Assembly (NCBI GenBank): GCA_030390025.1
Contig: CM059431.1
Span: forward strand, 95,606,001-95,670,000
Reading direction: 5' to 3'
Origin: Squalus acanthias
Lineage: Eukaryota
DNA length: 64,000 nt
This document shows, one piece after another, positions 1 to 64,000 of this stretch (position 1 is its first letter; every line of letters starts with the position of its first letter). Position numbers and translations under genes: made by a program. The notes beneath the pieces are model-generated. The model was not told where the DNA came from, ran no database searches, and saw only the letters and a program-made list of their open reading frames with translations.

Positions 1-337
1 AGAGAGAAATTTTTCCCATTGGTGGAAGGGCCAAGATCCAGAGGTCACAGATTTAAGGTGATTGGCAAAAGAACCAAAGGCAAAATGAGGAAAAACTCTT
101 TTACGCAGCGAGTGGTTAGGATCTGGAATGCACTGCCTGAAAGGGTGGTGGAGGCAGACTCAATCATAGCTTTCAAAAGGGAATTGGATAAGTATCTGAA
201 GGAAAACATTTCCAGGGCTATGGGGAAAGGGCGGGGGAGTGGGACTAGCTGAAGTGCTCTTGCAGGGAGCTGGCATGGGCTCAACAGCCGAATGGCCTCC
301 TTCTGTGCTATAACCATTCTATGATTCTATGATTCTA
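1..337 (+). mobile_element. CR1 LINE 3' end
   Basis: ORF2 C-terminal motif RGHRFKVIG...FTQRVVRIWNALPERVVEA followed by an (ATTCTATG)n tail. Confidence 0.9.
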
Positions 338-801
338 CATGAAGCCCCTAATTTGGTGGACCAGTAAGCAATGCACTGGTATGCTGAATTGGCACTTCCG
401 GGTCTCCTTGTTGGATAATACGGGATGCTTGCCTTTGCATTATCAGCCCCATTGTACATCAGTCAACTAATAGAGGCAGAGTTTAGAGTAAAAAAGGTTA
501 AGCTGCACCACCTGAAAATCGTCCAGGATGCACGCAAATTTCATGCTCACTCCACATTAAAATGATTGCAGTCATGATTCTAGTCTAAAAACTCAAGCTC
601 ATTGGCGTTACACTGAAAAGCTGGACCAATATCGTAGGCAGTCTAATTGCAAGTAATGATTGCCTTAGGCTTTTTTCATTACTTAAAGGGGAGGTTCATT
701 GATGCTGCAGCACCTCATTCTCAGCATTGCTGGGTGTGCAGCTGCCCCAACAACCATAAGAAGAAGGACAAGGAGAAGGAAGAGTTTTTTTAGAAATCCT
801 G

Positions 802-3800
802 TTGGCAGATTGTCACCCCAGGGAGAAAGCCCGAGGTTTTTTTTTTGAGGATGTAACTGGGAAAATAGATAAGGGAGAACCAGTAGATGTGGTGTATTTG
901 GACTTTCAAAAGGCTTTCAATAAGGTCCCGCATAAGAGATTAGCGTGTAAAGTTAAGGCACCTGGGATTGGGGGCAAGGTATTGACTTGGATAGAGAACT
1001 GGTTGGCGGACAGAAAGCAGAGAGTAGGAATTAATGGGTCTTTTTCCGAGTGGCAAGCAGTGACTAGTGGGGTACCGCAGGGATCGGTCCTTGGACCCCA
1101 GCTATTCACAATATACATTAATAATCTATATAAGGGAACTAAATGTAATATCTCCAAGTTTGCAGATGACACAAAGCTGGGTGGGAGTGTGTGCTGCGAG
1201 GAGGATACCGAGAAACTCCAGGATGATTTGGACAGGTTGGGTCAGTGGGCAGAAGCGTTGCAGATGCAATATAACGTGGATAAGTGCGAGGTTATCCACT
1301 TTGGTGTCAAAAACAGAAAGGCAGACTATTATCTGAATGGCAATAGATTGGGAGAAGGGGAAGTGCAACGAGACCTGGGTGTCCTTGTGCACCAGTCGCT
1401 GAAAGTAAGCATGCAGGTGCAGCAGGCGGTGAAGAAGGCAAATGGTATGTTGGCCTTCATAGCGAAAGGGTTTGAGTATAGGAACAGGGATGTCCTGCTG
1501 CAGTTGTACAGGGCCTTGGTGAGACCACACCTTGAGTACTGTGTGCAGTTTTGGTCGCCTTATCTGAGGAAGGATGTTCTTGCCATGGAAGGAGTTCAGC
1601 GAAGATTCACAAGGCTGATACCTGGGATGGCAGGAATGACATATGAGGAGAGATTGGGTCGATTGGGCTTATACTCGCTGGAGTACAGAAGAATGAGAGG
1701 GGATCTCATCGAAACATATAAAATTCTGACAGGTCTGGACAAACTAGATGCAGGAAGAATGTTCCCGATGGTCGGAGAGTCCAGAACCAGGCGTCATAAT
1801 CTAAGGATAACGGGGTAAGCCATTTAGGACAGAAATGAGGAAGAATTTCTTCACCCAGAGAGTGGTGAACCTGTGGAATTCTCTACCGCAGAAGGTAGTT
1901 GAGGCCAAGTCATTGAATATATTCAAGAATGAGTTAGATATATTTCTTAAAGCTAAAGGTATCAAGGGATATGGGGAGAAGGCAGGTACAGGGTACTGAG
2001 TTTGGATGATCAGCCATGATCTCATCGAATGGCGGAGCAGGCTCGAGGGGCCGAATGGCCTACTCCTGTTCCTATCTTCTATGTTTCTATGTTTCTATGT
2101 TCTCCAATGAAGCTCTGGAGACACTGGTTTTCGCGGTGGAGAGAAGGAGGGTGGTCCTGTACCCGTCAACTGGCAGGAGGCCTTCGCCACAAGTTGACCG
2201 CACTATGTGGAGGAAGGTAGCACACCATGTCTCGGGCAGCACTGTGGTCCCCAGGACCCACAACCAGTGCAGTAAGAAGTTTAACGACCTTACACGGGTG
2301 GTCAGGGTGAGTGAAGGCTTTAACAAATGCTACGTGCCATCATCTGCACCACAAGCTCAACAGACTGCTCAATGCACCACACCCCCAGCACTCACCCACC
2401 AACAATCTCTACCTAGCAACACTCACACCCACATCTCACATCTTGCACACAATGACAGCTATTCAACTATGGCAGGCACATCACCCAAACACATTGCTCC
2501 ACACTCACTCACACACTTCCTTTCTCTTGCAGGCCAAGGTGGTACATATCACCGGGAGCACGAGTGGACGGGGGTGGGGGGGCGGCGGCAAGCCTACATT
2601 GAAGAGCTGAGCCAGTTGGAGATGAGAGTGCTGCAGATCATTGGCCACCAGGTGGTGGGCACCATGGCCACCGGCAACGTTGACGCCCTTGGGGACAACA
2701 AAGGTATGTTCTTTCCTAATCCTCCTTCTCACATCCCAGTTCCCCCTCAGCCCACAATTTTTTCTCACTTTCAAGCTACTCATGCTGTATGCATGCATTT
2801 CTGCCTTTCCACCCCCCTCCCCTCACCATAACCTGACTCTTGTGCCTTTCTGCTTTCAGATAATCAGCAAGCACCCGAGCAGCCTGTCCCCGAGGGCACA
2901 GCAGAGAGCGAGGGGGGAGAAGAGGAGGAAGAAGACGACAGCGCGTCTGTCACTCGCAGACACCAGCTCAGAAACTGGCACTACGCGTTCTTTAGAGGCT
3001 AGTGTAGTAGTGGGATCTGCACAGTGTGAGGCACCGGGCACGAGTGGGCTACAGCAAGGGTCGCTCGGGGGCCAGCTCCCCAGAGGGCGAGTTCGTGCAC
3101 GAGTTCTGCTGCATAGAATTCAGATGAGGACCTCGATGGGGAAGCCTTCAGAAGAAGGATGTTGCGCATGCACACAGAAATGATAGATGCAATGACAAGG
3201 CTGCCAAAGAGCCTCTCAGCAATGGCAAGGAGCGTGGAGGAGTCTGCCTCCAACATTGCACGGGGCTCTGCGCAGAACATGGAGCCGAGGATTTCCAGTC
3301 TGGAAATGATGGTGCACTGGCAGAGAGACCGTGGCGATCCAGATGTGATGGTGCGCACGATGAGCAATGTCGCAGCTTCCATTGCAGCACAGGCGGAAGC
3401 AACCAAATGTCTTAGTGCTCCAGCAGAAGCTCAGGCTGCTCTCATGCAGCCTCAGTGTGATGCCACCCACGGTCTGACTGCTGCCATCGTGGCTGGGTCT
3501 ACTGCTGTTGACCGGGGCTTTCACGGTGTTGCAGCAGGCCAGCAATCTGTGCTCCAACAGATTGCTAGGGATGCTGAGCGGCTGCCCCCGGGGGAGTGGC
3601 AGTGGGTCAGTGGAGCAGGAACCTGCTGTCCTCTCTCAGGATGACAGCATTCCTAATCCCACCACTGCCACTCCGTCATTGCCCTTGCAGCTGCCTGTCA
3701 GCCAGCCAGCCCAGACTGCTGCCGCCCATGCCGAGGTGGTGCAGTCATACAGCCAGGCCGTCTAGGTCCACAGTTGGTTGAGGTCGTCCTGTAAGGCCAG

Positions 3801-3935
3801 CTGAAGTCTCCTGCACGGAAACTCAGCAACATTCCATCAGTCATGCTGCAGCTATTGCGGGAGCACTACGTAGGAGCACCAGAGCAGGAAATGGCACACA
3901 ATGACAGGCACTAAGGGATTGCACAAGGGTGATTA
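802..3935 (+). pseudogene. H1 Myb/SANT-like gene, three exons, split by CR1 and frameshifted
   Basis: PREKARGF (802-838) joins FSNEALETLV...MWRKVA...QCSKKFNDLTRVVR (2100-2306); GT-AG introns 2307-2532 and 2704-2859; C-terminal AVLSQDDSIP motif shared with the other copies. Confidence 0.8.
841..2100 (+). mobile_element. 5'-truncated CR1 (RT and 3' UTR)
   Basis: YLDFQKAF, GVPQGSVLGP and KFADDTK RT motifs; (TTCTATGT)n tail. Confidence 0.95.
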
Positions 3936-4079
3936 GTTAATATTCTTATAATATGTGTGATATGTTTATAGATAAATTTATTAATTGTGTTTGGAATCTT
4001 TTGTGGTGTCTTTTATTTCACCTTTGTGCCCAGCAGGACGCTGTGATACACCATGAGATAGGGATTGTATGATGGGGAT

Positions 4080-4981
4080 GTGGTGAGCTACGGGGATCTG
4101 GGGTTTAATTCATGCGAATCGGAGTCTGATGAGCCGGTCATGGACAGCCCGTCCGGAAGGCCAATTGTCTCGCTGCCTTGGCCCTCCCTCCCGTTCCTCT
4201 TCCTCCTTGTACTCTCCCTCCTCACCCTCCTCCTCCTAACCCTCGTTCTCCTTCTGAGGTGGTCCCGCAATCCCTGGTGGCAAGGACTATGCCCTCATGA
4301 TGGCCAAGTTGTGGAGCATGCAGCAGACCACGACGAAATGGGACACCCGCTCAGCTGAGTACTGGAGGGCTCCGCCCGAGCGGTCAAGGCAGCGGAACTG
4401 TTGCTTCAGTAAGCCGATGGTCTGCTGTTATACGGTGCCCACAAAGCCAGGTGGGTTCAGTTGATGGTGCCCTGCACCATGGGGAAGCCCGCTATCCTGG
4501 CAAAGTCACGTGCATGCTTGTCCTGCTTCTCTCTGGTGATCGGGAAGCCAATATAATCCCTTCTCCTGCTGTAGAGAGCCTCAGTGATCTCCTGGATGCA
4601 ACGATCGATTGCAAACTGTGAGATGTTAGCTATGCCTCCTGCTGCAGACTGGAAAAATCCACTGGCAAAGAAATTGAGGACCACGGTGACCTTGATTGCC
4701 ACTGGGAGGGCTGTGGTCACCCTGGTCTGAGGCTGGATGTCTGGTTGCAGGAGGTGGCAGATTTCTGTGACCACCTCCTTGGTGAAGTGAAGCCTCCTAA
4801 TACACTGCTCCTCGCTTAATTGAAGGTCGGTGATGTAATGTCGGAAGACCCTAGGAGGGTAAGGCCTCCTGTTGACAGCCCTGATGGCCCTCCTCCTCCC
4901 TCTGCGCACATGTTCCCATATTTCTCGCTGCCTCCGCCGTAGATGCTGAAGGGCGAGGTTGATTGCCAGTACAGCCCCCAT
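4080..4981 (-). pseudogene. H1 Harbinger DDE transposase with internal deletion
   Basis: MGAVLAINL...YPPRVFR...IAGFPMVQGTIN jumps near 4440 to QTIGLLKQQFRCLD; the middle of the catalytic domain is missing. Confidence 0.85.
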
Positions 4982-7567
4982 GACTTTTAGGAAGTGTTGC
5001 AGTTTGAAGCGTCTCAAAAATAATGAGGGAGTTTTTTACTTTCCAGAACACGCCCTGATATCAAATAACCTTGGAATAACTACAGAAAACTCTTGCTGTT
5101 GAGGAAGTAGCACACAGCCACTCAAACTTCAAAACCCTGCCAGGTGTGAGTGATTGGTGATGATCCCTTTAAATAGCATCGCTGCAGCCGGCTTCCTGCT
5201 GCTGCACGCCACCTCAACCCGTCATTGCTTTCTCCAGCCGGTAACTTCAATGGCCAAAATGAATTTGGGAGATCGGGAGTGAAGTGAGCGTTGCACGCTC
5301 ACTGACGTCATGATCTCCATGATTGCGATGTCCCCGATGCACGTGTTTAGCGGCAGCACTACTGGCAAGACATATATGGTGTGCGCCGCTGGAACCGCCA
5401 TCACCTGGCGGTAGAGCGCTCAACGGCGTTTTAGCGCTATCTTGTGGCGCTAATGTGTGGCGCTAAACACATAAATTTCTCTCCCATAGATTTTTGGACT
5501 CCAAGCGAATCAAGGCATATGAAGATTGGGCGGGAAAGTAGAGTTGAGGTCGAAGATCAGCTATGATAATTGCGCCTTCCTATGTTCATCAACTTGGCAC
5601 CTGATGGCCAACACTGTTGAAATGACCAGTGATATGAACAGAATATTCATCACAGACAGTAACAGCCTGATACCAGTCCTTGAAATAACAAGGACACACT
5701 ACTTATTGGCAAGTAGTCACAACAGTGGTTTCAAGGCTACACATCCCTGTTAAAAGAAACCCAGAAGTTTCAAAATAAATCAAACTGTACTATTTTGGAT
5801 GAAATCCTCAACCACACACATGTTACTTATATATCTTTTTTAAATGATGGATATGTTATTAAACTTACAACGGGTCAGAACAACTGAGATGGGCCAAGTA
5901 AGCATACAGTACACTGACCAAAGAATAAGTGATAGCTGAGAAATTCACAGTAATCCAGCAAAGGAAAGAAGGCTTCACCACTGGGGATTCGCTCAAGTGA
6001 CTGAAGTAACAAGTAACCAGTCCAACAAGCTGTTTACAGCAGTTAAGTACTTCAAGCACATATTTTACTCTCAAGTGCCTTTGCTTGTTGCTGACTAAAC
6101 ACAGTGCACTGATTTTCCATTATTGGCGCAGATTAGACTGGAATGGCTATTGGCAGGTTTTAGACAGATTCAAATATAAGTATACTGTTTGCGTCTCAGA
6201 CACTAATGTGGGAGCAGAAAATTACATTCAAGTGAAATGTAAAGGGAAGTGGGCAATTAAAGGCCAGTATCACAATAGGCTGACAAAAAGTTTCAAATAT
6301 TTTCGAAAAATTAGCAGCATTTGCAGAGCTGAAGACATGGGGACGAAAAACTAACAGGCAAAAATGAAGGGAAAGGAGCCCCAACATACAGACATGAGTC
6401 TGCAGGCATGTGACTGAGCAGCTTAGTAACCAGCGGTCTGTTTGATGGCTGCTAAAGTAGAGGTAGTGCTGCATGAGATGGTTGTGAGGAGGGTGGACCT
6501 CTGCATCACTCCACAGATCCATCCCCAGAAGTCAGCATGTTGCAAGGAGGTGGAGCCAAGTTTCAGGCCACAGCTGTCCATCACGATCAGTGGATTTGCT
6601 AGCTCTGTACCGGAGGGTAGTGCAGCTGTCATTACAGCAGATGGCACAGCTCTGCATCCCGCTCTCTGATGATATGTATCCTGTGAAGACAGTTCCCCAT
6701 GGCTGTTGCCAGATAGGTGGGCCAGAGAAATGTTTGGTAGGTGCAGCCAATCCAGCTATATTGGCTGCTGATCATCCTGACATGCCTTCTTTCATGCAGT
6801 GCCACTGACATCACAACATACTGTGATTGGTGTTTCTGAGAATCATTATGATTAGTGAGGCATTGGGTGCGCAGTTTTGGAATGGGAACCTCTGCCTGCA
6901 CTAATCATCTGCCAAACTAAGATAAGTTTCTTTCTGTCTCCAGTTGTGGGTGTGTGTCCTGGCAGGTGGGCACAGAGCACCTCTCATGTCTGGTATCCCA
7001 CCATTAGTTATGCTCTTCTTCAAATACTAACAGATAGGGAGTTCCCACTGGGAAACCCAATGGGGGGTGTAATGGTGCTGGGGCAAAAAGAAATTGAACA
7101 ATTGGCCAGCAGAAAAATAAAAAAGTGAAGAAAAACAGGCCAGAAATGGCTGAAATACCATTGCCTTAGCATTATTTAGTCCTTTAACATTATTTAGTCT
7201 TTTAAATAATTTTCTTTATACTTATCACTGCTTAGTATCCCATGATGCCCAGTTCACATGTTTAAAATTATAAACGGACATACCTGCCCACATTTTAATA
7301 TTTGAATAAAGATCTCGCCTGTTTCAGGTAGGCTGTTTCTTACTCGCTGGAAATAGGTGCGCAATGTAAAGTGGGCAGAGAGTTCCCTGATCAATCTCTG
7401 CCCACTTTTCTGATTGGGCCTGTTATATCTGTATATCTGGTGGAACTGATCGGAAAATCCAAACTCAAGCAGTACAGGTTATCAGTGGAAAAGGGTACCC
7501 TGTTCACCTGGGGAGGAGAAGGGAGGCAGGTTTAAAACATACAAGTAGAAAAACCCTTCACCAGGTC

Positions 7568-8290
7568 TGTAATGTTGACTATAATGGAACAAATTGTGAA
7601 CAGTAAAAGTTATTAACTGGTAAATTTAGCATCCGATAATAACATATGCAACAATGGATTTACATCCTAAGGTGCGTCTAGCAGTGAACAACCAAACATG
7701 GCTAGTGTTGGACATCCTGTAGCGATGTATGTTGGACATCTTGGGAAGTTAAGGATTAACAGTCAAACTTCTTTGTATCTTAAAGCAACAGGCTTTCCAG
7801 GCTTTCCAAGATATAAACAGGGTGACTTTGAAGTGGCGTAAAAAATGCATAGCTTGTTTTTTGATATGTAAAGTGCCTTTGTAAGGAAATAAGTGTAGGT
7901 AATAAAACATAGCTTTAGTTTTAGTGTAATAAAACAGGGGTAGCAAATCCATTTGAGGAGGTCTTGTTTAAGGGAAGTAGTTCTGGAGTAAACAATCTAC
8001 AACTGTTTACATCAATAGTCTATTTCAAAGGATTTTGAGGATATATCACAGTTTTATCTATCTATGACATTTTCCTTTGATGTAGTCAAAATATGGTATA
8101 TAAAGGATTGTGATTTTCAACAGTATCTCAGAGTGTGCTCGAAAGATACAGAAACCGGGAAATAGTCACTCTCTGTATGTAGTTAAAGACCGATCACCTT
8201 TTACTGTGTATCAATAAAGTCTGTTCCGTATACTCTTCTACGAAGTATAGTGCTTACTCAAAACATGTGAACCAGAGGAGAAAGCTATCA
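7568..8290 (+). repeat. 5' LTR
   Basis: TG...CA ends; TATATAAA near 8097 and AATAAA near 8213; homologous to the second copy. Confidence 0.75.
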
Positions 8291-8292
8291 TT

Positions 8293-8308
8293 TGGTGCCA
8301 TGAACTCG
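8293..8308 (+). promoter_or_regulatory. Primer-binding site, tRNA-His-like
   Basis: TGGTGCCATGAACTCG, 2 nt after the LTR end, resembles the His PBS TGGTGCCGTGACTCGG. Confidence 0.6.
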
Positions 8309-8482
8309 TCCAACGAATACGCAGATGGTGAGTATGAATTAATATCGATAGTGGGCATAACTAGCTCCTGGGAATCACGATCGAGGGAATAGGGTGGAAT
8401 CAGACCTAGTTGGTCCCTTTGAAAATTTCTGACTGGATTACAAGTAAGGGGGGACCTTACAGTTTTTCCAAAGACATTTTAA

Positions 8483-9120
8483 ATGGGAGCTGGGAGCAGA
8501 TTGAGCAGGCACTGGAGAATGTGTCTCTGTAGAAACAAAAAGATAGTAGACAGAAAATGTTCCTGTTTCAGCAGAAACAAAATGAAAGGAGACAGAGAAC
8601 ATACTTATTGCAAGGGCTTTGTCAGGAAACAGGCGCTTTGTGGAAGCATGCTCAGATACAGGCTGAAAATAGGTTCTTGAAGGCAGAAATGGAGAAACTT
8701 AAAGAGGAGTTTGATGCAGTCAGGGTCCATGCTGTGCAAACTACTAATTCCTTCCTGGCTAGTCACAATGCTGTGGTGCAAATGCATGATGAGAGAGAGG
8801 AATTGGAAGATAAGAGTGCACAGCTTAGAAGTTGAGGTGGACAGACTACAGTTAGAAAAGGCACTGGAAAAAGTGTGCCTACAGAAACAGAAACAAATAC
8901 AGAGACTGGAACAGAAGTAGAAACAATAAGACAGCGACCTTGGGCTAATGAAAGAACAGTCTGAGGTGTTGCTCATTAATTCGGTGAAGGAAGCTGTGGA
9001 TGAGAAACTGATGCAGAAACAGTTAGAGATGAAAGCAATGGGAGTAGCTTGCTCAGAAGCACTTAAAGTTTCTGCAGGAATGGGCTGTCTCAGAACTGAT
9101 GAGATGTTCAGTGACAAGCT
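8483..9120 (+). pseudogene. Broken gag-position ORF with coiled-coil character
   Basis: Starts MGAG ~190 nt after the PBS; overlapping heptad-rich fragments (AENRFLKAEMEKLKEEF; EVEVDRLQLEKALEK; EKLMQKQLEMK) separated by frameshifts and stops. Confidence 0.4.
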
Positions 9121-9124
9121 AAAA

Positions 9125-9420
9125 TGTGGGATAAAAACAGAAAATTCTGGAAATACTCAACAAGTCAGGCAGCATCTGTGGAGAGAGAAACAGAGTTAAC
9201 GTTTCAGGTCAACGACCTTTCGTCAGAACTGGAAAAAATTAGAGATGTAACAGGTTTTAAGCATGTGCAGGGGCAGGGAAAGGGGGGAGGGAGGAAAGAA
9301 CAAAAGGGAAAGTCTGTGATAGGGTGGAAGGCAGGAGTGTTTAAATGACAAAAAGTATGATTGTAGAAAGCAAAAGGAGATGGTAATGGGACAAGTAAAG
9401 AAACAAAAGATGGGTCTAGA
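9125..9420 (-). mobile_element. Penelope-like element terminal fragment
   Basis: Carries a minimal hammerhead motif; the surrounding pyrimidine-rich minus-strand sequence resembles abundant chondrichthyan Penelope ends (from recognition, not a search). Confidence 0.6.
9194..9230 (-). ncRNA. Minimal type I hammerhead ribozyme motif
   Basis: Minus strand AGTT-CTGACGA-A-AGGTC-GTT-GACCT-GAAA-CGTT-AACT: both core boxes, 5-bp stem II, 4-bp stem I, loopless palindromic stem III. Confidence 0.75.
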
Positions 9421-10864
9421 ATGTGAAGTTGTAAGCATGGTCTAAAGGGATGTGGACTGGAAGTTGGAATGTTCAAAATGTTGAGAGAGGCAGTTATAGC
9501 AGTTCCAAAGCATGAACTGAGAAAGCGATTGGGACTCTTGACTGAATCTTCAGCGTTCCCTTCACCCTTTACTCTATGTCGTTACACTCCTCGCATATAC
9601 CAGAGAAAAGTGTTAAGAATTGTGCAGGAAGTAACTGGCTTGGGTGAGGACATGGACTGTGAACTTGAAATTTTGGATCAGTACCGAATGAGATTCAGTA
9701 GAAAACATCAGAAATTGAAAATTGGTTTAAGGGGAAATGAATAAATAGTTTATGATGGAATAAAGGAGAAAATGGAAGATCATGTCTCTTTTCTACTGTT
9801 CTTCAGAAGTTTTTGTTTTCAGTGTGAATGTTAATGTCTTTTTACAAAGCATGTATGAACTTTACTGTGGCTCCTCCCGCTCTTCCAAGCTGTATTGAGT
9901 TTAAGATACTGGAATTAAATTGGAGTTATTGAGGTTAACTTACCTATTAAATTGTGAATACCAGACTTTTATTATGGCCATGTTGAAATTCTGGTTGGTG
10001 TAAATTGTGTGAAGTCTCTAGTTCCGGACATGAGTCATTCACATCAACAATTGGCATTTTTGAATTTCTGACCAATTTCAAGTACTCAATGCTTTGAGGT
10101 GATTGTTTATTCATCTTAATGGTACTGAAATGTGTGACCAGAAGAGGGGGGGGGGGAAGTGAATGCTACTGCAATGTGTATGATAATAACGTCTGATGTT
10201 TTTATCTGCTGAATTGAATTGATTAAGATCTTTGCAAGTTTTAAAGGCACAGATTTTGCAAAAGTAATTTTTTTAAAAAATTTGGCGAAAGTTTTTAAAA
10301 TTTATTTGAAAGCTGTGAGAAGCTGACATTGATTGATGATGTCTGGGTTTGTCTTCTTTTGAAATGTAAAAAAAGTTAACTATTTTCACAAGCAGCTGTG
10401 AACTCCATTTTAATTCACGAAGCAACAACTTTTACATTGCTGAATGTAAAGATTTGGGGCATTTTTAAATTTTAAGATTTTTAATTTGAGTGGATGTTTC
10501 CTCACACTGAAGAAGGGAATCAGAAATTAACAAATGACAAATTAACCCATTGGGTTTGCAAGGAAAGCCACAATGGATTTTCTGTTTTTTCTTTTAAGTA
10601 GAGGACCATATGAGTGTTGATGGTGCAAGATTGCCAAGTGTGGTTCTTTGATATGAAATAACTTCAAGGTATTACAGAGCTTGAACTTTGTTGGTAAAGT
10701 GCAATGGACTCCAGTAATGTTCAGAATTTACGTTCTTATCTGCAGACATCGATTGATTTTGAATGTCGCAGCGTGGTGACAAAATTGGACTTAAGACTTT
10801 GCCTTTCCAATGCTTGGATTTAACCTCTTCCAAGACACATTGCTTGAGGGGGAAGATAAAAGAC

Positions 10865-10947
10865 TTACATCCAAACATAATTGCAACTATAGATAGATAG
10901 ATATAGATTACCTATCTATATATAGTTGCAATTATGTTTGGATGTAA
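10865..10947. repeat. Perfect 27-bp inverted repeat (hairpin)
   Basis: TTACATCCAAACATAATTGCAACTATA (10865-10891) and its exact reverse complement (10921-10947). Confidence 0.95.
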
Positions 10948-12315
10948 CTACTTTTGTAACTACTTTTGTCCACTTTGTTAAACCACCCAGCCTGGGCATA
11001 ATTTGTTTGTGAAATTAAAATTGATTAGATAAATTGATATGAGTTGCTGTTCAAACACTTGGGAAGGGAAATTTATCTGAAATTTAAGGGGATAATCAAA
11101 TTTTATTTTTGAAAGGTCTAGTCTAAGTGGTTCCATCCAAACTGTGTGTTAAGAAGAAGTTTTTTTGGGGAGACAGACTTGTGTTAGAGGTAACTAACAT
11201 CCCTCATCTTGCAGACTGAATTGTTCTCTGACATAATTTGAGAAATAATAAGTCCAATAAGAGTTAAGCAGAATGAACAAAATGTGTTGATAACTTGGAT
11301 TGATTTGGGAACTTTGTTAAATGGTAATGATCATATTGTATTGGATGGTAAATTTTCTCCAGGACTCATGAATGAGATGAAATTGTAATATAATGGGAAT
11401 TTTTCTAAAATAATTTTCCAAGGTGATTATGGGTGAATTTCAGGAACTCGAACAGGGGTTAGGAAAAGATGAGTGAGTGCATCCCTGAGTAACATGATAC
11501 CTGAAAAGATTTCAATTTGGTATCGAGGTACATTCTATTGAAAGTCAGGAAAGTGTAGGTGAGAATCATTAATTGAAAGTTTTCTTTTGGAGAAGCTTGT
11601 GTCTTTGCCTATACTGAACAATGAGAAAAATGTATTTGATAGCCTGGCCACTACCCTAGACACAGGGACTTTGCAGGGAGAGATGAGAAGACCTCCGATC
11701 TTTTGATAAGTTAACTTAAAATCCCAGGAATGGCTTGTATCTGATGTCAATTGTGTGTGAGCAAATGTGATATGTTGCGCATGAGGCAACTTTCATGCGG
11801 AAATGCGTGGTGAAGATGCACTGAAGAACGGGTCTCAGACATGCTCAGTTATTTGACAGCAGCACAACATGAAATGGATAATGTGGCTCAGGGATGTGAG
11901 ACAAATTTTAATCAAGGCACTGACACATACTCCATAGCAAAACTGACCCTTTTAATGAGACAATATAAAGTTAAACACACTGATACCTATCAGAGGGATT
12001 GAAATTAAACTGAAGAAGGACATAGGATTTGAATTTCTAAATTTCAGGGTTGAATTCCTTTGAGTTAACAATGAAATTGTAATAACTGAAAGCTAGTGAG
12101 AAATTATACTTAGTGAGAATGTCCACAAGATGCATAATGGTACAAGGAGAGCTGGAGAATCTTTTAAGTCCATTATTAATTGATCATATGGTAAACTGTA
12201 GTGTTCTGTACAATGCATCATGTAATTCTTTGTTTACATCATGATGTGTAATATTAACCAAATTAAACCTAGACAAGCCGAGCGAATGGATTAAGATGGT
12301 TATGTGATGCTTCTA

Positions 12316-15003
12316 AGATTAGAGTCATAGAGTTATGCAGCACAGAAAGAGGCCCTTCGGCCCATCGTGTCCGCACCGGCCATCAAGCCCTGTCTATTCT
12401 AATCCCATTTTCCAGCACTTGGTCCGTAGCCTTGTATGCTATGGCGTTTCAAGTGCTCATCTAAATGCTTCTTGAATATTGTGAGGGTTCCTGCCTCTAC
12501 CACCCTTTCAGGCAGTGAGTTCCAGATTCCAACCACCCTCTGGGTGAAAACGTTTTTCCTCAAATCCCCTCTAAACCTCCTGCCCCTTACCTTGAAACTA
12601 TGCCCCCTGGTTATTGACCCCTCTACTAAGGGGAAAAGTTTATTTTATCTACCCTATCTATGCCCCTCATAATTTTGTACACCTCAATCAGGTGCCCCCT
12701 CAGCCTTCTCTGCTCTAAGGAAAACAACCCCAGCCTGTCCAGTCTCCCTTCATAGCTGAAGCGCTCCAGCCCAGGTAACATCCTGGTGAATCTCCTCTGC
12801 ACCCTCTCCAATGCAATCACATCCTTCCTGTAGTGTGGCGACCAGAACTGCACACAGTATTCCAGCTGTGGCCTAACTAGCGTTTTGTACAGCTCCATCA
12901 TAACCTCCCTGCTCTTATATTCTATGCCTCGGCTAATGAAGGCAAGTATCCCATATGCCTTTTTAACCACCTTATCTACCTGTCCTGCTGCCTTCAGAGA
13001 TCTATGTACATGCACACCAAGGTCCCTCTGATACTCTGTCCTTCCTAGGGTCCTACCATTCATTGTGTATTCCCTTGCCTTGTTAGTCCTCCCAAAATGC
13101 ATCACCTCACACTTTTCAGGGTTAAATTCCATTTGCCACTGTTCTGCCCATCTAACCAACCAATCTATATCGTCCTGTAGCCTGAGGCTTCCCTCCTCGC
13201 TATTTACCACCCCACCAATTTCCGTGTCATCTGCGAACTTACTGATCATACCTCCTACATTCATATCTAAATCATTAATGTACACTACAAACAGCAAAGG
13301 ACCCAGCACCGATCCCTGTGGTACACCACTGGACACAGGCTTCCAGTCACAAAAGCAACCTTCGACCATCACCCTCTGCCTCCTGCCACTAAGCCAATTT
13401 TAGATCCAATGTGCCATGTTGCCCTGGATCCCATGGGCTCTTATCTTCTTGACCAGTTTCCCATGTGGGACTTTGTCAAAAGCCTTACTGAAGTCCATGT
13501 AGACCACATCAACTGCACTACTCTCATCCACACACCTAGTCACCCCCTCGAAAAATTCAATCAAATTGGTCAGACATGATCTCCCCCTGACAAAGCCATG
13601 CTGACTATCCTTGATTAATCCTTGCCTCTCCAAGTGGAGACTAATTCTGTCCCTCAGAATTTTTTCCAATAATTTCCCGATCACTGATGTTAGGCTCACT
13701 GGCCTGTAATTCCCTGGTTTATCCCTACTACCCTTCTTGAATAATGGTACTATGTTAGCTGTTCTCCAGTCTTCTGGCACCTCCCCTGTGGCCAGAGAGG
13801 TTCTGAAAATTTGTGTCAGAGCTCCTGCAATCTCTTCCCTTGCCTCACACAGCAGCCTGGGATACATCTCATCTGGGCCTGGGGATTTATCCACTTTTAA
13901 GCCTGCTAAAACCGCTAGTACCTCCTCCCACTCAATACTAATTTGTTCAAGTATATCACAACCCCCCTGCCTGATTTCTATGCCTACATCGTCCTTCTCC
14001 ATAGTGAACACAGATGCAAAATATTCATTTAAAACCCCACCTACATCTTCTGGCTCTACACACAGATTGCCACTTTGGTCCCTAATGGGCCCTACTCTTT
14101 CCCTGGTTATCCTCTTGCCCTTAATATACTTATAAAACACCTTGGAATTTTCCTTTATTTTGCCCGCCAGTGTTATTTAATGCCCCCTCTTCGCTCTCCT
14201 AATTTCTTTTTTAAGTACCCCCCCTGCACTTTCTATACTCCTCTAGCGCTTCCACTGTTTTTAGTCCTTTGTATCTCCCAAAAGCCTCCCTTTTTTTCCT
14301 AATCCATTCTCGTATATCCCTTGACATCCAGGGTTCCCTGGGCTTGTTGGTCCCACCCTTGACCTTTACGGGAACATGTTGCGTTGTACTCTCTCTATTT
14401 CCTTTCTGAAAGACTCCCACTGCTCTGATGTGGATTTTCCTACAAGTAGCTGATCCCAGTCCACTTTGGCCAGATCCTGCCTTATCATATTAAAATCGGC
14501 CTTCCCCCAATTTGGAACCTTTATTTCCAGTCCATCTTTGTCCTTTTCCATGACTACCTTAAATCTCAATGAATTATGGTCACTGTCACCAAAATGCTCT
14601 CCTACTAACACATCTACCACTTGCCCATCTACATTCCCTAGAATTAGGTCCAGTACCGCCCCCTCTCTTGTAGGACTTTCTACATGCTGGCTCAAAAAGC
14701 TCTCCTGGATGCACTTTAAGAATTCCGCACCCTCTAAGCCTTTCAGACTCTGACTATCCCAGTTAATATTGGGGAAGTTGAAATCCCCTATTATTACCCT
14801 ATTATTTCTACACTTCTCTGAGATTTGCCTAAATATCTGTACCTCTATCTCCCCCTGACTGTTTGGGGGCCTATAGTACACTCCCAGCAAAGTGCTTGCC
14901 CCCTTTTTGTTTTTAAGTTCTACCCATATGGCCTCATTAGAGGAACCTGCTAAGATATCATCCCTCCTTACAGCAGTAATTGACTCCTTGATTAATATTA
15001 CAA
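12316..15003 (-). mobile_element. CR1 LINE, 5'-truncated (partial endonuclease, RT, 3' UTR), frameshifted
   Basis: ORF pieces 14366-14890 (YRPP, GDFN, SDHN), 13400-14140 (KSPGPD, YRPVSLTS) and 12626-13372 (PQGSVLGP, FADD). Confidence 0.95.
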
Positions 15004-15141
15004 CCTTAAATAAGTCTATAAGGGATCACTAGGGTCTGTTGGTGATTAAGATTGAGAATTAGTAAAGGTAAAAAAAAATTATTTGATTATTCTGTAGTTT
15101 AAAACCCTAACATTAAATGACTGACAGTGTGTATGATATGA

Positions 15142-15587
15142 TGTAATGCTGACATTGAAAAGGGGACATCTACCTTTGGAAATCATGAATGGTGAGTGAC
15201 AGTTTAAAACATAGTTCAGCACCTATGGACTAGAATTATACTGTATAAACAGTCTACCTCATTATGTGAGCATGCAATAGAAGAAGTAAAAAGTGGTGAA
15301 TATATTGGACATCCTGGAAAGATGTATGTTACACATCTTGGGGAGTTAAGGGTTAACAGTTGAACTTCTTTGTAACTTAAAACAACAGGCTTTCCAAGAT
15401 ATGAACAGGATGTCAGTAATGAAACATAGCTTTAGTTTTAGGGTAATAAAACGGGTTATCAAATCCATTTGTGGAGAACTTGTTTAATTTAAGTAGTTCT
15501 GGAGTAAACAAACTACAACTGTTTACATCAATAGTCTGGTTTCAAAGGATTTGGGGAATAGATACGTCGTACAGTCTTATCTATGAC
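15142..15587 (+). repeat. 3' LTR, 5' part (start uncertain)
   Basis: Clear similarity to the 5' LTR from ~15305; TGTAATGCTGAC at 15142 resembles the first LTR start. Confidence 0.65.
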
Positions 15588-16500
15588 CTGAAAAGAGTCA
15601 GCTTCAGAGGCGGCAGAGAATAAGGAGAGCGCAAGGCCGAGGCAGTGCGGACCTGAAAGGAGTCGGCATCGGAGGAAGCAGCGAACCAAGAGAGCGGCAG
15701 GCCGAGGCAGCGCGGACCTGAAAGGAGTCAGCACCGAGGAGGCAGAGAATAAATAGAGCGGGACCCGAGGACAGTGCAGACCTGAGCAGTGGCAGCACCG
15801 AGGAGGCAGAGAATAAATAGAGCGGGACCAGAGGACAGTGCGGACCTGAGCGGCAGCACCGGGGAGGCAGAGAATAAATAGAGCGGGACCCGAGGACAGT
15901 GCGGACCTGAAAGGAGTCGGCACCGAGGAGGCAGAGAATAAATAGAGCGGGACCCGAGGACAGTGCGGACCTGAGCAGTGGCAGCACCGAGGAGGCAGAG
16001 AATAAATAGAGCGGGACCCGAGGACAGTGCGGACCTGAGCAGTGGCAGCACCGAGGAGGCAGAGAATAAATAGAGCGGGACCCGAGGACAGTGCGGACCT
16101 GAGCGCTGACAGCACCGAGGAGGCAGAGAATAAATAGACTGGGACCCGAGGACAGTGCGGACCTGAGCGGCAGCACCGGGGAGGCAGAGAATAAATAGAG
16201 CGGGACCCGAGGACAGTGCGGACCTGAGCGGCAGCACCGGGGAGGCAGAGAATAAATAGAGCGGGACCGGAGGACAGTGCGGACCTGAGCGGCAGCACCG
16301 AGGAGGCAGAGAATAAACAGAGCGGGACCCGAGGACAGTGCGGACCTGAGCAGTGGCAGCACCGAGGAGGCAGAGAATAAATAGAGCGGGACCCGAGGAC
16401 AGTGCGGACCTGAGCAGTGGCAGCACCGAGGAGGCAGAGAATAAACAGAGCGGGACCCGAGGACAGTGCGGACCTGAGCAGTTGCAGCACCGAGGAGGCA
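15588..16500 (+). repeat. Tandem array of 60/63-bp GC-rich units at the CR1 5' end
   Basis: About 12 conserved copies of GAGGCAGAGAATAAATAGAGCGGGACCCGAGGACAGTGCGGACCTGAGC(AGT)GGCAGCACCGAG plus ~2 degenerate copies. Confidence 0.97.
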
Positions 16501-19500
16501 GTACATGTCCAACGCATTCTAAAACAACAGCAAAAAAACAAGGAGTGACATCATAGGAAAGCAGGTAGATGATTGGTGGACGTTTCCTGTGCCCTGGACA
16601 ACCAAATGTGCAGGAAGTGTCATCAGCTGGAGGAGCTCGAGCCCCGGGTTTTGGAGCTTCAGTAGCTGCTGGCGTCACTGCGGTGCATCCGTGAGGCTGA
16701 GAGTTTGTGGATAGCACATTTCAGGAGGTGGTCACCCTGCAGTGTAAGAGTGTACAGGCAGATAGAGAATGGGCGACCGCCAGACAGACAAGGAGGACCA
16801 GACAGGGAGTGCAGGAGTCCCCTGAGTGCATCTCATTCAGTTCTAAATACTGGTGAGGGCGATGGTTCCTCTGGGGAGTACAGCCAGAGCCAAGTCCACA
16901 GCACCATGGGTGGCTCAGCTGTACAGCGGGGGAGGAGGACGTTCAGGAAAGCAATAGTATTAGGGGATTCAATAGTTAGGGGAATAGACAGGTGTTTCTG
17001 CGGCTGCAGAAGTGATTCCAGGATGGTATGTTGCCTCCCTGGTGCCAGGGTCAAGGATGTCACTGAGCAGCTGCAGGACATTCTGAGGGAGGAGGGTGAA
17101 CAGCCAGAGGTTGTGGTCCATATCGGCATCAACGACATAGGCAGAAAGAGGGACGAAGTCCTGCAAGCTGATTTTAAGGAGCTCGGAAAAAGATTACTAA
17201 GCAGGACATCAAACGTCTCTGGATTACTCCCATTGCCACAAGCTACTGAGTATAGAAATAGGGGGCTAGAGCAGATGAATGTGTGGCTGGAGAGATGGTG
17301 CAGGAGGGAGGGTTTTAGATTCCTGGGACATTAGGACCGGTTCTGGGGGAGGTGGGACCTGTAAAGGCCAGACGGGTTGCTCCTCAACAGAGCCGGGACC
17401 AATATCCTCGCGGGGGTCGGGGGGGGTTGGGGGGGGGGGCGGGGGGCGGGATTTGCAAGTGCTGTTGGGGAGGGTTTAAACTAATTTGGCAGGGGGGTGG
17501 GCACCAGGTGGTAGCATTAGAAAGGAGAAACAAGGTACACAAAGGATTGGGAGAGAGAGATAGCACTAGAGTAAGAAATAGTAAGGTATTAGGTGGGGTC
17601 AGACTAGAGCACAAGAAGGTCTAAGATAGGTTTACAAGGCATGTGTGTAAACGCACAAAGCATGGTAAGGTTGGTGAGCTGCAGGCGCAAATAGCCACAT
17701 GGGAATATGATGATGTGGCGATAACGGAGACCTGGCTCAAAAAAGGGCAGGATTGGGTTTTAAATATTCCTGGATATAAGGTGTTCAGGAAAGATAGCGA
17801 AGGAAAGAAAGGAGGTGGGGTGGCAGTATTGATTAAGGAGCATGTTACAGTGTTGGAGAGAGAGAATGTCCTGGAGGGGTCAAGGACAGAATCTATTTGG
17901 TTAGAGTTAAGAAACAATAGAGGTCCCATTACACTACTAGGTGTATTCTATAGGCCACCAACTAGTGGGAAGGATATGAGAAGCAAATTTGCAGGGAAAT
18001 TACAGAGAAGTGCAAGAAGTATAGAGTAGTGATAATGGGGGGCTTCAACTATCCAAATATAGACTGGGATGGTAATAGCGTAAAGGGCAGAGAGGGGGAA
18101 GAATTTCTTAAGTGTGTTCAGGAGAACTTTCTTGATCAGTACGTTTCCAGCCCAATGAGGAAGGAGGCATTGCTGGATCTAGTTCTGGGGAATGAGGTGG
18201 GGAAAGTGGAGCAAGTGTCAGTAGGGGAACATTTAGTGAATAGTGATCATAGTATCATAAGGTTTAGATTAGCTATGGAAAAGGACAGGGAGAAATCTAG
18301 AGTAAAAATACTTAATTGGAGGAAGGCCACTTTCAGTGGGTTGAGAACGGATCTGGCTCAGGTAAATTGGAATCAAAGATTGGCAGGCAAAACAGTAATC
18401 GAACAAGAGGAGATGGTTCGGGAACAGTTGAGGTACATTCCCACGAGGGGGAAAGGTAGGGCAACCAAAGTCAGAGCTCCCTGGATGATGAAAGTGTTAG
18501 AGAGTAAGATGAAGCAGAAAAAGAGGGTTGAGAATGCAAGTGAGAATCAGGCTGAATATAGAAAGTTCAGAGGGGAAGTGTAAAAGGAAAAAAGAGGGGC
18601 AAAGACAGAGCATTAGTATACATTGGCAGCTAACATAAAGTGGAATCCGAAAGTCTTCTATATAAATAATAAACAGGTATTAAGAGGAGGGGTGGGGCCA
18701 ATTAGGGACCAAAAAGGAGACCTATGCATGGAGGCAGAGGGTATGGCTGAGGTACTAAATGAGTACCTTGCATCTGTCTTCACCAAGTAAGAAGATGCTG
18801 CGAAAGTCATAGTGAAAGAGGAGGTAGTTGAGATACTGGATGGGATAAAAATTGATAAAGAGAAGGTACTGGAAAGGCTGGATGTAAAAGTAGATAAGCC
18901 ATCAGGACCGGATGGGATGCATCCTAGGATGTTGAGGGAAATAAAGGTGGAAGTTGCGGAGGTACTAGCCATCATCTTCCAATCTTCCTTAGATACGGGG
19001 GTGGTGCCAGAGGATTGAAAAATTGCAAATGTTACACCCTTGATCAACAAAGGGTGTAAAGATAAACCCAGCAACTACAGGCCAGTCGGTTTAACCTTGG
19101 TAGTGGGGAAGCTTTTAGAAACGATAATCTGGGGCAAAATTAACAATCACTTGGACAAGTGTGGATTAATTAAGGAAAGCCAGCACAGAGTTGTTAAAAG
19201 CAAATCATGTTTAACTAACTTTATTGAGTATTTTGATGAGGTAACAGAGAGGGTTGATGAGGGCAATGTAGTTGATGTGGTGTACATGTGCTTCCAAAAG
19301 GCATTTGATAAAATGCCACATAATAGGCTTGCCAGCAAAGTTGAAGCCCATGGAATAAAAGGGACAGTGGCAGCATGGATACGAAATCGGCTAAGTGACA
19401 GGAAACAGAGAGTAGTGGTGAACGGTTGATTTTCAGACTGGAGGAAGGTACACAGTGGTGTTCCCCAGGGGTTGTTAGTAAGACCACTGCTTTTCTTGCT

Positions 19501-20446
19501 TAATGACTTGGACTTGGGTGTACAGGGCACAATTTCAAAATTTGCAGATGACAGAAAACTTGGAAGTATAGTGAACAGTGAGGAGGACAGTGATAGACTT
19601 CAAGAGAACATAAACAGGCTGGTGGAATGGGCAGACACGTGGCAGATGAAAATAACGCAGAACAGTGTGAAGTGATACATTTTGGTAGGAAGAACGAGGA
19701 GAGGCAATATAAACTAAAGGATACAATTCTAAAGTGGGTGCATGAACAGAGAGACCTGGGGGTATATGTGTACAAATCGTTGAAGGTGGCAGGGCAGGTT
19801 GAGAAAGCGGTTAGAAAAGCATACGGGATCCTGGGTTTCATATATTGCGGCATAGAGTACAAAAGCAAGGAAGTTATGATGAACCTTTATAAAACACTGG
19901 TCCGACCTCAACCGGAGTATTGTGTCCAATTCCAGGCACCGCAGTTTAGGAACGATGTGAAGGCCTTAGAGTGGGTGCAGAAAAGATTTACAAGAATGGT
20001 TCCAGGGATGAGGGTCTTCAGTTATGTGGATAGATTGGAGAAGCTAGAGAGCAAAGAAGTTTGAGAGGAGATTTGCTAGAGGTGCTCAAAATCATGAGGG
20101 GTCTGGACAGTGTAGATGGAGAGAAACTGTTCCCATTGGCAGAAGGGTCGAGAATCAAGGACACAGAGTTAAGGTGATTGGCAGAAGAACCAAAGACGAC
20201 ATGAGGAAAAGCTTTTTTATGCAGCAAGTGGTTAGGATCTGGAATGCACTGCCTGAAAGGGTGGTGGAAGCCGATTCAATTGTGCCTTTCAAAAGGGAAA
20301 TGGATAAGTACCTGAAGGAAAAACAATTGCAGGGCTACGAGGAAAGGGTGGGGGAGTGGAACTAGCTGAAGTGCTCTTGCAGAGAGCCGGCACGGGCTCG
20401 ACAGACCGAATGACCTCCTTCTGTGCTGCAACCATTCTATGATTCT
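15588..20446 (+). mobile_element. Near full-length degenerate CR1 (ORF1 with CxxC and SGNH esterase; ORF2 EN-RT)
   Basis: CRKC near 16607; IVLGDSIVRG and HIGINDI in ORF 16705-17334; ITETWL, YRPP, SDH and RT motifs downstream; ATTCTATG tail; inserted into the 3' LTR. Confidence 0.92.
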
Positions 20447-20657
20447 ATTTTCCTTTGATGTAGTCAAAATATGGTGTATAAGGGATCATGGTTTTCAACA
20501 GTATCTCGACAGATACAGAAACCGGGAAAAAATCACTCTCTGTACGCAGTGAAAGACTGATCACCTTTTATTGTGTATCAATAAAGTCTGTTCCGTATAC
20601 TCCACTGCGAAGTCTTGTGCTTACTCGAAACGTGTTGTTGTGAACCAGAGGAGAAAG
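20447..20657 (+). repeat. 3' LTR, 3' part
   Basis: Resumes at ATTTTCCTTTGATGTAGTCAAAATATGG, matching 8069 onward; AATAAA at 20580. Confidence 0.8.
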
Positions 20658-20708
20658 TAAGTTGACTGCTAACAGCTAGATGTGTAAATTATTGGTTAGC
20701 TAACTTAC

Positions 20709-20907
20709 TTGTTGGCCATATTTGTAGAGAAGACATATATAACTTTAGAAGGGTTCTTTTGGGTGCTGCTGGATTCTGGCATCAGATTCTGGCTTCCAAC
20801 GGAATTGTGGGAGGGAGTGGAAGACCTACTGGCACCTGGATTGGAAGAAGGGAGGGTGTGTGTTGCCAACTGTTCCTGGGACTTGACACTCTCAGCGGAG
20901 TTACAGT
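20709..20907 (-). CDS. BCL9: BCL9 next coding exon, containing the start of HD1 (Pygopus-binding)
   Basis: Translation (D)CNSAESVKSQE...RSSTPSH...QKNPSKVIYVFSTNMANK matches BCL9 ECNSADHIKSQD...RSSTPSH...QKTPAKVVYVFSTEMANK. Acceptor ttacag, donor GTAAGT; the phase-1 start joins the 60585 exon in frame. Confidence 0.92.
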
Positions 20908-21174
20908 CTGTAACACAATACACACAATCAAAAAAGGGAAACATTCAAAAATAGCTAAAAATGTAAAAATCACATTTTCTTTTGGACCTTCAACCTTACT
21001 TCTCTTTGATGCAATTCCTCACCCCTAGTGTCCTTGCATACCAGTTAAGACATATGTAAGTAAATGCTTCCCTGAATTTAAGCTTTCAAGACTATGCAGG
21101 TTGACACTCCTGTAATGGACAGATCGTGGCCAATATACTAGTCTAGCACTCAGAGATGGTTATCTGTTCAGATT

Positions 21175-21520
21175 ATAGGATAAGACCATTCATTAGCTCA
21201 TTATTTACCAGGGAGAGTAACATGGTGGATATGACATTAGAAGAGATCAAAACGACATAAAGACATTGGGAGGAGATAATTAATAAAAGAATCAAACTTA
21301 GGGAGGATAAAACCCCTGGTATGGATGGATTGCATCCGTGCATATTAGAAGAAGTTAGGACAGAAATAGCAGAGGCACTATTACACATAAACATTTATTA
21401 GAAAAGGGAATAGTGCCAGAGGACAGGCGGACAGCTAATGTGATTCCTATATATAAAAGGGAGATAGTCCAGGGAACGAAAGGCCAGTTAGCATAATGTC
21501 GGTGGCAGGAAAGATATTGA
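21175..21520 (+). mobile_element. Old CR1 ORF2 fragment
   Basis: KTPGMDGLHPCILEEVRTEIAEAL and VPEDRRTANVIPI-like remnants. Confidence 0.7.
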
Positions 21521-21529
21521 TAGATAGAT

Positions 21530-24500
21530 AAATAGAATGATACAGTGCAGAAGGAGGCCATTCTGGCCATCATGCCTGTGCCGGCTCCCTGAAAGAGCTA
21601 TCCAATTAGACCGATTCCCCTGCCCTTTCCCCATAGCCCTGTAAATTTTTCCCCTTCAAGTATTTATCCAATTTCCTTCTGAAAGTAATTGTTGAATCTG
21701 CTTCCATCACCCTTTCAGGCAGTGCACTCCACATCAGAACAACTCGCTGTGTTAAAATTATTCTCACTCACCTCTGGTTTTTTGTCAATTTACCTTAAAT
21801 TTGTGTACTCTGGTCACTGGCCCTCTGCCACTGGGAACAGTTTCTCCTTATTTACTCTATCAAAACTCTTCATGATTTTGAACACCTCTATTATATCTCC
21901 CCTTAACCTCCTCTGTTCCAAGGAGAACAAGCCCCGCTTCTCCAGTCTCTCCTCATAACTAAAGTCCTTCATTCCTGGGACCATTCTAGTAAATCTCCTC
22001 TGCATCCTCTCTACGGCCTTGACATCCTTCCTAAAGTTTGGTGCCCAGAATTGGACACAATACTCCAGCTGGGGCCTAACCAGTGTTTTAAAAAGGTTTA
22101 GCATAACTTCCTTGCTTTTGTACTCTATGCCTCTGTTTATTAGGCCCAGGATCTTGTATGCTTTTTTAACAGCTGTCTCAACTTGTCCTACTATCCTCAA
22201 AGATTTGTGTATGTACACCCCCAGTTCTCTCTGTTCCTGCATTCCTGTTCAAATTGTGCATTTAGTTTATATTGCCTCTCCTCATTCTTCCTACCAAAAT
22301 GTATTACTTCACACTTAAATTTCATCTGGCATGTGTCTGCCCATTTCACAAATCTGTCTATGTCCTCCTGAAGTCTATTACTATCCTCCTCACCGTTTAC
22401 TACATTTCCGAATTACGTGTCATCTGCAAACTTTGAAATTATGCCCTGTATACCCAAGAACAGGTCATTAATATATATTCAAAAGACAGTGGTCCTAATA
22501 TCGACCTCAGGGGGACACCACTGTTTATTTCCCTCCAGTCTGAAAAATAACCGTTCACCACTATTCTCTGCTTTCTGTCTCTAAACCAATTGCGTCTCCA
22601 CGCTGCCACTGCCCCTTTAATCCCATGGGCTTCAATTTTGCTGATAAGTCTATTAAGTGGTAATTTATCAAACGCCTTTTGTAAGTCCATATCCACAACA
22701 TCAACCGTGCCACCTTCATCAACCCTCTCCATTACTTCATCAAAGAACTCTATCAAGATTTGCCTTTAACAAATCTGTGCCAGCTGTCATTTATTAACAT
22801 ATATTTTTCCAAGTGACAACTAATTTTGTCTTGGGTTATTGTCTTTAAAAGTTTCCCCACCATCGATGTTAAGCTGACTGGCCTGAAGTTGCTGGATTTA
22901 TCCCTGTCTCCCTTTATGAACAGGGGTGTGATATTTTTGAAATCCTCCAGTCCTCTGGCACCGCTCCCATATCTAAGAAGGATTAGAAAATTGTGGCCAG
23001 AGCCTCTGGTAGCTCCACCTCTACTTCCATCAGCAGCCACGCATCCCATCCGGATCAGGTGACTTTTCTACTTTGAGCACTGCGAACCCTTTACGTACCT
23101 GCTCTTTATCTATTTTTATCCTCTCTACTTTCACTACTACCTCTTCTTTAGTGAAGACAGATGCAAATTAATCATTTAGTAAATCAGTTATGCCTTCTAC
23201 TTCCAAAATAACATCTCCTTTCTGGTCCCTAATTAAACCCACCCTTCCTTTGACTGCCCCTTTACTATTTATAGGCTTATAAAAGACTTTTGGGTACCCT
23301 TTTATGTTATCCGCTAATCTATTCTCATGCACCTTCTTTGCCCATCTTTTGTTTTTCAGTTCTCCTCTGTACTTTCTGTATTCAGCTTGGTTCTCTACTG
23401 TATTATGAGCCTGACATTTATGACAAACCTCCTTTTACTGTTTAATTTTAATCTCTATGGCTGGTTATTTTTGACAGCAGGTTGGAAACCGGTTGTCATC
23501 CCGCGCCCACATGCCTTTTCCCCAGGCGCGACTGTCATCGCGGCGCTGATCCGACCGGCAAAGATGGGCAACCCAATTGAAATCATTAGCAAGTAGTTTA
23601 CAGGCACTTAAGAGCCTTTTTCCACTTACTTTTTAAATTTCTCTGCATGGCCACAGAATTGCAGCTCGAGAACCATGTCTGTCAACCTGAGGCGGGAGTT
23701 CTGTGGCCATTGCTCCAGCTGATTACTTGACAGCATCAAATGTACAGTAAAAGCTCCCACCTGACAGATGATCACTTTCCTCAGGCAGAAGCTGTTGCTC
23801 AGTCCATTTCCAGTACAGATTCTGCAGGCTGCACTTGTTTCCAGCAAAGTCTCCAGCCAGTGTCACCTCATTGGAAGAACCTCTCTCACCATTGACAGAT
23901 TGCTTCTGTCATCTGTACTTCACCTGCCATCTATTACATCAACATGGGCGCCGTTTATACTGTCTCACCTTGGTCCTCAGAATCGGACCACGATGAGCCC
24001 CAACACCAGCTGCACCAGGCACACCAGCAGCACCAACAACAACACCAACCTTCTCTGCAATTACCTGATGCTGCACAGGACACAGGGCATCAGCACCCGA
24101 GCACATTGCTGCCCGGGAGGCCAGGGATGGCCTCATCATGGCCAGATTTACTTTACTTGACGCTGTACACCCATATGGCTGCCACGTGATGTGCCAGGTT
24201 GACACCACCCCACAACAACACCATAAAGCATCCCCACAATGACCAAGCCATTCCTTTCACACTCATCACCATTGTGGGGGGTGTCATTATGCCTCACCAT
24301 TCACTGCAACTCACGAAGCCACTTCCAAAGGTGCATACAAATTTGCTTAAAGTGCTTAAAATAAAGATTTTTATGTTTGACACCACATTAACAGAAACGT
24401 TACATAAACATTGGATAAAACACCCAAGTGGCTACCCTTTTGTGTTGTTAGTTGGTATGATTGCACTAGGATGAGGGTGAGTGTGAGGGGTGGCGAGTGA

Positions 24501-25345
24501 GATGGGGATGTGATAATGTAAATAAAGAGAGATGGGTGGAGGTGCAAGGTAAGTTGGTGTGAGTAAGGATGTGCAGGAGTAGGGTAGGGAAGGCAGAGTG
24601 ATGGGGATGTGATGAGTGTGGCTTTGTACTAATGTTTCCTGATCTAATGAGATCATTGAAACGTTTGTGGCACTGGAAGGGAAGAGGAGCTCCCTGCATG
24701 CTCTAACACCCTCCATATGGAGGGAGTCATTGGAGAGCCTGGGTGCAGCCCTCTGCCTCTGTGCAGTCATTGTCAGTGTTTGCAGCACTCCAATGCTGTA
24801 GCGCACTGACAGCACTATGTTAGATTAAACTTCAAATCTAATGTGGCCTTGGTCCCTTTAAAGATCCCGTCTGAAAACGCATCATGAATGACGTTACCAG
24901 ACCCGCTCCATCTCATTGGGCTGCGTAACGTGCTGGGTGGGCTTAATAGGCCCCATTAAGGTAAGTTCATTTTCAACAGTGGGATGGAGCCAGCAGCGGG
25001 GTCATGACCGCCAAACATACTGCTCGCACCAGACCCACCCAGGTAGGCAAAATTCCGGCCTAAATCTTTAGTTATCCAGGGAGCTCTAGCTTTAGATGCC
25101 CTTTCTTTCCCCCTCATGGGAATGTGTCTTGTCTGTACCTGAACTATCTCCTCTTTGAAGGTCTCTCATTGCACATTTACTGCTTTACCTGCCAATTTTT
25201 GATTTAAAGGCACTATGCCAGATCCCCTTTCAACTCTCTGAAATTAGCCCTTCCCCAGTTGAGTATTTTTACATTTGATTGTTCCTTGTCCTTTTCCATA
25301 TCTACTCTAAACCTAATGATATTATGATCACTGTTTCCTAAAAAA
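21530..25345 (-). mobile_element. Degenerate CR1, split by a Harbinger derivative at 23459-25060
   Basis: ORF pieces 21814-22242, 22439-22756, 22753-23049 and 25213-25345 carry CR1 ORF2 motifs. Confidence 0.9.
23459..25060. mobile_element. Internally deleted Harbinger (second family)
   Basis: Imperfect TIRs GGCTGGTTATTT and AAAATTCCGGCC; flanks TAT/TAA; transposase-like N-terminus MGAVYTVSPWSSESDHD (+, 23944) similar to H4; Myb remnant RAAPRLSNDSL...QCHKRFNDLIRSG (-). Confidence 0.7.
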
Positions 25346-26893
25346 CTAGGAGTGTAGAAGAGCATGCCAGGAGCAACACCAGGCGTAAGTAAAAATGAGG
25401 AGCCAACCTGGGGAAGCTGCAACACAGGACTACATGCATGCTAAAAAGCGGAAGCAGCATGCTATAGACAGAGCTAAGCGATCCCACAATCAACGGATCA
25501 GATCAAAGCTCTGCAGTCCTGCCACATCCAGTCGTGAATGGTGGTGGACCATTAAACAACTAACGGGAGGACGAGGCTCCATGAATATCCCCATCCTCAA
25601 TGATGGTGGAGCCCAGCACGTGAGTGCAAAAGACAAGGCTGAAGCGTTTGCAACCATCTTCAGCCAGAAGTGCCGAGTGGATGATCCATATTGGCCTCCT
25701 CCTGAGGTCCCCACCATCACAGAATCCAGTCTTCAGCCAATTTGATTCACTCCACATGATATCAAGAAACGGCTGAGCACACTGGATACAGCAAAGGCTA
25801 TGGGCCCCGACAACATCCCGGCTATCGTGCTGAAGACTTGTGCTCCAGAACTAGCCGCGCCTCTAGCCAAGCTGTTCCAGTACAGCTACAACACTGGCAT
25901 CTATCCGACAATGTGGAAAACTGCCCAGGTATGTCCTGTCCACAAAAAGCAGGACAAATCCAACCCAGCAATTACCGCCCCATCAGTCTACTCTCAATCA
26001 TCAGCAAAGTGATGGAAGGTGTCGTCGACAGTGCTATCAAGTGGCACTTACTCACTAAAAACCTGCTCACTGATGCCCAGTTTGGGTTCTCCCAAGACCA
26101 CTCGGCTCCCGACCTCATTACAGCCTTGGTTCAAACATGGACAAAGGAGCTGAATTCCAGAGGTGAGGAGAGAGTGTCTGCCCTTGACATCGAGGCAGTA
26201 TTTGACCGAGTGTGGCAACAAGGAGCCCTAGTAAAACTGAAGTCAATGAATTGGGAGGGAAAATGCTCCACTGGCTGGAGTCATACCTAGCAAAAAGGAA
26301 GATGGTTGTGGTGGTTGAAGGTCAATCATCACAGCCCCAGGATATCGCTGCAGGAGCTCCTCAGGGCAGTGTCCTAGGCCCAACCATCTTCAGCTGCTTC
26401 ATCAATGACCTTCCCTCCAACATAAGGTCAGAAATCAGTGTTCAGCGCCACTCACAACTCCTCAGATAATGAAGCAGTCCATGCCCGCATGCAACAAGAC
26501 CGGGACGACGTTCAGGCTTGGGCTGATAAGTGGCAGGTAACATTCTTGCCATAGAAGTGCCAGGCAATGACTATCTCCAACAAGCGAGAGTCTAACCACC
26601 TCCCCTTGACATTCAACGGCATTACCATTGCTGAATCCCCCACCATAAACATCCTGGGGGTCACCATTGATCAGAAACTTAACTGGAGCAGCCACATAAA
26701 TACTGTGGCAACAAGAGCAGGTCAGAGACTAGGTATTCTGCGGCGAGTGTCTCACCTCCTGACTCCCCAAAACCTTTCCACCATCTACAAGGCACAAGTA
26801 AGGAGTGTGATGGAATACTCTCCACTTGCCTGGATAAGTGCAGCTCCGACAACACTCAAGAAGCTCGACACCATCCAGGACAAAGCAGCCCAC
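25346..26893 (+). mobile_element. Divergent non-LTR retrotransposon RT fragment (clade not assigned)
   Basis: MGPDNIP, NYRPISLLS, ALDIEAVFDRVW, PQGSVLGP and YKAQVRSVMEY motifs, distinct from the local CR1s. Confidence 0.85.
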
Positions 26894-27019
26894 ATCCCAT
26901 AAACGCATTTTTTAAAAAAGCTCCCCCACTGAAACATTCTCCACTTGCCCCACCTCAATAATGGAATCTTTCCTCAAAGAAGTAATAGAATAACATATAG
27001 AAACCAAAAATATAATAAA

Positions 27020-28550
27020 GATTCAGGAATTGTCCCCTTGGATTGGAACATTGCCAATGTCATTCCATTATTTAAGAAGGGTAGGAGAGATAAACTAGGA
27101 AATTATAGGCCTATTAATCTAACATCTGTTGTGGAGAAGTTATTGGAATCTGTTATTATGGACAGAGCATTTGGACAATTATGAGCTGATCAGAGAAAGC
27201 CAGCATGGATTTCTAAACTATAAGTCATGTTTAACAAACCTAGTTGAATGTTGAATCTTTTAAAAAGGTCATTAACATGGTAGGTAAGAAAGTGTCTATG
27301 GATCTTCCAAAAGGCATTCAACAAGGTTCCACATAAAAGACTTAAGGGGCTGAATTACCTACTCTTGTTCCTATGTACCTAAGAATATTCAGAATGGATT
27401 TCAATAGGAAGCTGATGCTTGACCAAAGTTACTGAATTCTTTGAAGAAACAATGGAAAGAGTAGACACGGGTAGCAGTGGATGTAATATATTTGGATTTT
27501 TAAAAGGCCTTTAATAAGGTACCGCATAGTAGACCCATGACTAAGGTCAGAGCATGCGGAGTCAGGGGACAAGTAGCAGAATGGATAGCAAGCTGCCTAC
27601 AAAATAGAAAACAGAGAGTAGGGGTTAAGGGTAGTTACGCAGATTGGTAAAGGTAGGACGTGGTGTTCCACAGGGATCGGTGCTGGGGCCACTGTTCACC
27701 ATTTCAATAAAAAATTTGGACTCGGGAATCGTAGGTGCAATTTCAAAATTTGTGGACAACATCAAATTGGGGGGTATAGTTAATACTGAGGGGGACTGTG
27801 ACAAAATACAAGACAGTAATAAACTTGCAGAATGGGTGTGTAATTGGCGAATGAATTTCAATATAGATAAATGTGAGGTGGTGTATTCTGCTAAGAAGAA
27901 TAAGGAGGCCACATACTCCACGGAAAATAAGAGTCTAAATGGGGTCGAGGAGCGAAGGGATCTAGGGGTACAGATACACAAATCACTAATAGTAGTGACG
28001 CAGGTTAATAAGGCCATTAAAAAAGCAAACAAAGGACAGGCGTAAATTTGTAGAGGAATGGAATTGAAAAGTAGAGAAGTTCTGTTAAATTTGTATCGAA
28101 CCTTGGTTAGACCACACTTGGGGTACTGTGCACAGTTCTGGCCTCCATATTATAAAAAGGATATTGAGGCACTGGAGAAGGTGCAAAAAACATTCACAAG
28201 GTTGATACTAGGGCTGAGAGGTTATACCTATCCTGAAAGAGAGAACAGGCTGGGGCTCTTTTCTAAAGAAAAGAGAAAGCTGGGGGGTGACCTGATAGAG
28301 GTCTTTAAGATTATGAAAGGGTTTGCTAGAGTACATGTAGAGAAGATGTTTTCACTTGTGGGAAGACCAAAACTAGGAACCATAAATATAAGATAGTCAT
28401 TAATAAATCCAATAGGGAATTCAGAAGAAACTTCTTTACCCAGAGAGTGGTTAGAATATGGAACTCACTACCATAAGGAGTAGTTGAAGTGAACAGCATA
28501 GATACATTTAAGGGGAAAGCACATGAGGGAGAAAGGAACAGAAGGATATC
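27020..28550 (+). mobile_element. Old CR1 fragments
   Basis: DWNIANVIPLFKKG, GVPQGSVLGP and LYRTLVRPHLGYC motifs with stops and frameshifts. Confidence 0.88.
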
Positions 28551-28864
28551 TCACGTGGCCTCACTACTCCCATCATGACGTGCACAGATAAGGCCATCTC
28601 TGATTGGTTCGTTGTATTGCTCTCCACCCACATCCCCCTTCCCCCTCCCAACCCCCCCTCAAGTCACTTACCACGGCACGTTCAAGTTCCCAACTGTCTA
28701 GCCATTGGCCCTCCATTCATCATGACATTTCTGCAGTCTGCCTAATCACACCCTCTCCTCCACCTTTGATGCCCATGTCCCCATTAAAACCATTATTCTC
28801 TCTCACCCTAGTCATTTCCCCTGGTACAGCCCTCATCTCCGCTCCCTTAAGTCCAAGGGACAGA

Positions 28865-31800
28865 GGGGGTGAAACTGGGTATTGCTCCATTTGGAGTGCT
28901 AACTTTTGAGAATTTGAAAATTTAGTGCCAGGCGCTAAGGATTCTGAATTTCTACTAAATTGGGTGTTAGCGCCCCAGGAAGGAAGTGGGGCGCTAAATC
29001 AAGCGCTAATGACCTCAGTGGGGCGCTACAGGGGCGCTACCAGCAGAGCGCTAATGAATTTCAGGTGCATTGCATTCAGCAATGATCCTTCACACTGGTT
29101 CCTTCCAGCTCTTAAATGGAAGGTTGCATCATTGTGCAGATGCTTATTTTCATCATTGCTGGCTTTGAGGCGACCTGCGAGCAAGTGAATCCCCTAATGG
29201 CTACGGCTGTTCCCACTCCCAGGGAGAGAGCTCGTCGGTTCACAGACGTGGCATTGGAGGCATTGGTGGCTGGAGTGGAGCGAAGGAGGGCAATGCTGTT
29301 CCCAGCCACTGGAAGGAGGCCATCGCCTCAGGTCTTCAGGGCAATGTGGAGGGAAGTGGCCCAGGAGGTCTCAGCCAGTAGTGTGGTGGAATACAGCCTG
29401 ACACAGTGCCGCAAAAATTCAATGACCTCAGTCGGGTGGTCAATGCTTCAACAGCTCCTACATACCAGCATCTGAACCTCAGTCTGTGCACACTGCGCAA
29501 AGAACCACACCCCCACCACTCACTCACCAAACATCTTCACCTACTCAAACCCACATCCACATCTCACACCTTGCCTACAATCACAGCTATTCAACGATGG
29601 TAGGCATATCTCCCAAACACATAGCTGGAGTCTGACTCAATCACATTTGTTTCTCTTGCAGGCCAAGATGGCCCACAATAGGAGGGAGCAGCAGAGAACA
29701 GGTGGGGGTGATGCGCAGCTCCAGCAGCTCTCAGACCTGGAGGAGCGAGTGCTGCGACTCATTGGGCAGCAGGTGGTGGGCACCATGGCCGTCGGCGACG
29801 TCAACCCCGTTGGGAGCAAAAACGGTATCTTCAGCCCCTCTCCTTCTCTCATCCCACTTCCCCCTCACACCACAAGCCTTTCCCACTTTCCACCTCCTGA
29901 GAATGTCTGCATTCCTTGCTCCATTCCTGCCCCCCTGCCCTCACCTTAACGTGAGTGTTGTGCCTTTATGCTTTCAGATAATCAGCAACCAGATGACCAG
30001 CCTGTCCCTGAGCCTCCCACTGAGAGTGAGGAAGGAGAAGAGGAGGAGGAGCAAAGCACTGCGTCACTGCATCTCTCACCCGCAGGCACCACCTGGAATT
30101 CTCTACCCAAGAGGGTTGTGGACGCTCAGTCGTTGAGTATATTCAAGATAGAGATCGATAGATTTTTGAATATTAAGGGATTCAAGGGATATGGGGATAG
30201 TGCAGGAAAGTGGAGATGAGGTAGAAGATCAGCCATGATCTTATTGAATGGCGGAGCAGGCTCGAAGGGCCAAATGGCCTACTCCTGCTCCTATTTCTTA
30301 TGTTCTTATATTCTTATACTGGCACCACGCAACCTTTAGAGGCAACTTTAGTAGAGGGGTCGGCACAGGGTGATGCACCGGGGATGAGTGGGCTGCAGCA
30401 AGGCCAGGGGGAAAGGATAGCTCAGGAGCCAGCTCCCCGGAGGGCGGGTTCGCGCGCAACTTCTGCTGCACAGGACTCAGATAAGGACCTCGATGGGGAG
30501 GCATTCACAAGGAGGGTGATGGGCACGCACTCCGAGATGATAAGTGCAATGGCAAAGGTACCCGAGAGCCTCTCGGCAGTGGTAAGGAGCGTGGAGGAGT
30601 CCACCTCCTACATTGCACAGAGCTCTGCGCGCAACATGGAGCCCATCATTTCCACTGTGTAGAGGATAGTGGACTCCCAGAGAGACCGTGTGGATCCAGA
30701 CCTCATGACACGTGTCACGGGCGATGTGGCAGCTTCCATTGCAGCACAGGCAGAAGCGACGCAACATCTTAGTGCTGTAATGCAGTCAATGGTTGCTGCC
30801 ATCAAGTCTCAGACTGCTTTTATGCAGTCTCAGCTTGACGCCACGAAAGCTCTGACTGCTGCCATCGTCGCTGGGTCCACCACAGTCCACCGGGGATCTC
30901 ACGGTGTTGCAGCAGGCCAGCTGAGGTGCTGCCGTGGGAGTGAGAGTGGGTCAGTGGAGCAGGAACCTGCTGTCCTCTCTCAGGATGACAGCATTCCTGA
31001 TCCCACCGCTGGCACTCTGCCATTGCCCTTGTCGCTGCCTGTCATCCTGCCAGCCCAGACTGCTGCCGCCCAGCCTGAGGTGGCGCAGTCTACAGCCGAG
31101 CCTTCCAGGCCCAGAGATGGTCGTGGGCGTGCTGCAAGGCCATCTGTAGTGTCTGGCACCGACACTCAGCAGCCTTCCACCAGCCCTGCTGCAGCCACTG
31201 GGGAGACACTACGTAGGAGCAGTAGATTAAGAAAGGGGACTGTAAAGATGGGAGGCAAGGGTTTGCACAAGGGTGATTAGTCAATATTGTTGTTGTACAT
31301 ATGTGGTTAATGGTTTTTGATAAATTTATTCGTGAAATGTTGCAGTTCTGGTGCTGTGTCTCATTTCAGTTCTGGGGTGTGGTATGGAACCACAAAGTGA
31401 TGGAATGATGGCTACGTGCTCAGCAACCAGAAAGAGGACTCGAAGTCACTGGAAACGAAGTCTGATGAGGTGGCCACGGACCGACCTTGCAGAACGCCGA
31501 TTGAGTGGCTGCCTCCTCCGTCGCTGCTGTTTGTCCTCCTGCTCCTCCTGTTCCTCTTCTTCCTCCTCCTCCTCATCTCCCTCTTCCTCCTCCTGAGGTG
31601 CTGCGGCTATGCCTGGTGGCAATGTCTGCGCCCTCATAGTGGCCAAGTTGTGCAGCATGGAGCAAACGAGGAGGAAAAGTGACACCTGCTCAGCCGAGTA
31701 CTGGAGGGCTCCTCCCGAGCGGTCGAGGCAGCAGAACCGTTGCTTGAGCACTCCAATGGTCTGCTCAATGATGTTCTTGGTGGCAGCATGGCTCTCATTA

Positions 31801-32609
31801 TATGAGTGCTGGGCATGAGAGTTGGGCTTGCAGAGGGGAATCATGAGCCAGGTGGAGAGTGGATAGCCCTTGTCCCCAACAGCCAGCTGCAAGCTTCATG
31901 TGGTGGCTGGAACAGATCTGGCACACCGGTCTGGCGCAGGATGAAGGCATTGTGGCTGCTGCCAGTATAGTGGGCTTTGACGGTTAGGATTTGCCATGTA
32001 TGGTCGTACACCAACTGCACATTAAGTGAGTGGTAGCCTATGCAGTTACGGAATACCTCAGGATTGTTATGCAATGCCCGCAAAGCGACGTGGGTGCAGT
32101 CAATGGCGCCCTGCACCATGGGGAAGCTCGCTATCCTGGCAAAGCCACAAGCACGCTTGCGCTGCTTCTCTCTGGTCATGGAGAAGGAAATGTAGTCCCT
32201 TCTCCTTCTGTACAAAGCATCTGTGACCTGGCGGATGGAGCAATGGACGGCAAACTGGGAGATGTTGGAGATGTCGCCTGTTACACACTGGAAGGATCCG
32301 CTGGCGTAGAAATTGAGGGCGACGTTGACCTTGACTGCCACTGAGAGAGCCGTGGTGGTCCTAATCTCAGGCTCGAGGTCTGGCTGCAGGAGGTGGCAGA
32401 GCTCTGTGACCATGTCCTTGCTGAAACGGAGCCTTCTAACACACTGGTCCTTAGTGAAATTCATGTAGGGGAACTGCTGCCGGTGGGTAAAGCCTCCTGT
32501 TGAGAGCCCTGTTGGCCCTCCTACCTCCGGCCACATTTTGCACTCTTTCTCTGTGCCTCAGTTGCCTCCCACGTTGACCGGAGGCACAAAGGAGCCCAAT
32601 TTCTAGCCC
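28865..32609. mobile_element. Degenerate Harbinger H2 (Myb +, 29197-31280; transposase -, 31446-32575)
   Basis: Imperfect TIRs GGGGGTGAAACTGGG and CCCAATTTCTAGCCC; flanks AGA/ATA; RFTDVALEAL...QCRK, GAIDCTHV, GDKGY and IEQTIG motifs with frameshifts. Confidence 0.88.
30091..30317 (+). mobile_element. Short CR1 3' end inserted in H2 Myb exon 3
   Basis: WNSLPKRVVDA, CR1 3' UTR and TTCTTATG tail. Confidence 0.9.
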
Positions 32610-34937
32610 ATAGACTTGAATGTCTATGGTGGACAATTGGTTTAACCATCCATCGCCAGATCTGGTTGAACCACATAAAGCACCATGGGTCTTGCGCTCC
32701 TTTGCTAAAACTGCTCACTATTCAAAGATCTTCCTGGAATGCAAAGATAATGCCTGACTTCTCTTCTCCACCGCAAACTGTCTTCTTAAACCACCCTCCC
32801 GTGCCTCCTCCACCCTCACCTCCAATAACAAGTTCAAGGAGCTCATGGACTTTTTTGGCAGAAAGATCAAGACCATCCGTTTAGCTGCCTCTGCTGCTTC
32901 CCTCCCTTCCCCATACCCACTGGGCCAAACATCCCCTAATGCTCACCACTGTCCTAGCCCTGAACTCACAACTTTCTTTAGATTCTATCTCATTTCCCAT
33001 CGTGCTCTCTCCGAGCTCAGCTTGTCCTTAAGACACACCTCCTGCTCCCTCGATCCTATTCCCACCAAACTGTTGACCACCCCATGTTAGCCGATGTTGT
33101 TAACGGTTCTCTCTCCTCAGGTACTGTCCCTTTCCCCTTCAAATCTGCTGTCATCACCCCTCTCCTCAAAAAACCCACCCTTGACCACTCTGTCCTTGCA
33201 AACTACTAACCCATCTCCAACCACCCTCGCCACCGGAAGGTGGCTGTCGTTCTGGCGGTGAGTATTATAGCCCCCATCAGGTGTCTCACCGTTTCCCAGG
33301 GTCGAGGTCGGGGTCCTTGAACGTGTTGTCACCTCCCAAATCCGTGCCCATCTTTCCTGCAATTCCATGTTTGATTCCCTCCAATAAGGTTATCGTCCCC
33401 GTCACAGAACTGAAACAGCCCTTATCACAGTCACAAATGACATTCTATGTGACTGTGACCATGGTAAACTATCCCTACTCATCCTTCTCAACCTATCTGC
33501 AGCCTTCAACATGGCTGACCACACCATCCTCCTCCAATGCATCTGCTCCCTCTGCATGCTGGGTATGACTGCATGCGCTGGTTCTATTCCTATCTGTCCA
33601 GTTGCAGCTTGAGAATGACCTGCAATGGCTTCTCTTCTTTCTCCCGTATCATTACCTTTGGAGTCCCCAAAGATCTATCGTTGGCCCCCCCTATTTCTCA
33701 TCTGCATGTTGCCCCTCGGTGACATCTTTTGAAAATACAATGTCAGGTTCCACATGAAAACTGACGACACCCAGCTCTACCCCACCACCACCACCACCTC
33801 TCTCAACCCCTCCACTGGCTCTGGTTTGTCATGCTGCTTGTCCGACAGCAGAAACTTTCTCCAATTCAATATTGAGAAGACCGAAGCCATTGTCTTCGGT
33901 CCCCGCCACAAACTCCGTTCCCTAGTCACCGACTCTGTCCCTCTCCCTGGCCACCAGCTGAGGCTGAACCAGACTGTTCACAACTTCGGCGTTCTATTGT
34001 CCCTGAGCTGAGCTTCTAACCCCATTTCCTCTCCATCACCAAGACCGCCTACTTTCATATCCTTAACCTTGTCCGTCTCTGCTTTGCCTAAGCTGCTGAA
34101 ACCCTCATCCATGCCTTTGTTACTCTAGATTCAACTATTCCAATGCTTTCCTGGTCGGCCTCCCACCTTGCACCCTCTGTGAAATTGGGCTCATCCAAAA
34201 CTCTGCTGCCCGTATCCTAACTCGCACCAAGTCCCATTCACCCATCACGCCTGTGCCCGCTGACCTACTCCCGGTCTGGCAACACCTCGATTTTGAAATT
34301 CTCATTTTTATTTTCCATCCCCCCATGGCCTTGCTCTTCCCTATCTCTTTCACCTCCTCCATCCTTACAACCCTTGGAGATCTCTGCACTCCTCCAATTC
34401 TGGCCTCTTGTGCATTCCCAATTTTCTTCGCTCCACCATTGGCGGCAATTGCTTCAGCTGCCAAGGCCCTAAGCTTTGGAATTCCCTCTAAGTCTCTCTG
34501 TCTCTCTTTCTGCTCCTTTAAGATGCTCCTTAAAACCTACTTCTTTGACCAAGCTTTTGGCCATCTGTACTAGTTTCTCTTTATGTAGCTCGGTGTCAAA
34601 TTCTGTTTGATAACCACTCCTGTAAAGCGCCTTAGGGCATTTTACTACATTAAATAAATACAAGTTGTTGTTGTTGGTTGTCTCTGCCTATTTACAGCTC
34701 TTTGTTGGTCATATTACCATATCAGCTCGAGGTGCACAAACACCATCACTGATGAATAAAAAGTACATTCATGTTACTTTCTTTTATAACAAATACCCAA
34801 ATCTAATGAGAAAATTGCTCCTTGGAAAACATCTGTGGAAAATTTGCCAACAAGTGTGCCCCCAGCCTGACAAGCCAATGGTATAATCAAGACTATTAAG
34901 ATGCAGATTTTGTAATGTTCAATCCATTAGGTATATT

Positions 34938-35832
34938 GGGGGAGAAATTCGGTATCGCCCCATTTGGGGCGCAATTATCGGCCGGGCGCAAAGATTAGCG
35001 CCTGGCGCTAATTATCGCCTCCGACTGCAAACTTGACTTTTATCGCCCCTGGAGGTGATTGGAGCGCTAAATCAGGCGCTTCACACCTGTCTTAAGGCGC
35101 AAAGGTCGAGGAGCGAGGCGCTACCTCAGAGCGCTGGTGAAGCTCATGTGATGTCAGTCAGCAATGGAACACACACACAATGGCGCGGGCCAGTTCTTAA
35201 AGGGGAGGGTTGATCTTGCTTTCCATCCACATCCTGCTCATTGCAGCCTTGAATCTCGGCCTGGAGAGACCTGTACATCAAATCTGCTGGAAAGAACAAT
35301 GGAGAGTACCAGGGAAAGAGCTCAGAGTGCAGCCCCCACAGTCTCTTCTAAATCGACACAAGGAAGGGCAAATCAAAATGAACCTGCAAAGTGCTGCTCA
35401 GTACCCAAAACTCCTTCACACAGCGTTGAATCTCTCCAGAAGTCTCTCTCTCTCTCTCTCTCAGAATGCGTGGTTCAAAAATGTCACCAACAATAAAAGG
35501 CAGGAAGCAGTCGCCTTTAAATAGCGCTCCCCAAGTCCCTTCCTGACTGCAAAACGCTCCCCTCAACCTGTCGTTGCTAGCGGCAGGCGGTAAGGCAGGG
35601 GGCGCCACTCAATATCCGCTCTGGGGCGATACCGGGGCGTTGCGCACTTGACTGACGTCACGATCTGCCGGCGCAGGAGATCGTGGCGGTAGTCTTTAGC
35701 GCCGCCGCGAAATGTCTAGTTAATTTCACGAGCGGCGCAAACATCGCCGCGCCTGGGCGCTAGCTGCTTTGCGCCCCATTAGTGCCCTCTTAAGGCACTA
35801 ACGGGAGGCGCAACCAACTGAATGTTTCCCCC
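34938..35832 (+). mobile_element. Non-autonomous Harbinger N1 (895 bp)
   Basis: TIRs GGGGGAGAAATTC and GAATGTTTCCCCC; ATT duplicated on both sides; ends homologous to H3; retains the Myb start MESTRERA. Confidence 0.92.
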
Positions 35833-36230
35833 ATTATATCCTAATACCTTTTCTCCAAAAGCTAGAGATATGGGCAGCTTTCTCATTGCCTCACCGGTGT
35901 GGCACTGAGCCATAAAGACCAGAAAGGTTCTGGGCTCAATCCTCATTCCGCTACATTAGCTGGGGAATCAGGAGCACTACAACTACCTTAGCATCCAAGG
36001 GCTAGTTGGGAGACATAGGCCCTGATATTTACTGGGGCCGGTTTTGGTCGGTGCGTGGAGTTTTAACTCCATGGCGTACGTGTTCTTTTTAAAACAGATT
36101 CCCCACACAGAAGCCAAGCTTATTGACAGGCTTGGCTGCCTGTTGGGTGGGGAACACTCCAGAAAAGGCCGCAGCCCAGGAGCAGGTAGGTGTAGTGGAT
36201 GTTTGAGGTAGAGATTACTGGGGGGGGTGG

Positions 36231-37693
36231 GTTACCCCACTGTTCAAAAAGGTGGTAAAGAAAAAATGGGGAATTATAGACCTGACATCGGTTGTGGGGA
36301 AAATGCTAGAGTCCATTATAAAAGATGTAATAGTAGAGCACTTGGAAAACAGTGACAGGATTGGACAAAGTCAACATGGATTTACAAAAGGTAAATCGTG
36401 CTTGACTAATCTACTGGAATTTTTTGAGGATGTAACTGATAGAATAGATAAGGGAGAACCAGTGGATGTGGTGTATTTGGACTTTCAAAAGGCTTTCGAT
36501 AAGGTCCCGCATAAGAGATTAGCGTGTAAAGTTAAGGCACATGGGATTGGGGGCAAGGTACTGACTTGGATAGAGAACTGGTTGGCAGACAGGAAGCAAA
36601 GAGTTGGAATAAACGAGTCTTTTTCCGAGTGGCAGGCAGTGACTAGTGGGGTTCCGCAGGGATCGGTCCTAGGACTCCAGCTATTCACTATATATATTAA
36701 TGATCTAGACGAGGGAACAAGATGTAATATCTCCAAGTTTGCAGATGACACAAAGCTGGGTGGGCGTGTGTGCTGCGAGGAGGATGCCGAGAAAATCCAG
36801 TATAATTTGGACAGGTTGGGTGATTGGGCAGAAGCATGGCAGATGCAATATAATGTGGACAAATGCGAGGTTAGCCACTTTGGTGGCAAAAACAGAAAGG
36901 CAGATTATTATCTGAACGGCAATAGATTGGGAGAAGGGGAAGTGCAATGAGACCTGGGTGTCCTTGTGCACCAGTCGCTGAAGGTAAGCATGCAGGTGCA
37001 GCAGGCGGTTAAGAAGGCAAATGGTATGTTGGCCTTTGTAGCGAGAGGGTTTGAGTACAGGAACAAGGATGTCTTGCTGCAGCTGTACAGGGCCTTGGTG
37101 AGACCACACCTTGAGTATTGTGTGCAGTTTTGGTCGACTTATCTGAGGAAGGATGTTCTTGCCATGGAGGGTGTGCAGCGAAGATTCACCAGACTGATAC
37201 CTGAGATGGCAGGAATGACGTACGAGGAGAGATTGGGTCGCTTGGGCTTATACTCGTTGGAGTTTAGAAGAATGAGAGGAGATCTCATTGAAACTTATAA
37301 AATTCTAACAGGGCTAGACAGACTGGATGCAGGAAGGATGTTCCCGATGGCGGGTGAGTCCAGAACAAGAGGTCACAGTCTAAAGATAAGGGGTAAGCCG
37401 TTTAGGACAGAGATGAGGAGGAATTTCTTCACCCAGAGAGTGGTGAACCTGTGGAATTCTCTACCACAGAAGGCAGTTGAGGCCAAGTCAGTAAATATAT
37501 TCAAGAAGGAGTTAGATATATTTCTTAAGGCTAAAGGTATCAAGGGATATTGGGAGAAAGCAGGGACCGGGTACTGAATTTGGATGATCAGCCATGATCT
37601 CATCGAATGGCGGAGCAGGCTCGAGGTGCCGAATGGCCTACTCCTGCTCCTATCTTCTATGTTTCTATGTTTCTATGTTTCTATGTATCTATG
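36231..37693 (+). mobile_element. 5'-truncated CR1 (RT and 3' UTR)
   Basis: ORFs 36252-36950 and 36966-37577 separated by one stop; (TTCTATGT)n tail. Confidence 0.95.
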
Positions 37694-39999
37694 TACAGCG
37701 TGGTTGGGTGGGTTGGGGGTGATCGCGTGGGGGGTGCGGATTGAAGATCCCAGGAAAATCGGGGCGTGTCGGGGGAAGATCATGGAGGTGAGGGGTATTT
37801 ATAGCTTAGCTTGTTGGGACTGGGAGAAGTGCTCCTGCTCCTCCTGGCCCAGAAGCAGTGATGTAAATACACTTACTGATGGATCCAGCCCTTCTCGCCT
37901 CCTTTCATCTGCCGGGTTTCTCAAGGCCCGGGAAACCCGGCCGACATAGATTAGTAATAGAAATCCTGTTAAACTGAATGCATGCAGCCTCTTTAAAAGG
38001 TTTCAATGACCGACCCATCACCTGCGGGCGGATTGGTCACCTGCCCCTTGTCCCGCCTCCATTAAAACCAGAAGTGGGCGGGTTTAGATTCTAGAATGGT
38101 GTAACACCGCTATTCAAGAAAGGAGGGAGAGAGAAAACAGGGAACAACAGGCCAGTTAGCCTGACATCAGACATCGGGAAAATGCTGGAATCCATTGTTA
38201 AGAAAGTGGTATCAGGGCATTTAGAAATCATAACATGATTAGACAGAGACAACATGGTTTTATGAAAAGGAAATCGTGTTTGACAAATTTATTAGAGTTG
38301 TTTGAGGATGTAACGAGTAGGATAGATAAAGGGGAACCAATGGATGTAGTATATTTGGATTTCCAAAAGGCATTCGATATGGTGCCACATAAAAGGTTAT
38401 TAAACAATATTAGGGCTCAAGGGGTTGGGGGTAATATCATAGCATGGATAGAGGATTGGTTAATGGACAGAAAACAGAGAGTAGGGATAAGTGGATCTTT
38501 TTCAGGTTGGCAGGCTGTAACTAGTGGGGTGCCGCAAGGATCAGTGTTGGGGCCTCAGCTATTTACAATCTATATTAATGACCTAGATGAAGGGACCGAG
38601 TGTAATGTATCCAAGTTTGCTGATGATACAAAGCTAGGTGGGACAGTAAACTGTGAGGAGAACACAAAGAGTCTGCAAAGGGATATAGATAGACTAAGTG
38701 AGTGGGCAGTAAGGTGGCAGATGGAGTATAATGTAGGGAAATGTGAGGTTATACACTTTGGTAGGAAGAATAGAAAAACAGAATATTTTTTAAATGGTGA
38801 GAAACTTTCAAATGTTGGTGTTCAGAGAGATTTGGGTGTCCTCGTGCAAGAAACACAGAAAGCTAGCGTGCAGGTACAGCAAGCAATAACGAAGGCAAAT
38901 AGCATGCTGGCCTTTATTGCAAAGCGGTTGGAGTATAAGAGTAAGGAAGTCTTGCTACAATTGTACAGGGCCTTGCTGAGACCACACCTGGGGTACAGTG
39001 CACAGTTTTGGTCTCCTTATCTAAGAAAGGATATACTTGCCTTGGAGTCGGTGCAACAAAGGTTCACCAGATTGATTCCTGGGATGAGAGGGCTGTCCTA
39101 TGATGAGAGATTGCGTAGAATGGGCCTATAATCTCTGGAGTTTAGAAGAATGAGAGGTGATCTCATTGAAACATATAAGATTCTGAAGGGGATTGACAGG
39201 GTAGATGCTGAGAGGTTGTTTCCCCTGGCTGGAGTGTCTAGAACTAGAGGACATGGGGGAAAAATTCGGTTGCTTTGCGCCTCCCATTAGCGCCCTAACA
39301 GGGCGTTAATGGGGCGCAAAGCAACTAGTGCCCGGGTGCGGCGATGTTTGCACGCTCGTGAAATTGACCAGACATTTTGCGGTGGCACTAACTACTACCG
39401 CCACGATCTCCTGCGCCTGCAGATCGTGACGTCAGTCGAGCGTGCAATGCCCCGGTAGCGCCCTGGACCGGATATTGAGTGGCGTCCCCTGCCTTACCGC
39501 CTGCCGCTAGCAACGACAGGTTGAGGGGAATGTTTTGCAGTTGGGAAAGGACTGGGGGAGCGCTATTTAAAGGCGACCGCTTCCTGCCTTTTTTTGTCGG
39601 CGACATTTTTGCACCACACATTCTGAGAGAGAGAGAGAGAGGGGTAAAAATTAGGTCGCGCCCCATTTGGGGCGCAAATATCATCTGGACGCAAATATTA
39701 GCGCCTGGCGCTAATTATCGGCACTGACTGGAAACTTCACTTTTACCGCCCCGGGAGGTGAGTGGAGCGCTAAATCAGGCGCTGCACACCTGTCTTAAGG
39801 CGCAAAGGCCTAGGAGTGAGGCGCTAACTCAGCGCGCGAGCGCAGCGCAGGTGCTGCCAGTTAGCGAGGGAACACAGACACACTGGCGCCGGACACTTCT
39901 TAAAGCGGGGGGGGCCAACTTGCTCCCCAGCCACACCCTGCTCATTGCAGCCTTGAATCTCGGCCTGGAGAGACCTGTGAATCCATTTTGCTGCCAAGC

Positions 40000-41854
40000 A
40001 TGGAGAGGGTGAGAGAACGCGCTCATCGCTTCACCGAGCGGGCCTTGGATGCTCTGGTTGGCGCGGTGGAGCGCAGAAGATGTATGCTCTTCCCTGAGAG
40101 TGGCAGGAGGCCTTTGCCACGCGAGTTCAGAAGAGTGTGGAGGGAGGTGGCTCAGAGCGTCTCCTCCAGGAGCATGGTGCCCAGGACCCATACTCAATGC
40201 CGCAAAAAGTTCAACGACCTCACTCGGGTCGTCAGGGTGAGTGGCTTTTTCTCAATACCTCTCCATCCCTCCATCTCAACCTCACTCTATGGCCAGAGGG
40301 TCTTAAAACCCCAATGCACAACACTCATCCAACACCTATGGCCCTTTCATGAAACACACACACACATTCCACACTTTGCATACAGTAAAGGCTATTCACC
40401 TATGGGAGGCACATCAGGCAAGACCATGGCTGCATACAGTAAGGGCTATTCACCTATGGGAGGCACATCAGGCAAGACCATGGCTGCATACAGTAAGGGC
40501 TATTCACCTATGGGAGGCACATCAGGCAAGACCATGGCTGTATATTTACTCAGATGCTGTCCTTTTTCTTACAGGCCAAGCTGGCGCATAATCGGAGACA
40601 GCAGCAACGGACAGGTGGAGGGCGGCCTCAGCTGCAACCCCTCAGCGATCTTGAGGAGCGCGTCCACAGCATTGTGGCAAGCCGGGTGATCGGTCCCGTC
40701 GCCACTGGAGACGCCGACCCCGTTCTGGACAGCAATGGTAAGGTCATCACCTTTTTGTCCTCTGTCCTTCCACTTGTCCCTCACAACACCAGCCTTTGAC
40801 ACTTTCAATCCAACTTGCTAACTCGCTGCACTTATCCCTCCCTTACTGCCACCCTGTCCTCACGCTAAAGCCACTCTTGTACCTCCCTGCTTTCAGATGG
40901 TGATTCACCAGCTGAGGAGACGGGCCCTGAAGCTGCCACTGGGAGGAAGAGGAAGCCGGAGCATCAGTGCCACCCTCTCCCGAGGAAGCCCATGCCCACA
41001 CTGGGAACACGCCTTCCCTGGAGGGGAGCAGGGGCGAAGGGTCTGATAAGGGTGAAGCTCCAGGACCCAGCGGGCTGCAGCAACGCCATGGGGGTAGGGA
41101 AGAACGGGGGCCTTCTCCCCAGAGGGAGAGTATGCCAGACACTCCTACTGCAATGGACGCAGAGGAGGAGCGGCTGATCGCAGAAATGAACACCCAGGCG
41201 GTGGGCATGCACACTGAGCTCATGGGTGCAGTGGGAAGGGTGCCCGAATGCATTGAGTCACTGGCAAGGAGTGTGGAGCACTTTGCTGTAGCACAGGCGG
41301 ATGCCACACTAACGCTTAGTGCTGCAATTCAGTCACTGGCTGCCGTGATCCCATCTCTGACTGCTCTCATGCAGACTCAGATTGAGGCCACGCGAGCACA
41401 GACTGCTGCCAACCTCGATGGTTCGTGCACATGTCCCCGGGGCTGTCACCGCGCCGCAGCAGGCCAGCAATCTGTTCTCCAGCAGATTGCTCCGGATGCT
41501 GAAGTGCTGCCCCGTGGGAGTGCCAGTGTGTCGGGCGAGCAGGGAGTTGCTGTCCTCTCTCACGATGACAGCATTCCTGCTGCCAACACTGTCACTTCTC
41601 CACTGCACTTGCCACCGCCTGTAGGACAGACTGCTGCCGCCCATGCAGAGTTGGTGCAGTCTGCAGCCGGGCCCTCCAGGCCCAGAACTGGTCGAGGCCG
41701 TCCTTCAGGGGCATCTGCAGTGTCAGGGTCTGACGAGCAGCAGCCTTCCACCAGCCTTGCTACAGCCACTGAGGTCCCATTACGGAGGAGCAGTAGGGTT
41801 AGAAGGGGGGAAGTGCGCAAGGGAAGGAGATCACCCTCGAAGGGCAAAAAGTAG
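40000..41854 (+). CDS. H3 Myb/SANT-like protein (exons 40000-40236, 40575-40737, 40897-41854; one apparent frameshift near 40942)
   Basis: RFTERALDALV...VWREVA...QCRKKFNDL, then KLAHNRRQQQRTGGG; GT-AG introns in the same positions as in H1. Confidence 0.85.
40378..40539 (+). repeat. 54-bp tandem triplication in H3 Myb intron 1
   Basis: GCATACAGTAA(A/G)GGCTATTCACCTATGGGAGGCACATCAGGCAAGACCATGGCT three times. Confidence 0.97.
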
Positions 41855-42148
41855 GAGGTGTGACAAAATGCTGGTCATTTTTTTATTAAAGGTCGAGGTT
41901 CATGGTCCAACTTTTGTTTAGTGTTTTGGACATTATCTCCAGGTTGTGAGAACCAGTTATGTTATTGACTGTTTTTTTGTGTTTATTTCTATGAGTTTGT
42001 CATGAGGAATTGACACACACAGAGTTTGTAAAATAAATAAGTTTCTGTATTCAAAATATACATGGTTGGTGGTTGGAATTATTGGTGCCTTGGCCGGCTT
42101 AGGGGTTGCGTGCTGGGTTCATTAATGTTGGTAGCAATGGCAGGGGCC

Positions 42149-43231
42149 CTAGAAGCGGCTTGCTATTAGCCGTTGACGGACGGCCCTTGCAGTTTGACCA
42201 TTGTGGGCCGCCCTCCGGCCTTGGTGCTGCTGATGATCATCCTCCTCGTCCTCTTCCTCCTCTTCCTCCTCCTCCTCTGGTGGTGCTCCAAGGCCTGGTG
42301 GCATTGGCTGGGTCCTGAGGATTGCCATGTTATGCAACATGCAGCACACGACTACGAAGTTCGATACTCGCTCAGGCGAGTACTGCAGGGCTCCTCCGGA
42401 ATGGTCGAGACAGTGGAACCGTTGCTTCAGCACGCCGATTGTGCGCTCAATTATGTTCCTGGTAGCTTGATGGCTCTCATTGTACCGCAGCTCAGCAGGG
42501 GTGTTGAGTGTACGGAGCGGTGTCATCAGCCAGGTGCTCAATGCATACCCCTTGTCCCCGAGAAGGCAACCAACTGGCTGATGCGGTGCCTCGAAAAGTT
42601 CTGCCACAGTAGTCTGGCGCAGGATAAAAGCATCGTGGTAGCTGCCAGGATACTGGGCATTGACAGCGAGTATCAGCTGTCTGTGGTCACAGACCAACTG
42701 GACATTCAAGGAATGGAACCCCTTTCTGTTCCTGAATTCCTCGGCATTCTCATGCGGAGCACGCAAAGCCACATGCGTGCAGTCAATGGCGCCCTGCACC
42801 ATGGGGAAGCCCGCTACCCTCGCAAAGCCCAGAGCGCGGTCACGCTGCTTGTCTGGGGTCATGGGGAAAGAGATGAACTCTCGTCTCCTTTTAAAGAGGG
42901 CATTTGTGACCTGCCGGATGCAGCAATGCACCGCGAACTGGGAGATATTGGCGAGGTCCCCAGCAGCAGCTTGAAATGAGCCAGTAGCGTAAAAGTTGAG
43001 AGCCACTGTGACCTTCACTGCCACCGACAGAGACGTCCTGGACCTCAGTTGAGGCTGCAGATCTGGCTGCAGCAGGTGGCAGAGCTCAGTGACCACCTCC
43101 TTGCTGAATCGCAGCCTTCGCAAACACAGCTCCTCAGACATATGGATGTAGGAGAGCTGTTCACGATATACCCTGGGAGGGTAAGCTCTCCTGTACATAC
43201 GCCTGATGGCCCTCCTCCGTCTGGCCATCAT
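42149..43231 (-). CDS. H3 HARBI1-type DDE transposase (360 aa from the first in-frame ATG)
   Basis: Uninterrupted ORF with GAIDCTHV, NRKGFHSLNVQLVCD, PGSYHDAFIL, LGDKGY, IERTIG and CCMLHN. Confidence 0.93.
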   Translation of the reverse strand: MMARRRRAIRRMYRRAYPPRVYREQLSYIHMSEELCLRRLRFSKEVVTELCHLLQPDLQPQLRSRTSLSVAVKVTVALNFYATGSFQAAAGDLANISQFAVHCCIRQVTNALFKRRREFISFPMTPDKQRDRALGFARVAGFPMVQGAIDCTHVALRAPHENAEEFRNRKGFHSLNVQLVCDHRQLILAVNAQYPGSYHDAFILRQTTVAELFEAPHQPVGCLLGDKGYALSTWLMTPLRTLNTPAELRYNESHQATRNIIERTIGVLKQRFHCLDHSGGALQYSPERVSNFVVVCCMLHNMAILRTQPMPPGLGAPPEEEEEEEEEDEEDDHQQHQGRRAAHNGQTARAVRQRLIASRF

Positions 43232-45368
43232 GCCACTCTCTCTCTGTGTCTCTGTATCCTCCGATTCAGCTGGAGCAGGACGACGCCCCCAATCAGTGCA
43301 GCCCCCATATTCTCTTTGCAAGCAAAGTAATGAAGGACAGCAACTAAAGTACCAGCGAAGTTAGGATCAATAGGCAAAACTACCTCACAAAGCGTTGAGT
43401 CAATGTAGAACTTTCTCTTTCTCTCTCTCCGAATCTCTCTCTATCTCTCAGAACGAGTGGTGCAAAAATGTCGACCACAGAAAAAGACAGGAAGAGGCCC
43501 CCTTTAAATAGCGCTCCCCCCAGCCCCACAGCGATTGATAGCGTTCCAGTCTTCCGGTCGTTGGAAGCGCCAGGCGGTAAGGCAGGGGCCGCCACTCAAT
43601 TTCCGCTCCGGGGCGCCACAAGGGCGTTGCACCATGGAATGACGTCACAATCTGCGCGCGCAGGTGGTCGCAGCGGTAAGTTTTAGCGCCGCCGCACAAT
43701 CTGTAGTTAAGTTCCCGAGCGGCGCAAACATCGCTGCGCCCGGGCGTTAGCGGCTTTGCACCCCATTAGCGCCCTCTTAAGGCGCTAACGGGAGGCGCAA
43801 CCAACTGAATTTTTACCCCAGAGACTTCTGGAGAGATTCAACATTGTGTGAAGGAGTTTTGGGCACTGAGCAGCATTTTGCAGGTTCATTTTGATTTGAC
43901 CTTCCTTGCATCGATTTAGAAGAGACTATGGGAGCTGCACTCTGAGCTCTTTCCCTGGTACTCTCCATTGTTCTTTCCAGCAGATTTGATGTACAGGTCT
44001 CTCCAGGCCGAGATTCAAGGCTGCAATGAGCAGGGTGTGGATGGAGAGCAAGATCAACCCTCCCGTTTAAGAACTGGCCGGCGTCAGTGTGTCTGTGTTC
44101 CATTGCTGACTAACATCACATGAGCTTCGCCAGCGCTCTGAGGTAGCGCCTTGTTCCTCGGCGTTAGCGCCTTAAGAGAGGTGCGTAGTGCCTGATTTAG
44201 CGTTCCAATCACCTCCACGGGTGATAGAAGCTAAGTTTACCGTTGGAGGTGATAATTAGCGCCAGGCGCTAAACTTTGCGCCCGGCCGATAATTGCGCCC
44301 CAAACAATGCGATACCGAATTTCTCCCCCATAGTCTCAGGATAAGGCCAGTTAAGACCGAGATGAGGAGCAATTTCTTTAATCAGAGGGTTGTGAATCCT
44401 TAGAATTCTCTGCCCCAGAGGGCTGTGAATGCTGAATCTTTGAGTATATTCAAGGCTGAGATAGATAGATTTTTGGACTCTAGGGGAATCAAGGAATATG
44501 GAGATCAGGCGGGAAAGTGGAGTTGAGGTCGATGATCAGCCATGATCTTATTGAATGGCGGAGCAGGTTCGAGGGGACGTTTGGCCTACTCCTGCTCCTA
44601 TTTCTCATGTTCTTATGTTCTTAAGACAGGTTGGGTTCCTGTTTCAGATTTTTAATATTTTAACTTCCCATCCAATCCAAACCACCCATTTTTGGGGGTT
44701 AAAATGACGCCCATAAAATAGGATCCCCATTCTTGATGGCTAGTGCGTGATCCTGTGCACTTGGATGGACATCATGAGACAGGACCAGGCCTCACTATGA
44801 AGCGTCGCATAGTTAAGTAGCTCACTGACACTCACCACAGAAGGTTGTCACCTGGGGAAATGCACTCATTGGCGTATGTGTTTTTTTTTAAACAGATTCC
44901 CCACACGAAAGGCAGCCTGATTGACAGGCTTTGCTGCCTGTCAGGTGGGGAACGCTCTCGAAAAGGCCGCAGCCCAGGAGCAGGTAGGTGTAGTGATGTT
45001 GGGGGTAGAGATCGCCGGGACGTGGGTACAGCGTGGTTGGGAGGGTCGGTGCTTTAAGGAGAGACAGGGAGAAGCTTGGGAGAAAAATGAACTGCTAAAC
45101 AATGTTACCAATGTCAGAAACCCAGATTCTACTGCTGTACCCGGTCTGCAACATCTCTCAATCTCTAACCTCATCAATATGACATTGTATGACATTAAGT
45201 GTGCTAAAGAAAGATAGATGTTGGCAATGGTTCAGTGGTAGCAATCTTCCTACTGAGGCAGAGGGCTCAAGCCCCACTCCATAGATTTGAGCACACAATC
45301 TAGGCTGGCATGTCAGTGTAGTACTCACAGGATGTTGCACCTGTCTGAGCTGCTGTCTTCAAGATAAC

Positions 45369-48300
45369 AGCCCCAATCTGATCTGAGAGACACGGGGGAG
45401 GCGGTCTGATTTCGTATGGGAAACCCGGAAGTATGTTAAGCATGTCTGTCAGTGGCTTTTTAACGCAGACACCTCATTATCATTTTACTTCCAGATTTCT
45501 TATCTAATAGGAGGCAGTGGGTGTGATGAGGACTCGCATGACGCGATCTCTACTCCAGTATTTAAAGAGACAATGCAAACATGCAATTTAGAGGTGTTGG
45601 AGTTCAAGAGAAGAAAGCAGGAAGGTGAGGAATGGAAGTGAGACGTGCTAAGACTGCGCCCAGTTTCAATGATGCCTCCCTGGATTTGTTGCTGGCAGTT
45701 GTGAGGAGTCAGAAGGAGATACCATTTCCCAGAAATGGGAGGAAAAAACCTGCAGCAGAAACAAAGAAGGCGTGGTTGGAGGCTGCTGTGGAGGTAAGTA
45801 GCGGGAGCGTAGTACCAATCTCCTGGATACAGTGCAGGAAGTGGTTTAATGACCTAACCAGGTCAGGAAAGGTGAGTACAGTGGCACATTCACCTACATT
45901 CAGTGGCACATTCACCTGTGTGCATCACCCCAACCCCCTCACTCTCCCTTCTCAAGCTACTCCATCACATCACTCCTCATACCCGCTTACCTTGCAGGTG
46001 CACTCATTCCTTTCTGTTGATGCACTTCATCACATCCCCATCTCTCCATCCACCACTGACACTCTCATCCTTATGTAATTCAATGCCATTCCCTGATACT
46101 CCCCCTTGCCAAATGCACTCCATCCATCAGATGAACACATGCCATTACACTTACTCATAGGTCTGTTCTTTCTCTCCTTGCAGGAAGTGAGCACAGAACA
46201 CCAGGTAGAGACAGAAAATCGAAGGTGGCCCTCCAGGCATCTTGCAACTCACAAGTGCAGAGGAGGAGGCACTGGAGCTCATCGGAGTCTCGGCGTGCCT
46301 GGCTGTCAGAGATGGGGAGCTCCCAGCTATCTGGAGACACATTTAAATATCAGACAGCCACGTGTCATATGGCACTCAGTCATGTTGACTTGATGTCAAC
46401 AGCGAGTGAAATATGATCATGTTTATAATGAGAAGTTGCAACATTCTTACCTTGCCAGTACTCATTCATAGAATCTAGAATCATAGAAATTTATGGCACA
46501 GAAGGAGGCCATTCAGCCATCATGTCTGTGCCGGCCGGAAAAGAGCTATCCAGCCTAATCCCACTTTCCAGGTCTTGATCCGTAGCCTTGTAGGTTATGG
46601 CACTTCAAGTTCATATCTAAGTACTTTTTAAATGTGATGAGGGTCTCTGCCTCTACCACCCTTTCAGGCAGTGAGTTCCAGACCCCCACCACCCTCTGGG
46701 TGAAAAATGTTCTCCTCAAGTCCCCTCTAATTCTTCTACCAATTACTTTAAATCTATGTCCCCTGGTTATTGACCTCTCTGCTAAGGGAAATAGGTCCTT
46801 CCTATCCACTCTATCTCGGACCCTCATAATTCTATACACCTCAGTTAAGTCTCTGCTCAGCCTCCTCCATTCCAAAGAAAACAACCTGAGCATATCCAAT
46901 CATTCCTCATAGCTAAAATGCTGCAGTCCTGGAAACATCCTCGGAAATCTCCTCTGTACCCTCTCCAGTGCAATCACATCTTTCCTGTAATGAGGTGACC
47001 AGAACTGTACGCATTACTCCAGCTGTGGCCTAACTAGTGTTTTATACAGTTCAAGAATAACCTCCCTGCACTTATATTCTATGCCTCGGCTAAAAAAGGA
47101 AAGTATCCTGTATGCCTTCTTAACCACCTTATCTACCTGTCCTGCTACCTTCAGGGATCTGTGGACATGCACTCCAAGGTCCCTCTGTTCCTCTACATTT
47201 CTCAGTATCCTACCATTTATTGTGTATTCCCTTGCCTTGTTAGCCCTCCCCAAATGCATTACTCACACTTCTCCGGATTGAATTCCATTTGCCGCTTTTC
47301 TGCCCACCTGACCAGTCCATTGATAGCTTCCTGCAGTCTACAGCTATCTTCTTCACTATCAACCACACGGCCAATTTTTGTATCATCTGCAAACTTCTTA
47401 ATCATGCTCCCTACATTGAAGTCCAAATCTTTCATAAATACCACAAGAAGCAAGGGACATAGTACTGAGCCCAGCAGAACCCCACTGGAAACAGCCTTCT
47501 AGTCACAAAAACACTTGTCGACCATTACCCTTCACTTCCTGCCACTGAGCCAAATTTGGATCCAACTTTCCACTTTCCCTTGGATCTCATGGGCTTTTAC
47601 TTTTCTGGCCAGTCTGCCATGTGGGACCTTGTCAAAAGCCTTGCCAAAATCCATGTAGACTACATCAAGCGCGCTACCCTCATCGACTCTCCTCGTTACT
47701 TCCTCAAAATATTTAATTAGGTTAGTCAGGCATGATCTCCCCTTAACAAATCCATACTGACTGTCCTTGATTTATCCATGCTTTTTTAAATGATGATTAA
47801 TACCATCCCTCAAAATTTTTTCCAATAATTTGCCCACCAGTTAGGCCTGTAATTACTCGTTCTATCCTTTTTTCCTTTTTTAGACAATGGTACAATGCTA
47901 GCAGTCCTCCAGTCCTCTGGCACCACACCTGTAGCCAGAGAGGATTGGAAAATGATGGTCAGAGCCTCCACCATTTCCTTCCTTGCTTCTCTTAATAGCC
48001 TGGGATACATTTCATCCGGGTCTGGCAATTTATCTACTTTCTTGTCTTTTATCTCCCACAGGGCTTTCGCATGTGCAGCAGAAATTGATGGAAGTCACTG
48101 ATGACGATTCCTCAGAGGAGTTCAATCATTCTGAGGGTGTGCCATCACACAACTCATGCAGACCATGCACCAGCTCAGATACTCACACTTCAGTGGGACT
48201 AGTAAGGCAGATAGTAAGGCACACTTCACATGAGTAAGAGCAGATTGGGATGGCGAAGATAGCAGTGGAGAGTCAGCATTACAGGGCGCAGCTGGACACA

Positions 48301-50321
48301 AATACTGCAACCCGGGGGCCGTTGATGAATAGGTTAATCATTGAGCAGCAGCAGAAAATATGCGATGTACTGACAGGCCTTCCAAGCACACAGTCCATGA
48401 TTGCAGAGAGATTGGAGGAGTCCACCTCAAGCATAAGTGGGTTGATGTTGCACGGCACTGCGATGATGTCTTCTTGCATGGATAGACTGGCCAACTGCAT
48501 AAAGCATCAAACGTGGCAATCATACAAGTCCATGGTGGCCTTGAGCAAGGGCTTGCAGGCTCTGGATGCCAACTTAAATAGAATGACAGATACCTGAGCT
48601 TTGGCCCTGCATCATCCCACTGATCTGCAGTAAAGTGCTTTCCAGCACAATGGTAACAGTGAATTGCGGCTGGGCCATGAGAGGGATGATGGCAAAATGC
48701 CTGCTACCTATGATTGTGGGATGGGTTCATTGATGGAACCTAACTGAACCTCGCAATAACCCTGGCAGAAATGTTAGCAGCTGGTGGTGCATTGCACTCA
48801 TCACCTGCCTCCTCCTTGTCTTCCTCCTCATCCTCCAAAAAGGAACTTCGCTCTGCGCCTTGGTCCTCCTGCAGGTCCAAACCTCGCTGCTGGGCAATGT
48901 TGTGCAGAGCACAGCACACCACGACCATTATGGAGACCTTGGCTGGTGCATATTGAAGGGCACCTCAAGATCTGACGAGGCACCTGAAGCGCATCTTCAG
49001 CATGCCGATTGCTTTTTCAATGACACATCTAATGGTGATATGAAATTGATTGTAGCACTCCTGGGCCTCAGTCCTTGGTTTTCTAAGAGGTGTCATCAGC
49101 CACGTTTTGAGTGGGTATCCCTTGTCTCTGAGCAACCACCCATTAACTCTGCTTCCAGGTGTGAAGACATCAGGGAGGTTGGACTGCTGCAGGACGAAAG
49201 CATCTTGGCAGCTGCTCAGGAATCTTGCGCACACCTGCATAATGATATTTTTGTGGTTGTGCACCAGCTGCACACTGATGGAGTGGAAGCCCTTGCAGTT
49301 AACGGATACTCTGGGTGATCTGGGGGTGCCCTGATTGCCACCTGTACGCAGTCGATGATACCCTGCACCTGTGGGAAGCCAGCCAGAGATGCAAACCCGA
49401 ACGCCGCTCATTCTGACTGATGTCATTGCAGGCAAATTTGACATAATTGGCGGCCCTGGCGAACAAGCCATCTTGTTTCATGCATTTCTGGGCTGCTGTC
49501 TGGGAGATCCTGCAAATGTCTCCGGCAGAGCCCTGGAAGGATCCAGAGGCAAAAATGTTGAGGGTGGTGGTGACTACGACAGCCACTGGTCACCAGGTCC
49601 AGCTGGCAGCAGGTCTTCTTCCAGCAGGCTGCAGATGTCTGCCACCACCTGACGTGACAACCTGAGCCTCCTGAGACACTGCTGTTCCGACATGTCGAGG
49701 AAGCTTATCCTCTGCCTGTAGACCCTGTGTGGCGGGTATGGCTGCGCCTCTCTGCTGCTGCCCTCTCTGCTGCTGCCCTCTCTGCTGCTGCCCTCTCTCT
49801 TGTGCAGCTACAGGTCTGTTACCAGCAGGCTGCTACTGGTGCTGGTCATCTTGGTCCTCATCTGAGGTCCAATCTAAGACAGCGTAAGCGGCACCCCTCC
49901 TGATCTGATAGAGCAAATCGCCAAAGTGTAGAAGAAACCTCCAAAGTGTAGAAATCTATGTCAGAAAAAGTACTCTGAACATCCTTTCCGACTAGCAGGT
50001 AAAAAAGCAGCTGTGAGTACTGAGTATGCCGTGTCATATTTCCATGAGATGGATTGACCCCCTCAGTTGCTGCTGTGTTCTCGCCTTGCTTTCACAGGCG
50101 TGAATCATACATTAAGCTGAAAACATCTGTGTCAATATCACTCTAATTGAGCGATTAACATATGTTAATTGCCACCCTGCCTCTCCTGAAGGGGTTGAGC
50201 TGCAGTGAAACCTGGAAGTCGGTGGGTTGGAGCTGACTTCCCAGCATGCTGTCAGTTTCACTGGCTTTAACCCCCTACCCACTCCCAAACCCACATGATC
50301 CTCCATGTTAAAACTGCCCCC
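45369..50321. mobile_element. Degenerate Harbinger H4 (Myb +, 45632-48597; transposase -, ~48727-49898)
   Basis: APSFNDASLDLLL...KKAWLE...[33 protein letters not shown] and CCALHN; TIR-like end AAAACTGCCCCC at 50321; left TIR not seen. Confidence 0.82.
46470..48040 (-). mobile_element. CR1 fragment inside the H4 Myb intron
   Basis: RT motifs (KFADDTK) and 3' tail ATCATAGAAT. Confidence 0.92.
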
Positions 50322-50894
50322 AACATGTTAAAACTGAGGCCCCGTATGCCCTCTTAGGTGAACATAAAAGATCCCATGGTACTAGAACAGATTATCTGGT
50401 CCTTTATCTCATTGTTCTTTGTGGGACCTTGCTGTGCACAAATTTGCTGCCAAGTTTCCCTGTATTACAACAGTGACTACACTTCAAAAGTATTTCCTTG
50501 GCCGTGAAGTGCTTTGAGATGTGAAAGATGCTATATAAATGCATGTTCTTCTTTCTAACGGGGAAGTCAGGTAAATACATGACGGAGAAAGGACTGGAAG
50601 GTTACGTTGATAGTGAGATGAAGTAGGAGGAGGCTTTTGTGGAGCATAAATACTGGCATAGAAGCTGCTAATGGTCACAGTGAGGCCCTAGTTAACAGTC
50701 TGTAAAAAACCCTTATGAGGCTTGGAGGACTCACTGAAGAAGGCCGGCTCCTCTTCATCACTCTCCGTCCCTGAGCACCATTCAGCACCACTGTATGGCT
50801 GACGTTTCTCTGCTACACAAAGTCGCTTGCTTCTGCAGCCTCCATCTGAATTAAGAAGTTGAGACAGAGCACAGATTAGACATTCCTGAAATAC

Positions 50895-53765
50895 TAGAGG
50901 GATACCAGAGGGTTAAAGAGGGGATTAATACAATTGAAAGGAAGGATATTAGCTCTGATGATGCGGAATCTGTATGGGTAGAACTGAGAAATAACAAGGG
51001 GCAGAAAACATTAGTGGGAGTGGTATATAGACCTCCAAACAGTAATACGGAGGTTGGGGACGGCATTAAAAGGGAAATTAGAGAAGCATGCAGTAAGGGC
51101 ACAGCAGTCCTCATGGGTGACTTTAATTTACATACAGATTGGGCGAACCAAATTAGTAAAAATACTGTGGAGGAGGAATTCCTAGAATGTTTACGGGATG
51201 GTTTTCTGGAACAATATGTCGAGGAACCAACCAGAGATCAGGCCATCTTAGACTGGGTATTATGTAACGAGAAAGGATTAATTAGCAATCTTGTTGTACG
51301 AGGCCCCTTGGGTCAGAGTGATCATAATATGATAGAATTCTTCATTAGGATGGAGAGTGAAGTAGTTGAATCAGAGACTTGGGGCCTGAATTTAAATAAA
51401 GGAAACTATGATGGTATGAGGCACGAATTGGGTAGGATTGATTGGGGAATGTCACTCAAAGGGTTGACGGTGGATAGGCAATGGCAAACATTCAAAGACT
51501 GCATGGATGAACTACAGAATTTGTTCATCCCAGTGTGGCATAAGAATAAAACAAAAAGGGTGACTCAACCGTGGCTAACAAGGGAAATTAGGGATAGCAT
51601 AAGATCCAAGGAGAGGGCATATAAATTGGCCAGAAAAAGCGGTAACCCTGAGGATTGGGATCAGTTTAGGATTCAACAAAGGAGGACAAAGGGATTAATT
51701 AAGAAGCGGAAGATAGAATATGAAAGTAAGCTTGCTGGGAACATAAAAACTGGCTGCAAGAGCTTTTATAGATATGTGAAGAGAAAAAGATTAGTGAAAT
51801 CAAGTGTAGGTCCCTTGCAGTCAGAAGCGGGGGAAGTTATAATGGGGAACAAAGAAATGGCAGGCCAATTAAATGCATATTTTGGTTCTGTCTTCACAAA
51901 GGAGGACACAAATAACCTCCCAGAGATGTTGGAGAACATATGGTCTGATGAAAGGGAGGAACTGAAAGAAATCAGTATTTGTAGGGAAATGGTGTTAGGG
52001 AAATTGACGGGATTGAAGGCCGATAAATCCCCAAGGCCTGATAATCTACATCCTAGGGTACTTAAGGAAGTGGCCCTAGAAATAGTAGATGCATTGCTGA
52101 TCATCTTCCAACATTCGATGGAATCTGGAACTGTACCCATGGATTGGAGGGTAGCTAATGTTACCCCACTATTCAAAAAGGGTGGTAGAGAGAAAGTGGG
52201 GAATTACAGACTGGTAGGCCTGACATTGGTAGTGGGGAAAATGCTAGAGTCCATTATAAAGGATGTAATAGCAGAGCACTTGAAAAACAGTCAGAGGATC
52301 GGACAAGATGCGGAGATGCCGGTGTTGGACTGGGGTGGACAAAAATGAGAAGTCGCACAACACCGGAAGAAGGAGCAGCGCTCCGAAAGCTCGTAATTTC
52401 AAATAAAACTGTTGGACTATAACCTGGTGTTGTGCGACTTCTCAGGATCGGACAAAGTCAACATGGATTTACAAAAGGTAAATCGTGCTTGACTAATCTA
52501 CTGGAATTTTTTGAGGATGTAACTGGGAAAATAGATAAGGGAGAACCAGTAGATGTGGTGTATTTGGACTTTCAAAAGGCTTTCGATAAGGTCCCGCATA
52601 AGAGATTAGTGTTTAAAGTTAAGACACATGGGATTGGGGGCAAGGTATTGACTTGGATAGAGAACTGGTGGCGGACAGAAAGCAGAGAGTAGGAATTAAT
52701 GGGTCTTTTTCCGAGTGGCAAGCAGTGACTAGTGGGGTACCGCAGGGATCGGTCCTTGGACCCCAGCTATTCACAATATACATTAATGATCTAGATAAGG
52801 GAACTAAATGTAATATCTCCAAGTTTGCAGATGACACAAAGCTGGGTGGGAGTGTGTGTTGCGAGGAGGATACCGAGAAACTCCAGGATGATTTAGACAG
52901 GTTGGGTGAGTGGGCAGAAGCATGGCAGATGCAATATAATGTGGATAAATGCGAGGTTATCCACTTTGGTGTCAAAAACAGAAAGGCAGACTATTATCTG
53001 AATGGCAATAGATTGGGAGAGGGGGAAGTGCAACAAGACCTGGGTGTCCTTGTGCACCAGTCGCTGAAGGTAAGCATGCAGGTGCAGCAGGCGGTGAAGA
53101 AGGCAAATGGTATGTTGGCCTTCATAGCGAAAGAGTTTGTGTATAGGAACAGGGATGTCCTGCTGCAGCTGTACAGGACCTTGGTGAGACCACACCTTGA
53201 GTACTGTGTGCAGTTTTAGTCGCCTTATCTGAGGAAGGATGTTCTTGCCATGGAAGGAGTTCAGCGAAGATTCACAAGGCTGATACCTGGGATGGCAGGA
53301 ATGACATATGAGGAGAGATTGGGTTGATTGGGCATATACTCGCTGGACTATGGAAGAATGAGAGGGGATCTCATCGAAACATATAAAATTCTGACAGGTC
53401 TGGACAAACTAGATGCAGGAAGAATGTTCCCAATGGTCGGAGAGTCCAGAACCAGGGGTCATAATCTGAGGATAAGGGGTAAGCCATTTAGGACAGAAAT
53501 GAGGAAGAATTTCTTCACCCAGAGAGTGGTGAACCTGTGGAATTCTCTACCACAGAAGGTAGTTGAGGCCAAGTCATTAAATATATTCAAGAAGGAGTTA
53601 GATATATTTCTTAAAGCTAAAGGTATCAAGGGATATGGGAGAAGGCAGGTACAGGGTACTGAGTTTGGATGATCAACCATGATCTCATCTAATGGCGGAG
53701 CAGGCTCGAGGGGCCGAATGGCCTACTCCTGCTCCTATCTTCTATGTTACTCTATTTCTATGTTA
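50895..53765 (+). mobile_element. Relatively young 5'-truncated CR1 (partial EN, RT, 3' UTR)
   Basis: ORF 51014-52348 and downstream RT pieces; very similar to 841-2100. Confidence 0.95.
52307..52443 (+). mobile_element. 137-bp Penelope-like insertion with 12-bp TSD and degenerate hammerhead
   Basis: AGGATCGGACAA at 52295-52306 and 52444-52455; 18-bp inverted repeat 52347-52364/52426-52443; CGGAAGA-A-GGAGC-AGC-GCTCC-GAAA-GCTC. Confidence 0.75.
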
Positions 53766-54399
53766 TTAAAATATATAGAAGACTTTTAGTGATAGAAGAG
53801 TTGCTAGTTTGTTTTTTAATGTATTGAACTTTGCAAACACACAAATCCTTTAGCATTACAAATGTAATAGAATAATAGTAGATTAGCAGCTCATTTTACT
53901 GAACACAGTTCCTTATTACAGTAATAATACACCATGTTGTGTAATTTAGGGGCACAAGGACCATGAGAAAGCTTTGTGGCATTAATTCATATTTACTGTC
54001 GCCTCTTGACCTTAACCTGATTATTTCTGTGGCAGCCTGATCCAATAAACGTGATAAACAGTTTGCGAGCAAAAAATCAGGAAATCAGAAAGCAAAATGC
54101 AATACAGAATGTGAAATAACTAAATTACAAGTGATTTTGGAATAATATGGTTCTCCATTTCTTCTCCCCTCCCAACACTCCCTCAAAAAATAATCCATGA
54201 AAATAATTTAGATAAAATGCAGCTGGAACAATCACATAGAATTTACAGCACAGAAAATGAGGATGATGAACTTACAGGGTTACGGACAAAAAGTGGGGGG
54301 GTGAGACGAAGCACGACTGCTTTTTCAGAGAGCCTGCACAGGCACAACGGGCCAAATTGTCTCCTTCTGTGCTTTAAGTTTCTATGATTCTATCATTCA

Positions 54400-55350
54400 A
54401 TGAAAAAGGCCATTCGCCACAACTGGTCTATGCCAGTATTTATGCTCCACAAAAGCCTCCTCCTACTTCATCTCACTATCAACATAACCTTCCAGTCCTT
54501 TCTGCATCATGTATTTACCTAACTTCCCTGAAATGCATCTATGCTATCCAGCTCAACCACTCCCTGTGGTAGCGAGTTCCATATTCTAATCACTCTCTGG
54601 GTAAAGAAGTTTCTCCTGAATTCCCTATTGGATTTATTAGTGACTAATATTTATGGCCCCTAGTTTAGGTCTCCTCCACGAGTGGAAACATCTTCTCTAC
54701 GTCTACCTGATCGAACCCCTTCATAATTTGAAAGACTTCTATTAGGTCACCTCTCAGTTTGCTCTTTTCTAAAGAAACGGGCCCCAGCCTGTTCAGTCTT
54801 TCCTGATAATTGTATCATCTCAGCTCTTGGTATTCTTGTAAAAAAAACTGCACCTTTCTACAATGCTTCTATATCCTTTTCGTAATATGGAGACCAGAAC
54901 TGTGCGCAGTACTCTAAGAATGATCTAACCAAGATTCTACATAAGTTTAACATAACTTCTCTGTTTTCAATTCTATTCCTCTAGAAATGAACCCCAGTTT
55001 GCATTTTATTGGCCTTGTTAATCTGCGTTGCTACTTTAAATGATTTGTGAATCTGTACGCCGAGATCCCTTTGTGCCTCTACCCCATTTAGATTCTTATT
55101 TTCCAAGGAGTAGGTGGTCTCCTTATCTCTTTTACCAAAATGCGCTGCCTATATTGAAATTAATTTTCTATTTACACACCTTGTTCTGCAAGCTTGTTAA
55201 CGTCTTCTTGTCCTTTGTCGCAGTACTAACTATACCTACAATTGGTATCATCCGCAAATTTTGATATTGTACTTCCGATTCCCGAGTCCAAATCATTTAT
55301 GTAAATTGGTGAACAACAGTGGTCCCAGCACCTGTGGAACACCACATCCC
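54400..55350 (-). mobile_element. Old CR1 3' fragment
   Basis: Reverse complement gives CR1 RT C-terminal and 3' sequence (FFTQRV, YCAQFWSP). Confidence 0.8.
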
Positions 55351-55819
55351 ACTATGTACATTTAAAATTTAGAAGCTCACCAAGATAAGGCATGTCGGTG
55401 CTCGTAAATAGAGCGCTGTCTAATTTGGACACCTGCTGCCATTAACTCCACTCTGCCACACAATGGACCAGCAACATATAGGCCCTCCACATGCATATGG
55501 AGGATTCCTGACTGCAACCAGATTATCCAGTGAACCATGAGGGGTTAGCAAAGGGTGGGGGGGGAAATTTGACCATGATGAGTTAAATAAAGGAGGGCAA
55601 AAAATTAGGTCACACTATACTTTACAGCATTTGTGTTCCTGCCCATTCAATTGAGAAATAGATTGTGAATGAGGATGTGCGAAATGTAGAGAAGAATCCA
55701 TAGAATATGGTGTGCACATAGTTTTTTAAAGGTTAATTAGGAAAGTGGCAATTCATTTGTACAGAGTGCATCATTACGAATAGTCTGTTCCTTTACATAA
55801 TTATACATTCTGGCTAAAG

Positions 55820-57235
55820 GAGAGCAGTGGTGAATGGATATTATTCATACTGGAGGGATACTCGATCATTGATATATATGTATATTGGCCCATAGGTCAC
55901 AATATCAAATTTGGGAGACAACACAATGAGTGTTGTCAGTGAAGAAGATGGTAAGTGGCTTCAGGAAAACACAGACAGGTAGATTAGGCAGATAGATGTC
56001 AGATGAAATTTAATGCAGGGAAATATGAGCTGATATATTTGGGAGGAAGAATGAGAGGAAATTTACACCAAATGGCAAACCTTCAAAAGGAGTGGAGGAG
56101 ACTTAAGGGCTGAGCTACACAAATCATTAAAGGTGGGAGAGCAAGTTGATAAAGCTGCAAAAAGAGAAATGCCTATTGGATCCCAGGCTTTACAAATGGG
56201 GGAGAAGAGGTAATGCTAAATCTACAGAAATTTTGGTTAGGCTCTGTCCAGTTTTGGGCTCCCTACATTAGGAAGGATCTTAAGACCATGAAGTGGATGG
56301 AGAAGAGTTTCACTAAGATAATACCAGGGGTGAGAGGCTTTAGTTATGAGTAGAAACTTGAGAAAGTTTTCACTGCAACAGAGAATTTTAAGAGATCCAA
56401 TAGAGGTGTTCAAAATTAGGAGAGTTTTTGAGAAACAAAGAAAGACTTGCATTTATATAGCTCCTTTCATGACCACCGGACATCCCAAAGCGCTTTACAG
56501 CCAATTAAGTACTTTTTTTTGGAAGTATAGTCACTGTTATAATGCAGGAAATGCGGCAGCCAATTTGCGCTCAACAAGCTCCCACAAACAGCAATGTGAT
56601 AATGACCAGATAATCTGTTTTTGTTATGTTGATTGAGGGTTAAGTATTGGCCAGGACACCAGGGAGAACTCACCTGCTCTTCTTCAAAATAATGCCATGG
56701 GATCTTTTACATCTACCTGAGAGAGCAGACAGGTCTCGGTTTAACGTCTCCTCCAAAAGATGGCACCTCCAACAGTGCAGCACTCCCTCAGTACCGCACT
56801 GGAGTGTCAGCCTCGATTTTTTGTGCTCAAGTCTCTGGAGTGGGACTATGAACCCACAACCTTCTGACTCAGAGGTGAGGGTGCTACCCACTGAGCCACA
56901 GCTGACACTACTGAAGATAAATAAGAAAAAACTATTTCCACTGAGCAGTGAATTAGTAACTAGAGGGCATAAATTATCACCAAAAGAACAAAGGGGGAGA
57001 ATGTTTTAAATTCAGCATACTACTAGAACATGGAAAGCCCTACCAGAAAAGGTGGTGGAAGCTGACTCTGTAATAGTTTTTAAAAGGGAAGTAGATCATT
57101 ATTTGAATGAAAAGAAAAATGGTAAGGGGAAAGGGCATGCAAATGGGATGAGGAGGATATCTCTTTCCAAGGGCTGGCACAGGTATGATGGGCCAAATGG
57201 CCTCCTTCAGTACTGTAAAATGTTATGATTCTGAG
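55820..57235 (+). mobile_element. Highly decayed CR1 split by a SINE
   Basis: Recognisable CR1 RT and 3' UTR remnants on both sides of 56436-56910. Confidence 0.7.
56436..56910 (-). mobile_element. tRNA-derived Deu-domain SINE (SacSINE1/AmnSINE1-like)
   Basis: Minus strand A box TGGCTCAGTGGGTAG, B box GGTTCATAGTCC, Deu-like core and TATATAAATGCAAGTCTTTC tail. Confidence 0.8.
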
Positions 57236-57829
57236 AGAATATCAGTAGCAGAAGACATTTAAAAGCCTTTGATCTTTGAAATGGAAATTATAGCCCTGCA
57301 ATTAAACTATATATTCATCAGAATGTCCTTACTCCACCATTTCAATCCTTTTTAAATTCACAGAATCACAGAATCCCCACAGTGCAGAGAGGCGCCATTT
57401 CGGCCCATCAAGCCTGCACCGACACATATCCCACCCTATCCCCGTAACCCCACGTATTTAATCCCCCTAAATTACCATAGATGGGCTAATGCTTTCACTA
57501 ATAGTGGAGAGAGAAATTTGAAACTAACACATGTTTCTAAGCTAGTATCCCAGAGCGTAATTTCAAGTCGTTTTTTTTAGAATATACTATGTCACATTAG
57601 AACCCTACTCCAAACTGTTGTCAGGTTAGAGATAATTCTCAATTATGGTACTACAAAAATTCAGACATTTAGGAAATGTGTATGTTATTTGGAAATGGCT
57701 ATAATCAATAGGGAATGAACCAGCAGGAGGGATTGTAGCTGGCTTTACACACACTTATACTATGGGGTGGTTTTATGAACTGACCTTACGACAGCATACT
57801 TACATTTGTGACTTTGATGAGAGCCATTT

Positions 57830-58690
57830 CAGTACTGTGGCAAGGGCAGAAATCTAATTGGAGGGATTCAAACATGGAATTGCGGGAAAGATGGGCATGA
57901 ATTTGGGAGGTGATAACACATTCAAAGACTTTAGAGAGGAAAAGGAGGTTGGAGATGGGGCGGTAGTTTGCAAGGACAGAGGGGTTAGGGTTGTTTTTTT
58001 TTGAGAGGGGTGATGATGGCAGATTTCAGGGAGAGGGGTCAGTACCTGAAGAGAGAGAACTGTTAACAATGTCAGCTAACATGGGAGCCAGTAAAGGAAA
58101 TTGGGTGGTCAGCAGTTTGGTGGGAATAGGGTTGCGGGAGCAGGAAGTAGGTCTCATGGACAAGATGAGCACGGAGAGGTCATGAGGGGAGATCGGAGAG
58201 TAACTGGAGAAAGATGTGAGTTCAGGGCTAGGGCAGGGGGGAACCTTAGAGGAAGTTTGGCCTGGTGGGCTAGGGGAAGAAGGGAAGTGGCAGACACAGC
58301 TGAATGGATGGTCTCAATCTTAGAGACAAAGAAGTCCATGAGCTCCTCACACTTGTTGTCGGAGGTGAGGGTGGAGGAGACGGGGGGAGGGGTTTAAGAA
58401 GACGGTTAGCAGTGGAGAATAGAAGCCAGGGTTTATCTATGCATTCCAGAATGATTCTGGAATAGTGAGCAATTTTGGCAGACGAGAGCATGGCCCGATA
58501 GTGCTTTATGTGGTCCAGCCAGATCTGGTGGTGAATGGCTAAACCAGTTGTCCGCCATATCCGTTCAAGTCTATGTCCCTTGGGTGTAAGTTAGCGAAGA
58601 TGAGGGCCGTACCGGGGGAACGGCCAGGGTGAGAGAAAGTAATTGTTTTAATAGGGATTAGGACATCAAAGGTGGTGGTGAGGGTATGTG
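57830..58690 (-). mobile_element. L2-type LINE fragment
   Basis: Homologous to 28770-28860 and 32610-33400 (AKIAHYSRIILEC, MDFFVSKIETI). Confidence 0.8.
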
Positions 58691-59950
58691 CACAGATCCC
58701 TGAAGGTAGCAAGACAGGTAGATAAGGTGGTTAAGAAGGCATACGGGATACTTTCCTTTATTAGCCAAGGCATAGAATATAAGAGCAAGGAGGTTATTCT
58801 TGAACTGTATAAAACACTAGTTAGGCCACAGCTGGAGTAATGCGTACAGTTCTGGTCACCTCATTACAGGAAAGATGTGATTGCACTGGAGAGGGTACAG
58901 AGGAGATTTCCGAGGATGTTTCCAGGACTGCAGCATTTTAGCTATGAGGAATGATTGGATATGCTCAGGTTGTTTTCTTTGGAATGGAGGAGGCTGAGCA
59001 GAGACTTAACTGTGGTGTATAGAATTATGAGGGTCCGAGATAGAGTGGATAGGAAGGACCTATTTCCCTTAGCAGAGAGGTCAATAACCAGGGGACATAG
59101 ATTTAAAGTAATTGGTAGAAGAATTAGAGGGGACTTGAGGAGAACATTTTTCACCCAGAGGGTGGTAGGGGTCTGAAACTTACTGCCTGAAAGGGTGGTA
59201 GAGGCAGAAACCCTCATCACATTTAAAAAGTACTTGGCTATGCACTTGAAGTGCTGTAACCTACAGGGCTACAGACCAAGAGCTGGAAAGTGGAATTAGG
59301 CTGGATAGCTCTTTTTCAGCCGGCACAGACACGATGGGCTGAATGGCCTCCTTCTGTGCCATAAATTTCTGTGATTCAAGTTTGTAGATAACACTAAGTT
59401 ACGAGGCACAGTAAGTTGTGCAGATCGGATCAGGAAGTTACAAAGGGACGTGGCAAAGTAATTAACTTGGCAAAATTGTGGCAGATGGAGTTCAATGTTG
59501 GGAAGTGTGAGGTCAAGTACATTGACAAGAAAGACAAATCATAATACTTTCTCAATGGTGGTAAATTAGGAACTGCGGAGGAGCAAAATGATTTGGGTGT
59601 CCGTGCGCCCCAAATCATTAAAAACTAGTGGACAGGTACAAAAAGGCTAATGGAATGTTGGCTTTATCTCAAGTGGGCTGGAATACAATGGGGAGGAAGT
59701 TATCCTTCCATTGTACAGAGCCTTAGTCAGATCCCATCTGGAATACTGTATTCAGTTCTGGGCACCGCACCTCAGGAAGGTTATATTGGCCTTGGAGTGG
59801 GTACATACAGATTCACCAGAATGATACCAGGGCTTAAAGGGTTAAATTATGAGGGTGATTGCATAAACTTGGTTTGTATTCCCTGAAGTTTAGACGGGTG
59901 AGGGGTGATCTAATCAACGTGTTTAAAATGACAAAAGGATTTGATTTAAT
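58690..59950 (+). mobile_element. Two CR1 fragments (58690-59378 and ~59380-59950)
   Basis: CR1 C-terminal motifs and tail, followed by an older RT fragment. Confidence 0.88.
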
Positions 59951-60584
59951 TAGAATGGCTGCACCTCTGGAACAAGCCACGGTCTTCAAGAGAGAAACAG
60001 AGAAAATAAAAAGGTGGGGTGGGAAATGGGTATACAGATAGAATTTATTATTATATCCACTCACTTTCAATCTTCATTTTTAAATTACTGTGTTTCTTTC
60101 TCAATCAGCATGATAGTAGTTAACAAGGAATGGCTGTTATCATATAATCGCTTCCTCTGTTCTAAAGTCTGTAATACTTGTATTTGTAATTCACTCCTGA
60201 AAAACTCAAGAAAACCATTACATTGGTGAAGTGTCAAAGACTACCAAAAGGCTGTAAAATGAGTTAAAGTTTTCCTAGTGAATTCCAGTAAAGTTAGTCT
60301 CTGCCAACCTACAGATCGATAGCCCATGGTTTTCTTTTGCAACAAGTGACAGCATTCTAGCAATTTCAACAGTCAGGCCACTTCAGTTTTTACCTTGGTA
60401 CAGTTGGGATTGTCAGATGCAAGTATTGCAGGGAGAAGCTCATCTTTACTTGTACAAATAAGCGACTCCAGCAAATTAGTTTAAAAATATTGAATAAAAT
60501 GTACATTACTTGGGCAGATAGCAAACAAATCTGAGGAGCCAACACTTCAGAGAAGAGAACACAAAAAAGGAGCTGCAGTAATAC

Positions 60585-60913
60585 CTTTGTGTTCGGACTC
60601 ATTGTTGGGTGTGCCAGCATCCCTTTGTTCAAAGGAGTCAGCGGAAGTGCTTCTTTCCCTCTTGCCCTTCCCTTTTATCGCACTGCTTGTCCCCAGGCCT
60701 TGCCCATTTTTCAGTCCCAGGTTTCCTCCTGAGCCTTGGGAAGCTTTCGAGCCATGGTTCGCACTCACGATCTTTGAATCACAAGGTGAGGCCTGTGACT
60801 GGCTGTTGCTACCCTGCTTCCCTTGATTGGACAGTTTGGTGTCCAGCTGTGATGCACTTAAAGGAGACGTCACAGGAGGTGACCGGACTGTGGCCTCCTG
60901 CTTGGCTTTTGGG
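60585..60913 (-). CDS. BCL9: BCL9 internal coding exon (N-terminal region)
   Basis: Translation PKAKQEATVRSPPVTSP...QLDTKLSNQGKQG...SQSQASPCDSK...GLKNG...KGKGKRERSTSADSFEQRDAGTPNNESEHK closely matches the vertebrate BCL9 N-terminus as I recall it (PKSKQEVMVRPP...KGKGKRERSISADSFDQRDPGTPNDDSDIK). Polypyrimidine/AG acceptor at 60914-60915 and GT donor at 60583-60584; 329 nt, phase 2 in, phase 1 out. Confidence 0.92.
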
Positions 60914-62169
60914 CTGGAAACAAAGCAAAAATAAAAAATAAACATACTCACAAATGACTCTTTTTTTCCGACCTCCTGGATGTTATTTATTCAAGAACTA
61001 CTTTCCTTTGAGATTAGTATATACTCTGAAGGCCATAGAGATTTCAAATCACTCATTGTAGTTATTTTCCAATATAATAACCCCTACTTTCACATTTCAG
61101 ATTATTGTGACCATATTTCCACAGAAGATGCTGTATTTTAAAGCACAGTGTAGTCACACAAGTTTTAAAAATGCCTCCGAGAAGATAGGTGATTTAAATC
61201 TATCTTTTAAGTTGTTTCCCTTAAACTGTAAATAATTTGTTAACTTGTCTCAGCAATTAATAAATACCTCATACCCATTGTATTAGAAAGTCTCTGATCC
61301 TTTTTGTTGTGAACAGAGGAAGATTAAAAATTATTGACATAGAGACAGGTTTTTTTAAAAAGGGAATGCTGCATGCAGTCAAGCCGAACAAAGGCTACAA
61401 GAAGTTTAGAATGCAGAGTAGAAAAAAATGTTTTGTTTTAAGTATGACAATCCACTGATGTGAGGAAAAGTAGCATGTTCATTGTTTTGTGCTATGACAC
61501 AAAATTGCACAATAAACAAAGTAAATCTTGTCTTAGCTGCTGCTCTGTACATTCACTCGTTGTGAAATAAAGCAGCTTAATGATTTCTATCCGGCCTCAT
61601 CTCACTAAGTTGTTGCTCAATCCACCTTTGAAGGGGTTGAAGAAGCAAAAAACACGAATACCCATTTCAAATTGTTACACCATGGGTTATGCTATCATAT
61701 GGCTAACAATTGGACAGTACAGGCATACCCCTAAATATAAGAAACTCAGATCTGTTAAGGAAGTGACTGGCACCACTGTACCTAAGAGAATATCTAAGGC
61801 AAGACCCAAAACGTGTAATGTCTACCAACAACAAAACATGCAAACTTGACTTTTTAAAACACCCAAGCACTGCAATTTCACTGTGGGATATTAGATTTGC
61901 ATATCATTTTTGTTTAGAATTTCCTCTGAGTGCTATTTTAAAGAGAAGTGTTAAATTGTTTATTTTAAATGCCATTAACACTTGCATTAAAATAGGAGAG
62001 AGAGGAATGTTGCATGAATGTGTTAATTGTTGGTGGAATTTCACAGCCTCAATGCTATTGCTGAACCAAGTCGCAAATGCTCAAAATTTAGATTCGCTGA
62101 GGCAGTTTGGTCGACTTATATGGAGGTACCTGAAAAGAGCACAGTATTCAAACTCGCCAGCCTAAGTAG

Positions 62170-62710
62170 GTGTGCAGTTCTGGTCACCACATTACAGGAA
62201 AGATGTGATTGCACTAGAGAGGGTACAGAGGAGATTTACAAGGATGTTGCCGGGAGTAGAGAATCTTAGCTATGAGGAAAGACTGGATAGGTTGGGTTTG
62301 TTTTCCTTGGAACAGAGGAGGCTGAGGGGAGACCTTATTGAGGTGTATAAAATTATGAGGGGCATAGATAAAGTGGATAGAAAGGACCTATTTCCCTCAG
62401 CAGAGGGGTCAAAAACCAGGGGCACAGATTTAAAGTAATTGGTGGAAGGTTTAGAGGGGATTTGAGGGGAAATTTCTTCACCCAGAGGGTTGTGGGGGTC
62501 TGGAACTCACTGCCTGAAAGGGTGGTAGAGGCAGCAACCCTAACCACATTTAAAAAGTACTTGGATGTGCACTTGGGATGCTGTAACCTGCAGGGCTACA
62601 GACCAAGAGCTGGGAAGTGGGATTAGGCTGGATAGCTCTTTGTTGGCCGGCGCGGACATGATGGGCCGAAATGGCCTCCTTCCGTGCTGTAACTTTCAAT
62701 GAGTCTATGA
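62170..62710 (+). mobile_element. CR1 3' fragment
   Basis: QFWSPHYRKDVIALERVQRRFTRM and CR1 3' UTR. Confidence 0.92.
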
Positions 62711-63161
62711 GGTTCTTTAGCTGGCTATTGCAAAGACTGCTATTTACAGCCCTTTGAAGGTAGGAAATTACATCTCTCAGAGAGCAATGAAAAGCTAGAA
62801 AGACCAAACTCACACATAGGAGTACACAGCAGGGTGATCTGTTCCTCTTTCCTACCAGGAATAATTAATGTCCAGAGGACAGATCATAACATGAGGTCCA
62901 TTGTTCAAATCTAGTTACCATCAAGAGCATATCCAAAACCAAAAGCCACAAAGCCCAGAAGTTTGCCAGACTTGTTATCCTGTGGCACTGCTTCCTTTCT
63001 GGTGCCATAAGTTTTTTTGACCAAAGGCAAATGTTACCATATTTTAGTGGTATGGTGATTAAAGTAACAACCGGGTTATCTCATTCAAGGAAAAAGCCTG
63101 AACTTAGTTCACACCTTTGACCATTTTCTATTTCGAACATATTTCTTGGTGTTCACCTTAT

Positions 63162-63836
63162 GGGCTGGATTTTGATACTGGGGCGGGTTGGGGTCGTGTT
63201 ATCCACCCGACTGCAATTGGATGTGGGAGATTGATGCGATTTTCACCTAATTGGGCAATTGAGTTCCAGCATGTGGGAACCCATGACCCAATTAGTGTTT
63301 TCAGTCTGAAAGTCACCTCTGATGATGTCATCATTGCTGCCGCATTGAAGGTCTGCAAAGACTGCCTGGCCTTTGCTGTGAGAGGACCTGGATGCAAAAT
63401 GAGCAGCAGCAGCCCTAAGTCTGCTCCCAGATATTTTTGCACCACCACCACTCCCAGATATGTATCCTCCTCCTCCTCCTCCTACAACATCTCCGTTGTA
63501 ATTGTGGACCTGCAGCTGATAGTCAGCTATTCAAATGTGCTCCCGCCAGGTTTCACATTCGTGGTTCAGAACAGGCGTGCTTTACGTAGAAAAAGGGTTA
63601 AAATCACAAAGGCCTTTCAAAATGGCATTATAGAGGCAATTTAGTGCTTGTTAAGGGCCTTAACAGCCTATCCCGCCTCTTAGAGACGGGACGGAGTCGG
63701 GACCAGCAGACACGATTTAATGAAAATTGCGTGGAGGTGGGATGGAGGCGGGCTTGTGCCCGCCCACCAGTTTTCGCAATTTTAACCACCCACAAGCCTC
63801 CAAACCCACCTCCACGGGTCAATGAAAATCCAGCCC
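63162..63836. mobile_element. MITE-like element (probably Harbinger), 675 bp
   Basis: Perfect 12-bp TIRs GGGCTGGATTTT/AAAATCCAGCCC; flanks TAT/TTT. Confidence 0.8.
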
Positions 63837-64000
63837 TTTGTGTTTGTTTTACAACACTCCAATCATCTGGCGATTCTTAAAACAATTTGGGGTAGGTGGA
63901 TGTAGCTCGGGAATGCAACACTGCATCTTTTTATTCTACTTATTGACTTAACTAGCAACAAGCTACTTGAAATCCGACAGCACAGCAAATTCAGAATCCT

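Follow-up and report, generated by a model that had tools for sequence, protein, structure and literature searches.

The element and its ends

The stretch of Squalus acanthias DNA analysed here (64,000 nucleotides, hereafter the window) contains a Harbinger element of 4,179 bp at 39641-43819, whose boundaries were confirmed. It carries two convergent genes, one for a Myb/SANT protein on the plus strand and one for a DDE transposase on the minus strand. Its TIRs (left, 39641..39652, plus strand; right, 43808..43819, minus strand) are 12 bp long and start with GGGG, and so are of the short kind, starting with G or A, that characterises PHIS / PIF-Harbinger elements. An earlier, sequence-only reading of this DNA called the TIRs perfect. 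This is correct for the 12 bp, beyond which the two ends mostly mismatch.

The same reading proposed an AGA target duplication, and AGA does stand on both sides of the element (39638..39640 and 43820..43822, both on the plus strand). The insertion site is a (GA)n tract belonging to an older non-autonomous relative, N2; the left flank ends after eight GA units and the right flank opens AGAGA. At the matching position the tract is unbroken both in N1, another copy of that relative, and in the empty-site contigs of sequencing runs X15 and X18. The break in phase relative to these signifies a duplication of odd length, with which 1, 3 or 5 bp are equally compatible.

Repeats of GCGC(T/A)AA are clustered just inside the TIRs, six of them at 39672..39827 on the left and four at 43683..43788 on the right, and are candidate binding sites for the Myb protein. 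Almost all matches to the motif in the window (33 of 36) are at Harbinger ends, those of the older relatives Ha and Hb included. The element's ends have 10 where shuffled sequence has 0.6 (0 of 1,000 shuffles), a test biased by the choice of the motif from the same ends, and its recurrence at the ends of Ha and Hb is the fairer support. The CpG richness of the ends, also pointed out earlier, is real (o/e 0.85 and 1.14 in the terminal 300-bp blocks vs 0.39 for the window). However, it is no greater than that of N1 and N2 (0.87-1.09), and the right end of Ha is equally rich. CpG richness was accordingly rejected as a sign of youth; because the N1 and N2 ends are equally CpG-rich, it cannot date this copy.

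Three further features accompany the genes. Intron 1 of the Myb/SANT gene has a 54-bp unit (family D16) present three times at 40377..40544 on the plus strand, the repeats being 97-98% identical. The AT-rich spacer between the genes (41855..42148) contains AATAAA at 42032 on the plus strand and at 41882 and 41982 on the minus strand, which probably serve as poly(A) signals. Upstream of the transposase gene, in 43503..43647 on the minus strand, are a TATA-like octamer (43503) and a TGACGTCA palindrome (43640). Both recur in N1, N2 and Ha and may be part of the transposase promoter.

The Myb/SANT gene

The Myb/SANT gene has three exons on the plus strand (40000..40236, 40575..40737 and 40897..41854) bounded by GT-AG splice sites. 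Exon 1 starts with ATG, encodes a trihelix domain that matches PF13873 (E 6.1e-09) and PF13837 (E 1.4e-06), both above the cut-off, and ends at a GT donor. Exons 1 and 2 together align with the shark Myb protein P0121 at 44% over 129 aa. The element thus has the separate second gene with a Myb/SANT domain that is expected of PHIS / PIF-Harbinger elements.

The exons and canonical splice sites of the sequence-only reading stand, but the spliced product does not remain open. The spliced CDS is 1,358 nt, which is not a multiple of 3, and translation would stop after 226 aa, at 41175-41177. The frame set by the spliced start is not that of the last 307 codons of exon 3. This out-of-frame part nevertheless matches the paralog Hb at 41% and the C-terminal half of P0121 at 34%. 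The frame is lost at 40941..40945, where other copies have 19 additional bases; with these restored the CDS is 1,377 nt, or 459 codons, giving a frame of 458 aa. The 19-base insertion is bridged by a single X18 contig which passes over the site, and the same kind of extra letters is found in loose contig ends there (15 from X1 and 2 from X15). To judge from its sequence against that of the other copies, the Myb gene is broken by a frameshift in this copy. Exon 3 is also 45 codons shorter than in Ha and Hb; this was rejected as a lesion, an X15 contig spanning 41141-41307 without a gap.

The transposase gene

The transposase gene occupies 42149..43308 on the minus strand. Within it 403 codons can be read as a DDE frame without a stop, and PF13359 is matched from end to end (E 5.6e-38, profile positions 1-158 of 158). 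The catalytic residues, numbered in this stop-to-stop frame, are D193 (42784), D269 (42556) and E305 (42448), and at each site the element has the residue that is commonest in homologues (95 of 116, 90 of 112 and 79 of 115, respectively). With this DDE_Tnp_4-type transposase and its D, D and E, together with the Myb/SANT profiles in exon 1, the earlier assignment to the Harbinger superfamily with a two-gene anatomy is confirmed.

The catalytic frame had been described as unbroken, which is true of its 403 codons. However, its first possible start is codon 44, and MGAAL, which opens at 43308, is read in a different frame that stops after 26 codons. That MGAAL is the authentic start is suggested by N2, which retains it, and by Ha, in which the corresponding MGAVL is in frame with the catalytic part. 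Among fetched homologues 6 of 12 begin MGA or MGV, and by a stricter pattern 9 of the 23 that have an RRPY-like motif have a start of this type upstream. The two frames are separated at 43230..43231 on the minus strand, where contigs of other copies (4 from X1, 1 from X15 and 2 from X18) have one additional base. This form accounts for 25% of the depth in X1, 54% in X15 and 100% in X18 at a site beside a microsatellite, and the incomplete shares in X1 and X15 are a weak point of the comparison. On this comparison with other copies the transposase is severed from its conserved start by a missing base.

The catalytic frame is open from an ATG at 43231 that overlaps the early stop, and reinitiation there could yield a product of 360 aa with all three catalytic residues. 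Such a product would lack the first 26 residues, which come from the N-terminal end reported as the binding region for the Myb partner (PMC9392472). The copy also has substitutions on either side of the second catalytic Asp. Residue 265 (42566) is Cys here; of 114 homologues 109 have Trp, as does all of the depth in X1, X15 and X18. Residue 273 is Ala here and Pro in most homologues. With both genes frameshifted, and private changes beside a catalytic Asp, the element is not near-intact in the functional sense that the sequence-only reading gave it. For Han et al. (2015) a potentially active autonomous element has two intact ORFs, and here there is one frameshift per gene.

The nearest proteins are from elasmobranchs. 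Among the 120 homologues listed, 116 carry the name of a shark or ray; the best of them reaches 66%, the 8,000 best candidates having been scored, and three from other vertebrates are at 45-49%. By its homologues the window would thus be elasmobranch-like. A search of the full protein library found no relative closer than the elasmobranch ones, and a sequence search of solved structures with the transposase gave no match. Sharks and rays have several short-branch clades of Harbinger-derived transposases in common; in a quick tree, in which its placement has no starred support, the element's protein belongs to none of them.

A nest of insertions

The element is the innermost member of a nest. 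The outer layer is a LINE fragment (38101..44620, plus strand, presumably CR1-like) with an RT frame at 38202-39131 that matches PF00078 (E 7.5e-24). It is split between 39254 and 44330 by N2, and N2 is in turn split by the element into a 3′ part (39255..39640) and a 5′ part (43820..44329, retaining the five MGAAL codons), both on the minus strand. Contigs with an empty N2 site continue the LINE directly across it, as loose ends in 33 X1 and 10 X18 contigs. No further insertion was found within the element, and the earlier view that it is the last insertion of its nest is borne out, the order being LINE, then N2, then element.

N1 (34938..35832, plus strand) is an 895-bp non-autonomous copy with an ATT/ATT duplication. 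N1 and N2 are 895-896 bp long and share 90% identity; of the two genes each has kept no more than a stub of the start. Both had been taken as matching partners of the element, a claim that has to be given up: their identity to the element's ends is only 76-82%, by which they are deletion derivatives of a sister family and not of the element's own. Their TIR resembles the element's and the GCGC(T/A)AA motif is common to both, and cross-mobilisation of N1 and N2 with the element's family is possible.

Besides the element, the window has at least five related Harbinger insertions, among them the older relatives Ha, Hb and Hc. Neither end of Hc, nor the left end of Ha, could be located with confidence. 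The dN/dS of the element is about 0.23 against Hb and about 0.25 against Ha, as expected for lineages which were active after their split.

The target site and group assignment

The six bases beyond the duplications were compared with the half-site consensus of zebrafish Harbinger3_DR quoted in PMC3016246. In a sample of only 9 flanks from 5 insertions, with the left end of Hb assigned by eye, they agree at 32 of 54 positions vs 15.9 for random sequence (P 2e-5). With two flanks set aside, the shifted one of N2 and the one in the microsatellite, they agree at 24 of 42 vs 12.4 (P 2e-4). The N1 flanks fit weakly, at 2 of 6 positions each. By these scores the insertions have the extended palindromic target of the NuwaI / Harbinger3_DR type.

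The triplets are another matter. The duplications are AGA/AGA for the element (in its microsatellite, where 1, 3 or 5 bp fit), ATT/ATT for N1 and AGA/ATA for Hb, while N2 has AT alone in common with the empty LINE site (AT-/ATA). Among the PHIS groups, PMC4482050 gives TWA (PIF/Harbinger), CWG (NuwaI), C|TNA|G (NuwaII) and ANT (Pangu). TWA, which defines PIF/Harbinger in the narrow sense of Han et al. (2015), was found at none of the four two-ended insertions on either strand, and CWG likewise at none of the four; C|TNA|G does not fit, and ANT fits N1 only. A new PHIS group cannot be founded on as few as four insertions. A 2-bp AT duplication of the ISL2EU kind, which N2 might suggest, was rejected in view of the ATT/ATT of N1 and the Myb/SANT second gene, and ISL2EU itself because there is no match to THAP or YqaJ and the second gene is Myb/SANT.

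Family size, divergence and age

The family is a very large one. From about 55% of DNA run X1, 61,465 contigs match the 5.3-kb stretch, a tally which signifies a high-copy family and is not a copy number (summed contig depth was not used as one either). By identity 10,557 are at >=99%, 22,467 at 95-99% and 28,441 at 90-95%. Divergence was measured on the listed deep contig pieces that lie inside the element; two others, one from X15 and one from X1, fall outside it and were excluded. The element differs from the X15 pieces (organism A) at 22 of 1,674 bases, or 1.3%, and from the X18 pieces (organism B) at 28 of 1,675, or 1.7%; 40 of the 237 substitution rows were listed. Seven X1 pieces inside the element, which are the longest and are shallower variants, differ at 53 of 754 bases.

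The mutation rate reported for the epaulette shark is 7e-10 per base per generation (CI 1.4-14.1e-10; PMC10587355). At this rate 1.3-1.7% corresponds to about 2e7 generations, and to 1e7 at the upper rate, a crude estimate since the rate is that of another species, and faster CpG decay and possible subfamily differences would, like it, lower the age. Part of the 1.3-1.7% may be due to subfamily difference rather than decay. The estimate is nevertheless far from the present day, and divergence of this order in sharks is not recent.

Between 52 and 84% of the element's words are present in 19 runs from 12 studies with organism labels A-H (one row is unlabelled), and in one run with label E there are none. 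Contigs or reads were compared for labels A, B and J only, and C-H are not counted as species. Organism B has both the host LINE and the N family in common with the element's genome, and organism J is nearly without the element's family (71 of 10,085,944 reads matched). One scan of metagenome contigs with the pattern of the element's right end gave 0 matches.

Four runs are guessed to be RNA, and their coverage of the element is not counted as expression. Pieces from two of them pass through both introns unspliced, and no GT-AG intron joint, as a spliced Myb transcript would give, is among the 15 of 84 joints listed. The divergence from the majority form, the sharing of the family with a second organism and the lack of a spliced transcript among the listed rows speak against the earlier suggestion of a recently active family.

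Besides the two lesions, the listed deep contigs have a single coding indel, one base missing from an X15 contig at 43001, and both genes seem to be open in the majority form. For this reason reconstruction of the family from a consensus of its many copies, as was foreseen in the sequence-only reading, is plausible.

What the copy is and how it may have come about

The element is probably a full-length, disabled copy of an autonomous two-gene elasmobranch Harbinger of the PHIS superfamily, from a high-copy family whose main spread is old. By analogy with Harbinger3_DR, the Myb/SANT protein would have bound the repeated subterminal motifs and brought the DDE transposase to the nucleus; together the two proteins would have excised the element and integrated it at a palindromic target, duplicating 3 bp. 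In this instance the target would have been the (GA)n tract of N2, whose right side provides a matching half-site. Neutral decay would then have followed. Comparison with other copies shows the 19-bp deletion in Myb exon 3, the loss of the base that kept the transposase in frame with its start, and point changes, Trp265Cys among them. If an intact helper exists, the copy could still be mobilised in trans.

It is unlikely, if still to be reckoned with, that this copy is dead while intact masters of the family are moving today. The copies are very numerous, 10,557 of the 61,465 X1 contigs are >=99% alike, the listed deep contigs are free of any shared coding indel other than the two lesions (the gap at 43001 being in one X15 contig), and both genes have coverage in the runs that may be RNA. 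In Harbinger-Snek, moreover, intact vertebrate copies are reported to persist amid many broken ones (PMC8437027). However, the other 50,908 X1 contigs are <99% alike, the pieces of the RNA-guess runs are unspliced, with no GT-AG among the 15 of 84 joints listed, and the majority forms of organisms A and B lie about equally far from the element (1.3% and 1.7%), which fits a spread that predates the split of A and B. The contigs are short, and intact identical copies elsewhere lie beyond their resolution.

The fuller proposal is a doubtful one, namely that the family has intact mobile masters in living sharks, a 15-bp palindromic target like that of Harbinger3_DR and an A-K-W duplication outside the six PHIS groups. 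If true, vertebrates would have a Harbinger that either is active by nature or can readily be rebuilt, and whose long target is distinct; it would offer a site-preferring tool and a route to how a two-protein complex reads DNA.

Recent horizontal transfer, which would explain near-identical copies under eight organism labels and is in line with the near absence of the family from organism J, is very improbable. Of labels A-H only A and B were compared, and B, having the LINE and the N family as well, is a close relative; the labels may cover gut or faeces runs. Ha, Hb and Hc, all older relatives, lie in this window too, and elasmobranchs supply the nearest proteins, other named vertebrates being at 49% or below.

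Even less probable is that the copy is functional, the lesions being either assembly errors or bypassed by splicing to a downstream acceptor and reinitiation at the ATG at 43231. The D, D and E are all there, the base lost from the transposase lay in a 2-base run, and 8 downstream in-frame AGs in exon 3 could restore the Myb frame by splicing, of which the data support none. The lesions were read from the assembly against other copies, and assembly error keeps a small residual probability. However, a 19-base loss between short direct repeats seems unlike the usual sequencing error, it is the exon 3 acceptor at 40897 that Ha and Hb have conserved, and reinitiation would forfeit the 26 N-terminal residues at the end which the Myb protein is reported to bind (PMC9392472). 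The Trp265Cys and Pro273Ala changes next to the second catalytic Asp would remain. A domesticated gene pair like HARBI1/NAIF1, of which the short-branch clades common to sharks and rays might be a reminder, can practically be dismissed, given the TIRs, the duplication, the MITE-in-LINE site, the high copy number, the frameshifts in both genes and the position of the transposase outside all those clades.

Comparison with known elements

A close parallel to the disabled copy is the zebrafish Harbinger3_DR/Harbinger3N_DR system (Sinzelle et al. 2008, as cited in PMC3016246, PMC2836001, PMC9710019 and PMC9392472). It too has genes for a DDE transposase and a Myb/SANT protein, a repeated subterminal motif and an extended palindromic target, whose half-site the element's flanks resemble, and its revival likewise needs a consensus. 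Its duplication is of 3 bp, one of the lengths that fit the AGA here. It differs in its triplet, CWG as against AGA, ATT and ATA-like ones here; the comparison is one of described features. For both Harbinger3_DR and mPing the two proteins are reported to be required, with the Myb protein binding subterminal motifs and importing the transposase (PMC2836001, PMC9710019, PMC9392472).

Harbinger-Snek of sea kraits (PMC8437027) is likewise a high-copy vertebrate two-gene Harbinger with many broken or non-autonomous copies. For Snek, intact copies (1 and 269 in two assemblies), RNA reads from each gene and an origin by horizontal transfer are on record, which goes beyond what the present family shows. 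The PHIS elements described by Han et al. (2015; PMC4482050) share the DDE and Myb/SANT ORFs and the short G-starting TIR, and the element's 4,179 bp is near their PIF/Harbinger mean of 4,124 bp. The nearest single proteins, P0001 for the transposase ('putative nuclease HARBI1', elasmobranch, 66%) and P0121 for the Myb halves ('myb-related transcription factor, partner of profilin-like', 44% and 34%), are from families different from the element's; their names are automatic gene labels that do not mention transposons.

A search of the largely open literature found no description of an elasmobranch Harbinger family. The element's family may already stand in a supplementary repeat table of some shark genome paper, and one such paper places Harbinger, at the superfamily level, among the commonest DNA transposons (PMC12498223).

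Should an intact or rebuilt version prove mobile, vertebrates would gain another two-component transposon, one that prefers a long target. As for this copy, it is a cautionary case, in that a 'near-intact, CpG-rich' element may be old and dead in slowly mutating sharks. A 2022 survey of fishes (PMC9179366), in which the elephant shark was reported to lack Harbinger, called for further cartilaginous fishes to be looked at; the present window shows a high-copy family and at least five related insertions besides the element.

Relics and shared sequences of the Harbinger copies

Three other two-gene Harbinger copies in the window, at about 2100–5485 (Ha), 28865–32609 (Hb) and 45641–49738 (Hc), are relics damaged by stops, frameshifts and LINE insertions, and all three have the orientation of the disabled full-length element at 39641–43819. 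Their transposases are about 40–66% identical to that of the element, and they are older than it.

The palindrome TGACGTCA occurs in the window at 5303 (Ha), 35653 and 39427 (the non-autonomous N1 and N2) and 43640 (the element); in all 4 cases it sits at that end of its Harbinger which carries the transposase. It lies past a TATA-like octamer, at a distance of about 135 bases, and the two appear to be a conserved, promoter-like pair.

In sequencing run X1, single contigs link 39775 directly to 43482 or 43798. Their short sides are only 26–27 bases, and these junctions weakly suggest internal-deletion derivatives within the element's own family. In the element itself, intron 1 of the Myb gene contains three near-identical copies of a 54-bp unit (40377–40544).

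Elsewhere in the window, a tandem array at 15585–16501 has a period of roughly 64 bp (units 85–91% alike), and the two copies of a 150-bp repeat (36066–36215 and 44864–45012; 87% identical) adjoin different LINE copies.

HARBI1-like proteins of elasmobranchs

In a tree of the listed transposase homologues, proteins named 'putative nuclease HARBI1' form several short-branch clades, each common to distant sharks, with rays also represented in two: P0006, P0011, P0012, P0014, P0017, P0019 and P0089 (clade 1); P0027, P0029, P0069 and P0092 (clade 2); P0010 and P0015 (clade 3); P0004 and P0005 (clade 4). These clades are candidate domesticated Harbinger transposases of elasmobranchs. The catalytic triad is degenerate in all seven rows of clade 1.
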